The notes under the pieces were generated by a model. It made no database searches, was not told the origin of the DNA, and was given only the letters and a program-made list of their open reading frames with translations. This document shows positions 1 to 64,000 of a stretch of 64,000 nt of DNA, piece by piece (position 1 is the stretch's first letter; every line of letters begins with the position of its first letter). Made by a program: the position numbers and the translations under genes. Origin of the DNA: Planctomycetota bacterium (GTDB taxonomy: Bacteria > Planctomycetota > JBFWNO01); assembly GCA_050251015.1 (NCBI GenBank), contig JBFWNO010000001.1, positions 15,860-79,859 on the forward strand, written 5' to 3'.

Positions 1-672
1 TTCGACGCCAACCGGATGGACGCCGCCTTCTTCAAGGGCAAGAGCGCCTTCGACGGCGGCTGTGGCACCGGCAGGCTTTCCCTTGTGATGGCCGAGCGCG
101 GTGCCCGGGTGAAAGCCTGGGACCAGAGTGCCGCCTGCCTGAAGTTTGCCCAAACCCAGGCCCAGCGCCACAAACTGGCTGTGGATTTCACGGAACACAC
201 CGTCACACAACTTGAAGGCATCCCCGACAACTCCATTGATGTCGTGGTCTCCAACGGCGTCCTCCACCACACGGTGGACTGCCTGGGCGGTGTGAAGGAA
301 CACTTTCGGGCCACCAAGAAGGGGGGAGTGTTCTGGCTCTATTTGTACGGCAAGGGCGGCTTCTACTGGGTGATCTACGATGTTCTCAAGTCCCTGTTGG
401 CGCCCCTGGGTCCGGTGGTGGTCAAGGAAACGCTGACACGCCTGCGGATCCGCGAGGGCCTTATCTACACTCTGCTCGACAACTGCATGGCCCCCATCCG
501 CACCTACCACAGTGTGGAAGAGGTTCGTTCCGCGTTGGGCAATGGCCCACTCAAGATCGTGCTCCACAAGGGTTCATCCCCCATCGATGACACCCAGATG
601 CTGCTGGATACCCGCTATGGCCGGGATCTTCTTGGACCGGAGGGTGAAGTGAGGATCAATATCCTCAAGTGA
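1..672 (+). CDS. Class I SAM-dependent methyltransferase; 5' end runs off the window
   Basis: Reading frame is open from base 1. DGGCGTG glycine-rich SAM-binding motif followed by an acidic residue. Methyltransferase-like fold spacing (VVSNGVLHH). Confidence 0.7.
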   Translation, partial: FDANRMDAAFFKGKSAFDGGCGTGRLSLVMAERGARVKAWDQSAACLKFAQTQAQRHKLAVDFTEHTVTQLEGIPDNSIDVVVSNGVLHHTVDCLGGVKEHFRATKKGGVFWLYLYGKGGFYWVIYDVLKSLLAPLGPVVVKETLTRLRIREGLIYTLLDNCMAPIRTYHSVEEVRSALGNGPLKIVLHKGSSPIDDTQMLLDTRYGRDLLGPEGEVRINILK

Positions 673-1810
673 CGCGGCGGTCCAGGACGCCCTTCCACTT
701 TTCGCGCCACTTAGAACTCAGGCCCAGGGCCTGCTGAAGCTTGGCCTCCTCGGGGAGAACGGGTGGCTTGGAGATGAAGGTGGACACTCCCTCCCACGAT
801 GTGGGCCTGACCACCAGATCCTTCCATCGGGCCATGGCATTCTCGCCCGAGCGCACCAGGGCCTCGAGGCTGAGCACGGGGCGCCGCATCGAAAGGGCCT
901 CGAGCAGGAACATCGAACCAACGCCGATCACACTGTCGGCTGCGGCCAGCAGGTCCATGGAGGGCACCATGGGTGCCGACCAGAGGGCCGCACGCCTGGC
1001 GCCATCGAGCACGGGCCCCCTGTCATGCCCCTTCTCGTCGAAATGGACCGCGTAGGAGGCCGGATCCTCCTTGGGATGGGGACGCATGAGGAGAAGGTCA
1101 TGGGGCCCGGCCACGGCACGGAACGCCTGCCACAGCAGGGAGAAGATCTCCGCTTGGTCCTTGGGATCGCCGGGAAAGGACGCACCGGCCTTGTGCAGTT
1201 CCTTTTGCGGCTCGCTGGCAAACACCACAAGTTTTTGGAAGGATCCCACCCGGGCCACCAGGTCATGCCTCACGGCCGCACGGCGTGCCAGCGTCCTCTC
1301 GCGGCGTTCCAGCAGTCTTGAAAGGTGCGGGTGCGGCGCTGCAAAGGCCGCTCCCTCGATGAGGTGCTCCTGCTTGATCTGCCTGACCCCATCATCGGAC
1401 AAGGCCGCTACCGCATCGGGATACCAGCGCTCACCGGCCACCTCAAAGCGCTCCCGCACGCGCATCCATTGGTCCAAAACGGCCAGAGAACCCACGCCAT
1501 CACGCCTGGCGAAATCCCACAGCCACCTGTCTGTCATGTCATCGTGGTGGGTGGTGCCGGTCAGGAGAAGGGAAGGTCTCGGCAGAGAGCACCACCACGC
1601 GTCAAGAACCGCCAGGTCCTCGTCGCGCGTGAAACCGCGGTGGATGCCTAGGGTGCGGTTGAGATCCTCATGATCGATCCTCTCCTCAGCCAAGATCCCC
1701 CTGGCCGCATCCTTGGCCACCCACTGCGACGCTGCGGGCAAGATGTCTTTGAGTGACGAGAGGACCCTCGCAGCGCCAGGGTCCCGGCAGAAGATCAGGG
1801 GCGCGCTCAT
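665..1810 (-). CDS. Hypothetical sugar-cluster protein with a GT-B/TagF/KpsS-like C-terminal region; possible glycosyl- or glycerophosphotransferase
   Basis: 381-aa ORF lying in the same-strand sugar gene block; its 3' end overlaps the downstream + strand methyltransferase gene. C-terminal segment (LLLMRPHPKE ... DSVIGVGSMFLLEALSMRRPVLSLE) resembles the C-terminal nucleotide-sugar-binding half of GT-B / Glyphos_transf proteins. Assignment is tentative. Confidence 0.45.
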   Translation of the reverse strand: MSAPLIFCRDPGAARVLSSLKDILPAASQWVAKDAARGILAEERIDHEDLNRTLGIHRGFTRDEDLAVLDAWWCSLPRPSLLLTGTTHHDDMTDRWLWDFARRDGVGSLAVLDQWMRVRERFEVAGERWYPDAVAALSDDGVRQIKQEHLIEGAAFAAPHPHLSRLLERRERTLARRAAVRHDLVARVGSFQKLVVFASEPQKELHKAGASFPGDPKDQAEIFSLLWQAFRAVAGPHDLLLMRPHPKEDPASYAVHFDEKGHDRGPVLDGARRAALWSAPMVPSMDLLAAADSVIGVGSMFLLEALSMRRPVLSLEALVRSGENAMARWKDLVVRPTSWEGVSTFISKPPVLPEEAKLQQALGLSSKWREKWKGVLDRRVT

Positions 1811-1816
1811 GCGCCC

Positions 1817-3004
1817 CTATGCCCCGCCATGCTTCTTGACAATCTTCCTCACGACATCCGCAAACGTGTCGATTTCCAGCAAACCGATGCGGTAGCGGAT
1901 CAGGTTCGGATAGAAAAGGGTCTTGCGCCAAAGTTCCTCGCTCACCGGACAGGATGTTGCCGAGCCCTTCGAGCGGCCCTTGAATGCCCCCAGGGTGTAA
2001 AGCGGCGCCACGTAGCGGGAGGCCGAGTAGCCGAAAGTGTTGAGCGCCGAGATGAATTGGTCGCGAGAGACGCCAAGTTCATCGGGTCGGTAAAGAAGCG
2101 GGAAGAGATAATACACATGCGTACAGTCCGCGCGCACCTTGGGGGCGCGCAAAAAACCAAAGCGCGCAAGCGTGTGCCGGAGCCTCGCAGCTCTCTCCTG
2201 CCTGCGTCTTGTGATGGCCGGTAGCTTCTTGAGCTGTTCCCGGGCCACGGCCGCCTGGAGTTCGGTCAACCGGTAATTCTGTCCCAAGAAACCCCTGAGG
2301 TTCCGTGGCACTCTGGAACCCAGCACATTCTCCCCATGGTTGCGGATGAGCTGAAGTCTTGTGGCCAGCTTTTCGTCCCGCGTCACAGCCACCCCTCCCT
2401 CGCCGCACTGGATCGCCTTGTGGCAATTGAGGGAAAACACCCCGATATCCCCCACCGTTCCCGCATAGACCCCCTTGTGAAGGGCGCCGGGGGCCTGGGC
2501 GTTGTCCTCGATCAGCCACAGCTTGTGGGCCCTGGCCAGCTTGCCCAGGGCTGTGAGATCCGCCGGCTGGCCGAACAGGTTCACGGCAAAAATCGCGCGG
2601 GTCTTTTGGGTGATGGCCCTGGCCGCAGCCCTGGGACAGAGGCAGAAGGTATCGGGCTCCACATCCGTGAACACCGGCACGGCACCCACGGCGGCCACCG
2701 CCGCCGCTGTGGCACTCATGGTGAAGGTAGGCACCAGAACCTCGTCACCAGGCTTGAGCTGCAAGGATTGGATGGCGGCAAACAGGCCGCTGGTGGCACT
2801 GTTCATGCTCACCGCATGTGGCACCTTGAAAAATCTCGCCCATTCGCTGTCGAGGGCTTGCACTTCGACCCCCCCCAGGAAACGGGGACCTGGGCTGCCG
2901 TAAAAATCCGAAAGCACCTTCGACTTCATCACCCGAGCCACAGCGCGCTCTTCCTCGCGGCCGATGGAACTGTCCCAGATGAAGGGGGGTCGTCCCTTGG
3001 TCAT
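1817..3004 (-). CDS. DegT/DnrJ/EryC1/StrS family PLP-dependent sugar aminotransferase
   Basis: 395 aa with full-length similarity pattern of the DegT family (PLP-dependent aminotransferases acting on nucleotide sugars). Start overlaps the upstream gene by 4 nt. Confidence 0.85.
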   Translation of the reverse strand: MTKGRPPFIWDSSIGREEERAVARVMKSKVLSDFYGSPGPRFLGGVEVQALDSEWARFFKVPHAVSMNSATSGLFAAIQSLQLKPGDEVLVPTFTMSATAAAVAAVGAVPVFTDVEPDTFCLCPRAAARAITQKTRAIFAVNLFGQPADLTALGKLARAHKLWLIEDNAQAPGALHKGVYAGTVGDIGVFSLNCHKAIQCGEGGVAVTRDEKLATRLQLIRNHGENVLGSRVPRNLRGFLGQNYRLTELQAAVAREQLKKLPAITRRRQERAARLRHTLARFGFLRAPKVRADCTHVYYLFPLLYRPDELGVSRDQFISALNTFGYSASRYVAPLYTLGAFKGRSKGSATSCPVSEELWRKTLFYPNLIRYRIGLLEIDTFADVVRKIVKKHGGA

Positions 3005-3933
3005 GCCATTTCCGCCTTCAAGAGAAGCTCCAAGTCCTTCAATTGCCCCTCCAAAATCATCAACCAGTCCGCCGGGGGATTGGCAAAGGCCCGATACAAA
3101 TCCCGGAAGGCCTGGCGCAAGGTGGCCTCGCAGAGTTCCTCCTCCAGCATCCTGAAGCCGGGATAGTCCCGGGACTCCCTGGCCCTTTGCACCAACAGGC
3201 GATGCCCCTGGTTGAGGATGTGAATTCGCCCTTCCTCAAAGGTGAGCGTCATCTCCAAGGCACCATAATCCAGGTCCGCCAAGGTGATATCGCCCAGCAC
3301 CCCCCCCTCAGTGACAAGATCCCATACCCCCTCCACGCCCCGAACGCCCTTCCTGGTGAGACCGGTCATTTTCACCTGGGCCACAGGATGTCCCCATTGA
3401 CGCAGGAGATCGAGCGCGTGGCATCCCGAGTGCGCCAATCCCTGGCGGGTGAGGACATCAAAGTGCTTCAACCGGCCGAACTCTCCCGAGCGCACCCTCG
3501 CACCCAACCTTGAAAGAGCCTCGTCAAACCGCCGAGGGAAATTCACCAGGACCGGCACCTTGGAAATCTTGAGAAGCTGGTGAAACTTCTCAAGCTCCTC
3601 CAGCGTGCCCACGACCGGCTTCTCACAGAGAACCGCAAGATCCTTCCCGTTCTTCACAATGGCGGTAAGGGCCTCCAGGTGCGCACCCGTGGAGCTTGCC
3701 ACAACCACCCTTTGCGGGTCATGCGCCAACAGCTCCCTCATGCTGGGGCAGGTCTCGCCCCCCCACTCCTTGGTGAAACTGCGCGCATGCTCACCACTGA
3801 TGTCATGAACCCACCGGAGGTCAAAACGTCCATCGGCCCTCATCGCCTGCGCATGCGTGACCACCTCGTCGCCACCCGGCTTGGCCCGGAGTCCTGCGAT
3901 CCAACCGCAACCGATGAGGGCGGTCTTCAACAT
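3001..3933 (-). CDS. Gfo/Idh/MocA family NAD(P)-dependent oxidoreductase
   Basis: N-terminal Rossmann motif LIGCGWIAG. EKP motif (LCEKPVV) typical of Gfo/Idh/MocA enzymes. Sits in an operon with the aminotransferase and cytidylyltransferase. Confidence 0.8.
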   Translation of the reverse strand: MLKTALIGCGWIAGLRAKPGGDEVVTHAQAMRADGRFDLRWVHDISGEHARSFTKEWGGETCPSMRELLAHDPQRVVVASSTGAHLEALTAIVKNGKDLAVLCEKPVVGTLEELEKFHQLLKISKVPVLVNFPRRFDEALSRLGARVRSGEFGRLKHFDVLTRQGLAHSGCHALDLLRQWGHPVAQVKMTGLTRKGVRGVEGVWDLVTEGGVLGDITLADLDYGALEMTLTFEEGRIHILNQGHRLLVQRARESRDYPGFRMLEEELCEATLRQAFRDLYRAFANPPADWLMILEGQLKDLELLLKAEMA

Positions 3934-4694
3934 GAGGCCACCACCTCATTCTCATGGCACTCGAAGGGTGCAATGTTCACGGGGTGCATGGCGTTGATTG
4001 TCCCCGCTTCGGGATGGTCGTTCAAATAGGCCAGAACGTCGTCGGTGGTGAAAGCGGGATTTTGGGGGTAAAGGGACTCGAAGATCCTCCTGAAGAAGAT
4101 TTCGTCCTCGGGATAGTCCAAACACCAGCGCTTTTCCGGGCACCTGACCCTGGAGCTTTCGTAGTTCTTGAGCCTGAATTCCTTGGGGTGGGTGTAGATG
4201 TACCAGGAACCGTGTTCCCTGTCCTCCGCGCTGGGATGTGAAGCGAGCACCTTTTCAAGGACGGCAGGCTTGTAGACCTGGGTGTCGAGCCCGGTGGGCC
4301 AACTGCGCCGCAGTCGGTTGGAGACATAATCCACCTTTGAACCCAGATAGACCCTCACACCTTCATCGATCACACGCCAGTCATGAAGGGGGCAATCGCC
4401 CGTGGTCTGCACCAATAGGTCAGCCTTGTGAGCCCTGGCGGCACCTGCCAGACGGGAGAGCACATCATCTTCCGACCCCCGGAAAATGGAGCAGCCGATG
4501 CTTCTGCAGAGCGCTTCGATCGCATCGTCCTTGGGATTCACCGTGGTGGCCACCACCACCTCATGCACCCTTTGGGCACGCCGGACCCTTTCGATCATGA
4601 GTTCGAGAAAGCTCCGGCCACAGGCCTCCTTCAAGACCTTGCCGGGAAGGCGGCTTGAACCCATGCGGGCCTCGATGGTCAGGACCACCCTCAT
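3927..4694 (-). CDS. Acylneuraminate/pseudaminate-type cytidylyltransferase (CTP_transf_3, SpsF/PseF/NeuA-like CMP-sugar synthetase)
   Basis: N-terminal motif IEARMGSSRLPGKVL is diagnostic for the CMP-nonulosonic-acid synthetase / SpsF family. ~255 aa. Confidence 0.75.
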   Translation of the reverse strand: MRVVLTIEARMGSSRLPGKVLKEACGRSFLELMIERVRRAQRVHEVVVATTVNPKDDAIEALCRSIGCSIFRGSEDDVLSRLAGAARAHKADLLVQTTGDCPLHDWRVIDEGVRVYLGSKVDYVSNRLRRSWPTGLDTQVYKPAVLEKVLASHPSAEDREHGSWYIYTHPKEFRLKNYESSRVRCPEKRWCLDYPEDEIFFRRIFESLYPQNPAFTTDDVLAYLNDHPEAGTINAMHPVNIAPFECHENEVVASC

Positions 4695-5845
4695 CGGGAC
4701 GCCGCGCCCGTCAAAGAAGGAAGCATGAAAGCCGTCTGTGGCGTGAGGTTCGAGACGAACTTCAGGCGGGGATCGGCAAGGATGAGGGTCAGCAGCCTGC
4801 GGCGCAGACAGAGTTTGAAGAGTGTTCGATCCACCAATTGGACCTCCAGGGGTTGTTCCGGCCCCATTGTCTTCAGGAGGGCCTCAAGATGGAACCCCAG
4901 GCCAAAACCCAGGACTCGCACAGGGCCCGACCCCGTGCGGTCCAGCCACTGGGCGGCGAGTGAGCGGGCTTCGCCTTCGGGATCCTGGGGGTCATGAAAG
5001 TGGGCCACACCCACGCGGGCTTGCCTGGCTGTGATCGTGTACTGGCCCAGCCTGCCGTAATCGTCGACCTTCGCGATCCACTGCGCCACCCCGGGATGGG
5101 CCCTCTCCAAGGCTCCCATGTTCGCGGCCACCACCGCCTCATCGTCATGCCGCCGGAGCACCACCAGTGTTTCGATGCCCCTCTGCCAGATCAACTCGAT
5201 CTCAAACGGCACCTTCACATGCCGGCGAGCGAACTCGAGGAATGACGCAAAACTGTCGGCTGTCCAGACATGGTAATGGGTGCTGAATCGCTCATCCTGC
5301 ATGTTGGATTCGATCTGGGCCTCGACCTCGGCGCGGGTCCATGTGTCATGGAGAGGGCTATGCGCATACATTTCCACGAGGTGGGCACGCTTGGCCGACG
5401 CTCCCCCATCCTTGGTGTCCTTTGCAAAATGATCAAGAGGCGTGTTCTGGCGACGGCAATCGAAGGTGAAACGCTTATCGGGGACGCTCATCACCAGAAG
5501 ACCGCCATTGACCAGGACGCGGAGCATGTTGCCGAGCCCAGCGAGGGCGTCCTGAAAATGCTCCATCACATGGTGGGCGATCACGAAATCCTCGGAGGCG
5601 TCCGGTACGCCCGCCAGGGTTTCCCCGGGAGCCACGATGTCCACGCGCGCGAGCCTCCCCTTCATGTCGGGATGAGCTGCCTCCAGCTCCTGAAGCGACA
5701 TCAGGTCCACGTAGCGCACCTTGATCGACGAAGGCAGGGGTTGGGGATGCTCGCGGGCCCCGATCTCCAGCCCGCGCATCGGGCCGTCCAAGTAGGTTGA
5801 GATCATGATGTCGCGGGGGGAACCGCTAAGCCGGGCCAATGACAT
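4691..5845 (-). CDS. SAM-dependent methyltransferase with C-terminal accessory domain
   Basis: Methyltransferase core (LEIGA ... DFVIAHHVMEHF ... LVNGGLLVMSVP). The N-terminal start is uncertain, because the predicted start is divergent from the 5839 ORF and overlaps it by a few nt. Confidence 0.6.
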   Translation of the reverse strand: MSLARLSGSPRDIMISTYLDGPMRGLEIGAREHPQPLPSSIKVRYVDLMSLQELEAAHPDMKGRLARVDIVAPGETLAGVPDASEDFVIAHHVMEHFQDALAGLGNMLRVLVNGGLLVMSVPDKRFTFDCRRQNTPLDHFAKDTKDGGASAKRAHLVEMYAHSPLHDTWTRAEVEAQIESNMQDERFSTHYHVWTADSFASFLEFARRHVKVPFEIELIWQRGIETLVVLRRHDDEAVVAANMGALERAHPGVAQWIAKVDDYGRLGQYTITARQARVGVAHFHDPQDPEGEARSLAAQWLDRTGSGPVRVLGFGLGFHLEALLKTMGPEQPLEVQLVDRTLFKLCLRRRLLTLILADPRLKFVSNLTPQTAFMLPSLTGAASR

Positions 5846-5859
5846 CCCTTCATCGTAAG

Positions 5860-7548
5860 ATGGAACCCATGCCCATCTTTGCCATCGTGGCCGACAGTCC
5901 CCTGGGCCTGCACCGCCAGGCTGTCGCCGGGAATGAATTTCCCCTCCTCAGGCAGGGTCTGGAGCTGTCCCCCCTGAGAATCCTACGGCTCCTGAAGGCG
6001 GCCTGCCTGAAGGCGGGCAGGCCAGCCCGGATGATCCTGCCCCTGGCAAGGGGACTCGACAAAATCGCGCCCGAGCTGGGACCCAGGGATCTTTTCCAGT
6101 ATCTCGGCTCACCCAGCCACTCCCCGACGCTCCAGGCCGTGGCCGCCCTGGAGGCCCGCTGGCTCGAGGAACTGCGCCGCGGTGTGGCCTCTCTGGATCC
6201 TGTCTCGACCGGTGAGTCTTCCGGGTTGCTGGAACTGGACACCGATGAGGCCTTCAAGTCTTGGTCCGCCACGACCATTGCCGATGAGGATGTCGTGGTC
6301 CTGGCCCGCGGATCTCAGTCGCTTCTGAACACAGTTCTGAGCGCCGGACTGCTTGCCGAGGTCCTGCGCCGGGATGCCCTCCTCAAGGATCATGGAGTGG
6401 CCGGCATGGCCGGCCATGCCATGGGACTCACTCCCCTCGTGCTCTCGGGGCGGGCCTGGAAGGCTGCGCTGGCAACATGGAATCCCGCCGACCCGCGCAG
6501 CGGCCCGGCACCGGTGGCCGAACTTTCTCTGTCGCCCCTGATCGAACAGATGGCAACGCAGGGAATCGATTTGCACTGGAGATCCGCCTACCACAGCTTC
6601 CAGGGGCTCTTTCTCACGCGCTATCCGGAGGCCGATTCAATGGAGCCCGGCCAGATCCTCGCCGCCCTACGGTCCCATGCAGCACAGATCGACCTCGGAT
6701 CGGGCCGGCGCATTCCCTTCATCTTCAATGAAAGGGTCGCGTACTGGGGAGACGGCTCGAACGTCCACGCCCCCAAAGGTGATTTTCGCTCGCTCGTGGG
6801 CCGCATGGCCCAGGAAGAACAGCTCCTCAGGCAAACGACGGGCATGGTCTTCAAGGGGCAAAAAATCCTCGAGGTGGGTTGCGGACCCGGGGAGAGCGCG
6901 CTGGGCATGATGGCTCTCGGCGCCGCCCGCGTGACAGCCACGGACTTTGCCGTGGAGACGGGACTCTTCACCCACCGGCGGATGCTGGCCCTGTGGCCCG
7001 AAAACCTGCCCAAACCGGGCGCCCTTCATTTCACCGACGCGGCAGCCGAGCATCTGCCTTTCCCCGATGCCTCCTTTGACCTGATCTACAGCACCCAGGT
7101 GCTCGAGCATGTCCGGGATGTGCGATCCTCGATGCACGAGATCCTCAGAGTCCTACGCAAGGGAGGGGCGCTCCTCCTGCACTACAACCCCTATTTCCAC
7201 CTGAGGGGAGGGCACGGAGTCTGTACCACCGATATCCCCTGGGGTCATCTCAGATTGACTCCCGAGGAAATGGAGGAGTTTGTCTCGAAGGTGGAGTTTC
7301 CCGAAAGGGGCCGGGCTACCCGTGAGGCCCTCGCCTCCTATTTCAACCCCGAGCGATTGACCTTGAGCTCTTTCGAAGCCATCCTTGCCACTCTGCCCGC
7401 CACAATCCTGCACTACACCACGCAGGTGGAACCCAGGCACCAGGAGTTCCTCCCCCAGCTTCTGCCCGAGATCCTCGCCCGGCACTCCGGGGCCACCCAC
7501 CGCGACCTTATCACCCGTGCAGTGACCGTGGTGCTCAGGAAACAGTAG
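5860..7548 (+). CDS. Two-domain protein: unknown ~350-aa N-terminal domain plus C-terminal class I SAM-dependent methyltransferase
   Basis: C-terminal motif ILEVGCGPGESAL ... FDLIYSTQVLEHV ... LRKGGALLL. Start placed at the second Met (MEPMPIF), because the first Met would overlap the divergent upstream gene. Confidence 0.6.
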   Translation: MEPMPIFAIVADSPLGLHRQAVAGNEFPLLRQGLELSPLRILRLLKAACLKAGRPARMILPLARGLDKIAPELGPRDLFQYLGSPSHSPTLQAVAALEARWLEELRRGVASLDPVSTGESSGLLELDTDEAFKSWSATTIADEDVVVLARGSQSLLNTVLSAGLLAEVLRRDALLKDHGVAGMAGHAMGLTPLVLSGRAWKAALATWNPADPRSGPAPVAELSLSPLIEQMATQGIDLHWRSAYHSFQGLFLTRYPEADSMEPGQILAALRSHAAQIDLGSGRRIPFIFNERVAYWGDGSNVHAPKGDFRSLVGRMAQEEQLLRQTTGMVFKGQKILEVGCGPGESALGMMALGAARVTATDFAVETGLFTHRRMLALWPENLPKPGALHFTDAAAEHLPFPDASFDLIYSTQVLEHVRDVRSSMHEILRVLRKGGALLLHYNPYFHLRGGHGVCTTDIPWGHLRLTPEEMEEFVSKVEFPERGRATREALASYFNPERLTLSSFEAILATLPATILHYTTQVEPRHQEFLPQLLPEILARHSGATHRDLITRAVTVVLRKQ

Positions 7549-7633
7549 GCGGAAAAATGGCGCCAAATCCATTCTTTTGAAGGGCCCCGGGTCATCCTTG
7601 CCCGCCCTCCCCAATCCTGATATTCTTCCATCC

Positions 7634-7672
7634 ATGACATCGGCTCCGCGACATCATCATCCTTCACATTGA
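7634..7672 (+). CDS. hisL: Candidate his operon leader peptide (MTSAPRHHHPSH)
   Basis: 12-codon ORF, with 4 His among its last 6 codons. Lies ~70 nt upstream of hisG. Its stop codon overlaps the base of a GC hairpin that is followed by a T-tract. Confidence 0.45.
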   Translation: MTSAPRHHHPSH

Positions 7673-7712
7673 CCGTCAGGCCCTTACGGGCCCCACTGTC
7701 CGCTTCTTTTCA
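7671..7712 (+). terminator. Candidate his attenuator: hairpin GAC..GGCCC-TTAC-GGGCC..GTC followed by CGCTTCTTTTC
   Basis: Inverted repeat and downstream U-rich tract seen directly in the sequence between the leader ORF and hisG. Confidence 0.4.
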
Positions 7713-7741
7713 CAAATCACTCCCCAACGAAGGATCCGCCG

Positions 7742-8605
7742 ATGAAAAACACACCACGCCTCCGTCTTCTTGTGCCCACCGGTCGCATGAACGAAAAACT
7801 CCTCGTGCTGTTGGCCGAAAGCGGCTACGGGATCGAGGGGGCCGGACGCGATTACCGCCCCCGCTGTGCCGACGCCTCCATCGAGGTCAAGATGCTCAAA
7901 CCTATCAACATCCCCAAGCTGGTGGAGTTGGGCCGTCACGACCTTGGTTTCTGCGGACTCGATTGGGTCAGGGAACACCAAACCGATGTGGAGGTGGTCG
8001 CCGAACTGGGTCTCGACCCCGTGTCGCTGGTGGTTGCAGCCCCCGAAGGGACCACCCTCGCCTCACTCAAAAGGAGAAAGAACCTGGTGCTGGCCACGGA
8101 ATATGAAAACCTGGCCCGGGGTTGGCTCAGACGCAACAGGGTCCGGGCCACCCTTCTCCGAACGAATGGAACAACGGAGGTGTACCCCCCCGATGACGCC
8201 GACCTGATCCTCGACAACTCCGCCAGCGGCTCCACCCTGAAGGCCAACAAGCTGGATGTCCTGGGCACCCTGATGCGCTCCTCCACCTGCCTGGTGGCCA
8301 ACAAGACATCCCTCCGCCAGCGGGCAGTGGCCGAGAAAATCAGGCAGATGGCGGATTTGCTGGGGAGCACCCTGGCGGCCCGCCGCAAGGTGATGCTCGA
8401 GATGAACGTGTCCGAGAAAAATCTCGAAAGGCTCGTGGCCCAGGTTCCTGCCATGAAGGGTCCCACCGTGCAGGCCCTGGCCGGTTCGGGCTATGCGGTG
8501 AAGACCGTGGTGGACCGCGAACTGGTTCGGGAACTGCTTCCCAAGCTCAAGAAACTGGGAGCCACTGATATTCTGGAGATGCCCCTTCGCAAGGTCCTGC
8601 CATGA
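7742..8605 (+). CDS. hisG: ATP phosphoribosyltransferase (long form)
   Basis: 287 aa. Conserved HisG catalytic region (DLILDNSASGSTLKAN) and C-terminal regulatory domain. Confidence 0.9.
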   Translation: MKNTPRLRLLVPTGRMNEKLLVLLAESGYGIEGAGRDYRPRCADASIEVKMLKPINIPKLVELGRHDLGFCGLDWVREHQTDVEVVAELGLDPVSLVVAAPEGTTLASLKRRKNLVLATEYENLARGWLRRNRVRATLLRTNGTTEVYPPDDADLILDNSASGSTLKANKLDVLGTLMRSSTCLVANKTSLRQRAVAEKIRQMADLLGSTLAARRKVMLEMNVSEKNLERLVAQVPAMKGPTVQALAGSGYAVKTVVDRELVRELLPKLKKLGATDILEMPLRKVLP

Positions 8606-9660
8606 AGCCCGTCCGTGGCGTGGAGATCCTGGAGGCCTACCACCCCCCGTTGCAGGGCCGCGCCCAATCCCTGCGCCTGGACTTCAACGAATGGGTGGGC
8701 CCTGCACATCCGAAACTGGCCCAAGCGCTCCGCGATTTCCGACCGGAACAGCTGGGCGTATACCCCGAGGATTCCGCCGCACGCGCACGCGTGGCCGCGC
8801 AGTTTGGCGCCCTGCCCGAGGAGGTCACTCTGGCCAACGGTACCGACGAGGCCTTTGCCAATGTTTTCCGCGCCTACCTCGGCAAGGGTGAAGGCATCCT
8901 GATTCCCGATCCCGGCTACGCGATGATGCCCTTCTACGCCACGCTCTGCGAGGCTTCGATCGTGCCCTGGATCCTGGCGGCTCCCTCCTTCGATTACGAA
9001 CTGCCCGGTCTGGAGGAATTCTGCCGTGCGGGTGGCAAGGTGGCCTGCATTGTCCGGCCGAACAACCCCACAGGCACCAATCTTGCCCCCAAGATCACAC
9101 TGGATCTGGCCAAGAAATACCCCTCGACCCTCTTCGTGATCGACGAGGCCTACGCCGAATTTGCCGGATCTTCGGTGCTCCCGCAGGCCCTGGCCTATCC
9201 CAATGTGCTCACCCTCCGGACCTTCTCCAAGTGCTGGAGCATGGCGGGTCTCCGGTGCGGGGCCGTGGTGGCGCACAAGGACATCATCGCCACACTACGG
9301 AAAATGTGGAGCCCCTATAGCGTGAACGTGCTGGCCCTGCACCTTCTGGAGCGCATCCTCCCCGATGTTTCCTGGCCTCCCCAGGTGAAACGCCTTGTGG
9401 ACACGCAGCGCAAACGGCTGCAGGAAAAATTCCTCCAACTCAAAGCCCCCCATTTTTTTGGGGAAGGGAATTTCTTCCTTGTGAAGCCGCCTCAGGGTGC
9501 CAAGGCCTTCTGCGAGGGCTATGCCAAACGGGGAATCCGCCTCAGAGACCAGAGCTCCAAGAGGAATCTCGGGGGTTGGGTGAGGGTCTCGATCGGTGAT
9601 GCCCCGGCGACCGACCGTTTTCTCGATGTCCTTGACCAGGTGATGAAGGAGCCCGCATGA
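8602..9660 (+). CDS. hisC: Histidinol-phosphate aminotransferase
   Basis: 352 aa class-II aminotransferase in his operon context. 4-nt overlap with hisG. Confidence 0.85.
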   Translation: MKPVRGVEILEAYHPPLQGRAQSLRLDFNEWVGPAHPKLAQALRDFRPEQLGVYPEDSAARARVAAQFGALPEEVTLANGTDEAFANVFRAYLGKGEGILIPDPGYAMMPFYATLCEASIVPWILAAPSFDYELPGLEEFCRAGGKVACIVRPNNPTGTNLAPKITLDLAKKYPSTLFVIDEAYAEFAGSSVLPQALAYPNVLTLRTFSKCWSMAGLRCGAVVAHKDIIATLRKMWSPYSVNVLALHLLERILPDVSWPPQVKRLVDTQRKRLQEKFLQLKAPHFFGEGNFFLVKPPQGAKAFCEGYAKRGIRLRDQSSKRNLGGWVRVSIGDAPATDRFLDVLDQVMKEPA

Positions 9661-10253
9661 CGCGCCAAGCTGAAGTCCGCCGCGACACCAAGGAAACGAA
9701 GATTGCCGTCAGGGTGAATCTGGACGGGACCGGTCTCCACACGGTGAAGACCCCCATCGGCTTCTTCTCGCACATGATCGAGACGCTTTCCAAACACAGC
9801 CTGATCGACATCGAGCTTGACCTCGCGGGCGACCTTCATATCGACCAGCACCATAGCGTGGAAGATGCCGGTCTCGCCTTGGGCGAGGCCATCCGCAAGG
9901 CCCTGGGCGACCACAAGGGCATCCGCCGCAACGGCTTCTGCCTCTATCCCATGGATGAGGTGTTGGCGCAATGCGCCCTTGATCTCTCGGGACGGGCCTA
10001 CTGCGTGTGGAACGCCACCTTTCAGCACCGCCACATCGGGGAAATGGAAAGCACCATGGTCGGGGAATTCTTCAAGGCCCTCGCCAGCCGCCTGCAGGCC
10101 AATCTCCATCTCACCATCCTCACACCGGGGAACGACCATCACATGGCCGAGGCCCAGTTCAAGGCCCTGGCGAAGAGTCTCCGCCAGGCCGTGGAGATCG
10201 ATCCCCGCGCTTCTGGTGCTATCCCCTCCACCAAGGGTACGCTGACCACATGA
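9657..10253 (+). CDS. hisB: Imidazoleglycerol-phosphate dehydratase (monofunctional)
   Basis: Motifs DTKETKI, HMIETLSKHS and HHSVEDAGLALG are characteristic of imidazoleglycerol-phosphate dehydratase. Confidence 0.9.
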   Translation: MTRQAEVRRDTKETKIAVRVNLDGTGLHTVKTPIGFFSHMIETLSKHSLIDIELDLAGDLHIDQHHSVEDAGLALGEAIRKALGDHKGIRRNGFCLYPMDEVLAQCALDLSGRAYCVWNATFQHRHIGEMESTMVGEFFKALASRLQANLHLTILTPGNDHHMAEAQFKALAKSLRQAVEIDPRASGAIPSTKGTLTT

Positions 10254-10831
10254 TCGGCATCGTCAACCTGGGGCTGGCGAATGTGGGCTCTGTCCAACGG
10301 GCCCTGGGGCGCCTGGGGGCGGAAGGCTCGCTGCGGGCCACCCCCGACTTCAGGGACTGCACTCATCTCATCCTGCCCGGCGTCGGGCATTTCGGGAGGG
10401 CCGCAGATCTGTTGACTTCCGCATGGAGGACGGCCTTGAAGGACTGGATCGCCGCGGGCCGTCCCCTCCTGGGAATCTGCCTGGGTTACCAGCTGTTGTT
10501 TGAGGGCAGTTCCGAGGCCCCCGAGGCCAAGGGGCTCGCGATCCTGCGCGGCGCCTGCCAACGGGTCACCAGCCGCCTTGTGCCCCACATGGGTTGGAAC
10601 CGCCTGAAAACCGAGGAACCCTCCGGCGCCTCCTTCGATGGAGCCTTCATGTATTTCACCCATTCCTTCGCCCCGCCCGCGGCCGGAGCCACCTGGTCCT
10701 GCGAGGACGGGGCTGCCCCCTTTGGTGTGGGCACCGTAAAAGGAAAGGTGGTCGGCGTCCAGTTCCACCCTGAGAAAAGCGCCACCGATGGATCACGCCT
10801 GCTGAAGGCCTTCCTGGAGGATTGGCGATGA
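10250..10831 (+). CDS. hisH: Imidazole glycerol phosphate synthase glutaminase subunit
   Basis: MIGIVNLGLANVGSV start. Class I glutamine amidotransferase (catalytic Cys in GICLGYQLL; FHPE in GVQFHPEKS). The ORF-track start at 10007 is an N-terminal over-extension; the ATG at 10250 overlaps the hisB stop. Confidence 0.9.
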   Translation: MIGIVNLGLANVGSVQRALGRLGAEGSLRATPDFRDCTHLILPGVGHFGRAADLLTSAWRTALKDWIAAGRPLLGICLGYQLLFEGSSEAPEAKGLAILRGACQRVTSRLVPHMGWNRLKTEEPSGASFDGAFMYFTHSFAPPAAGATWSCEDGAAPFGVGTVKGKVVGVQFHPEKSATDGSRLLKAFLEDWR

Positions 10832-11586
10832 GCCTCGCCCGCCGCATCATCGCCTGCCTCGACGTGGCGGAAGGCCGGGTGGTCAAGGGAACCAAGTTCC
10901 AGGACCTCAAGGACCAGGGCTCCATCGCCACCCTGAGCCAACGCTACCGAGACCAGGGTGCCGATGAGCTGGTGTTCCTTGATGTCGGCGCCAGCGCCCA
11001 GGGTCGCGACACCCAGAAATCCTGGGTGCGCGAGGCGGCCGACAGCCTCGATATCCCATTCTGCGTGGGCGGTGGCATCCGCACCCTCGAAGACATGCGC
11101 CATCTCCTCTCCATGGGAGTCGATAAGGTTTCGCTCTCGACTGCGGCCGTTGAACACCCGTCGATCCTTGACGAGGCGTCCCGCGAGTTCGGCTCCCAGT
11201 TCGTTGTGCTCAGCATGGATGCCCGCCAGGAGGGCTCCCAGTGGCGGGTCACCAAGAAGGGCGGGCGCGAGGACGCCGGGCGCGAACTGCTGTCCTGGGC
11301 CCGCGAGGCCGAGGAACGTGGTGCCGGTGAGATCATGCTCAACATCATGGATGCCGATGGCACGCGCCAGGGATACGCCCTGGAGATCACCCACCGTGTC
11401 GCCCAATCGGCCGGGATTCCCGTAATTGCCAGCGGCGGGGCCGGTTCGGATCGCCATGTGGTGGAACTGTTCCGGAACACCGCCGCCCAGGCTGCCCTGG
11501 TGGCCGGGATCCTGCACGATGGCACCACTTCGGTGTACCACATCAAGCAGGCCTGCCTCGATGCCGGCATTGTGGTGCGGCCATGA
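10822..11586 (+). CDS. hisF: Imidazole glycerol phosphate synthase cyclase subunit
   Basis: RIIACLDV ... GADELVFLDV ... GGGIR ... SGGAG: canonical HisF (beta/alpha)8 motifs. Confidence 0.9.
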   Translation: MAMSLARRIIACLDVAEGRVVKGTKFQDLKDQGSIATLSQRYRDQGADELVFLDVGASAQGRDTQKSWVREAADSLDIPFCVGGGIRTLEDMRHLLSMGVDKVSLSTAAVEHPSILDEASREFGSQFVVLSMDARQEGSQWRVTKKGGREDAGRELLSWAREAEERGAGEIMLNIMDADGTRQGYALEITHRVAQSAGIPVIASGGAGSDRHVVELFRNTAAQAALVAGILHDGTTSVYHIKQACLDAGIVVRP

Positions 11587-12803
11587 TGATCGGATCCATC
11601 GACCTTCTCGGGGGCAAGGCCGTCCAACTCCAGCAGGGCGATCCCTCTCGGAAGATCCACGAACGTGCCGACGTGGAAGCCCTTCTCGACGACTTTTCCC
11701 TTACGGGCACCGTGGCCGTGGTGGATCTCGATGCCGCCCTCGGCAGGGGATCCAACGCCGATCTGGCCCGCCGCCTCTGTGCCCGGGCCGAGGTCCATAT
11801 GGGGGGTGGAATCCGCGATGAGGAAACCGCCCGGGCCTATCTGCGCTCGGGAGCCCGGCGTCTGATCATCGGCACCAAGGCCGAGCCCGCATTCCTCTCC
11901 AAGTTTCATCCCGACCATCTCCTGGCGGCCCTGGACTTCAAGGGGTCCGAGGTGGTGGACCGGGGATGGACGAAGAGCACGGGCGAAAGCCTGATGGACA
12001 GGGCACGCCGCCTGGAGCCCCATGTGGCCGGTTTCCTGGTGACCCAGGTCGACCGCGAGGGACTGATGGGTGGCTTCAATATGGATCCCCTGAGGGAATT
12101 GCGCCAGTTCACCGACAAGATCCTCATCGCCGCCGGCGGAGTCTCCACGGTAGAGGAGATAAGGGAGCTGTCGAAGATCAACATCGATGTGCAGCTGGGG
12201 ATGGCCGTGTATGACGGACGCCTGGAACTCAAGTCATCCTTTGTGGAACTCGGCGATTGGAGCAAGGGCCTTCTGCCCGCCATCGCCCAGGACGGCCAGG
12301 GCCGGATCCTGATGGTGGGCTTCGCCTCGCGTGAGGCCCTGGATGTCACACTGAAGACCCGCAAGGCCACCTTCTTCTCGCGGTCGAAAAACCGCTTGTG
12401 GACCAAAGGGGAGACCTCCGGTCACGTGATGACCGTGCGCCAGGTGCGCTGGGACTGTGATCGCGACACCCTACTTTATCTTTGTGAGGCCAGCGGACCT
12501 GCTTGCCACTTCGGCACCGACACCTGTTTCGGTCCCGGACAGAGCCGACTTCTGGAATCCCTGGCCTCCGACATCCGCTCCGCCTCCGCTCGTGCAGGCT
12601 GGACCCGGAAACTCATGGATGACCCGCAACTTCTCCGGGAAAAAATCCTTGAGGAATCCGCCGAGGTCTGCGATTTCACCGACAAGGGAAACCTGGCCTG
12701 GGAAGTGGCCGACCTTCTCTACCACGTAGCCGTGCTGATGGAACGGGAGGGCGTGACCTTTGACCACGTGCGCCACCATCTGGCCTCCAGGAGAAAGCCA
12801 TGA
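11583..12803 (+). CDS. hisA-hisIE: Triple-domain fusion: ProFAR isomerase (HisA), phosphoribosyl-AMP cyclohydrolase (HisI) and phosphoribosyl-ATP pyrophosphatase (HisE)
   Basis: Residues ~1-240 are HisA-like (IDLLGGKAVQL ... GGGIR ... AVYDGRL). Residues ~250-330 are HisI-like (WTKGETSGH ... CDRDTLLYLCEASGPACHFGTDTCF). Residues ~335-406 are HisE-like (ADLLYHVAVLM). Confidence 0.85.
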   Translation: MMIGSIDLLGGKAVQLQQGDPSRKIHERADVEALLDDFSLTGTVAVVDLDAALGRGSNADLARRLCARAEVHMGGGIRDEETARAYLRSGARRLIIGTKAEPAFLSKFHPDHLLAALDFKGSEVVDRGWTKSTGESLMDRARRLEPHVAGFLVTQVDREGLMGGFNMDPLRELRQFTDKILIAAGGVSTVEEIRELSKINIDVQLGMAVYDGRLELKSSFVELGDWSKGLLPAIAQDGQGRILMVGFASREALDVTLKTRKATFFSRSKNRLWTKGETSGHVMTVRQVRWDCDRDTLLYLCEASGPACHFGTDTCFGPGQSRLLESLASDIRSASARAGWTRKLMDDPQLLREKILEESAEVCDFTDKGNLAWEVADLLYHVAVLMEREGVTFDHVRHHLASRRKP

Positions 12804-14080
12804 AGATCGTGCCCGCCCGCAACTACTCCCCTCCCCCAGTCTCCTCCAGGCCGGAAGAGGCGGTCAAGAGGATCATTGCCGCTGTGCGCCGCCAGGGTTT
12901 GACCGCACTCAAAAAATATTCCAGGCAATTTGACGGTGGAAATCCCCGAAGCTTCGTCGTTCCCCTGGGCGAGGCCCGGCAATGCTGGAAAGCTCTTTCC
13001 CCCCAAGACCGCCAGGCCCTGAGCCTGGCCAAGTGCCAGCTGGAAGCCTGGGGCCGGAAGGTCAAACCCAGGGCTTCAACCCATCTTCTCCTCAACGGGC
13101 TAAGGCTCTCCGAATGCCTGGATCCTGTCGACAGCGCCGCGGTCTATGTTCCCGGTGGCCGCTTCCCCCTCGTCTCCAGCACCCTCATGGGATTGGTGCC
13201 TGCCAGGGTAGCCGGTGTGCGGCGCAGAGTGCTCCTGACTCCCGCCAAGGGCGGAACCATCCATCCCGCCGTGCTCGCTGCGGCGCACCTGGGTGGGGCC
13301 ACGGAGATCTGGGCGGTGGGCGGTGCCCACGGGATCGCTGCGGCGGCCCTCGGTGCGGGCCCCCTCCGGAGAGTGGACCTCATCGTGGGACCGGGAAACT
13401 CATTCGTGACGGAGGCCAAGAGGCAACTCCAGGGTGAGGTGGGCATCGACATGCTCGCCGGGCCCTCGGAACTTCTGGTGGTGGTGGATGAGTCGACCCC
13501 CCTCGAACCCATCGCTCTCGACCTCCTGGCTCAGGCCGAGCACGGGCCGGACTCCCACGCACTGGCTCTCTCCACCTCAAAATCGATTCTTTCCCGTCTT
13601 CAAGAAACCTTAGCTCGAGGGGTGGCGCCGGTAGGCGTCCAAGGCGGAGCGGAGCGTCTTCGCGAGCACGTCTTGGACAACCGGCGACAGGACCCCGAGG
13701 CGAGAATCGTTGGCTTGCTGGCTTCAAGCCAGGCAGAACTCATCGCCACCAGCGAACGCCTGGCCAGCGAACATCTGATGTTGGCCACCAAAAATCCCCG
13801 CGTGTTGGCCAAGAAGCTGCGCACCTATGGAACCCTCTTCCTTGGATCCCAAACCCCGGTGGCCCTAGGCGACTATGTCTCGGGTGCCAACCACATCCTG
13901 CCCACGGGGGGATCAGCCCGGTGGAGGGGCGGACTCTCTCCCGCCGATTTCCTCGCCCGCCGGATGGTGCAGGAAGTCTCGACCCGGGAATCAGGAAAAT
14001 TGTTCAGGGCCGGAGCGAGAATTGCTGCCCTGGAAAACCTCACAATGCATGAGGCTTCCCTGCGCGCCCGATCAAGCTGA
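12800..14080 (+). CDS. hisD: Histidinol dehydrogenase
   Basis: 426 aa. Conserved HisD regions (QAEHGPDS, GDYVSGANHILPTGG). Confidence 0.9.
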   Translation: MKIVPARNYSPPPVSSRPEEAVKRIIAAVRRQGLTALKKYSRQFDGGNPRSFVVPLGEARQCWKALSPQDRQALSLAKCQLEAWGRKVKPRASTHLLLNGLRLSECLDPVDSAAVYVPGGRFPLVSSTLMGLVPARVAGVRRRVLLTPAKGGTIHPAVLAAAHLGGATEIWAVGGAHGIAAAALGAGPLRRVDLIVGPGNSFVTEAKRQLQGEVGIDMLAGPSELLVVVDESTPLEPIALDLLAQAEHGPDSHALALSTSKSILSRLQETLARGVAPVGVQGGAERLREHVLDNRRQDPEARIVGLLASSQAELIATSERLASEHLMLATKNPRVLAKKLRTYGTLFLGSQTPVALGDYVSGANHILPTGGSARWRGGLSPADFLARRMVQEVSTRESGKLFRAGARIAALENLTMHEASLRARSS

Positions 14081-17000
14081 GCGTCGGCGACCTACCACCC
14101 AGGCTGCCAGGATCAGCAGCAAGGAAGTGGCCAGCAGACTCCAGGGAGCTGTCACCTCGGAAATGAGGCAGAGCCCTGAAGCGGCTGCGCCAGGTCCACC
14201 GGCGGACCCGCCAATGGCTCCCGAGACAACCGTGGCAAACATCCCGAAGTCCGTCAAGTGGGCCGTGGTGATTTCAACCACATTGGCGGCAGTATCCACA
14301 GCGACACCCACCACGGGGCGCCATGAAGATAGCCCCGTGTCGTAATAGTAGACCACAAGGTTTTCCTCGCGAATGGATGTGCCGTCAACCAGGCCGTCAT
14401 TGTTCACATCGGGATAGGGCATACGCAGGATCACGGGCAGTGAGGGCAACTGAACCTGGGATCCGTTGCTGAGCTTCAGGCTGAAGCCAACCGTGTACCC
14501 GAGATTGGTGGTATCCGAGGGCAATCCCGTGCTGATCGCATAGGTCGATCCCTGTCCAATGTCCTCGATCCGGCACCTCAGGCCTCCCAGGTTGATGGCG
14601 TCCTGGGAAATCGCGCCCAAGGGGATCTCCATGCCAGCCCCCGTGGTCGTGGTGACTTCCTGGGCCAGAGTGGCATCCAGGGAGACTTCCTTTGTGGCCT
14701 TGGTTCCAGAGAGGGTTTCATAAACCTGGGCCTGATTGGCGGCAACCTTGAAGACCTTGACCACGGTGGAAGTTCCACTGCCAGACTGGGTGTCGGTGCA
14801 TCGGGCCCGGATATAGATGGGCGACCCGTTGGCAAAGGTGGAAAGCGACAGCTCACCCCTGTATTCAGGCTTAACCCCCGTATGCGTGGAGCCTGTCTGG
14901 GTCCAAGAACTGGCATCCGTGGAATATTCGAACAGCAGGGTGCTGACGATGGAACCCGGCGTGGCCACGGCCCTCAGGAGAAGCCTGTCCCCCCCCACCC
15001 TGTCACCCGTCACCGGCTCCAGGATCTGTGGCAGGGCATTGGTGGGTGAAGCGATCGTGATCACAAAACTGTCCTCGGCCTCCAGACCCGAATTGTCCCT
15101 CACTCTGACAAGGGGTGCGTAGGTTCCAGGCACCGTGTAGCAATGGGTCACTGAACGGAGACCTCGGTCAAAAGTCGTGATCCTGTCGAAGAGTCCATCG
15201 CCGTTGAAATCCCATTGCCAGCGGATGATCTTGCCCGGAGCTTTGTCATAAGTGGTAGCGCTGAAGGTCACGCAATAGGGCAGGGTCCCTGATGACGAGA
15301 TCAGGGTTCCGGAAGAATTCGTGGCCGCCGCGCCATCCAAGGTGACTTGAGGGGCATTGGTGCCGGCCCCCACCGTGACCGTGAAGGTCTTGGTGGAGGT
15401 ACGTCCATTGAGGTCGGTGACCTTAAGCTTCACCCCGTTGTAGGTGCGGTTGGGCAGGCGGTAGATAGTCGACGCATTGCCCGTGACCGTGCTGGAGGTA
15501 TCAAAGATCCCGTCGGCATTGAAGTCCCACTGCCAAAGGGCGATGGCACTCGAGCCCGCTGTCGAAGTGTCGGCAAAGGTCACCGCCAACGGGGCCGGGC
15601 CCCCCAAGGTGTTGTAGGTCGCGTTGGCCGTCGGCCCTGAGGATGGGGAACCCACCGTGATGACCACGGTGGCCGAGGCACTGTTGCCGGAATTGTCCAT
15701 CACCGTCAGGCGGGCCGTGTACGATCCCGACTCCTGGTAGGTGTAGCTTGTGGACGCGCTGGTGCCCGAGGTGTAGTTGGAGGGAAGGCTGTCGGCCGTG
15801 TTGAAGTCCCACACATACTGAACAATCTGGCCATCGGTGTCCGAAGCTGTTCCCGAGAACAGCACGGTCAGGGGAGCTGTGCCGGAGGTCGGCGTGGCAC
15901 TGCAACTGACGGTGGGCACGGCACCCAGCACGCTCGCACTGACCTTTTGCGAGGGTTTGGTGACGCGCGACCCTGTCATCAATCCCCTGAGGTAGTAGTA
16001 ATAGGTGGTTCCCGAGGCGATGGTGCTGTCCTGGGTCACCGATGCTGTGGTGGTGGTCAGGAGGCTGTAGGTCCCGTTCAGGCTGGTGGAACGGAACACG
16101 GCATACTTCTGGATTGATGGATCAGTCAGAGATTGCCATGTGATGTTGATAAGGGGTGACGCCGTGGTCCCCCCGCCCATCGCTACCAGACCATTGATCA
16201 CAAGGTTGGGATCCGAGCTCTCGAACCCCACATGCGGGGTTCCCGTGTTGCCCAGCGTGCCATCCAACGAAACGGTGAGTTTGTTGTTGGCCATGTCACG
16301 GCCTGTGCCGGTGACATTGAGCACCACGCCATTGGCGGCCACCACAATCCAGCGCGAGGCCGTGAGATACTCGTTGGGAATGGTGCCGGAGAAGTCCAGG
16401 GTCACGGCATGGAGCGTGCCTCCACGGGAGGCCAGCCCGTAGGTGGAGGAATTGACCACGGAAGCCTGGTTGTTGCGCCGGTCAATCAGCGTATTGTCAG
16501 CCGTGAGCGTGTTGATCACATAGGCGCCATTCAATCCCTTGACTTTGCCGAACTTCTGGTAGTAAGTGAAGCTCTTGGTCACGGTTCCCGAATCCTGTGG
16601 GTTTTGGAACAAAAGCTCGATACGGGTGTCGTTGGCGGTGCCATAGCTATGCCAGCCTGAGGGTTTGATGGCTCCGGCGTTGTCGTGGCTGATGAAGAAA
16701 CCCCTGGTGGGAGGACCGGTGGTGATGGTGCTGTCGTTGATGGGGGAATCAAAGGAAACAACCACGGAGTCCGTACTGCCATTGCTGTCGAGATCGCTGA
16801 ACTCGACCCGCTTGACCCTGATGCCCTTGTGCACGAAAAAGTAGACGCTGGGATGGGAGACGAAACCAGGAAAACCTGTCAAGTCGGCCGTGACGATGAA
16901 TCGTTTGGCGAAGGGGGCCGCGCTGGTGACACAGGTGAGTGTGGTGGTGGCCGTGCCATTGGTGAGGGTCAGGTTGCGGGCCCCCATCGAGGCAGGGAAG

Positions 17001-19273
17001 CTCACGGCCCCGGACACGCCAATGGACTTCACAATGCGACCCGAGAGGTCGGAACTGACGTTCCCGTACTTGTCCACGGCGTCGACAGTGACTTGAAAGG
17101 AAACCTGCTCGGTCTGGTCGGCTGTGGTGCCGGACACATAACCGATTTTGGTTCCGAGATAGGTGGTTTGCCCGGGGGTGATCTTTGTGCCTTGGACCCT
17201 CACCACAAGGCGGCTGGCCGCCGAGGTCACCGTGTGGCTCATGGAAAGGGAGCTGGCGCCACCGCCCGTAAAGGTGATGGTGTGAGTGCCGGCCACATAC
17301 TGCCTCAGGCGCTTGAAATAGAAGTAGCCGCCTTGGGCCGTGGCTGTGACGTTGGAACTCCAGTTGGCACTGCTGGCCGTGAGCACCGTGGAATTGTCAT
17401 TGAGATACGTGTTGCCGGCCGTGTCTGTGAGGCGCAAGGTGATATCAAGACCATGATCGGCGCTGACCGGCGAGGAGGGGAACTTCACCACATCCAAGGT
17501 CACGCCATTTGGGTTGGTGTTGGGGTTGAACGGAACGGTGCGGGAAGGGGCACTCGATGAGGATCGTTCGCCGTTGGTCCTGATACCCACCACCTTGAAC
17601 ACACCGTAGGGTTCAAGGAACGTGAAACCCGTGTAGGTGTGGTAATTGCCATACGAAGCCGTGAAGGGAAAGGTGAAGGTGGGCTGGGTGCTCTCGCCAA
17701 AGTAACGGAACTCGTTGTACTTGGCATAGGTCATATAGGGAATCCCATAAAGGATGGGTTCCTTCTTGTAGATGTAATATTTGTCGGGCACCACGCTGGT
17801 GCCCGGGGCCACATCCCACTCGATCCTCACCGTACCATTTTCGTTATAGACCACGACGTTTTCCGGGGATGGCAAGAGCACATCATTACGGGCCTTATTG
17901 CTCGTGGCCCTTGAAGTCGCAGGACCCCTTAAGATCTCCGGCGAGGGAAGCGAGCGTTTGCCGTTGCTATCCACCGCCACAATCCTGAACGCCCCGTAAT
18001 GGGACCCGAACCAGTTGTTGGTGTGGAAGGCTCCAAAGAACGAATAGTGCTGGTAAGCCGCAAACTCTGAATAGGCCGTGAAGCCACCCAAAGATGAATA
18101 GTTGTTGTAAACGGTGTAAGCGAGGTCGGAGGTTAAACCCGCCAAGCGCCAACCCGAATACATCGTCCAGGCTTCCTGCAACCCAGGGCTGTAGTAGTTG
18201 CCGTAGGCGAGGTAGGAAAGGCCGTCAAAATACCTGTCGTAAGGGGCGTTGTTCATGTAGACGACATAGTTCAGGTAATCGTTGTAATAAGCGCTGTTGG
18301 AGTGCGAGTATTGGTTGAATGAAGAATAGTTCATGTAGGCGGAATATTTTTCCCAGATTTCATAGGTGACCCCGGACTTGAGGGCCCCCTTCCATTCAAT
18401 GCCGAACTTTCCTGGCCAATTACCCTCATACCTCACGCGAGGAGTCCCGGGAGCTTCTGGGGCCTCTGTCGAATTAACGAAATAAAAGTCACCGAGATCC
18501 ACCTTGCGCACCACTCCGCCGATGGTGGCCGAGGCTTCCAGGGCCAACTTTTCACGCTTGTTGTAGGTGAGGTTCATCGTGGAAATCCCCGCGACCACCA
18601 CGGCCGACCCTCCCGTCAGCGATCCTGTGCTGGAAAGCGGACTGATCGAAACATCAGTGCTGTTGTCGGCCGTGTTGATGTTGCCGTACACGTCGGTCAC
18701 GGCCACCTTCAGCTGAAAGCTGCCGTCCTTCGACACGACGCCCCCCCTGCGACTGAGGCTGGTGAGGGTGGTGAAGGGGCCGGGAGCCAGCATGGTGTCG
18801 GCCGTCACGGTATCGATGGAGTCGACCAGCATGCCGTTGAAGGAGCGTGTCTGGATCTTGTACGTACCAGTGGGTCCCTTGCGCGGGGAGTTCTTCACCC
18901 CGGACAGCACCAGGGTCACGCTCGTGTTTGCAACCGTGTCCGAACCGTTACCTGTGCGCTTGATTTGGAGGATGTTGGCCATGACATCCGCCGTGACCAC
19001 AAAACTTCCGTCGATGTTGTGGGCCGCCGAGAAGGTCGCCTGGGAGATATCGTAGTCGTATGGAAAATGCACCGTGGCGTCCGCTGTGGCTGACAGGACA
19101 GAGGCGGTGTCAAAGCTCACGCAGACCTTGGTGGTGGCTCCCACATTCTTGCTGACAGGCTCAACGTTGGCGTTGCTCAGGTTACCGGCAGAAAGTGACG
19201 CTTGAAAGAGAACGAAGGCCAGTAGGAAAATCCAAGCCATCCCAAATCGTTGATGCATCAAGACCCCCGTCAT
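14072..19273 (-). CDS. Giant (1733 aa) secreted cell-surface protein with PKD repeats, FN3/Ig-like segments, a Tyr/Ser/Asn-rich low-complexity region, and a C-terminal hydrophobic helix + RRR tail (sorting-signal-like)
   Basis: N-terminal signal peptide (MAWIFLLAFVLFQASLSA). Repeated WDFN/GDG PKD-type motifs (VWDFNTADS, WQWDFNADGIFD, WQWDFNGDGLFD). Very high S/T/N/Y content. C-terminus LLATSLLLILAAWVVGRRRSA. Start codon overlaps the upstream gene's stop (TGATG). Confidence 0.8.
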   Translation of the reverse strand: MTGVLMHQRFGMAWIFLLAFVLFQASLSAGNLSNANVEPVSKNVGATTKVCVSFDTASVLSATADATVHFPYDYDISQATFSAAHNIDGSFVVTADVMANILQIKRTGNGSDTVANTSVTLVLSGVKNSPRKGPTGTYKIQTRSFNGMLVDSIDTVTADTMLAPGPFTTLTSLSRRGGVVSKDGSFQLKVAVTDVYGNINTADNSTDVSISPLSSTGSLTGGSAVVVAGISTMNLTYNKREKLALEASATIGGVVRKVDLGDFYFVNSTEAPEAPGTPRVRYEGNWPGKFGIEWKGALKSGVTYEIWEKYSAYMNYSSFNQYSHSNSAYYNDYLNYVVYMNNAPYDRYFDGLSYLAYGNYYSPGLQEAWTMYSGWRLAGLTSDLAYTVYNNYSSLGGFTAYSEFAAYQHYSFFGAFHTNNWFGSHYGAFRIVAVDSNGKRSLPSPEILRGPATSRATSNKARNDVLLPSPENVVVYNENGTVRIEWDVAPGTSVVPDKYYIYKKEPILYGIPYMTYAKYNEFRYFGESTQPTFTFPFTASYGNYHTYTGFTFLEPYGVFKVVGIRTNGERSSSSAPSRTVPFNPNTNPNGVTLDVVKFPSSPVSADHGLDITLRLTDTAGNTYLNDNSTVLTASSANWSSNVTATAQGGYFYFKRLRQYVAGTHTITFTGGGASSLSMSHTVTSAASRLVVRVQGTKITPGQTTYLGTKIGYVSGTTADQTEQVSFQVTVDAVDKYGNVSSDLSGRIVKSIGVSGAVSFPASMGARNLTLTNGTATTTLTCVTSAAPFAKRFIVTADLTGFPGFVSHPSVYFFVHKGIRVKRVEFSDLDSNGSTDSVVVSFDSPINDSTITTGPPTRGFFISHDNAGAIKPSGWHSYGTANDTRIELLFQNPQDSGTVTKSFTYYQKFGKVKGLNGAYVINTLTADNTLIDRRNNQASVVNSSTYGLASRGGTLHAVTLDFSGTIPNEYLTASRWIVVAANGVVLNVTGTGRDMANNKLTVSLDGTLGNTGTPHVGFESSDPNLVINGLVAMGGGTTASPLINITWQSLTDPSIQKYAVFRSTSLNGTYSLLTTTTASVTQDSTIASGTTYYYYLRGLMTGSRVTKPSQKVSASVLGAVPTVSCSATPTSGTAPLTVLFSGTASDTDGQIVQYVWDFNTADSLPSNYTSGTSASTSYTYQESGSYTARLTVMDNSGNSASATVVITVGSPSSGPTANATYNTLGGPAPLAVTFADTSTAGSSAIALWQWDFNADGIFDTSSTVTGNASTIYRLPNRTYNGVKLKVTDLNGRTSTKTFTVTVGAGTNAPQVTLDGAAATNSSGTLISSSGTLPYCVTFSATTYDKAPGKIIRWQWDFNGDGLFDRITTFDRGLRSVTHCYTVPGTYAPLVRVRDNSGLEAEDSFVITIASPTNALPQILEPVTGDRVGGDRLLLRAVATPGSIVSTLLFEYSTDASSWTQTGSTHTGVKPEYRGELSLSTFANGSPIYIRARCTDTQSGSGTSTVVKVFKVAANQAQVYETLSGTKATKEVSLDATLAQEVTTTTGAGMEIPLGAISQDAINLGGLRCRIEDIGQGSTYAISTGLPSDTTNLGYTVGFSLKLSNGSQVQLPSLPVILRMPYPDVNNDGLVDGTSIREENLVVYYYDTGLSSWRPVVGVAVDTAANVVEITTAHLTDFGMFATVVSGAIGGSAGGPGAAASGLCLISEVTAPWSLLATSLLLILAAWVVGRRRSA

Positions 19274-21753
19274 CAGGGTATTGATTTTAGGAGCTTCAGC
19301 GCCTCCTGCCTATTCATTTCATCCAATGGAAGCTCCAGGGCCCTTTGCAGATCCTCTCGGGCGGCCTCGGCATCTCCCATTTTTTCAAGATAAAAGCGAC
19401 CCCTGGCCAGTAGGATTTTTCCGTCACCCACTCGATCCACAAGAATCCTGTACTGGTCCAAGGCCTCCAGAAGTCCGATTTCCGATCCGCCGTTCCAGAG
19501 CGCCAGCAGTTCAGCCGACCTCAACCTCACCATTTTTTCATCACCACCCGACTCCACCGCCTGTTGGATGGCCCCCGCCACCTCACTCCAGCAACCCGAC
19601 TCCATCAAGAGCCGCAGTTCCTGATCCAGAAATCGGGGTTCCCGGGGATAGCTCTGCCTCCCGCGCCTGAACACGGGTAAAGCTTTTTCGGGATCTCCCA
19701 ATTGCACCAGACAATTGCCCTTGGCCATGAGGATCCTCAAGAGCAAATCGGGTCGGTCCCTCCAACGCTCCACATGAGCATCCAGTGCCTCTAGGGCCTG
19801 CCCATAGGTTGTGAGGGACTCAGGAATGTTGCCCAGGCGATACTGGGTCAGACCCAGACGCGCCAGGGTCTCGGGATCCGGAGACACCAACGCTCGATCC
19901 GACAACATCACCTGGGCATGGATCAGATCGGAAAGACTGGCCGTCTCCCCGAGCTCCGCCAGCAACTCCGGTTCCCGCTCGCGCCACCAGCCCTGACGCT
20001 TGTAGGCCTCCGTGAGTCTGGAGCGCCTGTCTTCCCTGTTGTCGATGTCCGACCAGTCCAGCATGGCCCACATTTCGTCGAGCAGGGGGCGGGAATCGGG
20101 AATCACCGCGAAGGCCCTGTCGAGCTGGGCCAGGCGTGAGGCTTGGTCGCCGCGCTCGGCAGCCAACCGGGCCAGCAGGATGTGCACCCTGTCGTTGTAG
20201 GGAGTGAGTTCCTCCAAGCGAATCAGAACAGATTCGCCCCTGTCTTTCTCACCGGCCTGCAGGTAGGACACCGCCAGGGTCCAGAGGATGGCGGGGTCAT
20301 GCGGCTGAAGCTCCCTCGCTCTTTCCAGTCCCTCGGCCACCTTTCGATGCCTGTCCATGGCATCCCATGGTGAAGTGGGGGGAGTTTGCAGGGGGATATG
20401 AGCTTCCTTCTGCAATCGAGAGGCTCGCCAAGGGGCGAGAACCGTAGGGATGAGGAAAATGGAAATGATCATCGCGATGATGGGTGCAGCGTGCTGCGCC
20501 CCTACACCATGATGTGTTTTCACTGACTGTCTCTGTGTAGGGGCGTAGCATGCTACGCCCTCTTTCCATGCCAACACTCCCAGGGCCCAGAAGGCCCAGG
20601 CTGCGGGGATGCATTTGTAGAGAGGGTAACTCACCAATGAGTGCACGGCTGTCACCACCAGGGTTGCCGCCACCACTCGCACATCCCCTTGGGCCGTCCA
20701 CATTCTCTTCCACACCACAAACGCCACCCCCAGGGCCGCAAGCCCGCCCACCAAGCCGGTCTCCACCAGCCATTGCAGGGGATCGGAATGGGCGTAGCGG
20801 ACGTACTCCGTACGGGTGCGATCCGTCTTCTGGTAGATCACGGGGTAGTTGCCCGGACCCGAACCCAGGATGGGATGCTCCCGGAAAGCCAGAAGACTGT
20901 GGGTGTAGAGTTCGTGGCGCCCACTGTCCTTGGTGAGAGCCTTCAAGTCGCTCTTGGTTTTCAACGGACTCAGGTTTTTCTCACCCGTGGCATCTCCCAT
21001 CACAAGAAGGGCTCCAAGGGAAATTCCCAGCACCATGGCGACCAAGGGCAGGGCCCTGAGCTTCACATCCGCCACGACCCCGGAGCGACCCCACAGGAGG
21101 AACGCCAGCCCCGCCAGTGTGCCAAGCCAGGCTCCCCGTGAGAGTGTGAGCACCAAAGCAATGGAGGCAAGCGACATAAGCAAGCACCGCAACACATCTC
21201 CTCCTCTAGGAGAGTGGGGGGCTTCTGATGGCATTCCCACAAATCCCATCAAGATCACAATTGAAAGAAACTGCGCCAGGTCGTTCTGGTGACTGAAGAG
21301 ACCGAGCAATCTGTTCTCTCGCGTGAAAAACTTCCAGCCAAGGTCCTGGTGCTCGGCAAGAACAAGGGCCGCGTTCACTCCCGCTCCCAATAGCGCGAGC
21401 AGCGCGAGGACCCGGAGTCTCCCGGCTGTCCACGAGACCTGCATCGAGGCAAGGGCCACGATCACAAGGCATCCCAGGCGCAGGATCTCCTCCCGGGCCG
21501 CCGGCATGTTGATGGCACCGACCGCAGAAATCACGGTTGCCAATAGCAGGGCCAACAACGACCGGACCAAGGGAGCGTTTACGACCTTCATGAACCCGCC
21601 TCTTGAAGCCAGCCAGGGAAGGAGAAGGAGTGCGCCCACCATGAGGGGAAGATCCTTCACCGGCCCCAAAGGCTCGATGGATGAGGTGTCCCATACAACT
21701 GCTCCAAGACAGAGGATCCCAAGAAGAATCGCGGAACCCAGAGTCTCCATCAT
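19273..21753 (-). CDS. O-antigen ligase (Wzy_C) family membrane protein fused to a C-terminal TPR-repeat domain
   Basis: N-terminal ~450 aa has multiple TM helices and the Wzy_C signature region (LTLSRGAWLGTLAGLAFLL). The C-terminal ~350 aa consists of TPR-like repeats. The ATG at 21753 forms an ATGA overlap with the upstream EamA gene stop. The ORF-track start (GTG 21771) is less likely. Confidence 0.75.
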   Translation of the reverse strand: MMETLGSAILLGILCLGAVVWDTSSIEPLGPVKDLPLMVGALLLLPWLASRGGFMKVVNAPLVRSLLALLLATVISAVGAINMPAAREEILRLGCLVIVALASMQVSWTAGRLRVLALLALLGAGVNAALVLAEHQDLGWKFFTRENRLLGLFSHQNDLAQFLSIVILMGFVGMPSEAPHSPRGGDVLRCLLMSLASIALVLTLSRGAWLGTLAGLAFLLWGRSGVVADVKLRALPLVAMVLGISLGALLVMGDATGEKNLSPLKTKSDLKALTKDSGRHELYTHSLLAFREHPILGSGPGNYPVIYQKTDRTRTEYVRYAHSDPLQWLVETGLVGGLAALGVAFVVWKRMWTAQGDVRVVAATLVVTAVHSLVSYPLYKCIPAAWAFWALGVLAWKEGVACYAPTQRQSVKTHHGVGAQHAAPIIAMIISIFLIPTVLAPWRASRLQKEAHIPLQTPPTSPWDAMDRHRKVAEGLERARELQPHDPAILWTLAVSYLQAGEKDRGESVLIRLEELTPYNDRVHILLARLAAERGDQASRLAQLDRAFAVIPDSRPLLDEMWAMLDWSDIDNREDRRSRLTEAYKRQGWWREREPELLAELGETASLSDLIHAQVMLSDRALVSPDPETLARLGLTQYRLGNIPESLTTYGQALEALDAHVERWRDRPDLLLRILMAKGNCLVQLGDPEKALPVFRRGRQSYPREPRFLDQELRLLMESGCWSEVAGAIQQAVESGGDEKMVRLRSAELLALWNGGSEIGLLEALDQYRILVDRVGDGKILLARGRFYLEKMGDAEAAREDLQRALELPLDEMNRQEALKLLKSIP

Positions 21754-22661
21754 GGCCGGGTGAACAGCCACATGCCGGCTCCCAACACCCCACCCCCCAA
21801 GAGCTGCAGCGCCGTGGGTTCTTCGCCGATGAACACATAGGCCAACACCATGGTCGCAAAGGGCGTCGCAATCTCCCAGGTGGCCACCTCATTGGCCTGC
21901 AATCGTTCAAGGGCCAGGTAATAGCCCAGGAAACCCACACCCACCAAGCCGCTATAGAGGAGGAGGAAAGGGTGATCATAGACCCAGGTGCCGAACATGA
22001 AGTGGGCCACAGCCACTGCCGCCACCGATGAAATGAGGCCTCTCCAGGCCAGGATCTCGGCCCCCTTCATCCGGTCCATCAACTGCTTGCTGACCACGGC
22101 CCCATAGGCCCACAGCACAGTGGCTCCCATCACCATGAGATCGCCCGTGTTGCCGAATCGCATGGCCCATAGATCCTCGAGGTACCTTGAAGACACAAGC
22201 AGGGCGCTGAGGATCATGAGTCCCGCACCCGCCATCTCACCCTTTTTCATCCGCTCGCCGAGCCGCCAGGCCCCCAGGAGGGCGATGAAGACAATCTGGG
22301 TGTGACCGAGAAAGGTGGCCGTGACCGTGCTGGTACGCCGGAAACCCTCGAACCAAAGGTACAGAGCGGCAAAGCTGGTGGTCAGGGCCACGGCCAGGAT
22401 CCCGGGATAATTTTTGGGAGCCACCTTCATCGTGTGCCCAGGGACCAACAGGCACCACAGTGTTCCGGCCACCGCAAGGCCGATGGCCTCGGCCGACACG
22501 AAATCCTGCGGTCCCACTTTTTCCGTCATGGTTCTGAGCCAGACCACGATCCCCGACCAACAAAGGATCACCATGGCGAGGATCCAAAGACCTTGTCGGC
22601 GTCTGACATTCGTTGAGGATGATGCGTCTGTCATGGCATTCCAATTTTTGCGCGATGGCAC
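21750..22661 (-). CDS. EamA/DMT-family transporter (10 TM)
   Basis: Two EamA-like hydrophobic repeats. 303 aa. Confidence 0.7.
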   Translation of the reverse strand: MPSRKNWNAMTDASSSTNVRRRQGLWILAMVILCWSGIVVWLRTMTEKVGPQDFVSAEAIGLAVAGTLWCLLVPGHTMKVAPKNYPGILAVALTTSFAALYLWFEGFRRTSTVTATFLGHTQIVFIALLGAWRLGERMKKGEMAGAGLMILSALLVSSRYLEDLWAMRFGNTGDLMVMGATVLWAYGAVVSKQLMDRMKGAEILAWRGLISSVAAVAVAHFMFGTWVYDHPFLLLYSGLVGVGFLGYYLALERLQANEVATWEIATPFATMVLAYVFIGEEPTALQLLGGGVLGAGMWLFTRP

Positions 22662-22675
22662 GGTGGGGCCGCTGC

Positions 22676-23956
22676 CTATTGCAACGACCTCTTCAACGCT
22701 CTTTCAAGCTTGGACAAAGCCTCATTGAGCACCGTGGCATCATGGGCCGTGGATAGAAAGAACGTTTCGTAAGCACTGGGAGGCAGGTACACGCCCTCTT
22801 CCAGCGCCGCCTTGAACATCCTGGAATAAAGTGCCGTGTCCGTGGTGCAAGCCTCCGCAAAATTCTTCACGGGTTTCTCCGTGAGGAAAAACCCTAGCAT
22901 GGAACCCACCTGATGCACCTGGGCCGGCACGGAGTGCTCCCTGAAAATGGCGGCAAGATCCTTGGCAAACTCGCGCCCTAATTTTTCAAACACTTCATAG
23001 GTAGCGCGGGTCAGGTTTTCCACCGTGGCCAGCCCCGCCTCCATTGCCAGGGGATTCCCGCTCAGCGTACCCGCTTGGTACACCCCACCCAAAGGAGCCA
23101 CCAGATCCATCAGCTCGGCGCGGGCAGCATAAGCCCCCACGGGCAGGCCGCCGCCGATCACCTTGCCGAAGGTGACAATATCGCCAGGGAGGTTGAAGCG
23201 ACCGCGGGCACTCTGGTAGCCCACGCGGAATCCCGTCATCACCTCATCCATAATAAGGAGGGCGCCTGAAAGTTCGTGCGCTCTTCTCAAGGCTCCCAGA
23301 AACTCCTCGGTCGGGGGTACCAACCCCATGTTGCCCGCCACGGGCTCCACGATCACCGCTGCGACCCGCTCGCCGGCTTTCCTGAGAAAATTCTCCAGGG
23401 CGGTGGCATCGTTGTAGGGCAGGACATGCGTTGAGCCCGCCACCGAGGCGGGAATCCCGAGGGACGACGGAGTCCCCAATGTGGCCAGGCCACTTCCCGC
23501 TTCCACCAACAGCGCATCCACATGTCCGTGGTACCCGCCGGCAAATTTCACGACATCTTCGCGTCCCGTCTTTCCTCTGGCCAGACGAAGCGCACTCATG
23601 GTCGCCTCCGTGCCGGAGTTCACGAACCGGATCTTGTCGAGTCCCGGATGCCTCAGAAGAACGGCTCGCGCCAGCTGAGCCTCGCTTTCAACGCAGGCCC
23701 CGAAAGTCCATCCCCTTTTCAGAGCCGCCTCCAGTCTCACTCTCACCACCTCGGGTGCATGCCCCAGGATCAGCGGCCCCCAGGAACCGACAAAGTCGAT
23801 GTATTTTTTGCCATCCACATCCTCCAGATGGGCCCCGGAGCCGGAACGAAACACCAGGGGGGAACTGCCCACACCCCTGAAGGATCGGACGGGCGAGTTC
23901 ACGCCCCCGACAAGGACTTTCTGGGCCTCATGGAACAGGTCGTCTGAACGGGTCAT
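22676..23956 (-). CDS. hemL: Glutamate-1-semialdehyde 2,1-aminomutase
   Basis: Full-length HemL similarity (LVGGVNSPVRSF ... class-III aminotransferase). Start chosen at MTRSDDLF (ATG 23956). The ORF-track 498-aa form is a 5' over-extension. Confidence 0.9.
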   Translation of the reverse strand: MTRSDDLFHEAQKVLVGGVNSPVRSFRGVGSSPLVFRSGSGAHLEDVDGKKYIDFVGSWGPLILGHAPEVVRVRLEAALKRGWTFGACVESEAQLARAVLLRHPGLDKIRFVNSGTEATMSALRLARGKTGREDVVKFAGGYHGHVDALLVEAGSGLATLGTPSSLGIPASVAGSTHVLPYNDATALENFLRKAGERVAAVIVEPVAGNMGLVPPTEEFLGALRRAHELSGALLIMDEVMTGFRVGYQSARGRFNLPGDIVTFGKVIGGGLPVGAYAARAELMDLVAPLGGVYQAGTLSGNPLAMEAGLATVENLTRATYEVFEKLGREFAKDLAAIFREHSVPAQVHQVGSMLGFFLTEKPVKNFAEACTTDTALYSRMFKAALEEGVYLPPSAYETFFLSTAHDATVLNEALSKLERALKRSLQ

Positions 23957-23990
23957 GGGGGTATTGTAGACATGCGTTAGAATCCCTGTC

Positions 23991-24542
23991 ATGAGTTTTG
24001 GCCTCAACCTTCTCCTCCCCGGCCGCGCCCAATGGCTGGGCCTCCGCCGCATCGAGGGAACCCTGTATGCCCTCACGGCCTTGGGTGCAGTGGCGGCCTT
24101 TACACTGGCCGAAACCTTGTTGGAAAACCCCCACGCGCCCATGGAGGGCGGGCTCCTGGGGATGAAACCCACCTCCCTCTTTCTGGCCAGAGCCAGCGCC
24201 GTACTGATGTTTGTTCTTGCCTCTCTGACGAGCCTGCTTGACCGGCATTTTGAGTCGCCCTACGCACCCGCCGACGGACCCAAAACCCAGGAGTTTTATG
24301 AGGTCTTGCTGACGCTTTCCATGAAGCCCCAGGGCACCGAGGCCCTTGAGATGGCCACCCGGGGCCTGGGGATCCATGGCCGCGACCCTTTCCTGAGGTT
24401 TCAACGCGCCCGACTGCTCCTGAGATCGGGAAAAAAAATGGAGGCACAGGCCGAGCTGGAGACATGCCGGCATCTGGACCTTGGGCACGAACTTGAATGG
24501 GAGTGCCAACAACTTGGCCAAGAACTTCAGGAGACGGCATGA
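23991..24542 (+). CDS. Hypothetical membrane protein with TPR-like C-terminus
   Basis: 183-aa ORF with two predicted TM helices. Its end overlaps the purB start (ATGA). Confidence 0.5.
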   Translation: MSFGLNLLLPGRAQWLGLRRIEGTLYALTALGAVAAFTLAETLLENPHAPMEGGLLGMKPTSLFLARASAVLMFVLASLTSLLDRHFESPYAPADGPKTQEFYEVLLTLSMKPQGTEALEMATRGLGIHGRDPFLRFQRARLLLRSGKKMEAQAELETCRHLDLGHELEWECQQLGQELQETA

Positions 24543-25978
24543 GCGACACCGACCACTACGACAACCCCCTGGTGACCCGTTACGCCTCGCGGGAGATGAG
24601 CCGCATTTTCTCCCCCGGCTTCAAGTTCAGCACCTGGAGGCACCTGTGGATCGAACTGGCGGACGTGCAGAGGGAACTCGGCCTTCGCATCACCAAAAAG
24701 CAGATCCAGGCCCTCAAGAAACACCAGCACGCCATCGACTTCAAGCTGGCCGAAAAATTGGAGAAGAAGTTTCGCCATGACGTGATGGCCCATATTCACA
24801 CCTACGCCGCCAAGGTTCCGGAAGCCAAGGGCATCCTTCACTTGGGCGCCACCAGCGCCTTTGTCGGCGACAACACCGACCTCATCCAGATGCGCGAGGG
24901 ACTTCTGCTCCTGCGGCGCCGGCTCGTGGGTGTGATCGACAAGCTGGGCCGCTTCGCCACGAAGACCCGCTCCATCCCCACCCTCGGGTTCACCCACTTC
25001 CAGCCCGCCCAACCCACCACCGTGGGCAAGCGCGCCTGCCTATGGATCCAGGAACTCCTGATGGACCTGGAGGACCTGAACCACCAGCTCAAGCACCTCA
25101 AGTGCCGCGGGGCCAAGGGCACCACGGGAACCCAGGCCAGCTTCCTCGAACTCTTCGAGGGCAACCACCGCAAATGCGAGGAGTTGGACCGCCGCCTGGC
25201 CAAACGCCTGGGGTTCCCCGCCAGCTACGGTGTGACGGGCCAGACCGTCAGCCGCAAGGTGGATGCCCGCATCCTTTCCGTGCTCAGCGGGATCGGGCAG
25301 AGCGCGCACCGCATCGCCAATGATCTCAGGCTCCTGGCCCATCTTAGGGAAGTGGAGGAGCCCTTTGAAAAGGACCAGATCGGCTCTTCCGCCATGGCCT
25401 ACAAACGCAATCCCATGCGCGCCGAAAGGGCCACCTCGCTGGGCCGCTTCCTCATCAACAGCGTCCAGAATGCAGCCTTCACCGCGGCCACGCAGTGGTT
25501 CGAACGCACGCTGGACGACAGCGCCAACAAGAGGCTCAGCGTCCCCGAGGCCTTTCTTGCGGCCGATGCCGTCCTGCTGATCCTCGACAACGTGTCGGGC
25601 GGATTGATCGTGAACCGCGCGGTGATCGAGAAACACCTCCAGGCCGAACTTCCGTTCATGGCCACGGAAAACATCCTGATGGCCGCCGTCAAGCATGGCG
25701 GCGACAGGCAGGAACTCCATGAGGTGATCCGCAGCCACAGCCATGCCTCGGCACGCCGAACTAAGGAAACAGGCGAACCCATCGATTTGATCAGCCGCTT
25801 GAAGGCGGACCCCGCCTTCTCCCGTCTCCCCCTCAATTGGAAGGGCCTGCTTGATGGGCGCCGCTACGTGGGTCGGGCCCCCGAGCAGACCACGACATTT
25901 CTCCGGACCGAGGTGGCCCCGGCCCTTCGTCCCTTCCGCAGAGAAATCGGCGCGGGAACCGCCGACCTTAGGGTGTGA
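24539..25978 (+). CDS. purB: Adenylosuccinate lyase
   Basis: MSDTDHYDNPL ... fumarate-lyase family signature (GSSAMAYKRNP). Start at the 15th codon of the track ORF. Confidence 0.9.
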   Translation: MSDTDHYDNPLVTRYASREMSRIFSPGFKFSTWRHLWIELADVQRELGLRITKKQIQALKKHQHAIDFKLAEKLEKKFRHDVMAHIHTYAAKVPEAKGILHLGATSAFVGDNTDLIQMREGLLLLRRRLVGVIDKLGRFATKTRSIPTLGFTHFQPAQPTTVGKRACLWIQELLMDLEDLNHQLKHLKCRGAKGTTGTQASFLELFEGNHRKCEELDRRLAKRLGFPASYGVTGQTVSRKVDARILSVLSGIGQSAHRIANDLRLLAHLREVEEPFEKDQIGSSAMAYKRNPMRAERATSLGRFLINSVQNAAFTAATQWFERTLDDSANKRLSVPEAFLAADAVLLILDNVSGGLIVNRAVIEKHLQAELPFMATENILMAAVKHGGDRQELHEVIRSHSHASARRTKETGEPIDLISRLKADPAFSRLPLNWKGLLDGRRYVGRAPEQTTTFLRTEVAPALRPFRREIGAGTADLRV

Positions 25979-26889
25979 ATCCCATCGTCCTGGTCAACAC
26001 TCCCCTCGGCCTCCTGGCCATCCTCATGGTGGGACTTTGCATTGGCAGTTTCCTCAACGTCTGCATTGCCCGTTGGCCGGCGAATGAATCTGTGGTGGCG
26101 CCCCGATCCCGTTGCGGCTCCTGCAAGGGTGCCATCGCTTGGTACGACAATATCCCGCTCCTGAGCTGGCTACTGTTGTTCGCCAAATGCCGGCTGTGCC
26201 GGGCCCCCATCAGCGTGCGATATCCCGCCGTGGAAGCCCTCACCGCTCTCGCTCTCGCCGGCATCAGCATCGTCTTGGCTCCCCAACTTGCCCCACTGCC
26301 CTTATGGAAATCGGCCCTGATCCTTGGGGCGGGCTGGCTTCTGACCGCCTCCACCCTCGTGGTCACGGCCGTCGACCTGGAACACATGATCATTCCCGAT
26401 GAGATCTCCCTGAATCTGATGGGTCTGGGGCCCGCCCTGGCCATTGTGGTACCGGAGATCATGACGGAACCCGTCCTGGGTGCAGCTCTTCTCCATGGCA
26501 ATCCCCCCCTCGCACTGGCCCGAGAATCCTCCTGGACCATGGCCTTGGGTTCTTCCTTGGCCGGGATCGCCCTGGGAGGCGGGTTGCTCTGGGGACTGGG
26601 CCTCATCGGGGAGAGAGTCTTCAGGAAAGAAGCCATGGGATTCGGGGATGTGAAGCTCCTGGCAACCCTGGGAGGTTTTCTGGGGGTTGAAGGAGTTCTG
26701 ATCACCCTCGTTTTGGCCTCCCTCATGGGGTCCTTTGTGGGGATCCTCACCTTCCTAGTCAAGCGCACCCGGCATATCCCCTTCGGCCCCCACCTGGCTG
26801 TGGGAGCCCTCCTGACCTTCCTCATCAAGGGCCCCCTGATCCACGCCGCCCTGACGTATCTGGGTCGGGGCCGGACGCCGGGGCTATAA
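25975..26889 (+). CDS. pilD: Prepilin leader peptidase / N-methyltransferase (A24 family)
   Basis: N-terminal Cys-rich CxxC...CxxC region, multiple TM helices, and peptidase A24 catalytic Asp regions. GTG start overlaps the purB stop. Confidence 0.8.
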   Translation: MNPIVLVNTPLGLLAILMVGLCIGSFLNVCIARWPANESVVAPRSRCGSCKGAIAWYDNIPLLSWLLLFAKCRLCRAPISVRYPAVEALTALALAGISIVLAPQLAPLPLWKSALILGAGWLLTASTLVVTAVDLEHMIIPDEISLNLMGLGPALAIVVPEIMTEPVLGAALLHGNPPLALARESSWTMALGSSLAGIALGGGLLWGLGLIGERVFRKEAMGFGDVKLLATLGGFLGVEGVLITLVLASLMGSFVGILTFLVKRTRHIPFGPHLAVGALLTFLIKGPLIHAALTYLGRGRTPGL

Positions 26890-26925
26890 TGATTTTTAAG
26901 CTTATATAGAGAAGAAAAGCAGGAG
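26884..26925 (+). promoter_or_regulatory. AT-rich candidate promoter/RBS region (TATAAT and TTATATAG boxes; AGGAGA Shine-Dalgarno) upstream of the OmpA-like gene
   Basis: A local AT-rich island in a GC-rich background immediately upstream of the ATG at 26934. Confidence 0.3.
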
Positions 26926-26933
26926 ACCCCCCC

Positions 26934-27587
26934 ATGGCAATCAAGACCCCCCTCATGATGATCCTGGCCCTGGCCCTTTCAGCCTGCCAGACCCCCTGGT
27001 ACCAGCTTCAGCTGGAGAATGCCGACCTGAACAAGAGGATCCAGGACACCGAGGAGGAAAACGAGCGCCTCCGCCTTCAGCTTGAGGGGGCCCAGAAGGA
27101 CCTCAACCTTACTGCCAGCGACCTGGAAAAACTCAAGGCTGAAAAGGCCGCCCGTGAAGCCAAGCTCAACAGCCTCCGTGATTCCATGAAGGGCACCGAC
27201 ATCGAGGTCACCGAACGCAACGGCCAAATGTGCCTGATTCTTCCGAACAACGTCTTCTTCGCCTCCGGGAAGCATGAGCTCACCAGCAAGGGCAAGGCCT
27301 CGCTCTCCACGGTTGCCGGCGTCCTGAACGGACAGTACGGTGAATTCAAGGTGATCGTCGAGGGTCACACCGACTCCGATCCGATCAAGAAGAGCCACTA
27401 TGCCGACAACTACCAGCTCTCCGCCGAGAGGGCCCGCAGCGTTCTCTTGAACCTGATGAACGACGGCAAGGTGAAGTCCGAGCGCCTCAGCGGCGCCTTC
27501 TATGGTCCCCACCGCCCCGCGGCCTCCAACGCTTCGGAATCAGGCAAGAGCAAGAACCGCCGCGTCGAACTGGTCCTCTGCAAATAA
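26934..27587 (+). CDS. OmpA-family lipoprotein with N-terminal coiled coil
   Basis: Lipobox LALALSAC. Coiled-coil segment. C-terminal OmpA-like peptidoglycan-binding domain (NRRVEL). Confidence 0.75.
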   Translation: MAIKTPLMMILALALSACQTPWYQLQLENADLNKRIQDTEEENERLRLQLEGAQKDLNLTASDLEKLKAEKAAREAKLNSLRDSMKGTDIEVTERNGQMCLILPNNVFFASGKHELTSKGKASLSTVAGVLNGQYGEFKVIVEGHTDSDPIKKSHYADNYQLSAERARSVLLNLMNDGKVKSERLSGAFYGPHRPAASNASESGKSKNRRVELVLCK

Positions 27588-27596
27588 GGTTGTGAA

Positions 27597-28673
27597 GTGA
27601 CCGCCTCCGTCAGCATCGAGGAACTGCTCCAGCTGATGGTGGAAAAAGGCGGCAGCGACCTGCACGTCACAGCCGGATCCCCTCCCAGGATCCGTGTCGA
27701 TGGCGAGCTTCTGCCGACGGAACACCCCAGCCTGCATGCCGAGGAGACGAAGAACATCGTCTACTCCATCCTCAACGGCGAGCAGGTGGCCCGTTTCGAA
27801 AAGGAACTGGAGCTCGACATGAGTTTCGGGATCCAGGGCCTGGGCCGCTTCCGCACCAACGTCTTCGTCCAGCGCGGCGCTGTGGGCGCCGTGCTCCGGA
27901 TCATCCCCACCGACATCAAGGGCATCGACAAACTCGGCCTGCCCCGCGATGTCTGCGTGGAACTCCTGAGCATGCCCAAGGGCCTGATCCTGGTGACAGG
28001 GGCCACGGGATCTGGAAAGAGCACCACGCTGGCAGCCATGATCGATTACATCAACGACAGCCGCAACGAGCACATCATCACCATCGAGGACCCCATCGAG
28101 TTCGTGCACCGCAACAAGAAGTGCCTGTTCAATCAGCGCGAGGTCGGCACGGACACCCTGGCCTTCCATAAGGCCCTCCGTAGCGTCCTCCGTCAGGACC
28201 CCGATGTGGTGCTGATCGGTGAAATGCGGGACACGGAGACCATCGAGGCCGCCCTCACCCTGGCGGAAACGGGTCACCTGACCTTCGGGACTCTCCACAC
28301 CTCCGACTGCACCCAGACCATCAACCGGGTCGTCGACGTGTTCCCCGCCCACCAACAGCAGCAGATCCGCACCCAGCTGAGCTTCACCCTCCAAGGGGTG
28401 TTCTGCCAACAGCTCCTGCCCACATCCAGCGGCAAGGGGCGCGCCCTCTGCGCCGAGGTCATGGTGTGCAACAGCGCCATCCGTGCCCTGGTGCGCGACA
28501 ACAAGATCCACCAGATCTACTCCCATATCCAAACGGGTGGCAAGCACGGCATGATGACAATGAATGCCTCCCTTGCCAAGTTGGTGAAGGAACGCAAGAT
28601 CACGCGTGAAACAGCCATGGAGCGCACCACCGACATCGAGGAACTCAATCGCCTGATGCTCAAGGAGATGTGA
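27597..28673 (+). CDS. pilT: Type IV pilus retraction ATPase
   Basis: Walker A GATGSGKST. PilT-specific regions including the C-terminal AIRALVRDNK motif. GTG start. Confidence 0.9.
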   Translation: MTASVSIEELLQLMVEKGGSDLHVTAGSPPRIRVDGELLPTEHPSLHAEETKNIVYSILNGEQVARFEKELELDMSFGIQGLGRFRTNVFVQRGAVGAVLRIIPTDIKGIDKLGLPRDVCVELLSMPKGLILVTGATGSGKSTTLAAMIDYINDSRNEHIITIEDPIEFVHRNKKCLFNQREVGTDTLAFHKALRSVLRQDPDVVLIGEMRDTETIEAALTLAETGHLTFGTLHTSDCTQTINRVVDVFPAHQQQQIRTQLSFTLQGVFCQQLLPTSSGKGRALCAEVMVCNSAIRALVRDNKIHQIYSHIQTGGKHGMMTMNASLAKLVKERKITRETAMERTTDIEELNRLMLKEM

Positions 28674-29125
28674 TGCCCCGCCTTCTGCTCGCTTGGGCCC
28701 TGGCCCTTCCCCTTGTGGCATCCCTGGTTTCCTGCGAAGAGAAGGATGATGCCACCAAACGCCGCGAGCTCCTCGCAAAGGAACAAAGGCGCTTGGAATC
28801 GAAGGTGACGCCTGTCATACAGGCTTACCTCGACAGGCTCATCGCCAAGGATGTGGAGGGCGTCTACGCGATGCTCTCTTCCACACTGCGCAAGGAGCGC
28901 ACTCTCGAGGATATGAAAAAACACTGGGCCCGCGAAGGCGATGAATACGCCCGCGTCGCGGCCACCTCCCAGATCCAGCGGGTCAGCCCCCAGGGCATCT
29001 ATGCCGTGGCCTTCCTCCGGAGCGTGAAGGGCGACGAGTATGTGAGCCTGATGGAGGAGGATGGCCAGTGGAAGATCCACATGGCCTCTGAGAGCTTCCT
29101 CAAACTCATTTCTATCCTGAAATGA
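28670..29125 (+). CDS. Hypothetical lipoprotein
   Basis: Signal peptide + lipobox (LVASLVSC). 151 aa. Embedded between pilT and pilC with 4-nt overlaps. Confidence 0.6.
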   Translation: MMPRLLLAWALALPLVASLVSCEEKDDATKRRELLAKEQRRLESKVTPVIQAYLDRLIAKDVEGVYAMLSSTLRKERTLEDMKKHWAREGDEYARVAATSQIQRVSPQGIYAVAFLRSVKGDEYVSLMEEDGQWKIHMASESFLKLISILK

Positions 29126-30330
29126 CCACCTTCGTCTATACCGGCAAACGCGGCGGCAAACCCGTGTCGGGCCAGCTGGAGGCCAACAGCAAGGACGAGG
29201 CCACCAAGAAGCTGGGCGGCCAGGGCATTGTCAACCTTACCATTCAGGTCCGGACCGATAAAACCAAAGCCGCCAAACCCAAGAAGCCCCCCAACGCCAG
29301 GGTCAAACCCGAGGACTTGGCGGTGTTCACCCGGCAGATGTGCACGATGATCGGAGCGGGCATCCCATTGCTCGAGGGCCTAGAGATCATGAGCGAACAG
29401 GCCGAGGACCCCGGTTTTTCCCACGTGCTCAGGACCGTCGTCGAGAGCGTGCGCACGGGCAACGACCTCTCCGAATCGCTGGCAGCCCACCCCAAGGTCT
29501 TCGAGAAGATCTATGTGAACATGGTGAAGGCCGGCGAGGCCTCCGGCCAGATCGACACCATTCTCGACCGTCTGGCGGGCTACATGGAGGAGTCGGCCAA
29601 ACTCAAGGGCGAGATCAAGAGTGCCATGACCTACCCGGTGATCTCGCTGGTCATGGTGCTGGGCATCGCCGTCTTCCTGATGGCGGTGGTGGTTCCCCAG
29701 TTCGAGGAGATCTTCACTGCCCTGGGTGCGCCGCTGCCCGCCCCCACACAGATCGTGTTGGCCATTTCCAGGAGCATGACTAGCAATTTCGCTCTTTGGG
29801 CCATTGGTGGTGTTGGCCTCTTCTTCGGGGTCAAGTTCGGCAAAAAGACGAAGAAGGGCCAGAGGATGTGGGATTCCCTGGCTCTCAAGGCGCCCATCAT
29901 CGGACCCATTGCCACCAAGGTCGCCATCTCCCGCTTCTCGCGCACCTTCTCCACCCTCCTGTCCTCCGGCGTGCCCATCCTGCAGGCTCTGGAGATCGTG
30001 GCCGCCACCTCCGGGAATGTGCTCCTCGAGGAAGCCATCCTGGCCGCCCGCGACAACGTCAGGGAGGGCAACGAACTCTCGGGGCCCCTCTCCCAGTGCG
30101 GCGTCTTCCCCCTCATGGTCACGCGCATGATCAGCATCGGCGAAAAGTCGGGGGCACTCGAACAGCTCCTGGGCAAGGTTTCCGAGTTCTATGATTCGCA
30201 GGTCGAGCAGGCCATCAAGAGCCTGACCTCCCTGATTGAGCCCATCATGATTGGCGCCATGGGCATCATTGTTGGCGGCATCGTGCTGGCGATCTTCCTG
30301 CCCATCTTCGACGCTCCCAGCCACATGTAG
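29122..30330 (+). CDS. pilC: Type IV pilus inner-membrane platform protein (GspF/PilC family)
   Basis: 402 aa. Two T2SSF-like repeats and three TM segments. Confidence 0.85.
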   Translation: MTTFVYTGKRGGKPVSGQLEANSKDEATKKLGGQGIVNLTIQVRTDKTKAAKPKKPPNARVKPEDLAVFTRQMCTMIGAGIPLLEGLEIMSEQAEDPGFSHVLRTVVESVRTGNDLSESLAAHPKVFEKIYVNMVKAGEASGQIDTILDRLAGYMEESAKLKGEIKSAMTYPVISLVMVLGIAVFLMAVVVPQFEEIFTALGAPLPAPTQIVLAISRSMTSNFALWAIGGVGLFFGVKFGKKTKKGQRMWDSLALKAPIIGPIATKVAISRFSRTFSTLLSSGVPILQALEIVAATSGNVLLEEAILAARDNVREGNELSGPLSQCGVFPLMVTRMISIGEKSGALEQLLGKVSEFYDSQVEQAIKSLTSLIEPIMIGAMGIIVGGIVLAIFLPIFDAPSHM

Positions 30331-30333
30331 GGC

Positions 30334-31944
30334 ATGACGCCCCTGCATGGCGAGACCCTGAGGCTCCGTGGACGCTGGGTGCACGGCCTCAGGCTCTTCT
30401 TCCTCCTCATCTTCCTTGGCACCGTCACCTTCCATGCCTGGGAAGGTTTCAAGACCTTCGACGAGGCCCTCAAGGTTTTTTTCTGGCTCAGCGGCGCCGC
30501 CGGGGTTCTGACCCTTGTCTCCCTGATCCTGCATTCGCACATCCGCAATGTGCGACGCTTCTTAGTGTGGCAGGCCTCGGGCGACCTGATCCTGCTGATC
30601 TGCTTCCTGCATCAGACAGGCGGCCTGGAGAGTGTGGCCCTGCCGATGATCCACGCCCTTGTGGCCACCAGTGCCATCCTCCTTGGAAGGCGCGCGGCAA
30701 GGGCCATGTCCGTGGCGGCCTCCACCGGGATCAGCATCAGCGCCGGACTCTACCTCAGTGCCTCCATGGCCTCGATCCGGTTGCACTATGTGGTGGAGCC
30801 GTGGGCCTGGCCCCACGATCTTTCCCTCGGATCCGTGATCGGCAAAGCGGTACTGTTCTGCGCCCTCCTGGTGATGATGGGGGAGCTCGCGGGGAGACTG
30901 GCCGAAAGCCTGGGCCGGGCGAGGGTGGCCACCCGCGACATCCTGGAAAACCTTGAACAGGGCGTGCTGGTGACCGACAACGAAGGCCGGGTGGCCTTTT
31001 GCAATGGCGCCCTGCGCCGGCTCCTGGACATTGAGGGCGACCCCACACTCCGCCTGGTGACGGAGGCCGGGTTTCCTGAGTCCGTGCAGGAGCGCGTCTT
31101 TTCGGGACGCCATGACTTGAGGGAAATCGACATCCAAACGGACGGATCCGTCATGCCCGTGGAATGCCAGGCCGCACCGCTGGAGGATCCCCGTTACGGG
31201 GGCCGGGGCATGATCCTCACGCTCACCGACATCCGCGAACGCCGGGAAATCGAGCGCATGCGATCCGAAAAACGCCGGGGTGAGACCATCGAGGTGATCG
31301 CCGCCGGACTGGCCCACGAGCTGCGCAATCCCCTGGCCGCCCTGCGCAGCGGCGTCCAGACACTCCGCGAGGAAGCCCGTTCCCTCAACGCCTCCCACCA
31401 GTCGCTCCTGGACCTGGTGCTCAGGGAAAGCGACCGCCTGGACCGCATTGTGGGTGAATTCCTCGACTTCTCCAAGCCGCGCCCCAAGATCTCCACAAGC
31501 TTCCGCCTGGCTGGTGTGGTCGACGAGGTTCTTGAGCTCCTCGACCATGATCCTCGACGGGGATCGGTGGAGCTTCGTCGTGAAGTCCCCGAGACGATCA
31601 GGCTCCTGGCCGACAGGGAGCAGGTGAAGAAGGTGCTGGTGAACTTGGTTCTCAACGCCCTGCAGGCGATGGAATCCTCCGGTCAGGGATCGAAGGTAAC
31701 CGTGGGTGCGCGGACCAAACCGGGACGGGTGGTTCTCCAGATCACCGATGACGGACCGGGGTTCGCCCCCGAAATCCTGGCCTCGCCCTTCACGCCCTTC
31801 GTCACCACGCGGGCCGATGGAACCGGTCTTGGATTGGCCATGGTCGAGCGTGTGGCCCGGGACCATGGCGGTTCCGCCCGCATCCTCAACCGACCCGAAG
31901 GCGGCAGTGTGGTGGAGGTGGAATTCCCCCCGGCACCGGCGTAG
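30334..31944 (+). CDS. pilS: Sensor histidine kinase (PilS-like)
   Basis: N-terminal polytopic membrane domain. HisKA H-box (LAHELRNPLAAL). HATPase N/G boxes. Immediately upstream of a sigma-54-type regulator. Confidence 0.75.
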   Translation: MTPLHGETLRLRGRWVHGLRLFFLLIFLGTVTFHAWEGFKTFDEALKVFFWLSGAAGVLTLVSLILHSHIRNVRRFLVWQASGDLILLICFLHQTGGLESVALPMIHALVATSAILLGRRAARAMSVAASTGISISAGLYLSASMASIRLHYVVEPWAWPHDLSLGSVIGKAVLFCALLVMMGELAGRLAESLGRARVATRDILENLEQGVLVTDNEGRVAFCNGALRRLLDIEGDPTLRLVTEAGFPESVQERVFSGRHDLREIDIQTDGSVMPVECQAAPLEDPRYGGRGMILTLTDIRERREIERMRSEKRRGETIEVIAAGLAHELRNPLAALRSGVQTLREEARSLNASHQSLLDLVLRESDRLDRIVGEFLDFSKPRPKISTSFRLAGVVDEVLELLDHDPRRGSVELRREVPETIRLLADREQVKKVLVNLVLNALQAMESSGQGSKVTVGARTKPGRVVLQITDDGPGFAPEILASPFTPFVTTRADGTGLGLAMVERVARDHGGSARILNRPEGGSVVEVEFPPAPA

Positions 31945-31954
31945 ACTAACCGCC

Positions 31955-33313
31955 ATGCCCGACACCCCACGCCTCCTTGTTGTTGACGACGAAGCCTCCA
32001 TCCGCGAGGCCCTCAGGGCCGTTCTCAAGGGCCACGACCTCGACATGGCGGATTCGGCTGAAAGGGCTCTGGAGATGATCCGGGAAAAGTCCTACGACCT
32101 GGTGATCCAAGACATCAAACTTCCCGGCATGGATGGCCTTGAGCTCCTGGAAAAGATCAAAGAGATTTCTCCCCAGACTGTCATTGTGGTGACCACGGCC
32201 TTCAGCGCCTGGGAAAACGCCACGCGGGCCCTCAGGGCCGGGGCCTACGACTACATCAAGAAGCCCTTCGACAACACCGATATCCGCAACGCCGTGGAAA
32301 GGGCCCTCAAGCTCAAGACCAAGGGAGCCCCTGCCACCTCCACCTGGAGGCTGGTGGGTAAGAGCAAGGTGATTCAGGATGTCTTCACCATGGTGCGCCG
32401 TGTGGCCCACACCGAAAGCACGGTGCTGATCCAGGGGGAAAGCGGTACCGGCAAGGAACTTGTGGCCTCTGCACTGCACACCAACTCCCTCCGCCACACC
32501 GGCCCGTTTGTGAGCGTCAACTGCGGGGCCTTCACGGCCACCTTGCTCGAGAGCGAGCTGTTCGGTCACATGAAAGGCTCTTTCACCGGCGCGGACCGCA
32601 CCAAGAAGGGACTGGTGGAGGTGGCTGATGGGGGCACCTTCTTCCTCGATGAAATCGGGGAGATGCCCCTCGCGCTCCAGGTCAAGCTCCTCCGCCTCCT
32701 GGAGGAAAAGGAGTTCATCCCGGTGGGTGCTAACAAGGCCACCAAGGTGGATGTCCGCTTTGTGTGTGCCACGAACCGCAACCTTCAGGACGAGGTGAAG
32801 AAAGGCAACTTCCGTGAGGATCTGTACTACCGCTTGAATGTGATCCCGATCACCCTCCCCGCTCTGCGCGAGAGGGGTGACGACATCCTCCTCCTGGCAG
32901 ACTTCTTCATCGGACATTACGGCCCGAAGATGCGTTCGAAGATCACGGGGATGACGGACAAGGTGAAGCAAATCTTTCTGAACTATGAGTGGCCCGGGAA
33001 TGTCCGCGAGCTGGAGAACACCATCCAGCGCTCCCTCGCCCTGGCCTCGCCGGACAGCACCAAAATCGATGTCGAGGACCTTGAGGACCGCCTCAAGAAA
33101 ATAAAGGTGAGCGCCGAGCCCCCTGCCCAGGGTTTCGACATTCCCGACGCCGGTATCGACCTCCACGCCCATCTTGATGAAATAGAAAAAATGTACATTC
33201 TCAAAGCCCTCGAAAAATCCGCCGGCGACAAGAATACGGCCGCCCGCCTCCTGGGCGTACAGGTCGCCTCCCTGAACTACCGGATCAAGAAATTGGGGCT
33301 GGGGGGCCGCTGA
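31955..33313 (+). CDS. pilR: Sigma-54-dependent response regulator (PilR-like NtrC family)
   Basis: REC domain (LLVVDDE ... D), AAA+ sigma-54 interaction domain (GESGTGKE; GAFTGA-type loop GSFTGA), and C-terminal Fis-type HTH. Start at the internal Met MPDTPRL (ATG 31955). Confidence 0.85.
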   Translation: MPDTPRLLVVDDEASIREALRAVLKGHDLDMADSAERALEMIREKSYDLVIQDIKLPGMDGLELLEKIKEISPQTVIVVTTAFSAWENATRALRAGAYDYIKKPFDNTDIRNAVERALKLKTKGAPATSTWRLVGKSKVIQDVFTMVRRVAHTESTVLIQGESGTGKELVASALHTNSLRHTGPFVSVNCGAFTATLLESELFGHMKGSFTGADRTKKGLVEVADGGTFFLDEIGEMPLALQVKLLRLLEEKEFIPVGANKATKVDVRFVCATNRNLQDEVKKGNFREDLYYRLNVIPITLPALRERGDDILLLADFFIGHYGPKMRSKITGMTDKVKQIFLNYEWPGNVRELENTIQRSLALASPDSTKIDVEDLEDRLKKIKVSAEPPAQGFDIPDAGIDLHAHLDEIEKMYILKALEKSAGDKNTAARLLGVQVASLNYRIKKLGLGGR

Positions 33314-34155
33314 TGCGGTCGCCACGATCCGAACGTTACTGCCAGAGCATCGTCATCCGCAGGGCGGGAAATTTCCAGGCCGCCCTTAGACTCTTGCCTG
33401 AAAGCAAACGAACCTCCCTTTTCGCCCTGTATTCTTTCGCCCGTCTGGCTGATGACATCGTTGATGGTAGCCATATGACCATGAGCCTAAGGGACCTTTC
33501 TGGACGCCTGGAAGACTGCTCGAAGGGTCCCCAACCCGATGGGGACGATCCCTGGGGCGCCCTGGCCCTTACGCTCAGGCACCACAGGGCCATCACCCCC
33601 CTCCTGCACGAGCTAATTGAAGGTATGCGTCGCGATGAGGGGCCCACGGGGTATGACACATGGACCGATACCGAGGAATACTGCTACCTGGCGGCGGGCA
33701 CCGTGGGCTTGGCCAGCCTGGAGGTCTTTGGCTACACCAGCCCCAACGCCCGGGAACACGCCCGCAACCTGGGCATCGCCCTCCAGCTAACGAACATCCT
33801 GCGCGACCTTCGAGAGGACCATCAGCGTGGCCGGCAGTATCTTCCCCAGGAGGATTTCAATGATTTCGGGATCACCCCCGAGGACCTTGTGAAGGTGAAG
33901 AATCCTTCCCAGGTTTCGGCATTCATGCGCTTCCAGGCCGACAGGGCCCTCACCTACTATGAAAAAGCCAAGCCACTCTACCGTCTGGTGAGGAAAGACT
34001 CCCGCTTCTGCCCCCGGGCTCTGGGACTCGTCTACCGCGAATATCTCGAACTATTAAGAGCTGATCCCCTCAGCAGCCTGAAGGGAACCCTCAAAATTGG
34101 ACGTTGGCGCAAGGCCTCTCTGGTTCTCCAAGCCCGCTTTGGCCGCCATGGTTAA
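33313..34155 (+). CDS. Squalene/phytoene synthase family protein (HpnD/CrtB-like)
   Basis: Asp-rich motif ARLADDIVD and a second motif region (RDLREDHQRGRQYLP) typical of trans-isoprenyl diphosphate synthases head-to-head. TGATG overlap with pilR. Confidence 0.7.
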   Translation: MRSPRSERYCQSIVIRRAGNFQAALRLLPESKRTSLFALYSFARLADDIVDGSHMTMSLRDLSGRLEDCSKGPQPDGDDPWGALALTLRHHRAITPLLHELIEGMRRDEGPTGYDTWTDTEEYCYLAAGTVGLASLEVFGYTSPNAREHARNLGIALQLTNILRDLREDHQRGRQYLPQEDFNDFGITPEDLVKVKNPSQVSAFMRFQADRALTYYEKAKPLYRLVRKDSRFCPRALGLVYREYLELLRADPLSSLKGTLKIGRWRKASLVLQARFGRHG

Positions 34156-34164
34156 AATGAATGA

Positions 34165-34359
34165 ATGAGCTCCATCACGGATATCGGTTCCCTGAACACC
34201 CAGCAGTTTTCAAGGATCAGCTCCCAGATGGCCCAAGGCCCAAAGGTTCTCTCTGAGGTAGCCAGTGATGTGGGTCGTGTGGGTGGTGCGGCTACGGCCA
34301 ACAAGGCCCCTGGCTATAACCCCCAAGGCATTGGGCTCCAACTGGACCTTCTCGTTTGA
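34165..34359 (+). CDS. Small hypothetical protein (64 aa), paralog 1 of a tandem pair
   Basis: Protein-level similarity to the adjacent 65-aa ORF with synonymous DNA divergence. A TAAAAT box ends 7 nt upstream of the ATG. Confidence 0.5.
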   Translation: MSSITDIGSLNTQQFSRISSQMAQGPKVLSEVASDVGRVGGAATANKAPGYNPQGIGLQLDLLV

Positions 34360-34455
34360 GAGGAAAATCCCCCAAGAGACGCCGAAAATAGGCAGAATGA
34401 CGATGGTCTCTCCTTCATTTCCTGCAACGTCCACAGGCAAGGGTAAAATGGGGAC

Positions 34456-34653
34456 ATGAATTCCTTCTCCGACGTAGGCTCCCTCAACGCCCAGGAGTTT
34501 TCCTCCATGTCGGCCAGAATGACCCAAGGGCAGAGGGTGATGGCTGTCGTATCCGCCGCCATGGGGCATGTGCCAGGGCCTTCCGCCGCCAATTCGGCAC
34601 CAAGCTACGATCCCTCCGGGTCCGTGGGTCATCACCTCAATCTCTGGGCCTGA
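34456..34653 (+). CDS. Small hypothetical protein (65 aa), paralog 2 of a tandem pair
   Basis: As above. Its TAAAAT box also ends 7 nt upstream of the ATG. Confidence 0.5.
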   Translation: MNSFSDVGSLNAQEFSSMSARMTQGQRVMAVVSAAMGHVPGPSAANSAPSYDPSGSVGHHLNLWA

Positions 34654-36057
34654 ATGTCCCTTGAGTTCTTCAACACCCTGACCCGCGCGAGGGAACCTTT
34701 CGCACCGCTTGAAGTCGGCAAGGTCTCGATCTACTCTTGCGGTCCCACCGTCTACCATGAGGTGCACCTTGGGAACCTGAGATCCTTTCTTTTTGCTGAC
34801 CTCTTGAGGCGCTCGCTGGAGTTCCTTGGCTTTTCGGTGCGGCATGTGATGAACATCACCGACGTGGGCCACCTCGAGAGCGACGCCGACGAGGGCGATG
34901 ACAAGATGCTCAAGGGGGCCCAGCGGGAGAAGAAGACCGTCTGGGAGGTGGCCCGTCACTACGAGGAACTCTTCCTCAACGACATCACGCTCCTGGGACT
35001 CAAAAGACCCCATGTGCTCTGCCGGGCCACCGAACATATCCAGGCCATGCAGGACATGGTGAAGACTCTCGAAAGCAAGGGTTTCACCTACACGGTGGAC
35101 GGGAATGTCTATTTCGACATCTCCAAGTTTCCCGACTACGCCAAGCTCGGCAAGCTCGACCTCGACCGCAACCAGGCGGGGGCCCGCATCGAGGCCGACA
35201 GCCGCAAGCGGCATCCCGCCGACTTTGCCCTGTGGTTCACCACCAGCTCCACCAAGTTCCCCAACCAGGCCATGCAATGGGATTCCCCCTGGGGCCGCGG
35301 CTTTCCGGGTTGGCACATCGAGTGCTCGGCCATGGCCACGCAGTATCTTGGCGAGCGCTTCGACATCCACACGGGCGGCACCGACCTCATCCCCGTGCAC
35401 CATTCGAACGAGATTGCCCAGAGCGAATGCGCCCTTGGGCACCGCTGGGTGAGCACCTGGCTCCATGGCGAGTTCCTGGTCAACGGCGAGGGTGCCAAGA
35501 TGAGCAAGTCAACCGGCGACTTTCTTTCGCTCAAGACCTTCCTCGCAAAGGGCTTCAAGCCCGAGCACTACCGCTTTTTCTGCCTGGGGGCCCACTACCG
35601 TTCACCCCTGAACTTCACCTGGGAAGCTGCCACGGCGGCGCGAAGCGCCTATGAGAACTTGACCCAGCGGCTGCTGAGTTGGAAGGGTGTCCCGGGCAAG
35701 GTGGATGCCGCTGCCGTGGAGACGCGCACCGAAGCCTTCAATCGGGCCCTCGAAGATGACCTGAACATGCCGGCGGCCCTGGCCCTGGCATGGGATGTGG
35801 CCAAGGATTCTTCCATCAAGGAACCCACCAAGCTGGCCCTGCTCCTGGATTTCGACCGCGTCCTCGGTCTAGGGCTCGCCTCATGCGCCCCTCCCGCCCT
35901 CGATGAAAAGTCCCAGGCCCTGATGAAGGAACGCGAGGCCGCGAGGGCCCGCAAGGATTTCAAGGAAAGTGACCGCCTTCGGGCTGAACTTCTGGCACAC
36001 GGTCTCGTAGTGCGTGATACGCCTCAAGGTCCGGTGTGGCACGGGAAATTTGAATGA
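34654..36057 (+). CDS. cysS: Cysteine--tRNA ligase
   Basis: HIGH-type motif (HLGN), KMSKS motif, and Zn-binding Cys residues. 467 aa. Confidence 0.9.
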   Translation: MSLEFFNTLTRAREPFAPLEVGKVSIYSCGPTVYHEVHLGNLRSFLFADLLRRSLEFLGFSVRHVMNITDVGHLESDADEGDDKMLKGAQREKKTVWEVARHYEELFLNDITLLGLKRPHVLCRATEHIQAMQDMVKTLESKGFTYTVDGNVYFDISKFPDYAKLGKLDLDRNQAGARIEADSRKRHPADFALWFTTSSTKFPNQAMQWDSPWGRGFPGWHIECSAMATQYLGERFDIHTGGTDLIPVHHSNEIAQSECALGHRWVSTWLHGEFLVNGEGAKMSKSTGDFLSLKTFLAKGFKPEHYRFFCLGAHYRSPLNFTWEAATAARSAYENLTQRLLSWKGVPGKVDAAAVETRTEAFNRALEDDLNMPAALALAWDVAKDSSIKEPTKLALLLDFDRVLGLGLASCAPPALDEKSQALMKEREAARARKDFKESDRLRAELLAHGLVVRDTPQGPVWHGKFE

Positions 36058-36368
36058 CCCTCCTTCTCTGCCTCACCACCGTCCCTGACTCCAAGACAGC
36101 CAAGAAACTGTCGGCCCTTTGGGTGGAGCGCGGCCATGCCGCCTGCGTTTCCACAATCCCGGGCATCCAATCCACCTACCGCTGGAAAAACAAAATCGAA
36201 TCCTCGAAGGAATGCCTCCTCCTGGTGAAAACCACGGCTGCCGGCGCCAAAAAAATCCGCGCGTCCCTCAAGAAGGACCACCCCTACGAATGTCCCGAGT
36301 GGTTGGAATTGAAGACGGCGGGGGTGTTGGAGGCTTATGCAAGGTGGGTTCAAGGGTCTGTTCAGTAA
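36054..36368 (+). CDS. cutA: Divalent-cation tolerance protein CutA
   Basis: 104 aa, CutA1 family pattern. ATGA overlap with cysS. Confidence 0.7.
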   Translation: MTLLLCLTTVPDSKTAKKLSALWVERGHAACVSTIPGIQSTYRWKNKIESSKECLLLVKTTAAGAKKIRASLKKDHPYECPEWLELKTAGVLEAYARWVQGSVQ

Positions 36369-36404
36369 CCCCCCCACCCTGACCCTCCCCCCAAGAGGGG
36401 GAGG
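36368..36404. repeat. GC-rich hairpin repeat, copy A (CCCCCCCACCCTGACCCTCCCCCCAAGAGGGGGAGGG)
   Basis: Near-identical copies at 46210-46248 (same orientation) and 45083-45122 (inverted). Lies between the convergent cutA and alkA-like genes. Confidence 0.6.
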
Positions 36405-36412
36405 GAATGGAT

Positions 36413-37117
36413 TCAAGGCTTGTTGTCGAGGCTACGCCACAGGGCCCAAGTAACCAGGGTGCGGTGGGGTTGCCAGGCGGAGGCCAGACGTTCGAGCTTG
36501 GGGTGATCATCGCGGGTCTTAAGCTTCCATACGCGCTTCATGGCCTCGCGGATCCCGAGATCACCCACCGGGAAGACGTCGGGGCGGTTGAGCGAGAAGA
36601 TGAGGAACATCTGGGCCGTCCAGACGCCGATACCCTTGACCTCGGTGAGGTTCAAGATGACGGCCTCGTCATCCATCGATGAGGAGAACTTGAGGGCAAG
36701 GGCTCCTGAGGAAGCTCGCGCATCAAGATCACGAAGGTAACCAAGCTTCTGCGAGCTGATCCCGCAAGAGCGCACCTGGGTGTCGCCGAAATGCCTTAGC
36801 AAACCCGGCTCCACCCGCCTGAGGCCAGAACCCTGCGCGAGAAGGACCTCCCTCAGCCGTCTCCAGATGGTGGCCGCGGCCTTGGTGCTCAGCTGCTGTG
36901 AGACGATGCTGTGGCAGAGCGTCTCGAAATGGTCTCTGCGGGGCCGGAGCGTGCAAGGGCCGGCGGACCGGAGAAGGGCATCCACACGAGGATCGCATCC
37001 CTTGAGGGCCTTGCGGGCCGTCGACCACACGGCCAATTCAGGGGGCAAGCACCACCACGAGGTCGCCGGATTCCACGGGGTCGCCGGCCTTGAGGAGAAT
37101 CTCCGAAACCGTGCCAT
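36413..37117 (-). CDS. DNA-3-methyladenine glycosylase II / HhH-GPD family
   Basis: HhH-GPD motif region (VKGIGVWTAQMFLIF ... D). The N-terminus overlaps the pyc 3' end by ~80 nt, so the true start may be internal. Confidence 0.65.
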   Translation of the reverse strand: MARFRRFSSRPATPWNPATSWWCLPPELAVWSTARKALKGCDPRVDALLRSAGPCTLRPRRDHFETLCHSIVSQQLSTKAAATIWRRLREVLLAQGSGLRRVEPGLLRHFGDTQVRSCGISSQKLGYLRDLDARASSGALALKFSSSMDDEAVILNLTEVKGIGVWTAQMFLIFSLNRPDVFPVGDLGIREAMKRVWKLKTRDDHPKLERLASAWQPHRTLVTWALWRSLDNKP

Positions 37118-40100
37118 CCACCTTGGCCGAGACCTGCGTCTCCATCTTCATGGCCTCCACCACAAAGAGACCACGGCCCTTGGCCACCTTCATCCCAGCC
37201 TCCACCAGGACCTTGCTGACCTTGCCGGGAACCGGCGAACCCGATTCGGCCTCGCGGCCCTTGACGGCCTTGCGCCTCTCGGGGGTCTTCGAGGCGATTC
37301 TTTCGTCGCGGATGGTGAGCACACGGGGGAACCCGTTGAGCTCGAAGTGGAAAGGTCTCTCACCCTTGGCATCCGGCTCGCCGATCGCGAGAAGCTTCAC
37401 GATCAGGGTCTTGCCCCTCTCAATCTCCACCTGGACCTCCTTCCCCAGGGCCACACCGTGGAAAAAGAGGTGGGTGTCGAGGATGGAGGTGTCGCCGAAG
37501 CGGTGCTGGTGCTTGGTGAAGTCGCGGAACACCGGGGGAAACAAAAGATGCGCCATCACCTCGCGCTCCAGGGCCGGACGGCCTAGAAGTTCGTTGAGTT
37601 CCTTGCGGGCCAGTTCGAAATCCGCCGGTGGCAACATGGCCCCCGGACGGCCCTCGATAGGCTTTTCGCCCCCCAACACCCTCTTGCGGAGCTTCTCGGG
37701 ATACCCGAGATGGGGCCGACCCATCATCCCCATGAAGAAATCCTTGACGCTGGCCGGCCAGGCCAGGTCGCCCTCGCCTTCGGCCACATCGCGGGGTGTG
37801 AGATTCTGCGACATCATGAACAGGGCCATGTCCCCCACGGCCTTGGAGGTGGGAGTCACCTTCACCGGATCGCCCATCAACAGGTTGGCGTCGTGGTAGG
37901 CCGTGAGCACCTCCAGCCAGCGGCTCTCGAGCCCGAGGGCCTTGGCCTGAGGAAGAAGATTGGAATACTGCCCCCCGGGGATCTCGTGGAAATACACCAG
38001 CGATGAGCCGCTCTTGAGTCCGCTCTCGTATTCGGCGTAGTCCTCGCGGACACCCTGAAGATAGCTCTCAAGGGGCGCCAGAGCCTTGGCATCCACCAGG
38101 GTGTCGCGGGGTGTGCCGCGCAGGTTGGCGCAGAGCGAGCCGAGATTGGGCTGGCTCGTGAGCCCACTGAAGGGGCCCATGGCGACATCCACCACATCCA
38201 CTCCGGCCTCTGAGGCTGCCAGCAGGGTGGCTCCCCCCATCGAAGAGGTGTCGTGCGTATGCAGGTGCACCGGCACCGGCACGGCCTGCCTGAGCGCCGT
38301 CACCAGGATCTTTGCGGCCCGGGGCGTGAGCAGGCCGGCCATGTCCTTGATGGCGATCATGTCGGCACCCATGGCCTGCAGGCGCCCCGCCAAATCCACA
38401 TAGTAGGAAAGGGGGTAATTCTTGCGGGCGGGATCGGCCACATCTCCGGTGTAGCAAAGGGTGGCCTCGGCGATACCACCCTCCTCGCGCACCGACTCCA
38501 GCGCCACCTTCAGGTTCTCGGTGTCATTGAGCGCATCAAAACAGCGGAAAACATCCACGCCACCACGGGCCGCCTCACGGATGAAGGCCCGGATCAGGTT
38601 GTCGGGCTGGTTGCGGTACCCTAGGACATTGGATCCCCGCAGCAGCATCTGGAGAAGGGGCCGGGGGCAGGCCGAACGGATTCTCTCGAGTCGGTCCCAG
38701 GGACATTCCTTGAGAAACCGGTAGGCCACATCGAACGTGGCGCCGCCCCAGACCTCAAGGCTGAAGAAGGGAAGGGCATTAAGCCAGGGGAGGGTCGGGA
38801 GCATGTCGCGGGTCCTGAGCCGCGTGGCGATCAGCGACTGGTGCGCATCACGGAGCGTGGTGTCGGTGAGCCAGAGGCGGTTGTCGTCACGGATGCGGCG
38901 GAGGAACGTCTCACGGCCCAGGGACTTGAACATCTCGCGGCTGCCCTCGCCCTCCGACGCAGGAGGGAGGCCCGGGTTCACCCGCACTCCCCGGCGGGCC
39001 ACAGTACCGCGCTTCTCCAGGTGGGTGCTGCCGAGGAAATAAAGGATCTTGCTCGCCCTGTCCAGGCGAGGGGGAAACTGGAAGAGGGCCGGTGTCTCGT
39101 CCAGGAAGGCTGTGCTGATATTGCCCTCGCGGAAGGAGGCGTTGCGCACCACATTCTGCAGGAAGGGGATGTTGGTGCGCACCCCTCGGATGCGGAATTC
39201 GCTGAGGGCCCTGTCCATCTTGGCGGCGGCGGGCTCGAACCGCTCCGACCAGGTGCTGACCTTGCACAACAACGAATCGTAGTGGGGAAGGATCTCGAAG
39301 TTCACATCGCCACCCCCGGAGTCGAGCCTTACGCCCATGCCGGCCGCCGAGCGCCACGCGGTGATGCGCCCCGTCTGGGGGGCAAAGTCGTGGCTGGGAT
39401 CCTCGGCGTTGATCCGGCACTGGATGCTGTAGCCGCGGCAGGGAATGTTCTCCTGCTTGCCAAGGCCGAGGTCTGCTAGGGTGGCCCCTTCGGCAATGCG
39501 GATTTGCGCCTGCACAAGGTCGACCCCTGTGATCCATTCCGTGACCGTGTGCTCGACCTGCAGGCGGGGATTGGCCTCAATAAAGTACCAGCGCTGGGCG
39601 CCGCCCGTCTCCACCAAAAACTCCACGGTGCCGGCATTGGTGTAACCCACGGCCTTGCCCAGCTTCAGGGCCGCTTCGCGGATCTCAGCAAGAACCTCGG
39701 GCTTGACTCCGCGGCAGGGCGCGGTCTCCACCACCTTCTGGAAGCGTCGTTGAACGGAACAGTCGCGCTCCCACAGGTGCACCAGATTCCCCTTGGCGTC
39801 ACCAAGGATCTGCACCTCGATGTGCTTGGGCTTCTCGACAAACCGTTCGGCAAAGACTTGGGCCTTGCCGAAGGCCTTCAGGCTCTCCGCCCTGCAGCGC
39901 TCCCAATGGCCTCGAAGCTCCTCTTCGCGACGCACCACAGCCATCCCGCGACCCCCGCCGCCACCGGCAGCCTTAAGGATGAGGGGGAATCCCACCTTCT
40001 TCACCACCTCACGGAGTTCATCCTCTGTTTCAAGGGCCCTGGCATTGTTCGGGACCACGTTGATGCCCAGGCGCTCGGCCTCAATGCGGGCGGCCACCTT

Positions 40101-40451
40101 GTCACCCAGGGTTTCCAGGACCTTGGGGGAGGGGCCGACAAAGGTGAGTCCGGCGGCCGCCACGGCGCGGGCAAATTCGGCGTTCTCACTCAGAAAGCCA
40201 TATCCCGGATGTACGGCCTGGGCTCCCGAGCGCCGGGCCACGGCCACCAGGCCGGGAATGTCGAGGTAGGCCCCCACCGGGGTGAGGCCCTGGCCCACCA
40301 GGTAGGCCTCATCTGCTTTGTAACGGAAGAGCGACAAGCGATCCTCCTGCGAGTGCACCGCCACGGTGCGGATGCCCATCTCGGTGCAGGCCCGGAACAC
40401 GCGGATGGCAATCTCGCCGCGGTTGGCCACCATGAGTTTCTGGAAACCCAT
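37038..40451 (-). CDS. pyc: Pyruvate carboxylase (single-chain biotin carboxylase + carboxyltransferase + biotinyl domain)
   Basis: 1137 aa. N-terminal biotin carboxylase, central carboxyltransferase TIM barrel, and C-terminal biotin attachment motif EAMKMET. Confidence 0.9.
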   Translation of the reverse strand: MGFQKLMVANRGEIAIRVFRACTEMGIRTVAVHSQEDRLSLFRYKADEAYLVGQGLTPVGAYLDIPGLVAVARRSGAQAVHPGYGFLSENAEFARAVAAAGLTFVGPSPKVLETLGDKVAARIEAERLGINVVPNNARALETEDELREVVKKVGFPLILKAAGGGGGRGMAVVRREEELRGHWERCRAESLKAFGKAQVFAERFVEKPKHIEVQILGDAKGNLVHLWERDCSVQRRFQKVVETAPCRGVKPEVLAEIREAALKLGKAVGYTNAGTVEFLVETGGAQRWYFIEANPRLQVEHTVTEWITGVDLVQAQIRIAEGATLADLGLGKQENIPCRGYSIQCRINAEDPSHDFAPQTGRITAWRSAAGMGVRLDSGGGDVNFEILPHYDSLLCKVSTWSERFEPAAAKMDRALSEFRIRGVRTNIPFLQNVVRNASFREGNISTAFLDETPALFQFPPRLDRASKILYFLGSTHLEKRGTVARRGVRVNPGLPPASEGEGSREMFKSLGRETFLRRIRDDNRLWLTDTTLRDAHQSLIATRLRTRDMLPTLPWLNALPFFSLEVWGGATFDVAYRFLKECPWDRLERIRSACPRPLLQMLLRGSNVLGYRNQPDNLIRAFIREAARGGVDVFRCFDALNDTENLKVALESVREEGGIAEATLCYTGDVADPARKNYPLSYYVDLAGRLQAMGADMIAIKDMAGLLTPRAAKILVTALRQAVPVPVHLHTHDTSSMGGATLLAASEAGVDVVDVAMGPFSGLTSQPNLGSLCANLRGTPRDTLVDAKALAPLESYLQGVREDYAEYESGLKSGSSLVYFHEIPGGQYSNLLPQAKALGLESRWLEVLTAYHDANLLMGDPVKVTPTSKAVGDMALFMMSQNLTPRDVAEGEGDLAWPASVKDFFMGMMGRPHLGYPEKLRKRVLGGEKPIEGRPGAMLPPADFELARKELNELLGRPALEREVMAHLLFPPVFRDFTKHQHRFGDTSILDTHLFFHGVALGKEVQVEIERGKTLIVKLLAIGEPDAKGERPFHFELNGFPRVLTIRDERIASKTPERRKAVKGREAESGSPVPGKVSKVLVEAGMKVAKGRGLFVVEAMKMETQVSAKVDGTVSEILLKAGDPVESGDLVVVLAP

Positions 40452-41122
40452 CAGTGACTCACCTTCGACATCAGGAGGGGCTCCACGTGGAGTTCATCCA
40501 CCATCGCCTCGTTGAGCGGCCATGTGAGGGGCTGGTAGCCCTGCAAGTCGGCCCGGAATTCCTTCGCGGCCCTCAACCTCTCGAAGGTCACGCTGATCTC
40601 GCCATTGTTGTTGCTCACACCAACCTCGGCGCCATCGAGGGCCACCTGCACGCCCCTGAGAAGCTCCCCCGAGGCGGTGTCGATGAACCGGAGGGCGCAA
40701 AAGGGATCTCCCTTGGTCTCGGGGCGCGGGGACGTGGCCTGGTAGACGTTCCTGTCATTGCCGGCCACCTCGAGCTTGATGCTCTGGTAGGCCTTCTCGG
40801 GAGCCGCCCCCCGGTAGGGTCGGTGACCGGCCGCTTCCACCATGATCTCGGTGCATTCGGGAGTCAATTCAACACGACCCTCACCGCCCGCCAACACGAC
40901 CCGCGAATGAACCCCGCCCCCCGCCTTCAAAAGCGTGGCGATGGCTGTGCCCACTCCGGCACGGGAAAATTCCACCTTAAGCGTCACCTCCCGCAGAGAG
41001 GGACTCTGAGCCTGAGGAGTCGACTCAGAAATGGATGACGATGTGTCGGGACGCATGAACTTGGCCACGGCAAGGAGGGCCAAGATGCACACAGTGGTGA
41101 GCGCCAGGCCCCCCTTGTTCAC
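40451..41122 (-). CDS. Hypothetical membrane-anchored protein translationally coupled between sdhB-like and pyc genes
   Basis: GTG start overlaps the sdhB stop (GTGA). Stop overlaps the pyc start (TGATG). N-terminal TM anchor LALTTVCILALLAVA. The track's longer ATG form would overlap sdhB by 88 nt. Confidence 0.5.
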   Translation of the reverse strand: MNKGGLALTTVCILALLAVAKFMRPDTSSSISESTPQAQSPSLREVTLKVEFSRAGVGTAIATLLKAGGGVHSRVVLAGGEGRVELTPECTEIMVEAAGHRPYRGAAPEKAYQSIKLEVAGNDRNVYQATSPRPETKGDPFCALRFIDTASGELLRGVQVALDGAEVGVSNNNGEISVTFERLRAAKEFRADLQGYQPLTWPLNEAMVDELHVEPLLMSKVSH

Positions 41123-41886
41123 CCCAGAAGATCCCGGAAGATCTTCTGGGTCAGCTGGCGGTTCAGCGAGGCGATGGCCTCGGTGAGCGGGATGCTTTTG
41201 GGGCAAACCTCCACGCAGTTCTGGGCGTTAGCACAGCGGTGGATCCCTCCCTCGCCCTGGAGAGCCTCAAGACGGGCATCCGCTTGAAAGGCACCCGTGG
41301 GATGGGCGTTGAACAGGCGGACCTGGCCCAGGGCGGCGGGGCCGATGAAATCGGTTTCGGGTGTCACCTGGGGGCAGGCCTCGAGGCAGCAACCGCAGGT
41401 CATGCAGGTTGAAAACTTGTAGTTCTCCTCGGCATTCTTGGCGCTTTGGCGGGGTCCGGGCCCGAGGTCGTGGCTGCCATCGACTTCCACCCAGGCCTGC
41501 ACCTTCTTGAGAGCCTCGAACATCCTGTTGCGATCCACCGCCAGGTCACGCTTGACGGGGAAGGTGTCGGCGGGCTCGAGTGTGATGGTGTCGCCCAGAT
41601 CCTTGACCAAGGCCGTGCAGCTTTGCCGCACCCTGCCGTTGATCACCATGGTGCAGGCCCCGCAAACTTCCTCAAGGCAGGAGCACTCGAAGGCCACGGG
41701 GGCCACCTTGTGGCCGTTGGAATTACGGGGGTCGCGCTGGACAGCCTGCAGACAGCTGATCACATTGGCCCCTTCGGCCTTGGGCAGCTTGAACTCTTCC
41801 CAATAGGGGTTGTGCGAGGGGGAATCCTGCCGCTTGACCCGAAGGGTGATGGAAGAGGCTGAGGCGCCAGTGTCAGGGGTGCTCAT
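41119..41886 (-). CDS. sdhB: Succinate dehydrogenase/fumarate reductase iron-sulfur subunit homolog
   Basis: 2Fe-2S (CxxxxCxxC...C), 4Fe-4S (CMTCGCCLEACP) and 3Fe-4S (CANAQNCVEVCP) cysteine clusters all present. No flavoprotein subunit is adjacent. Confidence 0.8.
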   Translation of the reverse strand: MSTPDTGASASSITLRVKRQDSPSHNPYWEEFKLPKAEGANVISCLQAVQRDPRNSNGHKVAPVAFECSCLEEVCGACTMVINGRVRQSCTALVKDLGDTITLEPADTFPVKRDLAVDRNRMFEALKKVQAWVEVDGSHDLGPGPRQSAKNAEENYKFSTCMTCGCCLEACPQVTPETDFIGPAALGQVRLFNAHPTGAFQADARLEALQGEGGIHRCANAQNCVEVCPKSIPLTEAIASLNRQLTQKIFRDLLG

Positions 41887-41900
41887 TCTCCTATTATAAT
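41871..41900 (+). promoter_or_regulatory. Candidate sigma-70-type promoter for tRNA-Thr (TGTCAG-N18-TATAAT)
   Basis: Perfect TATAAT hexamer ends 17 nt upstream of the tRNA 5' end. The -35 element is weak. Confidence 0.35.
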
Positions 41901-41917
41901 CGCCCCGCCAATCCGGT

Positions 41918-41993
41918 GCCGAAGTAGCTCAGCTGGTAGAGCAATGCTTTCGTAAAGCATAGGTCACGGGTTCAAGTCCCGTCTTCGGCTCCA
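41918..41993 (+). tRNA. tRNA-Thr (anticodon CGT), with encoded CCA
   Basis: Cloverleaf folded by hand. 7-bp acceptor stem GCCGAAG/CTTCGGC. D-arm GCTC-AGCTGGTA-GAGC. Anticodon stem ATGCT/AGCAT with loop TTCGTAA. T-arm ACGGG-TTCAAGT-CCCGT. 3' CCA. Confidence 0.85.
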
Positions 41994-42190
41994 ATTTCAC
42001 CGTTGAACGTTCTTGGCTAAACGGCAGGCGGTGAATCGCAGGGTATAATGATGAGATGCTCAGGAACATCCTGGTCTGCTCGGTGATGGCTCTGGTGGCC
42101 ATCGCCACCCCCTGGCGCCTCAAGGCGGGTTGAGGGCCCCAAGCTTGTCCTACCCTGCCGGGTGCAGGGCCCGTCCAAATCAACCCCCTG

Positions 42191-42856
42191 ATGCTCAACC
42201 GGACTTCGGTGACACCGCAGGCCGTTGAATGGTCCAGCAAGGGTGACTACGAGGATTACGAAAAAGACGCCACGACCCTCCAACAGTTGGCCGACAGAGT
42301 GCTCAAGGGGAAAACTCTTTCCAAGCCCGCCCTGATTTTCTTCCACCAGCCAGCGGATCCCTCAGGCAAGGGACTGGATCCCCTTGCCGTGCTGACCTCG
42401 GGAAAGGATCTTTCCCTGGGGATGGCCCTGCACAACGTCTTTGACGTCTACACGGTGGCGGTTCCCAAGACCACCGTCCTGGCCGGCAAGTCGTCTCCCC
42501 TGACCCTGGTCACCGATGCCAAAGGCCAACTGCTGGCCGATACGGGTGGCAAGGGCCCCATCACGGCTTCCAGCCTGTATTCCGCCATGAGCGCCGCCTC
42601 GAAAATTCTGGGCTACGACCTGAAAGCCAAGGTCACCCGCGCCTGCTCCCTGGTGCAGACGATGATTTCCCTTGAGGGCCAGGTGAAGACCCAGCGCGAG
42701 AATCTGGCCAAGATCGCCAACCCCAACCAAAGGGGTGTAACGGAATCCCGGATCGCCGATCTGGAAAAACGTCGCATCGATCTTGAGGCTCAGGAGAAAG
42801 CCATCTGGGCCGACCTCCCCACCATCAAGCCCGAGTCCGCCACCAAGGCGGGCTGA
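42191..42856 (+). CDS. Hypothetical secreted/periplasmic protein (mature portion); upstream in-frame signal-peptide ORF at 42056-42123 is separated from it by a single TGA
   Basis: 221-aa ORF. In the same frame, 135 nt upstream, ATG 42056 encodes MLRNILVCSVMALVAIATPWRLKAG followed by TGA. A TATAAT box ends 7 nt before that ATG. Confidence 0.55.
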   Translation: MLNRTSVTPQAVEWSSKGDYEDYEKDATTLQQLADRVLKGKTLSKPALIFFHQPADPSGKGLDPLAVLTSGKDLSLGMALHNVFDVYTVAVPKTTVLAGKSSPLTLVTDAKGQLLADTGGKGPITASSLYSAMSAASKILGYDLKAKVTRACSLVQTMISLEGQVKTQRENLAKIANPNQRGVTESRIADLEKRRIDLEAQEKAIWADLPTIKPESATKAG

Positions 42857-42905
42857 CACCTCACCCGGCCTCCGAGGCTACAATGGCGCTCCCAGGAGTG
42901 CCCCC

Positions 42906-43361
42906 ATGACCATCAAGGACAGGATTTCCGAGGATCTCAAGATCGCCATGAAGGCCAAGGATGCCGTGAAACTGGGCGTCCTCAGGATGCTCAAGGCGCG
43001 CATCATCGAATTTGAGACTTCGGGTCAGGCCAAGGAACTCACCGAGGAGGTCTTCCTGGGCATGGTGAAGAACCTCATCAAGCAGAAGCAGGAAAGCATT
43101 GCCTCCTTCACCGAAGCGAACCGGCCCGAGAAGGTCGCCGAGGAAAAGGCCGATCTCGCCGTCCTCGAGGCTTTCCTTCCCGCGGGCATCCCGGAAGCCA
43201 AGGTGCGCGAGGTGGTGGCCGCTGTGGTGGCGGAACTCAAGCCGGCCGGCCCCAAGGACACCGGCAAGGTGATGGGAGCCGCGATGGGTAAGCTCAAGCC
43301 CCTGGGGTCGGTGGATGGATCCCTGGTTCAGCGTCTGGTGAAGGAGGCCGTGGGTTCCTAG
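42906..43361 (+). CDS. yqeY: GatB/YqeY domain protein
   Basis: 151 aa with the characteristic YqeY N-terminal pattern (DLKIAMKAKD ... LGVLRML). Start at an internal Met of the track ORF. Confidence 0.75.
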   Translation: MTIKDRISEDLKIAMKAKDAVKLGVLRMLKARIIEFETSGQAKELTEEVFLGMVKNLIKQKQESIASFTEANRPEKVAEEKADLAVLEAFLPAGIPEAKVREVVAAVVAELKPAGPKDTGKVMGAAMGKLKPLGSVDGSLVQRLVKEAVGS

Positions 43362-43369
43362 GGATCGGG

Positions 43370-43386
43370 AAATGCCTTTGGCATTT
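43370..43386 (+). terminator. Perfect hairpin AAATGCC-TTT-GGCATTT 8 nt after yqeY stop (no U-tract)
   Basis: Inverted repeat seen directly. Lack of a T-run lowers confidence that it is an intrinsic terminator. Confidence 0.3.
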
Positions 43387-43520
43387 GCGGCACAGGATCC
43401 CCCCCGATTCCTGGAGCATCTGTAGCTTGGGCAGTGGATTGGCGTAGCGGCAATGGGGGCACGGGATCGTGCCTCCTTCGGAGGCTCCATCCGAAGCCGC
43501 CCTAGCCTTGAGATTTCCCA

Positions 43521-43967
43521 TCAGTGTCCCAGGGGCCGCAGGCGCGTGCCCCGGATCCGGTCGGACCACTCGAGGTTGTCATCGGTTTCGCCGTAGTCCT
43601 TGAGGAATTTGCGGATCCTCTCGGCCAGTTCCTTGGCCTTCTTGTGGCGCTCCTCCTTCGGCAGATCCTCGGCTTGAGTGATGGCGTCTTCGATGGACTC
43701 CATCTCGTTCTTCTTGGCATCTCGGGCCCTCTTCGCATCCAAGGCTGCCTGAGCTTTGCGGCGCGCCGCATCCTCCGACTTCTGTTGTGCGATCTCCTTC
43801 TCCCTCTTCTGGGCAGCCTGGCTCGCATCCCGAGCCTTGGCTTCCTCTGTCAACCTAGCCTCGCGGGCATCCCGGGATTCCACTAATCCCAAATCCGTGC
43901 CGAAGGCCGCGAAGCCGAATAGGAGAAGTGCGGCGATGTTGCATCCCCAGTTGAGCATCAGGTCCAC
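43521..43967 (-). CDS. Hypothetical membrane-anchored coiled-coil protein
   Basis: N-terminal TM helix, then a highly charged K/E/A/R-rich helical region. Downstream of the thioesterase in the same orientation, with a 10-nt overlap. Confidence 0.5.
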   Translation of the reverse strand: MDLMLNWGCNIAALLLFGFAAFGTDLGLVESRDAREARLTEEAKARDASQAAQKREKEIAQQKSEDAARRKAQAALDAKRARDAKKNEMESIEDAITQAEDLPKEERHKKAKELAERIRKFLKDYGETDDNLEWSDRIRGTRLRPLGH

Positions 43968-44401
43968 CCCTCGAAGGCCGAGACCGTGGCCCGGAAATCC
44001 TCGGGAACACTGATGGGCTGGTACTGCGCGTCGATGGCGCAGTGGGTGGTGTACCCCAGCGCCACCAGTCTGTTGGTCTTCTTGTGGACAATGCGAAACT
44101 CGAAGGTGAAACTGCGACGCCCCTTCTCGATCGGCGCCATGCGCACGGCCACCGTCAGCACATCATCAAAGCGGGCGGGGCTTTTGAAGTCGACATGGGC
44201 GCTGACAACCACGTTCTCGAACCCCTTGATGGGGCGTATCCCTTCGGAGAGCCCGAGGTTGCGCAGGTAATCCACCCGGCCCACCTCGAGGTAGGTCAGG
44301 AAGTTACCGTGAAAGACAATGCCCATCGCGTCGGTTTCCGGAAGGCGCACGCGGAGCTCAGTGTGAAAGTGGAAGGGGGCCTCAGTAGAAGACGGTGTCA
44401 A
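43958..44401 (-). CDS. Acyl-CoA thioesterase, hotdog fold (YbgC/4HBT-like)
   Basis: 147 aa. Conserved thioesterase N-terminal motif (RVRLPETDAMGIVFHGNFLTYLE). Confidence 0.75.
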   Translation of the reverse strand: MTPSSTEAPFHFHTELRVRLPETDAMGIVFHGNFLTYLEVGRVDYLRNLGLSEGIRPIKGFENVVVSAHVDFKSPARFDDVLTVAVRMAPIEKGRRSFTFEFRIVHKKTNRLVALGYTTHCAIDAQYQPISVPEDFRATVSAFEGWT

Positions 44402-45069
44402 CGGACTCCGTGAGTGTCGAGGTATTGGAGCACCCGGGCTTTTTGGGCGGAATCCAACACCACCTTACCCCCAATCGACTGCCCTTCCAGGGCATGGACA
44501 ACTTCCTCGAGAGTGATGAGAGCCTCAAGCTTCACACCCTTGAGGCGGTGGAGCTCGCTCGCGGCGCTGTCGATGCCCTCCTCGCCGCGTTCCATCCTGT
44601 CCACGGCCACCAGGGCGTAGGAGGGAATAACGTTGAAGTGGTCCTTCAGGATATCGGCCGCTCCCTTGAGACTTATTCCCGATGAAATCACGTCGTCAAC
44701 CAGGATCACCTTCTCACCGGTCTTGGGAGTGCGTCCGACAAAGAGGCCCTTGTCGGCGTGACGCTTGGCCTCCTTTCTGTCGAAGCAGATCCCCGTTGAG
44801 GTCCCGTACAGCTTGTCATAGGCCCCCGCCACCGCCACCGCCAAAGGAATGCCCTTGTAGGCCGGTCCGAAGACGATGTCGCAGCCCCCGAGCTCGCGCA
44901 GTCTCTGGGCAAAGAAACCCCCAAGGGCATTGAGGGCCCGGCCCGAGTCCAGCTTGCCGGTGTTGAAGAAGTGCGGGCTTTGGCGCCCGCTCTTCAAGGT
45001 GAACTCACCGAAGAGGAGCACGCCTTCCTCCACCAGGAACCTTGCGAATAATTTTTTATCGAGGGGCAT
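44398..45069 (-). CDS. pyrE: Orotate phosphoribosyltransferase
   Basis: PRPP-binding motif VILVDDVISSGIS. 223 aa. Confidence 0.9.
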   Translation of the reverse strand: MPLDKKLFARFLVEEGVLLFGEFTLKSGRQSPHFFNTGKLDSGRALNALGGFFAQRLRELGGCDIVFGPAYKGIPLAVAVAGAYDKLYGTSTGICFDRKEAKRHADKGLFVGRTPKTGEKVILVDDVISSGISLKGAADILKDHFNVIPSYALVAVDRMERGEEGIDSAASELHRLKGVKLEALITLEEVVHALEGQSIGGKVVLDSAQKARVLQYLDTHGVR

Positions 45070-45082
45070 GGGCTCTATTTTA

Positions 45083-45122
45083 CCCCCTCCCTCCCCCTCT
45101 TGGGGGGAGGCTAGGTGGGGGG
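45083..45122. repeat. GC-rich hairpin repeat, copy B (inverted orientation relative to copies A and C)
   Basis: CCCCCTCCCTCCCCCTCTTGGGGGGAGGCTAGGTGGGGGG is the reverse complement, with few mismatches, of the 36368 and 46210 elements. Confidence 0.6.
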
Positions 45123-45127
45123 CTTCC

Positions 45128-46202
45128 TACCACCTTAAGAGGGCGCAGCAAGCTGCGCCCCTACACCCTGATTTAATCCATCCGTCATTCCCGCGAAAGC
45201 GGGAATCCATCATGGTCACCCATGCCCAAAGCATTTACGTCCATGAAAGTTACAATTAAAGCCGTGTTCTCATTGCTCACCAACATTCAGCAGCATGTTC
45301 CAGAAGATCAACTGTGCATCGTAAGTAAATATATAAGCGAACATGGCAAACGCATCAATTACTTTTATCGCTATGCCCCTGAATTTGACGGGGATACGGG
45401 ATGGAGGTTCCTGTCCGGATATGAGAATGAAAAATATGCCGAGGACCAGGATAATTTCGAACGCTGCACTCTCAACATCGTCTGCAATTTTGACCCCAAT
45501 GTGATCAACTTCTTAAGCCATCCCGCGGGTACAAAGATTGAGCGCAGCAATAAAACAGGGCGATTTGTAAAAGATCAGTCAGAAGATATCCCTGACATCA
45601 AGATCTATACTCAAGGGGTCTCATTCGACCCTGAAATTCCCATTTCATTTCATGTGCTCCCCGAACGCGAGTTTTGGGCAGTATTCTCAACTTTTGCAAA
45701 AGATCGAGAGGAAACCCTGTGTAGTGACCATGCAAAGGAAGCCTTCAGAGTAGGCATTTTTGAAACTCAGGGCGCCGTTGAGTTTTTCATGCTGGAACTT
45801 GCTTCAGGAAACACCGAACGCTTCTCCGTTGGATATGACTTCAACTATTGCCATCACACCTCCTCTGGCATCTATTCAATTGAAATGGTCGGCCCTGCCT
45901 TGCTCCGCGCCATCATGAAGGCTCATAGCTCTGTGCCTGATGGGAGCAAATGGGCGCATAGTGTTGTCTTTGAGATTGACGATTTGATGGGCGATATGAT
46001 CGTCCAATACAACAATTGCTACATCTTAGATCGCACGCCTTCCATTCTTAGGGATAAGTTGGGTTGCCCGGTATCTTGATGACATCCTTGATGGATTCCC
46101 GCATTCGCGGGAATGCCGAATAAGAAGGGCGCATTGCCATGCGCTCCTACGGAAACCATTATCTGGATGTAGGGGCGCAGCCTGCTGCGCCCTCTTAGGT
46201 GG
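45128..46202 (+). mobile_element. AT-rich ~1.1 kb single-ORF cassette bounded by nested imperfect inverted repeats (MITE/cassette-like); no recognisable transposase
   Basis: Outer ~40-bp terminal inverted repeats at 45128-45168 and 46165-46202. Inner 26-bp palindromic repeats at 45186-45211 and 46090-46115. Internal GC is ~20 points below the flanks. Confidence 0.45.
45222..46079 (+). CDS. Hypothetical protein (285 aa) encoded in low-GC island
   Basis: Only long ORF in the island. Codon usage is AT-rich, unlike all neighbouring genes. No signal peptide or TM helix. No family recognised. Confidence 0.6.
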   Translation: MPKAFTSMKVTIKAVFSLLTNIQQHVPEDQLCIVSKYISEHGKRINYFYRYAPEFDGDTGWRFLSGYENEKYAEDQDNFERCTLNIVCNFDPNVINFLSHPAGTKIERSNKTGRFVKDQSEDIPDIKIYTQGVSFDPEIPISFHVLPEREFWAVFSTFAKDREETLCSDHAKEAFRVGIFETQGAVEFFMLELASGNTERFSVGYDFNYCHHTSSGIYSIEMVGPALLRAIMKAHSSVPDGSKWAHSVVFEIDDLMGDMIVQYNNCYILDRTPSILRDKLGCPVS

Positions 46203-46209
46203 ACAGAAG

Positions 46210-46248
46210 CCCCCCACCCTGCCCTCCCCCCAAGAGGGGGAGGGTGAG
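46210..46248. repeat. GC-rich hairpin repeat, copy C
   Basis: CCCCCCACCCTGCCCTCCCCCCAAGAGGGGGAGGGTGAG is near-identical to copy A. Lies directly downstream of the island ORF. Confidence 0.6.
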
Positions 46249-46995
46249 CTACGCTGACCCTTCGGATGGCCCTGTTCGCATTTGAAGCAGCGCATTCGGA
46301 GCCATCGTCCGGGCCACAGTGAAGGCCACCACCCTGAGGGCCCCGGCCTCCTTGAGCACCCGGGCGCAGGCGTTGAGGGTGGCACCGGTGGTCATCACAT
46401 CGTCGACCAGGGCCACATGCAGGCCTTCCACCCTGCGCACGCAGCGGAACCCTCCGTCCGAGCGGAGCCTTTCCTCGCGGGTCTTCGCCGATTGCTTTTT
46501 TACCCACCAGGGACGGGCCAGTGCGGGTCGGTGGGGAATGCCGGATTGGGAGGCAAGCTCCTGCGCCAGAAGCCGGCTCTGGTTGTGACCCCTCCGGAGG
46601 CGACGGAGCAGGGGGCTGGGCACATCCACCAGCACATCCACGCTCGCCAGACCCTCCTTCAGTGCCAGGGGCAACATCCAGGAAGCCAGCTCCCGCGCCC
46701 CTGTCGCGGCGGGACTGTCTTTGAGCCGGAGGATGGCGACGCGGGCGGCCCCCTCATAACTCACTGCGGAATGAGCCGCATCAAGATGCCAAGCCCTTCC
46801 TTCACAGGCACGGCAGGTCAGGGGCCTCAGGCCCGGGCCCAGCCATTCGGCACAACGCCGGCACCCGTCACCACCAAATTCCCGGAAACTGGATCGGCAC
46901 GAGGGGCAGACCACACCCTCGCACTCCGCACCGCATTGGGCGCAGGGGGAAGCCAGGACGGACTCAAGGATTCGGCGTAGGGCGCTTGAGGCCAA
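46249..46995 (-). CDS. comF: ComF-family phosphoribosyltransferase-domain protein
   Basis: N-terminal 4-Cys zinc ribbon (CAQCG ... CPSC ... CRRC ... CRAC) and C-terminal PRTase motif (VALVDDVMTTGATL). Confidence 0.7.
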   Translation of the reverse strand: MASSALRRILESVLASPCAQCGAECEGVVCPSCRSSFREFGGDGCRRCAEWLGPGLRPLTCRACEGRAWHLDAAHSAVSYEGAARVAILRLKDSPAATGARELASWMLPLALKEGLASVDVLVDVPSPLLRRLRRGHNQSRLLAQELASQSGIPHRPALARPWWVKKQSAKTREERLRSDGGFRCVRRVEGLHVALVDDVMTTGATLNACARVLKEAGALRVVAFTVARTMAPNALLQMRTGPSEGSA

Positions 46996-47452
46996 GGATC
47001 AGCTCCACCTCGCCGGAAGGTCGGCCCGTCTTGGCCACGATGTCCTCATGGCTGAAACCCTGGGCGGCCAGCGAGAAGATTTCGGCATGTCGGCTGGAAT
47101 GGTGCCCTGTAGGATCGGGTTTGGAAGGCGAGACCGGCTCCCGCCCCCCCTCCGACCGTCGGGCCTCCAGGGCCTCCAACCTGGCAATACTCTTGTCGGC
47201 CTGGGCCAGGAGCTCCTGCAGGAGGGCGGTCTTTGTTTCCAGGCGCCCCAGGAGGGTGCGGCCGGTTTCCGCCAGCTCCACCATCAATCCCTCCACGCTC
47301 TCTTTGACACGCTTCTCATTCTGGACCCGCTGCTGTTCATCATAGGCCTGTCGCTCGACCTTGAGGCGGCGGCGGCGCGAGGGCACCCAGATGCAGAAGA
47401 TGAACAGGCCCAACACGATGGCGGCGATGGCCACCCTGTGCTCGAAAGGCAT
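46964..47452 (-). CDS. Hypothetical membrane-anchored protein with coiled coil and C-terminal HTH-like segment
   Basis: N-terminal TM helix and RRRR. C-terminal IFSLAAQGFSHEDIVAKTGRPSGEV resembles a small HTH. Shares a stop/start junction with degP. Confidence 0.5.
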   Translation of the reverse strand: MPFEHRVAIAAIVLGLFIFCIWVPSRRRRLKVERQAYDEQQRVQNEKRVKESVEGLMVELAETGRTLLGRLETKTALLQELLAQADKSIARLEALEARRSEGGREPVSPSKPDPTGHHSSRHAEIFSLAAQGFSHEDIVAKTGRPSGEVELILGLKRPTPNP

Positions 47453-48621
47453 CAGTCCACCACCCAGTCGTCGCCAAACACGTGCACGCTCTCCCTCACG
47501 CCCTCTGGCCTTTCCACCAGGCTCATCTCAATCGTGGCGCCACCTTTCTCGCGCAGGACCGAAAAGACGGCCTTGGCCCCTGGCCGCTTCTGGGACAGGA
47601 GGTACCGGAATTCCACGGTGCTGTTGACAGCAACGCCGTCGACCTCGGTGATGAAATCCCCCTCTTCGAAGCCGGATGTGGCAGCCGGGGTGTCGCGAAA
47701 CACCTTGATCACAAAAGCTCCCTTGGCATTGGCCTTGAGGCCGCGCTTGGCAAGGAAGGCCTCCTTGAGCTCGGTGGCATCGCCCAGCAAGACTCCCATC
47801 CAGGGATAGCGCACCCTGCCGTGTTGGATGATTTCGGGCACCACGGTACGCACCAGATAGGTGGGAATGGCAAAGCCGATGCCCTGGAACCCCCCCGTTT
47901 GGCTGGCGATCGCGGCATTGATGCCCACCACCTCTCCACGCCTGTTGAGTAGGGGCCCCCCCGAGTTGCCGGGATTGATGGCGGCATCGACCTGGATGAA
48001 GTTCTCGTAACCAAAGGCGCTCCGGATCACACGCACCCCCCGGCGGCCCAGGGCCGAGACAATCCCGGCTGTCACGGTTTGGTCGAGGCCCAGGGGCGAT
48101 CCGATGGCCAACACCCAGGATCCCACCGGGGGAAGATCCCCATTGCTCAAGCGCGCAAAACTGTGGTCCAGACCTGTCACGCGGATCACTGCCAGGTCAG
48201 TGCGGGCATCGCCCCCGACCATGGTGGCCTCCACCTGCCGGCCATCGTGGAGGGTGACAATAATTTTTTGAGCACCCTCGACAACATGGTTGTTCGTGGC
48301 GATGTGGCCCTCGGCATCAATGAAGACACCTGATCCGGTGGCCTGCGATGTCTCCTCGCGGGGGCGGGTGAAGAAGGGATGGTTGAAGAAGGGGTCGGCA
48401 AAAATGGAATCGCGCTGTTGGGATCGGCGGGTGGCCACAATATTGACCACGGCCGGCCTGACTGCCGCCGCCACCGCGGTGAAATCGGGAAGTTCATCTT
48501 CCTTGACGGGGGGGGCCTCGATGCCGCGGGCCGGGGCCGGACGGAGATCCTGGCTGAGCATCCAGCTGAGGACGGCACCCATCATGACACCCACAAGGAG
48601 GACGGAAACCGGGGTCTTCAT
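47452..48621 (-). CDS. degP: Periplasmic serine endoprotease, DegP/HtrA (Do) family, with PDZ domain
   Basis: Catalytic triad context (TNNHVV ... DLAV ... GNSGGPL). Signal peptide. One PDZ domain. Confidence 0.85.
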   Translation of the reverse strand: MKTPVSVLLVGVMMGAVLSWMLSQDLRPAPARGIEAPPVKEDELPDFTAVAAAVRPAVVNIVATRRSQQRDSIFADPFFNHPFFTRPREETSQATGSGVFIDAEGHIATNNHVVEGAQKIIVTLHDGRQVEATMVGGDARTDLAVIRVTGLDHSFARLSNGDLPPVGSWVLAIGSPLGLDQTVTAGIVSALGRRGVRVIRSAFGYENFIQVDAAINPGNSGGPLLNRRGEVVGINAAIASQTGGFQGIGFAIPTYLVRTVVPEIIQHGRVRYPWMGVLLGDATELKEAFLAKRGLKANAKGAFVIKVFRDTPAATSGFEEGDFITEVDGVAVNSTVEFRYLLSQKRPGAKAVFSVLREKGGATIEMSLVERPEGVRESVHVFGDDWVVD

Positions 48622-48779
48622 TCCTTTATTCTAACCCCCGCCCTCGAACTCGCCTCAACCCCCGCTCAAGGGATGCTCAAGCAGGGCTGGAACGGTGACA
48701 CAACGGCGGGCGCGCGGGGAGCTGCAGGAGAACAGATTTCGCCCGCGGGCACCGATGTGGAAGGGGCAACGGAGACTCA

Positions 48780-48962
48780 TTGAAACGACTCGATTTCGCC
48801 AAGGGCACCCACCACTACAGCTTCGTCTATGACGATGTGAGGGATCTGATCAACCATATTGTGGACTTGGCCGACAGCCCCGAATGCCATTTCGACCTCA
48901 TGGATGTGTTTGCCATCGTCAAGAGACTGGCCCACACCAAGGTGCCGGCCCCCCAGGATTGA
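48780..48962 (+). CDS. Small hypothetical ORF (60 aa, acidic)
   Basis: ORF only; no family recognised. Divergent from degP. Confidence 0.3.
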   Translation: MKRLDFAKGTHHYSFVYDDVRDLINHIVDLADSPECHFDLMDVFAIVKRLAHTKVPAPQD

Positions 48963-49030
48963 CGCTGGGAACCCGGGAGGCTTATCATGCCCCGCCCGGG
49001 AACGAGATCCCGCCGCGAAAGGACACCCCC

Positions 49031-49228
49031 ATGCCCAGCCTTGAAACCATCTCCACCCGCCTCAAGAAGGTGAAGGAACTCTCCACCAAGGCCCAAAAGG
49101 ACCACCGCAAGAAGCAACTCAAGAAGCAGGCTAAGCGTCTGTCCCGCAAGGGCTACCACCTCAAGGCTCGCGCCAAGCGCCTGGCCTCCAAGTCGGCCCA
49201 GGCTGAAGGCGAGAAGGCCTCCTCATAA
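49031..49228 (+). CDS. Small highly basic protein (65 aa; K/R-rich)
   Basis: Start at the internal ATG of the track ORF. Composition resembles a nucleic-acid-binding or ribosome-associated small protein. Its TAA stop overlaps the putative lpxK ATA start. Confidence 0.4.
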   Translation: MPSLETISTRLKKVKELSTKAQKDHRKKQLKKQAKRLSRKGYHLKARAKRLASKSAQAEGEKASS

Positions 49229-50148
49229 GAGCGCTCCTCGCGCCCCTGGGAATCCTTTACCGGATCCTCCAGTCGGCCGATAGCCTTCGCCACGAATGGG
49301 GCGCCGAATCTGTCGGGCTCCCCGTTGTGAGTGTCGGCAACCTGTCTGCCGGTGGCTCCGGCAAGACTGTGCTCTGCGATTGGCTTCTCCATCGCTTTCC
49401 GGGTGCCGGCCTGGCCGCTCGGGGTTACGGAGCCGAGCGTGGCCAACCCAACGACGAAATGAAGCTGTTGGCCTCGCATCATCCGGGCCTCCTCATGGAG
49501 TCGGATCCCGACCGGGTCGCCGGGGCCCGACGACTCAAGGAAAGGGGAGCCCGCTGGGTCCTGCTGGATGACGGCTTCCAGCACCGCCGCCTTCGCCGCG
49601 ACCTCGACCTTGTGCTCTTGGATGCGGTGAACCCTTTCGCGGGAGGCCTCCTGCCGGCAGGGAACCTGAGGGAACCCCCTTCAGCCCTTCACCGGGCCGA
49701 CCTGATCATCCTCTCCCGCGCTGACGCCCTGGATTCCGCCAGCAGGGAAGGGCTCCGGCGTGAACTTTCCCTGCGATTTGGCAAGACTGTGCTGTGTGCC
49801 CGGCATGTCCCAAGGCCTCCCCGCCTCCATGGAAACGGCACGGTTCTGGAACCCGGCGAAGTCCACATGCTGGCCGGGGTCGCCCACCCGAGTTCGGTGG
49901 CCGCCTCGTTGGCCAAGCTTGGCTACTGGGTGAAGGAGCGCACCTGCCCCGGGGATCACCGAAAACCCTCCGCCTGGGATTTGAAGCGGCTCGAGCAGAC
50001 AAAGCTCCCCATCGTCTGCACCGAGAAGGACTGGGTGAAGGCCCCCCCGGGGGCGGCCTGGCATGTGCTGAAGGTAGAATGGGAATTCATGGACAAGAGC
50101 AACACCCTCGACAGGCTCATGGAGCGCGCTTTGGGCGCCCCCCGATGA
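49225..50148 (+). CDS. lpxK: Tetraacyldisaccharide 4'-kinase; conserved N-terminus lacks a canonical start codon
   Basis: P-loop VVSVGNLSAGGSGKT. The reading frame is open back to a TGA at 49204 and encodes the conserved LpxK N-terminal helix (ALLAPLGILYRIL), but the only candidate start is ATA at 49225 (no ATG/GTG/TTG until GTG at 49327). 3' ATGA overlap with hldE. Confidence 0.75.
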   Translation: MRALLAPLGILYRILQSADSLRHEWGAESVGLPVVSVGNLSAGGSGKTVLCDWLLHRFPGAGLAARGYGAERGQPNDEMKLLASHHPGLLMESDPDRVAGARRLKERGARWVLLDDGFQHRRLRRDLDLVLLDAVNPFAGGLLPAGNLREPPSALHRADLIILSRADALDSASREGLRRELSLRFGKTVLCARHVPRPPRLHGNGTVLEPGEVHMLAGVAHPSSVAASLAKLGYWVKERTCPGDHRKPSAWDLKRLEQTKLPIVCTEKDWVKAPPGAAWHVLKVEWEFMDKSNTLDRLMERALGAPR

Positions 50149-51584
50149 ACACACCCCTCGATTCGCTGGGCTCGCCGCGGATCCTGGTGGTGGGCGACCT
50201 GATGCTTGACCGCTATGTGAAGGGGCAGGTGGAGAGGATTTCCCCTGAGGGACCGATCCCTGTCTTGAGGGAGCAATCCCGTGATGAAAGCCCGGGGGGG
50301 GCCGCGAATGTGGCTTGCAACCTTGTCGCCATGGGTGCGAAAGCTGAACTGGCGGGGTTGGTGGGCCGCGATGGAGCGGGACAGAGACTCAAGACCCTCC
50401 TCAAGGCCAGGGGAGTCGGCACCTCGCTCATTGTTGCCACTTCGGCCCCCACCAGTGTGAAGACGCGCTTCCTCGCACAGGGCCAGCAACTTCTCCGGCT
50501 CGACAGGGAGGAAACTCCTCTGCCCCGTTTCCCGGCGGCGGCCGCGGCCCGCCTTCTCCAGCGACTCAAACACTGCGACCTGGTGATCCTCAGCGACTAT
50601 GCCAAGGGCACGCTCTCGGACGATCTTCTGAGGCGCCTGATCGCCACCTGCCGGAAACACGGCGTGCCCGTGCTGGTGGATCCCAAGCGCCGTGACTTCA
50701 GGGCCTACCGCGGGGCCACCCTGGTGACCCCCAACCTCCGCGAGGCCTCGGTAGCCAGCGGCCTGGACATCCGCACCGAAGCCGACCTGAAGAAGGCTGC
50801 GAATATCCTGCTCGCTCAAACGGGATCCAAGGACATCCTGATCACCCGTGGTCCCGAGGGCATGAGCCTCATCGGACGCTCTGGCGCCTTTCATGTTCCC
50901 ACCCGCGCCAAGACTGTGTTCGATGTCAGCGGTGCTGGCGACAGCTCGCTGGCGGCCCTCGCCATGGGTTGGTCGGCCAAGCTGGACCCTGTTTCCTGCC
51001 TGCATCTGGCCAACCTCGCCGGGGGCGTGGCCGTGGGCCGCCTGGGTGCCCAGAGCGTGTCACTCGACGACCTCCGAGAGGCCGAGGGTGATGAGGAGAT
51101 GGCCAAACTACTTCCCTATTCCGAGGCAGGGGCCTGGTCGGCTGCCCAAAGAAAGGCCGGCCGGCGCATCGCGCTCACCACGGGTTGCTTCGATCTCTTG
51201 CACCCCGGCCACCTGAGTCTCCTGCGCGAGGCCTCCCGCCATGCCGATCTTTTGGTGGTGGGCATCAACTCGGACGCCAGCGTGCGCCGGCTCAAGGGCC
51301 CCACCCGACCCGTGACCAGCGAAACCCAGAGGGCCCACATGCTGGGCGGCTTCGATTTTGTGCACAAGGTGGTGGTGTTCAGCGGCCTGAGCCCCAGGGG
51401 TCTCATCGCCCGCCTCAAGCCCGCCGTCTGGGTCAAGGGCGCCGACTACGCCGGCAAGGGGGAAACCCCGGCCTTCAAGGCCGAGGCCGCCGAGGTCAGG
51501 CGCCACGGCGGGCGTGTGCACCTGGCAAGGTTCCTCAAGGGCCACAGCACCACGGGTCTGGTCAACAAACTCCGCAAGGTTTGA
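50145..51584 (+). CDS. hldE: Bifunctional D-glycero-beta-D-manno-heptose-7-phosphate kinase / heptose-1-phosphate adenylyltransferase
   Basis: N-terminal ribokinase-like domain (DVSGAGD) and C-terminal cytidylyltransferase-like domain (TGCFDLLHPGH). Start at the internal Met MNTPLDS. Confidence 0.85.
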   Translation: MNTPLDSLGSPRILVVGDLMLDRYVKGQVERISPEGPIPVLREQSRDESPGGAANVACNLVAMGAKAELAGLVGRDGAGQRLKTLLKARGVGTSLIVATSAPTSVKTRFLAQGQQLLRLDREETPLPRFPAAAAARLLQRLKHCDLVILSDYAKGTLSDDLLRRLIATCRKHGVPVLVDPKRRDFRAYRGATLVTPNLREASVASGLDIRTEADLKKAANILLAQTGSKDILITRGPEGMSLIGRSGAFHVPTRAKTVFDVSGAGDSSLAALAMGWSAKLDPVSCLHLANLAGGVAVGRLGAQSVSLDDLREAEGDEEMAKLLPYSEAGAWSAAQRKAGRRIALTTGCFDLLHPGHLSLLREASRHADLLVVGINSDASVRRLKGPTRPVTSETQRAHMLGGFDFVHKVVVFSGLSPRGLIARLKPAVWVKGADYAGKGETPAFKAEAAEVRRHGGRVHLARFLKGHSTTGLVNKLRKV

Positions 51585-51627
51585 CCCCCCGGACACCCCG
51601 TTTCCCCGACGGGTATAATCGTCACCC

Positions 51628-53100
51628 ATGTGCGGCTTCCTCGGGATCCTCGACCCTGACCATGATGTGATCGGGCTCCTGTACAACGGCCTGCAGACCC
51701 TCCAGCACCGCGGGCAGGACAGCGCCGGCTTTGCCACCTTCGATTCGATGTTCCACATTAAGAAGGGCAACGGTCTTGTCCGTGACATGATCGAGCCACG
51801 CCACTTCGAGAGGCTTAAGGGGCATATGGGCATCGCCCATGTCCGCTACCCCACCATTGGCGGCGGCACGGAACACGATGCCCAACCCTTCGAAACCTTC
51901 CATCCCTACGGCATCGCCATGGCCCACAACGGGAATGTGGTCAACTACCACGCTCTCAAGAAGGAACTGATCGCCGGCGGGCGCCATATCAACTCCGGCT
52001 GCGACGTTGAGGTGATCATGGCCGTGTTTGCCGAATCGCTGGCCCGCAGCGGCAAGCTCGACCAGGAGTCGGTGTTCGCCGCAGTGGCCGAAGTGTTCGC
52101 CAGGGTCAAGGGGGCCTACAGTTGTGTGGCCCTGATCGCCCGCTTCGGGTTGGTGGTGTTCCGTGATCCCAGCGGCATCCGCCCCTGCTCGCTGGGCCGC
52201 CGCCAGGGTGCGCACGGCACCGCCTGGGCAGCGGCCAGTGAAAGTGTGGCCTTCGGTCTCATGGGCTACGACTGGGTCGGCGACCTGGGCGCCGGGGAAG
52301 CCATGATCATTCCCCACGACGCCTCCGAGCCCCTGCGCCGACGCATCGCACCCGAGGCCAACACCAAACCCTGCATTTTCGAATACATCTACTTCGCCCG
52401 CCCCGACAGTGTGATCGACACCCTCGGTGTCCACAGCCTGCGCAAGGACCTGGGACGAACGCTGGCTGCCAAGGTGCGCTCCCTGAATGTGAAGGCGGAC
52501 GTGGTGATCCCCGTGCCCGACAGTGCCCGTGTCGCTGCCCAGGCGATGGCGGTCGAGCTAGGCATCCCCTACAGCGAAGGCCTGGTGAAGAACCGCTATG
52601 TGGGCCGCACCTTCATCATGGCCAGCCAAAGCCAGCGCCAGTCGAGCATCCGCTCCAAATTGACACCGGTTGAAAGTGAAATCCGCGGAAAGCATGTGCT
52701 CCTGGTCGACGACAGTATTGTCAGGGGCAACACCAGCGCCCGCATTGTGGAGATGGTCAGGGGAGCAGGGGCCCTGAGCGTGACTCTGGCCTCCTACTCT
52801 CCGCCTGTCCTGCACCCTTGTTATTACGGCATCGACATGTCGCGCCGCGAGGAACTTGTCGCCCACGGCAGGAACCTCGAGCAGATCCGCAGAATCATCG
52901 GTTGCGACCAACTCATCTATCAGGATCTCAAGGACATGCTCGCCTCGGCCCGTTCGCTGGCTCCCAAAGTCCAGGGTTTCTGCAATGCCTGTTTCTCGGG
53001 TGAATACCCCGTGGCCGGTATCGAGGACAAGGATATGGAAAGCCTGGCAGCCGACCGCGACCGCGGTGACCTGCCCCTATGGCAGGCCGTTCCGGGCTGA
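51628..53100 (+). CDS. purF: Amidophosphoribosyltransferase
   Basis: N-terminal MCG (Ntn Cys), glutaminase domain, and PRTase motif (VLLVDDSIVRGNTS). Confidence 0.9.
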   Translation: MCGFLGILDPDHDVIGLLYNGLQTLQHRGQDSAGFATFDSMFHIKKGNGLVRDMIEPRHFERLKGHMGIAHVRYPTIGGGTEHDAQPFETFHPYGIAMAHNGNVVNYHALKKELIAGGRHINSGCDVEVIMAVFAESLARSGKLDQESVFAAVAEVFARVKGAYSCVALIARFGLVVFRDPSGIRPCSLGRRQGAHGTAWAAASESVAFGLMGYDWVGDLGAGEAMIIPHDASEPLRRRIAPEANTKPCIFEYIYFARPDSVIDTLGVHSLRKDLGRTLAAKVRSLNVKADVVIPVPDSARVAAQAMAVELGIPYSEGLVKNRYVGRTFIMASQSQRQSSIRSKLTPVESEIRGKHVLLVDDSIVRGNTSARIVEMVRGAGALSVTLASYSPPVLHPCYYGIDMSRREELVAHGRNLEQIRRIIGCDQLIYQDLKDMLASARSLAPKVQGFCNACFSGEYPVAGIEDKDMESLAADRDRGDLPLWQAVPG

Positions 53101-53104
53101 TTTC

Positions 53105-54757
53105 TTGCCGGTCATCCTGATCGTCACCGCCTCCATCGCGGCCTTCCTGGCTGGCTATCGTTTATGGGGATCCCGGGTGGCCCGGGAAGCCGGCCTCGAT
53201 GACAGCCGCGCCACCCCCGCCGAAACAGTCAACGACGGGCAGGATTTTGTGCCCACCGAACCGGGCTACCTGCTGGGGCAGCATTTCAGCGCCATTGCCG
53301 CCGCCGGTCCCATCGTCGGGCCCATCGCCGCCTGCCTGGCCTTCGGTTGGCTCCCGGCCATCCTCTGGATCGTGGTTGGTTCCATTTTCATCGGGGCCGT
53401 GCACGACTTCAGCGCCCTGGCCGGCTCGGTGCGCCATGGAGCCCTTTCAATCGCCAGCATTGTCGAGCGGCATATGGGCCGCAGCTCCTACCTGGCCTTC
53501 CTGGCCTTCCTGTGGCTGTCGCTGATCTATGTGATCATCGCCTTCACCGATGTCACGGCCGGTTCCTTCCTGGCTGATGTAACAGGAGGTGCGGTGGCCA
53601 CATCCAGTCTCCTCTATCTCGTTCTCGGACTGGCCATGGGTTTGTGCCTCAAGGCCGGGATGCCCTTGAGACCCGCCACCTTCGTGTTTGTGTTGCTGGT
53701 GGGCCTGGCCATCTGGTGGAGCCCCCGGATCCCCCTCACCCTTGATGTGGCCCAGCCCAGGAAACTATGGAGCCTTCTGATTTTGGCGTACTGCATCCTG
53801 GCAAGCCTGGCTCCCGTGTGGCTCCTGATGCAGCCCCGGGGCCATTTGGGAGGTTACTTCCTCTACACCATCCTGGCAGGCGCTATCCTGGGCCTCCTGT
53901 GGGGTGGTGGCGAGTTCACCACAACCTGGCCGGCCTTCACATCCTGGGAGTCGGCCCAAGGCCCCCTCTTTCCGGTGCTCTTTGTGACGATCGCCTGCGG
54001 AGCCTGTTCCGGGTTCCATGGCCTGGTCTGCTCGGGAACCACCTCGAAACAAATCAAGAAGGAAAGCCACTGCCGGAGCGTGGGTTACGGAGCCATGCTC
54101 CTCGAGGGTCTGGTGGCCGTGATCGCCCTTGCAACTGTCATGGTTCTTCCCGCTGGCACCTCTGCGGGAGGGCCCGACGCCATCTATGCCCGTGGCATCG
54201 CAGGTTTCATCGCAGCGCTGGGCATCAACGCCGACTTCGCCCTGACCTTTGCCAGCCTGGCCTTCGCCACCTTCGTCTACGACACCCTCGATGTGGCCAT
54301 GCGGCTGGGCCGTCACATCCTCATGGAACTCCTGGGGAAGGATATGGCCTGGCGGATCCTCGCCACTTTGCTGACGGCCGGCCTGCCGGCGGGTTATTTT
54401 TTGCTGGCTCCCGAAAGCATGATGGTGGGCGGGAAGCCCGTGGCCACCTGGAAGCTGGTGTGGACCCTGTTTGGCAGCTCCAACCAGCTCCTCGGGGGAC
54501 TCACTCTCCTGACAATGGCGCTCTGGCTCAAGCGCGACGGGAGGCCTCATCGCCTTGTTCTCCTTCCCGGGCTTTTCATGCTGGGGATCACCGTGTGTTC
54601 CCTGCTCCGCTTCCTTTCTCCCCTTGTAGAATGGCCTGCTACGGGCGGCATCAACAATGCCACGGTCAATGCGTTGGTGGCCCTTCTTTTCCTGGGGCTT
54701 GCTGGATTTCTGGGTTACAAAGGATGGTGTGTCTTGAGACAACGGAGTGTCGCATGA
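53105..54757 (+). CDS. cstA: Carbon starvation protein A family transporter
   Basis: Many TM helices. Conserved CstA N-terminal block (GQHFSAIAAAGPIVGPI ... HDFSALAGSVRH). TTG start assumed just after the purF stop; the track ORF is a 5' over-extension. Confidence 0.75.
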   Translation: MPVILIVTASIAAFLAGYRLWGSRVAREAGLDDSRATPAETVNDGQDFVPTEPGYLLGQHFSAIAAAGPIVGPIAACLAFGWLPAILWIVVGSIFIGAVHDFSALAGSVRHGALSIASIVERHMGRSSYLAFLAFLWLSLIYVIIAFTDVTAGSFLADVTGGAVATSSLLYLVLGLAMGLCLKAGMPLRPATFVFVLLVGLAIWWSPRIPLTLDVAQPRKLWSLLILAYCILASLAPVWLLMQPRGHLGGYFLYTILAGAILGLLWGGGEFTTTWPAFTSWESAQGPLFPVLFVTIACGACSGFHGLVCSGTTSKQIKKESHCRSVGYGAMLLEGLVAVIALATVMVLPAGTSAGGPDAIYARGIAGFIAALGINADFALTFASLAFATFVYDTLDVAMRLGRHILMELLGKDMAWRILATLLTAGLPAGYFLLAPESMMVGGKPVATWKLVWTLFGSSNQLLGGLTLLTMALWLKRDGRPHRLVLLPGLFMLGITVCSLLRFLSPLVEWPATGGINNATVNALVALLFLGLAGFLGYKGWCVLRQRSVA

Positions 54758-55470
54758 AATCAAAACGTTTCGGACTCCTCCTTTTCCTTCTTGCGGCCAC
54801 CGCCCTCGCCTCCCTTCCGGCAGAGGAGGAACCCGAAAATCCGCCCTCCGCAGAGTCATCCGAATCGGGTGATACGGTTCCAGAGGATCTCGACGCCTGG
54901 AAAAATGAACGCCGCACCCAGCTGGAAAGCATGGGTTTCAGCGAGAGGGACCTGGGGATCATTCTTGAGGAAGAGGCCAACATCCTGAAGGAGACACTCC
55001 TGTTCCCCAAGGAAAAGCGGGCCGCCGAACGCGAGCGCCTCACACGCGACCGCGTCAGGAAGTTCATCAGCGCCTCCATGAAATTCGCCGCCTATCCCAA
55101 GGAATACATCGAGAAACTGGTGGAAACATGGCCGGAATGGTTCACCAACACAAAGGAAAAGAAGCTGGCCTACCTTCAGGAAACCCTGGATGCCATGGAA
55201 GCCGACGAAATTGCCGAACGGGAGGCCAAGGCCAAGGGCCTCCTGAATGACGTCCTCCGGAATATCGACATGCATTACAAGGAGGTCGGTGTTCAGCCCG
55301 GAGCCAAGGCCCGTGGCCAGTTTGAGGCCTCCTGGGAGCGCATCGTCAAGACACCGAAGAGGCTGTCCAAGGATGTGTTGATTGCGGAAAAAACCAAGAT
55401 CAAGCGATCGGGTTACGACCCCGCAGCCTTGAAGATCATCTTCGAGGCCGTCGACGCCCTCTTTTCCTGA
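54754..55470 (+). CDS. Hypothetical secreted protein (charged, helical)
   Basis: Signal peptide MKSKRFGLLLFLLAATALASLPA. ATGA overlap with cstA. Confidence 0.55.
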   Translation: MKSKRFGLLLFLLAATALASLPAEEEPENPPSAESSESGDTVPEDLDAWKNERRTQLESMGFSERDLGIILEEEANILKETLLFPKEKRAAERERLTRDRVRKFISASMKFAAYPKEYIEKLVETWPEWFTNTKEKKLAYLQETLDAMEADEIAEREAKAKGLLNDVLRNIDMHYKEVGVQPGAKARGQFEASWERIVKTPKRLSKDVLIAEKTKIKRSGYDPAALKIIFEAVDALFS

Positions 55471-55751
55471 GGCCACCCAAACAGGATCGCTCTCAGGTCT
55501 CGGACAGGAACCCCAGCGCCAGGAGATGGGCCGCCCCCAGGGCCTCACCGGATGAGGGTGAAGGAGGGACCGGCCGGTTGGCAAGGCGCGTCCAACGCCA
55601 GAGAATTTCCCAGGGAATGCGGCGGGGATGGGAGGAGCGGATCGAGGCGTTCAAGATGTTCATGACAGACCTCCTTTGGTCTTCCCCAAGAATACGCATG
55701 CCGGGGACACCTTCAGGAGTCATGCCGGTACGTCTGAGGGAGAGGGTGGGT

Positions 55752-58574
55752 CTATTTTTTCGCCAAAACAGCCTTGAGGTGGGGGGCTGTTCTGCTGTCC
55801 TTGGAGCGGGCGACCTCCTCGGGGGTTCCCTCAGCGACGATCAGGCCCCCCTCAGCGCCTCCGCCCGGACCCAAATCCACCACCCAGTCGGCACATTTGA
55901 CCACATCCAGGTTGTGTTCGATCACCACCACCGTGTTGCCCTGGTTGGCCAGCCTCTGGAGCACCACCAGCAATTTCCTGACATCGTCAAAATGCAGGCC
56001 GGTGGTTGGCTCGTCGAGCAAATAAAGGGTGCGTCCCGTGTCGCGCTTGGACAGTTCGCGTGAGAGTTTCACCCGTTGGGCCTCGCCTCCTGAGAGGGTG
56101 GTGGAGCTCTGCCCCAGCTTGAGGTAATCCAGGCCGACCTCGGCCAGGGTGTCGAGCTTGCGGGCGATCAGGGGATGGGGCCCGAACACTTCACGGGCCT
56201 CCGCCACGGTGAGATCCAGCACCTCGGCGATGTTGCGGCCCTTGTACCGCACCCGCAGGGTGGCCTCGTTGAAACGTTTTCCCTGGCACTCCTCGCAGAC
56301 CACGTAGACATCAGCCAGGAAGTGCATCTCCACCGTGCGCACACCGTCGCCCTGGCAGGCCTCGCAACGCCCTCCCTTGACATTAAAGCTGAAGCGGCCG
56401 GGGGCGTACCCCGCCACCTTGCTCTGCGGGAGCTGGCTGAAGAGGTCGCGGATGGGGTCGAAGAGCTTCACGTAGGTCGCCGGATTGCTGCGCGGCGTGC
56501 GCCCGATGGGGCTTTGGTCGATGCGGATCACCTTGTCGAGATTCTTGACGCCTTTGAGGGCGCGGAAGGCTCCGGGCGCCTCGGTTTCCTCCTGGAACTC
56601 CCGGGCCAAGGCCGGAGCCAGGATGTCGTTGATCAGCGTGCTCTTGCCCGCGCCGCTCACTCCCGTCACGGCCACCAAGGCCCCGAGGGGGATCCTGAGA
56701 TCCACGTTCCGGAGGTTGTTCGCCCGCGCGCCCAAGAGTTCGAGGAACTGGCCGTTGCCCTTCCGGCGGGGTGAGGGCACGGCAATCGTCTCCCGGCCCG
56801 ACAGGTAGGCACCGGTGAGGCTCCTGGGTTCCTTGAGACATCCCTCGGGCGGACCGGCGTACACGATCTCGCCGCCTCGCACGCCTGCCCCGGGGCCGAA
56901 ATCCACCAGGAAATCTGCAGCCCGGATGGTCTCCTCATCATGTTCCACCACCACCACGGTGTTGCCGATATCGCGCAGATGCTGGAGGGATGCGATCAGG
57001 CGCGTGTTGTCGCGGGGGTGCAGGCCGATGCTGGGTTCGTCGAGAACGTAGATGACCCCTGTAAGCTCGCTGCCGACCTGGCTGGCCAGGCGGATCCGCT
57101 GACCTTCGCCGCCCGAGAGTGTGGGGCCCGGCCTGTCGAGCGAAAGATAATCGAGACCGACGTCGACGAGGAACTTGATCCGCGAACGGATCTCCTTGAG
57201 AAGCTCGCCCGAGATCTTCCGTGCCGCCCCCGACAGGGGAAGCTCCCCGAGCCGGCGATGGGCCTCGCCCAGCGTCATCGAGGCGATCTCCAGGAGTGTC
57301 AGCCCCCCCACCCTCACATGGGCCGACTCGGTTCTGAGGCGCGAACCCTTGCAACGATCGCAGGGACGCGGGGTGAGGAACTTCTCATACCAGGCCTTCA
57401 CCAGGTCGCTGTCGGCCTCCATGTATTTTCTCTGCATCTGCTTGAGCAGGCCCGGGTAGTGGAACTCGCGCCGGCGACGCCCCACCACCACGGCCCCCAG
57501 GCCCTTGCCATGGAGGATCAGGTCTTTCGTGGCCTCCGGCAGACTGACCCAGGGTGTGTCGAGATCGATGCTGTACTGCATCGCCAGAGCCCGCACAAAA
57601 CGGAAACCCCAGCCTGCGCCGGCCATCATGCGGCTGGCCCACGGAAGAATGGCACCCTGGCGGATCGACAATTGGGAGTCCCCTACCACCTTGGCGGCAT
57701 CCATCTCCATGTGATGGCCCAGTCCGTGGCAGTCGGGGCACATGCCCAAAGGCGAATTGAACGAAAAACTCTGGGGAGTCAGCTCGGGAAAACTCAGGCC
57801 GCAGGTGGCGCAGGCAAAATGCTCGCTGTAGAAGGTTTCGGCTCCGTCGATCACCTGCACCGACAGCTTCCCCGAACCGTATTTCAGGGCCGTCTCCACC
57901 GCCTCGTTGAGCCTGGCATTGTCGGAACCCGACACAAGGCGGTCGACCACCAGCTCGATGGAGTGCTTGTGGGTCTTCGCCAACTTGATGGAGCCGTCCA
58001 GATCGGCGACCACCCCGTTGATCCGGGCGCGGGCAAAGCCCTCATGCCGAAGGCTGTCGAGGATCTCGCGGTGCTCGCCCTTTTTCTCCTTCAGGATGGG
58101 AGCCAACACAAGATACTTTGTCCCGGACGGCATGGCCGCAATGCCTTGCGTGATTTGCTGGGCGCTCTGTCTCGACACCTCCCGACTGCAGGATGGGCAG
58201 TGCTGCACGCCAGCCCTGGCGAAGAGCACCCTCAGATAGTCATGGATCTCCGTGATGGTGCCCACTGTGGATCGTGGATTGCGGCTGGCCGTTTTCTGCT
58301 CGATGGAAATGGTGGGTGCCAAACCCTTGATCTGGTCGTACTTCGGCTTGTCGAGCTGGCCGAGGAATTGCCGCGCATAGGCGCTGAGCGATTCCACATA
58401 GCGTCGTTGCCCCTCGGCATACAGCGTGTCAAAGGCGAGGGAACTCTTGCCACTGCCCGACACACCTGTGAACACGGTCAACGCATTTTTCGGGAATTCC
58501 AAGGTCACTCCCTTGAGGTTGTGCTCGGAAGCCCCCGTGATCCGCACTGTTCCCGCGGCGACAGTTTTCTTCAT
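55752..58574 (-). CDS. uvrA: Excinuclease ABC subunit A
   Basis: 940 aa. Two ABC ATPase modules (GVSGSGKS twice), zinc fingers, and a UvrA-specific insertion. Confidence 0.9.
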   Translation of the reverse strand: MKKTVAAGTVRITGASEHNLKGVTLEFPKNALTVFTGVSGSGKSSLAFDTLYAEGQRRYVESLSAYARQFLGQLDKPKYDQIKGLAPTISIEQKTASRNPRSTVGTITEIHDYLRVLFARAGVQHCPSCSREVSRQSAQQITQGIAAMPSGTKYLVLAPILKEKKGEHREILDSLRHEGFARARINGVVADLDGSIKLAKTHKHSIELVVDRLVSGSDNARLNEAVETALKYGSGKLSVQVIDGAETFYSEHFACATCGLSFPELTPQSFSFNSPLGMCPDCHGLGHHMEMDAAKVVGDSQLSIRQGAILPWASRMMAGAGWGFRFVRALAMQYSIDLDTPWVSLPEATKDLILHGKGLGAVVVGRRRREFHYPGLLKQMQRKYMEADSDLVKAWYEKFLTPRPCDRCKGSRLRTESAHVRVGGLTLLEIASMTLGEAHRRLGELPLSGAARKISGELLKEIRSRIKFLVDVGLDYLSLDRPGPTLSGGEGQRIRLASQVGSELTGVIYVLDEPSIGLHPRDNTRLIASLQHLRDIGNTVVVVEHDEETIRAADFLVDFGPGAGVRGGEIVYAGPPEGCLKEPRSLTGAYLSGRETIAVPSPRRKGNGQFLELLGARANNLRNVDLRIPLGALVAVTGVSGAGKSTLINDILAPALAREFQEETEAPGAFRALKGVKNLDKVIRIDQSPIGRTPRSNPATYVKLFDPIRDLFSQLPQSKVAGYAPGRFSFNVKGGRCEACQGDGVRTVEMHFLADVYVVCEECQGKRFNEATLRVRYKGRNIAEVLDLTVAEAREVFGPHPLIARKLDTLAEVGLDYLKLGQSSTTLSGGEAQRVKLSRELSKRDTGRTLYLLDEPTTGLHFDDVRKLLVVLQRLANQGNTVVVIEHNLDVVKCADWVVDLGPGGGAEGGLIVAEGTPEEVARSKDSRTAPHLKAVLAKK

Positions 58575-58622
58575 GTCAACATTTTAGGCGGATTGAAGGT
58601 CTTTGGGGGACAATGCCATCAC

Positions 58623-59570
58623 ATGACCCTCCTGATTGTGGATGACTCGTCCGACAGTTTGGCTTTGTTGAGAGCCTATGTGGAACCCTTGATCCAGGAG
58701 ATCGTCGTTTGTTCTTCCGGCGAGGAGGCCCTGGACCTTCTCTCCAAGGGTCTGAAGCCGAACCTGATCCTCCTGGATTTGCAGATGCCGGGCATGAATG
58801 GGCTGGAGGTTTGTCGCCGCCTGAAGGAATCTGAGTCCTGGAGCATCATCCCCGTGCTGATGATCACGGGATCCAATGATGTCCGGGATGTCGAGTCGGC
58901 CTTCAAGGCCGGGGCTGCCGACTATGTCTGCAAACCCGTGCGGGAACTGGAACTCAAGGCCAGGGCCGGAGCCCTCCTCAGGCTCAAGCACGAGAGCGAC
59001 ATCCGCCAGGCCCGCGAAGAGGAACTCCTGAGAATCAAGTCGGAGCTTGAAAAGGCGAACGCAACCCTCAAGGAACTGAGTGTGTCTGATGGTCTTACGG
59101 GACTGGCCAATCGCCGGGCCTTCAACGAAAGGCTGGACCTGGAGTGGAACCGCTCCCTGCGTTCCGGAACCCCCCTCGGGCTCCTGATCTGCGACGTCGA
59201 CCATTTCAAGGCCTACAACGACGGATTGGGCCACCCCGCAGGCGATGCCTGTCTCAAGCGTGTGGCGGGTGGCCTAGCCTCGATGGTGCGCCCCATGGAT
59301 CTTGCCAGCCGCATTGGTGGCGAGGAGTTTGCCCTGATCCTGCCCCAGGCCGATCCCCAGCAGGTTCTTCAGGTGGGGCACCGCCTGTGCGCGGCCATCG
59401 AAAGCCTGAACATTCCCCATCCCAAGGAAGGCTGGGGCTACGTGACCGTGAGTGCAGGGTGTGCGTCTCAACAGGCCTCCCAAGGCCATCTTCCCCTCGA
59501 ATTGCTCAAGACCGCCGACGAGGCGCTGTACCGGGCCAAGGCTGCCGGCCGGCGGCGGGCCCTCGCATGA
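58623..59570 (+). CDS. Response regulator with GGDEF diguanylate cyclase domain
   Basis: REC domain (LLIVDDS ... [10 protein letters not shown]) plus GGDEF domain with the active-site motif GGEEF ([11 protein letters not shown]). Start at the internal Met of the track ORF. Confidence 0.8.
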
Positions 59571-62062
59571 ACCCCGCGCGCCGCCAGAAGGCCCTGCGCT
59601 CCGCCATCATCGGAACGGGACTCACGTTGGTGATTTCTTATGCACTCTGGCGCACCGAAGATTCCCACATGAGAGCCCAAGCCCAGGCCCAATTCGACAC
59701 CCAAGTCGAGTTGGTGATCAATGATGCCACCCAGAAGGTGCAGAGCTACCTCAACCTGTTGGCGGCGGGGAAAAGTTTCTGGCTGTCCAGCGAGAAGGTC
59801 ACGCCATCGGAATGGCGGACCTTCATCGAAGGCGTGGATATCCGCGGGCGTTATCCGAGCATCCTGGGGATGGGCGTGATCCTCGCGGTCAACCAGGATG
59901 GGGTGACACGACACGCTTCCCTCTATGCCAAGGATTACCTGGAACACCCCATGTCTCCCCCTTTCGCCATCAAGCCGGCGGTGGATCATCATTCCACTCG
60001 CTACATCATCAGCATGATCGAGCCCCTTGAACGCAACCAGCAGGCCCTGGGCTACGACATCGGCAGTGAGTCCCTGCGGCGAGAGGCCGCCGAGCTGGCT
60101 GTCGCCTCCGGCCAGGCTTCAGCCACCGCCCCCATCATATTGGTGCAAGACAACGAACGTTCCCCGGGATTCCTCATCATGGATCCCATCCCGGGAACGG
60201 GCTTTATCTATTCACCATTCCGAGCCAAGGACCTCTTCAAGGACATCCTCCATCATCTGGGCATCAAGCAGAACATCCTGGATGTGGAGGTCTTCGATGG
60301 CCCGCCTTCCGAGGGACGCATCATCTATGACGACGATGGCACCCCTCATGCCAATGACAGCGGTTGGGACTCCAACTTCAGGCGCTCCGAGCAGGTCCAG
60401 TTTGCCGTGCGCCCGTGGACTCTTTACTTCACCACGCTCCAAGGTTACACGATGCCGGGCTGGTACCGCCCCTGGATCGCCCTCGGGGCAGGCCTCCTCA
60501 TCGGCCTGCTTGTCACCGGAACCACGGTACTCTTTGCCACCCGGCAGGAAGATGCTGAGGCGTTGGTGATTGAGAGAACGTCGGCCCTGCGCCAGAGCGA
60601 GGACAATTTAAGGGTTGCCAAGGAACAGGCCGAGGAGGCCACTCGTGCCAAAAGCCAATTCCTTGCAAACATGAGTCACGAGATCCGCACTCCTATGAAT
60701 GCCATTGTGGGCTTGTCATCCCTGCTGGCGGAGGCTCCCCTCCCCGAGGAACTGAAGAAGCAGGCTCGTGTGGTTCACCGCGCCGGGGAAAACCTTCTTG
60801 AGATCATCAACGACATTCTCGATTTGAGCCGTGTGGAATCGGGGGTACTGAAGCTTGAGATCAGGAATTTTTCACTACACGAGCTGATGGCGTCTGTAGC
60901 TGAAGTGATGGGATTCAGGGCCCGCGAACGTGGACTGGAGGTCGGCTGGATGGCGGCACCAGGGGTCCCCGAGTTTCTTGCGGGGGATCCCGTGCGTATC
61001 CGTCAAGTTCTTATGAATCTCGCGGGGAACGCCGTGAAGTTCACGGAAAAGGGCTCCGTGAAGATGCTCGTGTGCCCCGACCCCACCATATCGGGCAACT
61101 ACATCTTCAGTGTGACGGACACCGGCATCGGCATCCCGCCGGAGGCCGCCCGTAAGCTCTTCCAGCGTTTTTCCCAGGTGGATGCCTCGGCCACGCGGCG
61201 CCATGAGGGTTCTGGCCTGGGTCTGGCAATCTCGAGGGGACTTGTGGAGTTGATGGGCGGGAGCATCCGTGTGGAAAGTGAATCCGGCCGGGGCAGCACC
61301 TTCTTCTTCACCATTCCCCTGAAGCCAGGGGAACGTCCGGCCATGGTGGCGCAGGAAACCCTGACCCCACCCCGCCCCTTAAGGATTCTTCTCGTTGAAA
61401 ACAACGATGACAACCGCGCTTTGGTTGATGCCTATCTGGCCGGGCAGGGTCATACCCTGGAATTTGCCATCGATGGCCAGCAGGCTATCGAAAAGACTCT
61501 GGATAGTCGCTTCGATGTGGTGCTCATGGACGTGCAGATGCCGGTGATGGACGGACTCACCGCTACCCGCTGCATCCGGCAGGCTGAGATGGATGCGGGC
61601 CGCCCCCGCACGCCTATCGCAGCCCTCACCGCCCATGCGCTTGAGGCCGACCGGCGTCACAGTCTGGAGGCCGGTTGCGATCTGCACTTGGTCAAGCCCC
61701 TCACCCGCGAGGCCCTTTGGAAGGCGTTGACTGCCCTTTCAGGAGGACTGCCCACTCCTATCAAACCATCGATACAAAAACCTCTACCTCCTGCTGTGGC
61801 CGCCTTGGTGCCCCAATTTCTGGAAAATCGCCGCAAGGATGTTGTTCGGCTGAAGGAAGCCTTGAAATCAGGCGATTTCAAGACCATCTCGGGCATAGCG
61901 CACAACATCAAGGGATTGGGAACAGGATACGGATTTCCCGAGATGACGGATGCCGCCCTGGCGCTCGAGATCGAGGCCAATGCCGGGAACACGGAAGGCT
62001 GCCGCCTGCAGATTGAGGTGTTGAATAGAATCTTGGAGACCAACCCACGGAGCCGTTCTTGA
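59567..62062 (+). CDS. Hybrid sensor histidine kinase with periplasmic CHASE domain, REC domain and C-terminal Hpt domain
   Basis: TM segment, CHASE-like region, TM segment, then HisKA ([12 protein letters not shown]), HATPase, REC ([14 protein letters not shown]) and Hpt (AHNIKG). ATGA overlap with the upstream gene. Confidence 0.8.
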
Positions 62063-63474
62063 ACACTCTCCCCCTGATCACCGCCGCCACGGGTCTTGTC
62101 GCCGGCTGGTTCCTTGGGCGTCGCCCCCTGCACCAGACCGCGAATCCCGCCCGATGGCTCGAGACCCACCACAGGGTAGCCCTGGAACTTTCACGGGAAG
62201 GTAATATCGAGAACACGCTCCCCGAAGTTCTCCGGGTGATCTGCGACAACCTAGGCTGGTCCCACGGCGGCTATTGGAAGGTCGATCCCCGTGAGACCTT
62301 GCTCAAATGCCCCTATGCCCACGCTGCTCCAGGATTCTCCAATGTCTTCAAGGATGATGCCCTCAAGCGCACCTTCGAACTGGGAGTCGGATTACCGGGC
62401 CGAGCCCTCAAATCAGGACTGTTGGAGCGTATTGAGGACGTCACCACCGATCCCAATTTCCCTCGCTACCTGCTGGCCCGGGATCTAGGCCTGCGCGGTG
62501 CCGTGGGTATCCCTGTGACGGCGGCGGGCAAGACTCTGGGGGTTCTTGAATTCATCGGCCCGGAACTGGAACCCCTCGACAGGGTGAAGGAATTCTTCTA
62601 CAAATCGATCGGGGAGCAGGTGGGTCAGTACCTCCTGCGCAAGGAAGCCGAGGAAGGACTTGTTGCCGGCGAACGCCGCTGGATGTTCGCGCTCGAGAGC
62701 TCGGGTGATGGTGTCTGGGACTGGAAATTGCCCACCGGTGACGTCTGGTTCTCGGACCAGTGGAAGAAGATGCTCGGGTTTGCACCCGATGAGGTGGCCC
62801 ATGAGCTCGACAGCTGGAAAAACCTCGTGCACCCCGACGACATCCATTGGGTGATCGAGGAGGTCCAAAAGCACATCCGGGGGGAAACGCCTCAGTACAT
62901 CACCACCCACCGGGTCCGTTGCAAGGACGGATCCTATAAATGGATCCTCGACAGGGGCAAGGTGGTGGAATGGACCCGCGATGGACAGCCCTTCCGCATG
63001 ATCGGCACCCATACCGACATCGACAACCCCATGATGGTTCCCCAGGCACCACCCCCCATCCTGCCAGACAAGCCGCCCGAGCCGGGCCGACACCTGAACG
63101 TGCTGGTGGTGGATGATGACGAGGATTCTCTCCGTCTTATCACCGTCTTCGTGGAACCCCTGGGAGCCAACGTCGAGACCGCCCGCAACGGGCAGGAAGC
63201 CTTCGACAAGGTGACGGCCGGAAGTTACGACCTTGTGCTCATGGATGTTCAGATGCCCGTGATGGACGGGCTCACCGCCACGCGCCGGATCCGCGAACAT
63301 GAAAGCCGGCACAAGCTGGCTCCTGTTCCCATCGTGGCGGTGACAGCAAGGGCTTACATCAAGGACTACGAGGAATCGGTCACTGCTGGGTGCAACACGC
63401 ATGTGGCCAAACCCCTCCAGCGCGAATCATTCCAAAAGACACTCCGGCCCTTTTTCACCAGGGCACCCTCCTGA
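62059..63474 (+). CDS. GAF-PAS-REC multidomain response regulator
   Basis: GAF region, PAS region ([21 protein letters not shown]) and C-terminal REC domain ([13 protein letters not shown]). TTG start overlaps the upstream stop (TTGA). Confidence 0.7.
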
Positions 63475-63500
63475 AATCACCGAAATCCATAGTCTTTTGC

Positions 63501-64000
63501 TTGGCCATCGCCCTGGGGTACATCATCCTGGGCTTGCTGGGCCGGTGGACCGCCGTACCCCCGGGCTTTTCCAGCCCCTTGTGGCCTGCGGCGGGTTGGG
63601 CCTTGGTGGCCGCTTTGAAATGGGGCCCCTGGGCTCTGCCCGGGGTGTGGTTGGGCCATGCCAGCATCAACGCCCTCATCACTCTAGACCTGGGTATCCC
63701 AGTAGACCCCTTCAACTGCCTCCTGTTCTCAGCCTTGATGGGCTGCGGCGGAGTCTTTTCAGCCGGAGGCGCATCGCTGCTTCTCAGGAAGTTGGATCTC
63801 TGGCCCAATCCCCTGCACGACTTCGGCAAGATCCTGCCCTTCCTGTTCATTGCCGGTCCTCTGGGGTGCCTGCTTTCTGCAACGTGGGGTGTAGGTCTTC
63901 TTTCCATCCGCGGGATCATCGCCAGCCCCGACATCCAATGGAATTTCACCACGTGGTGGGTGGGCGATTCCCTAGGCGTGCTGTGCCTGGCACCACCGCT
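63501..64000 (+). CDS. MASE1-type membrane sensor domain protein; 3' end runs off the window
   Basis: Open frame encoding polytopic membrane helices with a MASE1-like SSPLWPAAGWALVAAL motif. Start (TTG 63501) is uncertain. Not in the ORF track because no stop occurs before the window end. Confidence 0.45.
   Translation, partial: MAIALGYIILGLLGRWTAVPPGFSSPLWPAAGWALVAALKWGPWALPGVWLGHASINALITLDLGIPVDPFNCLLFSALMGCGGVFSAGGASLLLRKLDLWPNPLHDFGKILPFLFIAGPLGCLLSATWGVGLLSIRGIIASPDIQWNFTTWWVGDSLGVLCLAPP

Follow-up and report, generated by a model that had tools for sequence, protein, structure and literature searches.

Between a gene of the squalene/phytoene synthase family (SQS_PSY) and the cysteinyl-tRNA synthetase gene cysS, the stretch of Planctomycetota DNA analysed here (64 kb, hereafter the window) carries two short open reading frames in tandem, ORF1 and ORF2, each with the hexamer TAAAAT shortly before its ATG. 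Are these frames genes, how did the pair arise, and how would it be transcribed and translated next to cysS? Our analysis favors an explanation, to which we give as a whole a probability of roughly 0.6, in which tandemly duplicated small genes, each with a leaderless promoter of its own that consists of a -10 element only, head a cysS/cutA operon. The features of the region are listed in Table 1.

Table 1. Features around the two small genes (window positions).
Feature	Position	Strand	Description
SQS_PSY	33313..34155	+	HpnD-like squalene/phytoene synthase family; NCBIfam HpnD 199.9 bits, below the 278.6 cut-off
-10-like hexamer 1	34153..34158	+	TAAAAT; then 6 nt, then ORF1 ATG (34165)
ORF1	34165..34359	+	64 aa, 6.5 kDa, pI 5.9, without Cys, without signal peptide
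Spacer	34360..34443	+	84 nt between ORF1 and hexamer 2
-10-like hexamer 2	34444..34449	+	TAAAAT; then 6 nt, then ORF2 ATG (34456)
ORF2	34456..34653	+	65 aa, 6.7 kDa
TGAATG junction	34651..34656	+	ORF2 stop directly abuts cysS start; probable termination-reinitiation site
cysS	34654..36057	+	cysteinyl-tRNA synthetase, assigned from translation (typical CysRS N-terminus)
cutA	36054..36368	+	NCBIfam CutA 79 bits, below cut-off; overlaps cysS by ATGA

Results

Two paralogous genes under purifying selection

Both frames lie where the initial annotation had placed them, and the homology of their products, which it had judged by eye at about 40% identity, amounts to 45% identity and 72% positives over the full length (BLASTP, E 9e-21). 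Synonymous sites are saturated between the two copies (pS 0.75, pN 0.32). The purifying selection suggested for the pair was recovered in comparisons with orthologs, for which dN/dS is 0.10-0.32 (neighbouring genes: 0.12-0.21). Most changes fall on third codon positions, the differences at first/second/third positions numbering 11/3/26 and 16/8/36. ORF1 evolves faster than ORF2, the more conserved copy, which is 83% identical to its ortholog on contig L001 with a dN/dS of 0.10. ORF1 and ORF2 are real genes. No additional paralogs were found within the window.

Synteny and the origin of the pair

Conserved small ORFs downstream of the response regulator, which the initial annotation had named as a feature to look for in relatives, are present at the syntenic position on four other metagenome contigs (L001, L002, L003 and L084). 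The gene order shared across the related contigs is sigma54 response regulator, SQS_PSY, small ORF(s) and cysS, with cysS located downstream of the small ORF also in L001 and L003. L003 carries one copy only, which adjoins SQS_PSY on its upstream side and cysS on its downstream side, and from this single copy it follows that the tandem pair is a derived duplication that included the promoter. The sequence upstream of the L003 copy is almost identical to that upstream of ORF2. Ancestrally, one small gene lay between SQS_PSY and cysS, and its duplication carried the promoter along. The upstream copy retained the SQS_PSY stop-codon junction and the downstream copy the TGAATG junction with cysS.

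The spacer between the copies shares the motif AAATCCC..GACGCMGAAAA across three loci. It contains no terminator-like site, and its predicted RNA structure is no better than that of shuffled sequences (fold z-score -0.01). With neither an Rfam family nor a stable fold in the region, an RNA element or riboswitch was rejected. An origin of the spacer by duplication of the flanking gene ends is not supported, given that it shows no similarity to the flanks.

When 1.84 billion representative proteins were searched exhaustively with HMMER, just two clusters matched. Two scans of GTDB species representatives, one with patterns of the small proteins and one with patterns of SQS_PSY, gave no matches, and divergent relatives may escape these scans because the peptide patterns are narrow. 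Beyond the related loci, the nearest homologs of SQS_PSY (45-46% identity) lack an adjacent response regulator, small ORF or cysS. Judged by these searches, the small-protein family appears confined to a narrow clade of uncultured Planctomycetota.

The encoded proteins and the YjfB family

The initial annotation had recognised no family, and Pfam, NCBIfam, PADLOC and PHROGs likewise gave no match for ORF1 or ORF2. The AlphaFold2 models are both of low confidence (pLDDT 52-55) and show one helix with a disordered tail. In ORF1 the helix spans residues 12-39 and the rest falls below pLDDT 50; in ORF2 it spans residues 12-37 (pLDDT 55). P53, G55 and G57 at the C-terminal end are invariant in the family. 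The products are predicted to be cytoplasmic proteins of ~6.6 kDa that consist of a helix at the N-terminus, a flexible tail rich in Gly, Pro and Ala and a short hydrophobic C-terminal end that is conserved. A Kelch repeat was rejected: the PDB search matched only designed six-fold repeat proteins (SAKe6BE), a repeat-summing artefact in which each identical repeat contributes ~5 bits (per-stretch E > 100) and the same weak match is counted six times. Pfam returned no Kelch match for the family members.

Could the ORFs belong, as strongly diverged members, to the uncharacterised small proteins of the YjfB_motility family (PF14070), with a motility accessory role beside type IV pilus genes? We regard this as possible but doubtful. 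Like YjfB_motility proteins, the products are of similar size (~60 aa), lack a signal peptide and have a helical N-terminal half, and their extreme C-terminus, P-x-G-[IV]-G-x-x-[IL]-[DN]-[IL]-x-[AV], resembles the P-x-L-G-x-N-[IV]-D-[IV]-x-[AV] of YjfB. Genes for pilD, pilT, pilC and pilSR-like proteins are located upstream, the nearer neighbours being a histidine kinase (HK), the sigma54 response regulator (RR) and SQS_PSY. For comparison, 72 real YjfB sequences were collected by a degenerate-pattern metagenome scan. Against this set hhalign aligned the last 14 columns (P 0.005, probability 7%), and the observed score exceeded 200 of 200 column-shuffled controls, both locally and globally. 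The family HMM also scores real YjfB sequences slightly above their own shuffles, but just 15% of them exceed the 95th percentile of shuffles. With a profile built from the 72 YjfB sequences, hmmsearch scored the ORF family at 5.5 bits at best. Since the resemblance was noticed by eye before testing, the P values err on the optimistic side. Pfam gave no match at E <= 10 for the five family members scanned (gathering score 27 bits), and comparison of sequence to profile yielded nothing significant. All six members inspected for it lack the V[LM]K[KM]A[LM]D motif (VLKKAMD-type) that occupies the centre of YjfB and is present in 72 of 72 YjfB sequences. YjfB usually occurs in a flagellar/sigma28 gene neighbourhood (FlgV preprint), whereas the ORFs are flanked by SQS_PSY and cysS, and the genes close by are those of type IV pili and not of flagella. 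If the relationship were true, the YjfB family would include the ORF proteins as a cryptic branch outside flagellar modules. Such a relationship is compatible with leaderless duplicated genes. As to the cellular role, our best guess is that the products serve as small adaptor or binding proteins, and they may be very remote relatives of the YjfB type.

A -10-like hexamer shortly before the start codon

The reported TAAAAT-to-ATG spacing holds for both copies: the ATG begins at the seventh base past the hexamer, which thus occupies positions -12 to -7. On the + strand of the window TAAAAT occurs just twice, before ORF1 and before ORF2. Hexamer 1 is invariant at five loci, where all SQS_PSY ends read ...GRHG-TAA-AAT, and it is followed by 6 nt before the ATG in the window, L001, L003 and L084 and by 13 nt in L002. 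Over the five loci the hexamer with its 6-nt spacing is kept in 6 of 7 gene copies, and around hexamer 2 the sequence GGGTAAAATG(A/G)GG(G/A)CATGAA is conserved in L001. Upstream of the hexamers no match to a -35 element was found, and neither ATG has a Shine-Dalgarno-like (SD-like) motif at usable distance. A sigma54 promoter was rejected as well, the matches in the window being not above chance and none of them close to the ORFs. Hexamer 1 includes the TAA stop codon of SQS_PSY (34153-34155), by which its sequence is partly constrained; only 6 of the 49 genes in the window end in TAA, fewer than in either of the other stops.

The layout is general in the genome and not peculiar to ORF1 and ORF2. 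The recurrence noted earlier was confirmed (TATAAT at 42044, ATG at 42056), and of the 18 TANAAT hexamers on both strands of the window, 11 are followed by an ATG at a distance of 6-8 nt; the chance expectation from first-order Markov simulations is 0.69 +/- 0.83, the highest count among 300 being 4. The distance from hexamer to ATG shows a sharp peak at 6-8 nt, and a G occupies position -14 in 6 of the 9 best hexamer sites. Further transcript starts predicted from this layout lie at 41886, 45069, 48621 and 58574 on the - strand and at 51628 on the + strand. SD-like motifs are rare. Among the genes starting at such sites are purF, uvrA, and sdhB-like, htrA-like and aminotransferase genes, and the hexamer heads operon-first genes after long intergenic gaps (e.g. 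uvrA, purF, sdhB-like). The N-terminus of the purF product (MCG...) is fixed by the catalytic Cys of the enzyme. Since these housekeeping gene starts share it, the start-at-ATG layout is a genome-wide habit of a known kind. The hexamer also occurs without translation, as a TATAAT lies 17 nt upstream of tRNA-Thr.

Leaderless genes are marked by TANNNT ~12 nt upstream of the start codon (PMC3160421), and SD sequences are little used in Planctomycetes (PMC5397173). As in the TA-led genes of Actinobacteria and Deinococcus-Thermus (Zheng et al. 2011, PMC3160421), the first T of a TANNNT-type hexamer here lies ~12 nt before the ATG, without an SD and without a clear -35, and the arrangement is used at many operon-first genes. 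In contrast to the described TA-led genes, the candidates here come from an uncultured Planctomycetota MAG, and the hexamer is near the full TAWAAT consensus despite 61% GC. A leaderless reading of both ORFs is supported by the geometry, the cross-locus conservation and the genome-wide pattern. We infer that the -10-only TAAAAT promoter of each copy would start transcription at the A of the ATG, giving a leaderless mRNA, and that many operon-first genes of the genome would use the same -10-only layout. ORF1 may equally come from read-through of the upstream HK-RR-SQS_PSY operon.

It is also conceivable, but in our view unlikely, that the hexamers are not promoters at all. The small ORFs would then be cistrons inside one long transcript of HK, RR and SQS_PSY, and the A/T-rich hexamer an unstructured translation enhancer of the S1 type, while hexamer 1 could merely be stop-codon context of SQS_PSY. 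The sigma54 response-regulator gene and SQS_PSY indeed overlap, stop with start, no terminator lies ahead of ORF1, and leaderless and/or S1-dependent initiation has been reported for Planctomycetes (PMC5397173). The TAA stop within hexamer 1, the 13-nt spacing in L002 and the absent -35 element point in the same direction. Against translation enhancement speak a motif that keeps the T-A...T of the sigma70 -10 box (TANAAT) beyond mere A/T richness, and the same hexamer ahead of a tRNA gene; its place before operon-first genes past long gaps and the sharp 6-8 nt peak also argue for promoters.

The junction with cysS

The ORFs had been placed just before cysS, and the stop of ORF2 in fact adjoins the cysS start. 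The TGAATG junction is identical in the window, L001 and L003, i.e. at all three loci where it is visible, and the cysS ATG is preceded by neither an SD-like nor a -10-like motif. Overlapping or abutting stop/start codons are the norm among same-strand gene pairs of the window, with -4/-1 nt overlaps dominating. As neither a terminator nor a further start signal lies in between, the small genes probably stand promoter-proximal in a cysS-cutA operon. The last visible cistron of this putative operon is cutA. Overlapping or abutting stop/start codons can couple genes by termination-reinitiation (Huber et al. 2019, PMC6728339). As in such systems (PMC6728339), the ORF2 stop is contiguous with the cysS start and the window's gene pairs mostly overlap by 4 or 1 nt; unlike in the overlapping systems, the ORF2/cysS junction abuts, and coupling is here deduced from sequence. 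ORF2 is probably coupled to cysS, whose translation would probably depend on ribosomes finishing ORF2.

From the conserved junction and the lack of a separate start signal for cysS one could argue that the ORFs act in cis, as upstream or leader ORFs whose translation sets cysS expression, the peptides having no function of their own. This we consider improbable: the purifying selection on the peptides is as strong as that on the neighbouring enzymes, ORF1 is conserved though it is not next to cysS, the ORFs contain no Cys codons, and there is neither an attenuator-type structure nor room for one. A leader peptide of the attenuation type known for aminoacyl-tRNA synthetases was rejected as a candidate on the absence of Cys codons, of a terminator-like site, of a T-box or other Rfam family and of a spacer fold above shuffles.

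The upstream neighbours

The gene upstream of the ORFs had been called a phytoene synthase. HpnD-like SQS_PSY is the better label for its product, which scores below the family cut-off. At four to five loci a membrane HK, an RR, an enzyme with isoprenoid-synthase fold and small tandem ORFs recur together, as the small ORFs of comQXPA loci adjoin an isoprenoid-fold enzyme and a two-component system. One might thus suppose, as in ComX, modified signalling-peptide precursors with SQS_PSY as modifier and HK/RR as receptor, and ORF2 has a Trp near its C-terminus. If this were true, HK, RR, SQS_PSY and the small ORFs would form a ComQXPA-like module with a kinase sensing SQS_PSY-modified proteins. 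The Trp, however, is found just in the ORF2 lineage and is missing in ORF1, its orthologs and the single-copy protein P0005; Cys is lacking, and variability is greatest mid-protein and not at the C-terminus. Unlike the polyprenyl synthase of comQXPA, SQS_PSY belongs to a head-to-head synthase family with its HpnD-like similarity intact, the gene order differs, and no exporter or protease gene is nearby. Without a conserved Trp or Cys or another conserved modifiable residue, and without a hypervariable C-terminal core, features of a ComX-like or RiPP precursor were rejected, and we consider a signalling role of this kind highly improbable.

That the ORFs are chance frames within a non-coding spacer, as their shortness, missing family match and poor structure prediction might suggest, is scarcely credible and already effectively refuted by the paralogy (E 9e-21), reading frames kept in four further contigs, dN/dS of 0.10-0.32 and the three-base periodicity of substitutions, in a region without any Rfam family match.

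Discussion

The locus combines an ordinary, known mechanism with an orphan small-protein family, and current understanding is not challenged by it. It offers an example of leaderless -10-only promoters as the putative default operon starts in a lineage of the Planctomycetota, a phylum that has been little studied, and of a gene duplicated together with its candidate promoter. The essential cysS gene appears to rely on the small gene before it to be transcribed as well as translated. The layout should be useful for calling start codons and small genes in the annotation of Planctomycetota genomes, and ORF1 and ORF2 add one further conserved small-protein family as a candidate for small-protein studies.

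The small ORF pair and its relatives

NCBI labels the source as a MAG, 'Planctomycetota bacterium', and lists the pair as AB7F75_00210 and AB7F75_00215. ORF1 and ORF2 lie between SQS_PSY, an HpnD-like squalene/phytoene synthase family gene, and cysS. Both were found where the initial annotation had placed them, and its reading of them as paralogs was borne out by a full-length BLASTP alignment (45% identity, 72% positives, E 9e-21). The layout claimed for both, a -10-like TAAAAT, six bases and ATG, is indeed found twice; the 64 kb window has no further TAAAAT on its + strand, and the TAA stop of SQS_PSY falls within the first of the two.

The proposed search for small ORFs in relatives recovered them in four related metagenome contigs (L001, L002, L003 and L084). 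Among 5.8 billion proteins only the ORF1 and ORF2 products themselves and two others were found, and HMMER, run exhaustively against 1.84 billion representatives, yielded one further member. Gene order is the same across these contigs, with a sigma54-type response regulator (RR) visible upstream in L003 and L084. SQS_PSY homologs show 77-85% identity in the four contigs and then directly 45-46%; the two inspected loci of the latter kind (L085 and L086) have no RR, small ORF or cysS. Two scans of GTDB representatives with narrow peptide patterns, which divergent relatives could escape, gave no match. The small-protein family (both ORFs and their orthologs) is apparently limited to a narrow clade.

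The single copy in L003 is joined upstream to SQS_PSY (GGTTAAAAT, 6 nt and ATG) and downstream to cysS (TGAATG). In the promoter and first codons (taaaatgggggaATGAATTCCTTCTCCGAC) it hardly differs from ORF2 of the window (taaaatggggacATGAATTCCTTCTCCGAC), and the same region of L084 resembles that of L003. Since the single copy in L003 has both junctions, the ancestral state was one small gene; the window and L001 carry a tandem duplication including the -10 hexamer and its spacer, with ORF2 the conservative and ORF1 the diverging copy. The 84-nt spacer between the copies showed no similarity to the flanking genes and contained no terminator-like sites; its predicted fold was no more stable than those of shuffled controls (z -0.01).

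Just past the ORF1 stop, three loci share the motif AAATCCC-N4-6-GA(G/T)(A/G)(C/G)GC(C/A)GAAAA. In L002 an ORF2 start is absent from the 109 nt between ORF1 and the contig end (1634-1742), and the arrangement past ORF1 may differ there from the other loci.

Features of the window and of related contigs (window positions unless a contig is named)
Feature	Position	Strand	Gene start	Remarks
ORF1	34165-34359	+		64 aa
ORF2	34456-34653	+		65 aa
First TAAAAT	34153-34158	+		6 nt, then ORF1 ATG
Second TAAAAT	34444-34449	+		6 nt, then ORF2 ATG
AAATCCC motif	34360-34395; L001 1546-1580; L002 1634-1668			spacer otherwise diverged; no predicted stable structure
purF	51614-51630	+	51628	TANAAT + ATG; product starts MCG
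uvrA	58586-58574	-	58574	TANAAT + ATG
sdhB-like iron-sulfur protein gene	41898-41886	-	41886	TANAAT + ATG
Phosphoribosyltransferase gene	45082-45069	-	45069	TANAAT + ATG
HtrA-like protease gene	48633-48621	-	48621	TANAAT + ATG
Class-III aminotransferase gene	23968-23954	-	23956	TANAAT + ATG
Opposite-strand site	23978-23993	+		TANAAT + 6-8 nt + ATG
TATAAT and 25-aa ORF	42044-42133	
Neighbour, tRNA-Thr	41918-41993
Neighbour, 221-aa gene	42191-42856			no family assigned
SQS_PSY-RR arrangement	30334-34155; L003 1-3444; L084 69-1501			every related contig reaching that far
Upstream cluster	24497-33310			purB, pilD (prepilin peptidase), OmpA/MotB-like, pilT, 151-aa gene (28670-29125), pilC, histidine kinase (HK), RR
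1733-aa ORF	14072-19273	-		codon-position GC 0.50/0.51/0.74 vs ~0.64/0.45/0.77 in other genes
L001				SQS_PSY, two small ORFs, cysS
L002				SQS_PSY, ORF1, then contig end
L003				HK, RR, SQS_PSY, one small ORF, cysS
L084				groundwater assembly, reached via SQS_PSY protein; small ORF, MNSYDSS start, contig ends after 14 codons

Coding status and protein family

Between the window and L001, dN/dS was 0.10 for ORF2 (83% amino-acid identity) and 0.21 for the first 176 codons of cysS (77%); three ortholog pairs each gave 0.13-0.32 for ORF1 (55-72%) and 0.12-0.14 for SQS_PSY (77-86%). By our comparison the ORF2 identity between window and L001 exceeds that of the neighbouring enzymes. Differences at codon positions 1/2/3 number 11/3/26 in ORF2 (window vs L001) and 16/8/36 in ORF1 (window vs L002), a third-position bias which, with the ortholog dN/dS of 0.10-0.32, upholds the purifying selection proposed earlier. 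Between the two copies, synonymous sites are saturated (pS 0.75) at a pN of 0.32. The conserved loci, dN/dS values, codon-position bias and absence of any Rfam match in the small-ORF region together exclude chance ORFs and a non-coding element; on this comparative evidence, ORF1 and ORF2 are genes.

The proteins (6.5-6.7 kDa) are near-neutral and have no Cys, signal peptide or membrane segment. AlphaFold2, using a five-sequence alignment, predicts for both one low-confidence helix (residues 12-37 in ORF2, mean pLDDT 55; 12-39 in ORF1, mean pLDDT 52) and a disordered Gly/Pro/Ala-rich tail. In agreement with the initial annotation, Pfam, NCBIfam, PADLOC and PHROGs searches of the family gave no match. 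A PDB profile search matched only designed six-fold Kelch proteins, which we regard as an artefact of repeat summing, since the identical repeats contribute ~5 bits apiece and no single one reaches significance.

The family C-terminus, Y-N-P-x-G-[IV]-G-x-x-[IL]-[DN]-[IL]-x-[AV], bears a faint resemblance to that of the uncharacterised YjfB_motility family (PF14070; YjfB). A YjfB consensus matched PF14070 at 2.5e-24, and 72 real sequences gathered from metagenomes served as reference set. Neither locally nor globally did any of 200 column-shuffled family alignments score as high as the real one, and the family HMM scored a mean of 2.0 bits (real) vs 0.6 bits (shuffled) on YjfB, with 15% of real sequences above the shuffles' 95th percentile. 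The YjfB profile gave <=5.5 bits on six family members, hhalign aligned only the last 14 columns (P 0.005, probability 7%), the family lacks the central VLKKAMD-type motif of YjfB, and its genes do not lie in a flagellar context. The resemblance could reflect remote kinship or convergence of a tail motif; in neither case does it assign the family a function.

Putative leaderless-type promoters

Counted from the A of ATG, the hexamer lies at -12 to -7, as expected if transcription begins at the start codon. The 6-nt spacing is found in both copies of the window and of L001, in L003 and in L084 (13 nt in L002); the spacer sequence is not conserved, and no -35 element was matched upstream of the hexamers. 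TAA is the rarest stop codon (6/49 genes), and SQS_PSY nonetheless uses TAA, with AAT after it, at each of the five loci, which suggests that selection acts on the first hexamer.

On both strands of the window, 11 of the 18 TANAAT hexamers have an ATG 6-8 nt downstream, against a chance expectation of 0.69 +/- 0.83 (maximum 4 in 300 simulations), and these sites stand at secure housekeeping gene starts. In purF, the N-terminal catalytic cysteine requires the MCG start. SD-like motifs are rare, and overlaps of 4 nt or 1 nt predominate among same-strand genes. TANNNT ~12 nt before the start codon is known to mark leaderless genes (PMC3160421), and low SD usage has been reported in Planctomycetes (PMC5397173); the window is alike in both respects. 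The layout is thus a general habit of this genome, not peculiar to ORF1 and ORF2. At the level of sequence, hexamer geometry, spacing across loci and the window-wide pattern support the leaderless reading, by which transcription of both ORFs would start at the ATG.

A TATAAT also lies 17 nt upstream of tRNA-Thr, i.e. at a non-translated gene. The TATAAT cited earlier at 42044 is present and precedes only a 25-aa hydrophobic ORF (MLRNILVCSVMALVAIATPWRLKAG). This ORF may encode a very small membrane peptide; alternatively, the hexamer may just serve as promoter for the 221-aa gene that follows. A G two bases before the hexamer (GG[GT]TAWAAT; 6/9 best sites) looks like an extended -10 signal. At 23954-23993, TACAAT (-) and TAGAAT (+) lie 10 bp apart, each with an ATG 6-7 nt downstream, suggesting a back-to-back pair of leaderless promoters; if the pair holds, the aminotransferase gene would start at 23956 instead of the GTG (24172) that lies upstream.

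Relation to cysS and the upstream genes

In the window as in L001 and L003, the ORF2 TGA directly abuts the ATG of cysS; cysS has no -10-like or SD-like motif of its own and overlaps cutA by ATGA. The small ORFs would open a small-ORF/cysS/cutA operon, with cysS translated by termination-reinitiation from the end of ORF2, a described mechanism (PMC6728339) to which ORF2/cysS is likened by the contiguous TGAATG. Transcription of the small ORFs by read-through from the upstream HK-RR-SQS_PSY genes, which overlap one another, is possible. A role as pure leader peptides is unlikely, because the ORFs have no Cys codons, an attenuator structure is absent and selection acts on the peptide sequence.

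SQS_PSY is translationally coupled by a one-base stop/start overlap to the sigma54 RR of a PilS/PilR-like system, an unusual pairing. In other bacteria a pilin gene often follows such a regulator; none does here, and neither pilB nor a pilin gene was identified in 24497-33310. The HK has multiple membrane spans, and the regulator is NtrC-type. Elsewhere, the 1733-aa ORF sits in a lower-GC stretch.

Conclusions

Our analysis supports a duplicated, lineage-specific small-protein gene pair with standard leaderless-type promoters at the front of a putative cysS operon. The protein family is new, and its expression mechanism would be of a known kind.

Follow-up and report, generated by a model that had tools for sequence, protein, structure and literature searches.

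A compositionally foreign gene with an Imm33 domain lies within nested REP dimers between pyrE and comF of a Planctomycetota genome

In a Planctomycetota genome, the spacer between pyrE and a ComF-family gene holds an extra block of 1.13 kb, in which a single gene is framed by inverted repeats. What are these repeats, and how did the gene come to lie between them? Few bacterial repeats are as abundant as REPs and NTS/dRS3 hairpins, or as poorly understood. To our knowledge, the literature treats REP/NTS sequences as non-autonomous elements tied to single-copy RAYT/Ssn genes, or as modulators of recombination or transformation, and these systems have barely been studied in Planctomycetota. We analysed the block within a 64 kb stretch of DNA (the window), where its gene and conserved flanks lie as follows.

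44398 to 45069, minus strand: pyrE (orotate phosphoribosyltransferase; Pfam Pribosyltran), the conserved flank downstream of the insertion
45222 to 46079, plus strand: the cargo ORF (285 aa; NCBI MGE4157515.1), which runs antisense to comF and pyrE
46249 to 46995, minus strand: the ComF-family gene, with a PRTase domain and a double zinc ribbon (Pfam Pribosyltran and DZR_2); it is the conserved upstream flank of the insertion

The block is a genuine insertion, because comF adjoins pyrE in three relatives, one of which has the identical synteny and a PyrE at 91% identity. These relatives (L082, L083 and L084) were drawn from a protein collection, and PyrE of our genome, annotated at NCBI as orotate phosphoribosyltransferase (MGE4157514.1), is 58-91% identical in relatives; a PyrE scan of species-representative genomes gave a best match of only 46% identity. 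No block separates the two genes in any of the three: the comF-pyrE gap is 44 nt in L082, which is the closest relative and fully syntenic, and 31 nt in L083, and the genes overlap in L084. The empty site of L082 reads comF stop codon, 2 nt, a single G/C hairpin that we call A, 19 nt and the pyrE ATG. Hairpin A is the sole hairpin at that site; its 23-mer is identical in L082 (7450-7472, just past the comF stop), and an empty allele would show hairpin A joined directly to AGGGGGTAAAATAG. Where the block is present, the single hairpin A gives way to two copies in inverted orientation, of which the pyrE-proximal one, A', is inverted relative to the ancestral copy, its loop reading CAAGA on the comF-to-pyrE strand. 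Thus about 1.13 kb was added at a pre-existing intergenic G/C hairpin after the split from the closest sampled relative. Parsimony over the three relatives points to gain as the direction of the event; it is conceivable that a slippage event at hairpin A, between its repeated halves, removed the block precisely from L082.

The acquired DNA differs in composition from its surroundings. GC content lies at 0.44-0.50 across 45100-46150, against 0.60-0.68 on either side. The ORF itself has a GC of 0.455, against a window-wide 0.618 ± 0.025 in 858-nt windows (z = -6.5), and is the lowest-GC stretch of the 64 kb; its GC3 is 0.51, against 0.70-0.83 in ten other genes. The 285-aa ORF is therefore compositionally foreign, as an initial annotation had proposed in describing a low-GC island with foreign codon usage. 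The foreign composition is confined to the ORF, and the arms on both sides have a host-like GC of 0.61-0.63.

The cargo gene is real, since a full-length homolog exists (41% identity, E = 5e-51). The initial annotation had called its product a protein of unknown function and guessed at an immunity role. Residues 32-117 form an Imm33/DUF2185 domain (PF09951, E = 5e-26, 90.7 bits against a cut-off of 25.4), in line with that guess, and only the C-terminal domain (residues ~125-285), which is rare and of alpha/beta type, is uncharacterised. This second domain had no sequence match in PDB or Pfam. Its model, built on a three-sequence alignment, has a pLDDT of 74.5; AlphaFold on the single sequence of the ORF protein gave a pLDDT of 36. 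A GWRF motif is common to the ORF protein and to P0002, P0004 and P0005, and a conserved W has been noted in Imm33 (PMC3482391). The protein as a whole is rare: among 1.84 billion representatives we found only one full-length relative and one with the C-terminal domain alone, and the C-terminal fusion partner is limited to three protein clusters. The PADLOC and NCBIfam libraries contained no match to the ORF, PHROGs gave only non-significant matches (E >= 0.07), and exact-sequence look-ups of the ORF (with both possible starts), of pyrE, of the 4HBT gene and of the 148-aa gene found none of them on record. P0002, the one homolog that covers the full length, likewise forms a single-gene island of low GC; its contig is otherwise GC-rich and comes from an unrelated project and assembler. 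The island lacks flanking hairpins, indicating that the gene family can move without such repeats.

Imm33 genes are known as orphan or polyimmunity genes (Zhang et al., 2012, PMC3482391). The gene described here resembles them in having the domain above the Pfam threshold with no toxin gene alongside, and in being fused to a second domain, as Imm33 commonly is (PMC3482391). It differs from the immunity genes of polymorphic toxins in that its fusion partner is an undescribed domain and that it is a single gene rather than part of an immunity-gene cluster. Neither a toxin gene of the HNH fold nor a polyimmunity locus lies near the ORF; its neighbours are housekeeping genes, and it is therefore an orphan. 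An immunity function is predicted from a Pfam family that was itself defined by comparative genomics, and the resident gene probably confers immunity, as an orphan, to nuclease toxins of the HNH fold that competitors deliver.

We then turn to the repeats. All the elements in the initial annotation are present to within a few bases: a ~40-nt repeat (45128-45168 and 46165-46202), 26-nt palindromes (45186-45211 and 46090-46115, one mismatch) and the outer GGGGGAGGG hairpins (45089-45111 and 46222-46244). None of 100 shuffles reproduced these matches by chance. The arms are in fact longer than described: the outer inverted arms run for 84 nt (45089-45172 against 46161-46244) at 82% complementarity, making them the longest inverted repeat in the window, and an inner inverted pair covers 36 nt at 89% complementarity. 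Each arm folds as four separate hairpins, A, D, B and C from the outside inwards, with one extra REP in the right arm.

45089 to 45111, unstranded: hairpin A', the pyrE-proximal G/C hairpin; 9-bp stem; 22/23 identical to the reverse complement of 46222-46244
45113 to 45135, unstranded: hairpin D (GGTGGGGGGCTTCCTACCACC), from the ssDNA fold; belongs to the outer composite arm; matches D' in the right arm at 20/25 positions
45140 to 45165, minus strand: module B, a GTAG-tagged REP; 9-bp G/C stem; GTAG at 45164-45161 on the minus strand, tag towards the ORF
45183 to 45210, plus strand: module C, a CGTC-1 REP or NTS-like hairpin (CGTCATTCCCGCGAAAGCGGGAATCCAT); CGTC tag outward; ends 12 nt before the ATG
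46091 to 46118, minus strand: module C', a degenerate NTS-like CGTC-1 REP with the tag CGGC; starts 12 nt past the stop codon; 26/28 identical to C
46126 to 46150, minus strand: module B2, an extra degenerate GTAG REP, in the right arm only; 17/24 identical to B
46168 to 46193, plus strand: module B', a GTAG-tagged REP and perfect tagged hairpin; GTAG at 46169-46172, tag towards the ORF; 25/26 identical to the reverse complement of B
46198 to 46218, unstranded: hairpin D', the right-arm copy, from the fold and alignment to D
46222 to 46244, unstranded: hairpin A, comF-proximal, with the orientation and position of the single hairpin in the L082 empty site

Similarity between the arms is high in the hairpins (A 22/23, D 20/25, B 25/26, C 26/28) and falls to 14/49 in the linker between B and C, which implies that the repeats form concentric pairs. 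Within the outer pair, A, D and B align between the arms as one contiguous 84-nt unit, linkers included; this composite arm consists of hairpin A, hairpin D and a RAYT-associated GTAG REP, with tags inward. C and C' form a head-to-head dimer around the ORF, and B2 and B' a tail-to-tail dimer with an 18-nt spacer. The gene thus sits in the spacer of an inner head-to-head CGTC-1/NTS REP dimer, inside an outer pair of composite arms.

Both families can be named from published definitions. GTAG REPs are short G/C-rich palindromes with a stem of 6-13 bp, a small loop and a terminal GTAG (PMC3733652); GTAG followed by GGGGCGCAGC..GCTGCGCCC, with a 9-bp stem, occurs at 45164 (minus strand), 46169 (plus strand) and 20537 (plus strand). 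CGTC-1 REPs have an 8-bp AT-initiated stem, a 4-nt loop, a CGTC tag and a CCA tail, and mostly form head-to-head dimers (PMC3733652). Module C reads CGTC, ATTCCCGC, GAAA, GCGGGAAT, CCA, and so shows the AT-initiated 8-bp stem, 4-nt loop and CCA tail of this class; with its partner its tags point outward, as in a head-to-head dimer. The same hairpin corresponds to the NTS/dRS3 element of Neisseria, the target of the GIY-YIG Ssn nucleases (Chenal et al., 2025, PMC11893778). Against the NTS consensus CGTCATTCCCGCGMAVGCGGGAATCYRG, for which the authors allowed at most one mismatch in their own searches (PMC11893778), module C has one mismatch and C' has three, so that C' is a degenerate member only.

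Two further loci in the window carry the same modules without cargo.

20482 to 20564, unstranded: tail-to-tail dimer of module B with a 27-nt spacer; folds as one long hairpin (-25.6 kcal/mol, z = -6.2)
36371 to 36405, unstranded: solo hairpin A followed by the start of D, where cutA and an HhH-GPD gene converge

These copies show that module B belongs to a dispersed REP/REPIN-like family in this genome and that hairpin A is a dispersed intergenic hairpin; the first ~12 nt of hairpin D also trail the solo A. B and C occur exactly or nearly so in hundreds of unrelated contigs, and C dimers of the same polarity with 18-56 nt spacers are common. The "terminal inverted repeats" are thus concentric inverted pairs of generic hairpin repeats and not transposon ends. 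The initial annotation was right to link the flanking repeats to mobile DNA, GTAG REPs and CGTC-1/NTS being such families; its view of them as termini specific to one cassette fails, because both families are pan-bacterial and some copies in the window carry no cargo.

The distribution of the repeats bears on a classical explanation, in which the block is a non-autonomous transposon of the MITE or mobile insertion cassette type, its ~130-nt arms serving as terminal inverted repeats for a DDE-type transposase encoded elsewhere in the genome that cut and pasted it into the comF-pyrE spacer. The block does share with such elements long imperfect inverted ends, one passenger gene, the lack of an internal transposase and presence/absence polymorphism between relatives, with a clean empty site. 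We nevertheless consider this origin quite improbable. There is no direct target-site duplication at the block, the outer 10 nt being unrelated (4/10). Instead of IS ends, the block has termini pieced together from generic REP hairpins, and these resolve into independent modules that are found singly or as short dimers without cargo; similarity between the arms is limited to the hairpins and lost in the B-C linker. Neither the window nor L082 nor the collections scanned contained a further composite arm; the B-C junction pattern had no match in JGI metagenomes, and the D-B junction and hairpin A patterns had none in viral contigs. The earlier proposal of a non-autonomous mobile cassette therefore stands as regards the missing transposase and the genuine insertion; that the block is mobile as a unit is a hypothesis, given the lack of a target-site duplication and of a second composite arm.

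The abundance of near-identical hairpins also raises the question of whether a metagenome assembly could have spliced the low-GC ORF of another organism into the MAG contig through NTS/REP sequences. Such a chimera would profit from the hundreds of unrelated contigs that hold B and C; the ORF and pyrE products are on record only from the NCBI MAG, and an independent Logan contig of the same organism (L327) ends 3 nt past hairpin A. Such repeats can also give rise to fold-back artefacts: a candidate 2-kb B...B' unit in L099 proved to be one, and we rejected it. Several observations make a chimera highly improbable here. The exact stretches shared with other contigs are 23-28 nt long, below typical final assembly k-mers. 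L327 crosses hairpin A with no mismatches, and its last 3 nt (CAG) fit the occupied and not the empty-site sequence. The arms diverge by 4-20% per module, as real diverged DNA does and collapsed repeats do not, and the sole full-length homolog is again a low-GC island, whose surrounding contig is GC-rich and unrelated to this assembly in project and assembler. The block is a real acquisition, specific to this lineage and set within nested REP dimers.

Could the symmetry be secondary? The gene might first have been inserted by illegitimate recombination without any repeats, with REP hairpins settling on both sides later, either independently or through local inverted duplication with gene conversion. 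REPs favour sites within 20 bp of ORF ends and readily form dimers (PMC3733652), the P0002 island has no hairpins, the extra B2 in the right arm indicates continuing local REP turnover, and the hairpins are better conserved than the linkers. Against this build-up in place, all four modules are exactly mirrored in order and orientation on the two sides, and the alignment of A-D-B as a contiguous 84-nt unit is improbable under independent colonisation. Apart from the block, moreover, the whole 64 kb hold just a B dimer and a solo A; in a window so poor in REPs, it is unlikely that nine hairpins gathered in 300 nt by independent events. On balance we regard this history as unlikely.

An integron-type cassette, or another site-specific recombinase cassette at an att-like hairpin, is scarcely credible. 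Integron cassettes have one attC at the 3' end and form same-direction arrays beside intI. A single promoterless-looking ORF, hairpin-forming flanks and the missing transposase would suit such a cassette; however, the block has mirror-image hairpin sets at both ends instead of a single 3' attC, and no array, and its hairpins can be classified as REP/NTS families. Its neighbours are pyrE and comF, with no integrase, recombinase or tRNA gene adjoining it and no integrase anywhere in the window. We thus reject the integron-like insertion that the initial annotation had offered as an option. An Rfam scan gave no family above threshold (a weak Chlorobi-1 match reached 20 bits against a threshold of 50), and scans for promoter and terminator consensus sites found them no more numerous than in shuffled sequence.

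What, then, brought the gene and the repeats together? Elsewhere, each of the two REP families surrounds, in the same geometry, the gene for an ssDNA enzyme specific to its hairpin: Ssn for NTS, and the RAYT HUH transposases for GTAG REPs. At loci selected by module C, GIY-YIG ORFs abut a C hairpin in all six cases and are bracketed on both sides, at 6-18 nt, in four; this association of hairpin and gene has already been published (PMC11893778, 2025). RAYT-like ORFs flanked by module B occur in two metagenome contigs (L160 and L152). The concept of the REPtron, a RAYT gene flanked by REPs, is established (Di Nocera et al., 2013, PMC3733652), and composite terminal inverted repeats made of a REP and an unrelated stem-loop are known to flank RAYT genes (PMC3733652). 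The insertion of DNA between the partners of a REP dimer is likewise on record (PMC3733652).

The best explanation, and one that we hold to be probable, is that a foreign gene in a REP-bracketed, non-autonomous unit was acquired at hairpin A. The passenger would take the slot held by ssn or rayT in NTS-ssnA-NTS units and REPtrons. Most likely it arrived as an NTS-gene-NTS segment that a REP dimer or long palindrome of the host took up at its centre, a point that would become an exposed tip once the repeats fold in single-stranded DNA. Capture may have come about by recombination between hairpin repeats, to which we assign the larger share of our belief, somewhat under half; a smaller share, about a quarter, goes to cleavage and joining by a RAYT or Ssn supplied in trans. 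Once in place, the flanking hairpins may insulate the cargo gene from antisense comF-pyrE transcription, and they may mark it for Ssn-dependent restriction in transformation if the genome encodes Ssn.

Comparison with known systems places the locus more precisely. The inner pair C/C', with its tags outward and its hairpins ~10-12 nt from the gene ends, is arranged like the NTS-ssnA-NTS units (PMC11893778), and the ssn genes in L224, L248, L270 and L303 share this layout. Here, by contrast, the bracketed gene is of the Imm33 type, the host is a Planctomycetota MAG rather than Neisseria or an alphaproteobacterium, the NTS pair is nested in a second REP layer, and C and C' are the only NTS copies in the 64 kb, which also contain no GIY-YIG (ssn) ORF. 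REPINs and REPtrons (Bertels and Rainey, 2011; Di Nocera et al., 2013, PMC3733652) share with the block the GTAG-tagged G/C hairpin in inverted dimers, module B having spacers of 27 and 18 nt. The B/B' pair around the ORF differs from them: its "spacer" of ~1 kb is atypical for a REPIN and holds a gene that is not a transposase, the copy number in the window is very low, and no RAYT gene lies in the 64 kb. With a window this poor in REPs, an active REP system in the genome would be hypothetical. The dRS3/NIME arrays and minimal mobile elements of Neisseria have the hairpin family in common with the block (CGTC-1 being dRS3), and in both settings the repeats sit by variable, horizontally exchanged genes between conserved flanks; dRS3/NTS repeats have been proposed as recombination substrates (PMC11893778). 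The block differs from those loci in having no array of repeat units, no DNA uptake sequences and a single gene, and an Imm33 homolog of N. gonorrhoeae has no NTS or dRS3 flanks.

A bolder reading, to which we give little credence, is that REP systems of both kinds (NTS/Ssn and GTAG-REP/RAYT) carry passenger genes. The nested A-D-B-C...C'-B'-D'-A' arrangement would then be a cargo-bearing derivative of an NTS-ssnA-NTS unit or REPtron. A hairpin-specific nuclease or transposase acting in trans would move it as ssDNA and insert it into the tip of another hairpin. Were this true, a lower-GC 78-aa ORF that is bracketed by an NTS dimer in contig L231 would be a second example, and REP systems would serve to transfer single genes horizontally, beyond their role as genomic residents.

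Overall, the locus is a neat, not fundamentally new, example of hairpin repeats flanking acquired DNA. The case is clean and its empty site defined: an acquired gene occupies the usual slot of an enzyme gene within two concentric REP layers. Taken alone, the locus documents well a tidy combination of components that were already known, and it corrects a likely misreading of such repeats as transposon ends. If such units move, which would call for more examples and for read-level or experimental proof, REP biology would be linked with the transfer of gene cassettes and with the way in which orphan immunity genes spread.

The GC content of the window averages 61.6% and falls to 0.44-0.50 between 45100 and 46150. 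One long ORF lies inside this stretch, antisense to both of its neighbours:

44398-45069, minus strand: pyrE, orotate phosphoribosyltransferase
45222-46079, plus strand: the cargo ORF, 285 aa
46249-46995, minus strand: comF, whose ComF-family product combines a double zinc ribbon with a PRTase domain

With a GC of 0.455, against 0.618 +/- 0.025 across all other 858-nt windows (z = -6.5), the ORF is the lowest-GC stretch within the 64 kb; GC at its third codon positions (GC3) is 0.51, compared with 0.70-0.83 in ten other genes of the window. Its composition is foreign, and the sharp GC drop and atypical codon usage reported in the initial annotation are thus confirmed. In the NCBI record of this Planctomycetota MAG (a 146 kb contig), it is annotated as a 'DUF2185 domain-containing protein'.

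The initial annotation also proposed looking for an empty allele at pyrE-comF, and such a site does exist. No close relative was found among species-representative genomes, but the protein collection contained PyrE relatives with 91%, 64%, and 62% identity on readable contigs (L082 at 91%; L083 and L084 at 62-64%). L082 has the gene order of the window (LpxK, HtrA, a 162-aa gene, comF, pyrE, 4HBT, YqeY), with the comF stop only 44 nt from the pyrE start; L083 has 31 nt between the two genes, and in L084 they overlap. The L082 spacer reads 'tt CCCTCCCCCTCTTGGGGGGAGGG aaaggtaaaatagtcaccc ATG', which is one copy of a hairpin designated A. On the same comF-to-pyrE strand, the window reads comF stop, A, D', B', B2, C', antisense ORF, C, B, D, A', 'agggggtaaaatagagccc ATG', the letters denoting hairpins. 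The comF-proximal A has the orientation of the single copy in L082 and A' is its inverted copy, so that the hairpin is doubled in mirror orientation at the occupied site. Because L082 has a single A where the window has A, the ORF, and A', comparison of the two alleles indicates that a hairpin already in place received about 1.13 kb. Across the three relatives, the more parsimonious history is a gain in the window's lineage; it is also possible that L082 lost the block precisely, through slippage involving the two repeated halves of A.

The relatives differ in other ways. In the window, comF stops at a TAG that belongs to a GTAG tetranucleotide (46249-46252), 4 nt from hairpin A, while comF of L082 ends earlier, at a TGA, and lacks the GTAG; the ComF C terminus therefore differs between occupied and empty alleles. 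L083 and L084, which share the comF-pyrE-4HBT synteny, have a genomic GC of 0.42-0.46, against 0.62 for the window and 0.63 for L082, a large shift inside one lineage. Because of this low GC, relatives of their kind are possible donors of the ORF. Hairpin A also occurs alone, with the first ~12 nt (the first half) of D, at 36371-36405 between two convergent genes, cutA and one for an HhH-GPD glycosylase. This solo copy begins 3 nt past the cutA stop, a typical position for a REP (a short tagged hairpin repeat), and the A part of the arm recurs at 19 places in one Photobacterium record.

The three repeat types named in the initial annotation are all present where it placed them, and none is expected by chance; the extent given for the inverted repeats was too short. 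The outer arms measure 84 nt with 82% complementarity and form the longest inverted repeat of the window, and the inner pair is 36 nt long and 89% complementary. Folded as single strands, each arm forms four separate hairpins (z about -5), and the right arm has one additional degenerate B-type hairpin, B2. The modules differ in how well the two arms agree.

Identical positions between the left and right arms, by module
A: 22/23
D, A-D linker included: 20/25
B: 25/26
B-C linker: 14/49
C: 26/28

A, D, and B of both arms align as a single contiguous 84-nt unit, and the B-C linkers are unrelated, the right-hand one holding B2. From this layered similarity, we therefore read the locus as an ORF enclosed by two inverted pairs, one within the other: the inner pair is a head-to-head dimer of NTS, the Neisseria-type hairpin target of GIY-YIG Ssn nucleases, and the outer is a composite arm that joins A and D to a GTAG REP whose tags point inward. 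Composite arms of a REP and unrelated stem-loops have a precedent, as does DNA inserted between REP dimer partners (PMC3733652). The Rfam Chlorobi-1 RNA motif matches weakly over the D'/A hairpins (46186-46245, minus strand; 20.4 bits against a gathering score of 50, E = 0.019), most likely a chance similarity of two G/C hairpins.

The repeats had been taken for cassette-specific ends; instead, they belong to generic REP/NTS hairpin families with copies widespread elsewhere. Module B, GTAG followed by GGGGCGCAGC..GCTGCGCCC, has exact matches in at least 120 metagenome contigs and is classed by its sequence as a GTAG-tagged REP (Di Nocera et al. 2013, PMC3733652). On contigs L160 and L152, an identical REP flanks ORFs whose HUH and Tyr motifs are those of REP-associated tyrosine transposases (RAYTs). 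These RAYT-like (HUH/Y1) ORFs lie at 4815-5834 of L160, where the REPs form a four-copy cluster of conserved ~100-nt units, and at 4101-4435 of L152, in a segment with a GC far below its flanks (0.41 versus 0.55).

The window itself contains a tail-to-tail B dimer with a 27-nt spacer (20482-20564), which folds as one long REPIN-like hairpin. It falls within a Wzy_C + TPR gene (19273-21771, minus strand, 832 aa), where it is translated in frame as '...KEGVACYAPTQRQSVKTHHGVGAQHAAPII...'. Because the protein is 100% identical in an independent Logan assembly (P0271/L326, SRR27751816), this intragenic dimer is real and not an assembly error. REPs inside genes are already known (PMC3733652); an ortholog without the insert, sought to date the event, was not found. 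Two B copies 2 kb apart on L099 were rejected as an assembly artefact, this JGI contig being a near-perfect fold-back with mirrored ORFs, centred between the REP copies, and a caution for metagenome censuses of inverted REP pairs.

Module C, CGTC ATTCCCGC GAAA GCGGGAAT CCA, shows all the hallmarks of the CGTC-1 REPs, a family to which Neisseria dRS3 belongs (PMC3733652). It differs from the 28-nt NTS consensus (Chenal et al. 2025, PMC11893778) by 1 mismatch, and the right copy by 3. Viral or prophage contigs with a match number at least 120, and Neisseria, sphingomonads, and Azospirillum have matches too; C usually forms head-to-head dimers with 18-56 nt spacers and the polarity seen at this locus. 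In four contigs (L224, L248, L270, L303), a ~100-aa GIY-YIG gene sits inside the dimer, 6-18 nt from the hairpin on each side, and a C hairpin adjoins a GIY-YIG ORF in 6/6 cases, all at loci selected for C. Ssn proteins are GIY-YIG ssDNA nucleases with NTS-type hairpins on their flanks, beside which they cleave (PMC11893778); the association here reproduces that published result and hence is known. On a viral or prophage contig, L231, an NTS-type head-to-head dimer tightly surrounds a 78-aa ORF (361-680; GC 0.42 versus 0.50 in the flanks) with no Pfam family, another non-nuclease gene in the 'enzyme slot'.

The cargo protein had been described as of unknown function, possibly immunity. Residues 32-117 form an Imm33/DUF2185 domain (PF09951, 90.7 bits; cut-off 25.4), a predicted immunity domain against HNH-fold nuclease toxins that is often fused to other immunity domains and occurs in toxin-less polyimmunity loci (Zhang et al. 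2012, PMC3482391). The immunity suggestion thus stands as a prediction, and the earlier description still fits the C-terminal domain (residues ~125-285; 45594-46076), which matched nothing in Pfam or among PDB sequences. Searched exhaustively with HMMER, 1.84 billion representatives yielded 740 matches, among which only P0002 (41% identity) is a full-length relative and one, the stand-alone 143-aa P0058, is the C-terminal half alone. The C-terminal domain forms three clusters among these representatives, with invariant F, LPE, Y-C, IYS, and KW positions; its AlphaFold model (pLDDT 74.5) is an alpha/beta sandwich with no informative or convincing structural neighbours. Because no toxin gene adjoins the ORF in the window, it is predicted to be an orphan immunity-type gene.

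P0002 is encoded at 2025-2858 of L081, part of another high-GC genome, where its neighbours on the two sides are rhomboid and trpF genes. It too is a low-GC single-gene island (0.47-0.54 versus 0.65-0.70), with a gene GC of 0.50 and a GC3 of 0.57 against 0.84-0.89 in its neighbours, which points to a gene family of repeatedly acquired DNA. Neither hairpin modules nor inverted repeats were found in its flanks, so the family does not require the hairpins.

B and C are common to many taxa, and mis-assembly of the block is possible in principle. Its likelihood is low, however, given that the two arms have diverged from each other, that P0002 has the same island pattern in an unrelated assembly, and that an independent Logan contig of the same organism, L327, matches window 52407-46219 with 0 mismatches in 6,189 nt, passing through A and ending 3 nt into the occupied sequence. 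That end could stem from poor coverage of G/C hairpins, from a branch in the assembly graph where empty and occupied alleles coexist, or from breakage induced by repeats.

We conclude that the block was inserted at a hairpin, with flanks assignable to REP/NTS families and a geometry equal to that of ssn and RAYT units. An Imm33-type ORF occupies the slot held by ssn in NTS-ssnA-NTS units and by rayT in REPtrons. Secondary, independent colonisation of both sides by REPs is unlikely, since the modules are mirrored in order and the outer unit aligns without a break. In the most likely history, a segment of the form NTS-gene-NTS was taken up at the midpoint of a REP dimer or long palindrome of the host, a point that would lie exposed at the tip when the repeats fold in single-stranded DNA. 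Either recombination among hairpin repeats or a trans-acting, hairpin-specific enzyme could have brought about the capture. Since A is palindromic, a short stretch of homology at each of its halves could account for a complete hairpin at each end, the second inverted. Against mobility of the block as a unit, the non-autonomous cassette of the initial annotation, comparison with the L082 empty site reveals no direct target-site duplication at its edges; the composite arm has no second copy in the window, L082, or the scanned collections; and the 64 kb are REP-poor and contain no RAYT or Ssn gene. MITEs and MICs are defined by direct repeats and multiple copies, and the block has neither as tested; it also lacks the tested defining features of integron cassettes, contrary to the suggested integron-like insertion.

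The components are all known: GTAG REPs, REPINs, and REPtrons; CGTC-1 REPs, dRS3, and NTS with Ssn; the Neisseria 'NTS-gene-NTS' arrangement; and Imm33. The novelty lies in this particular case: it comes from the Planctomycetota, its empty site is defined, a passenger gene fills the enzyme slot, and two REP layers surround that gene concentrically. A bolder and less probable reading would be that REP/NTS systems can ferry passenger genes.
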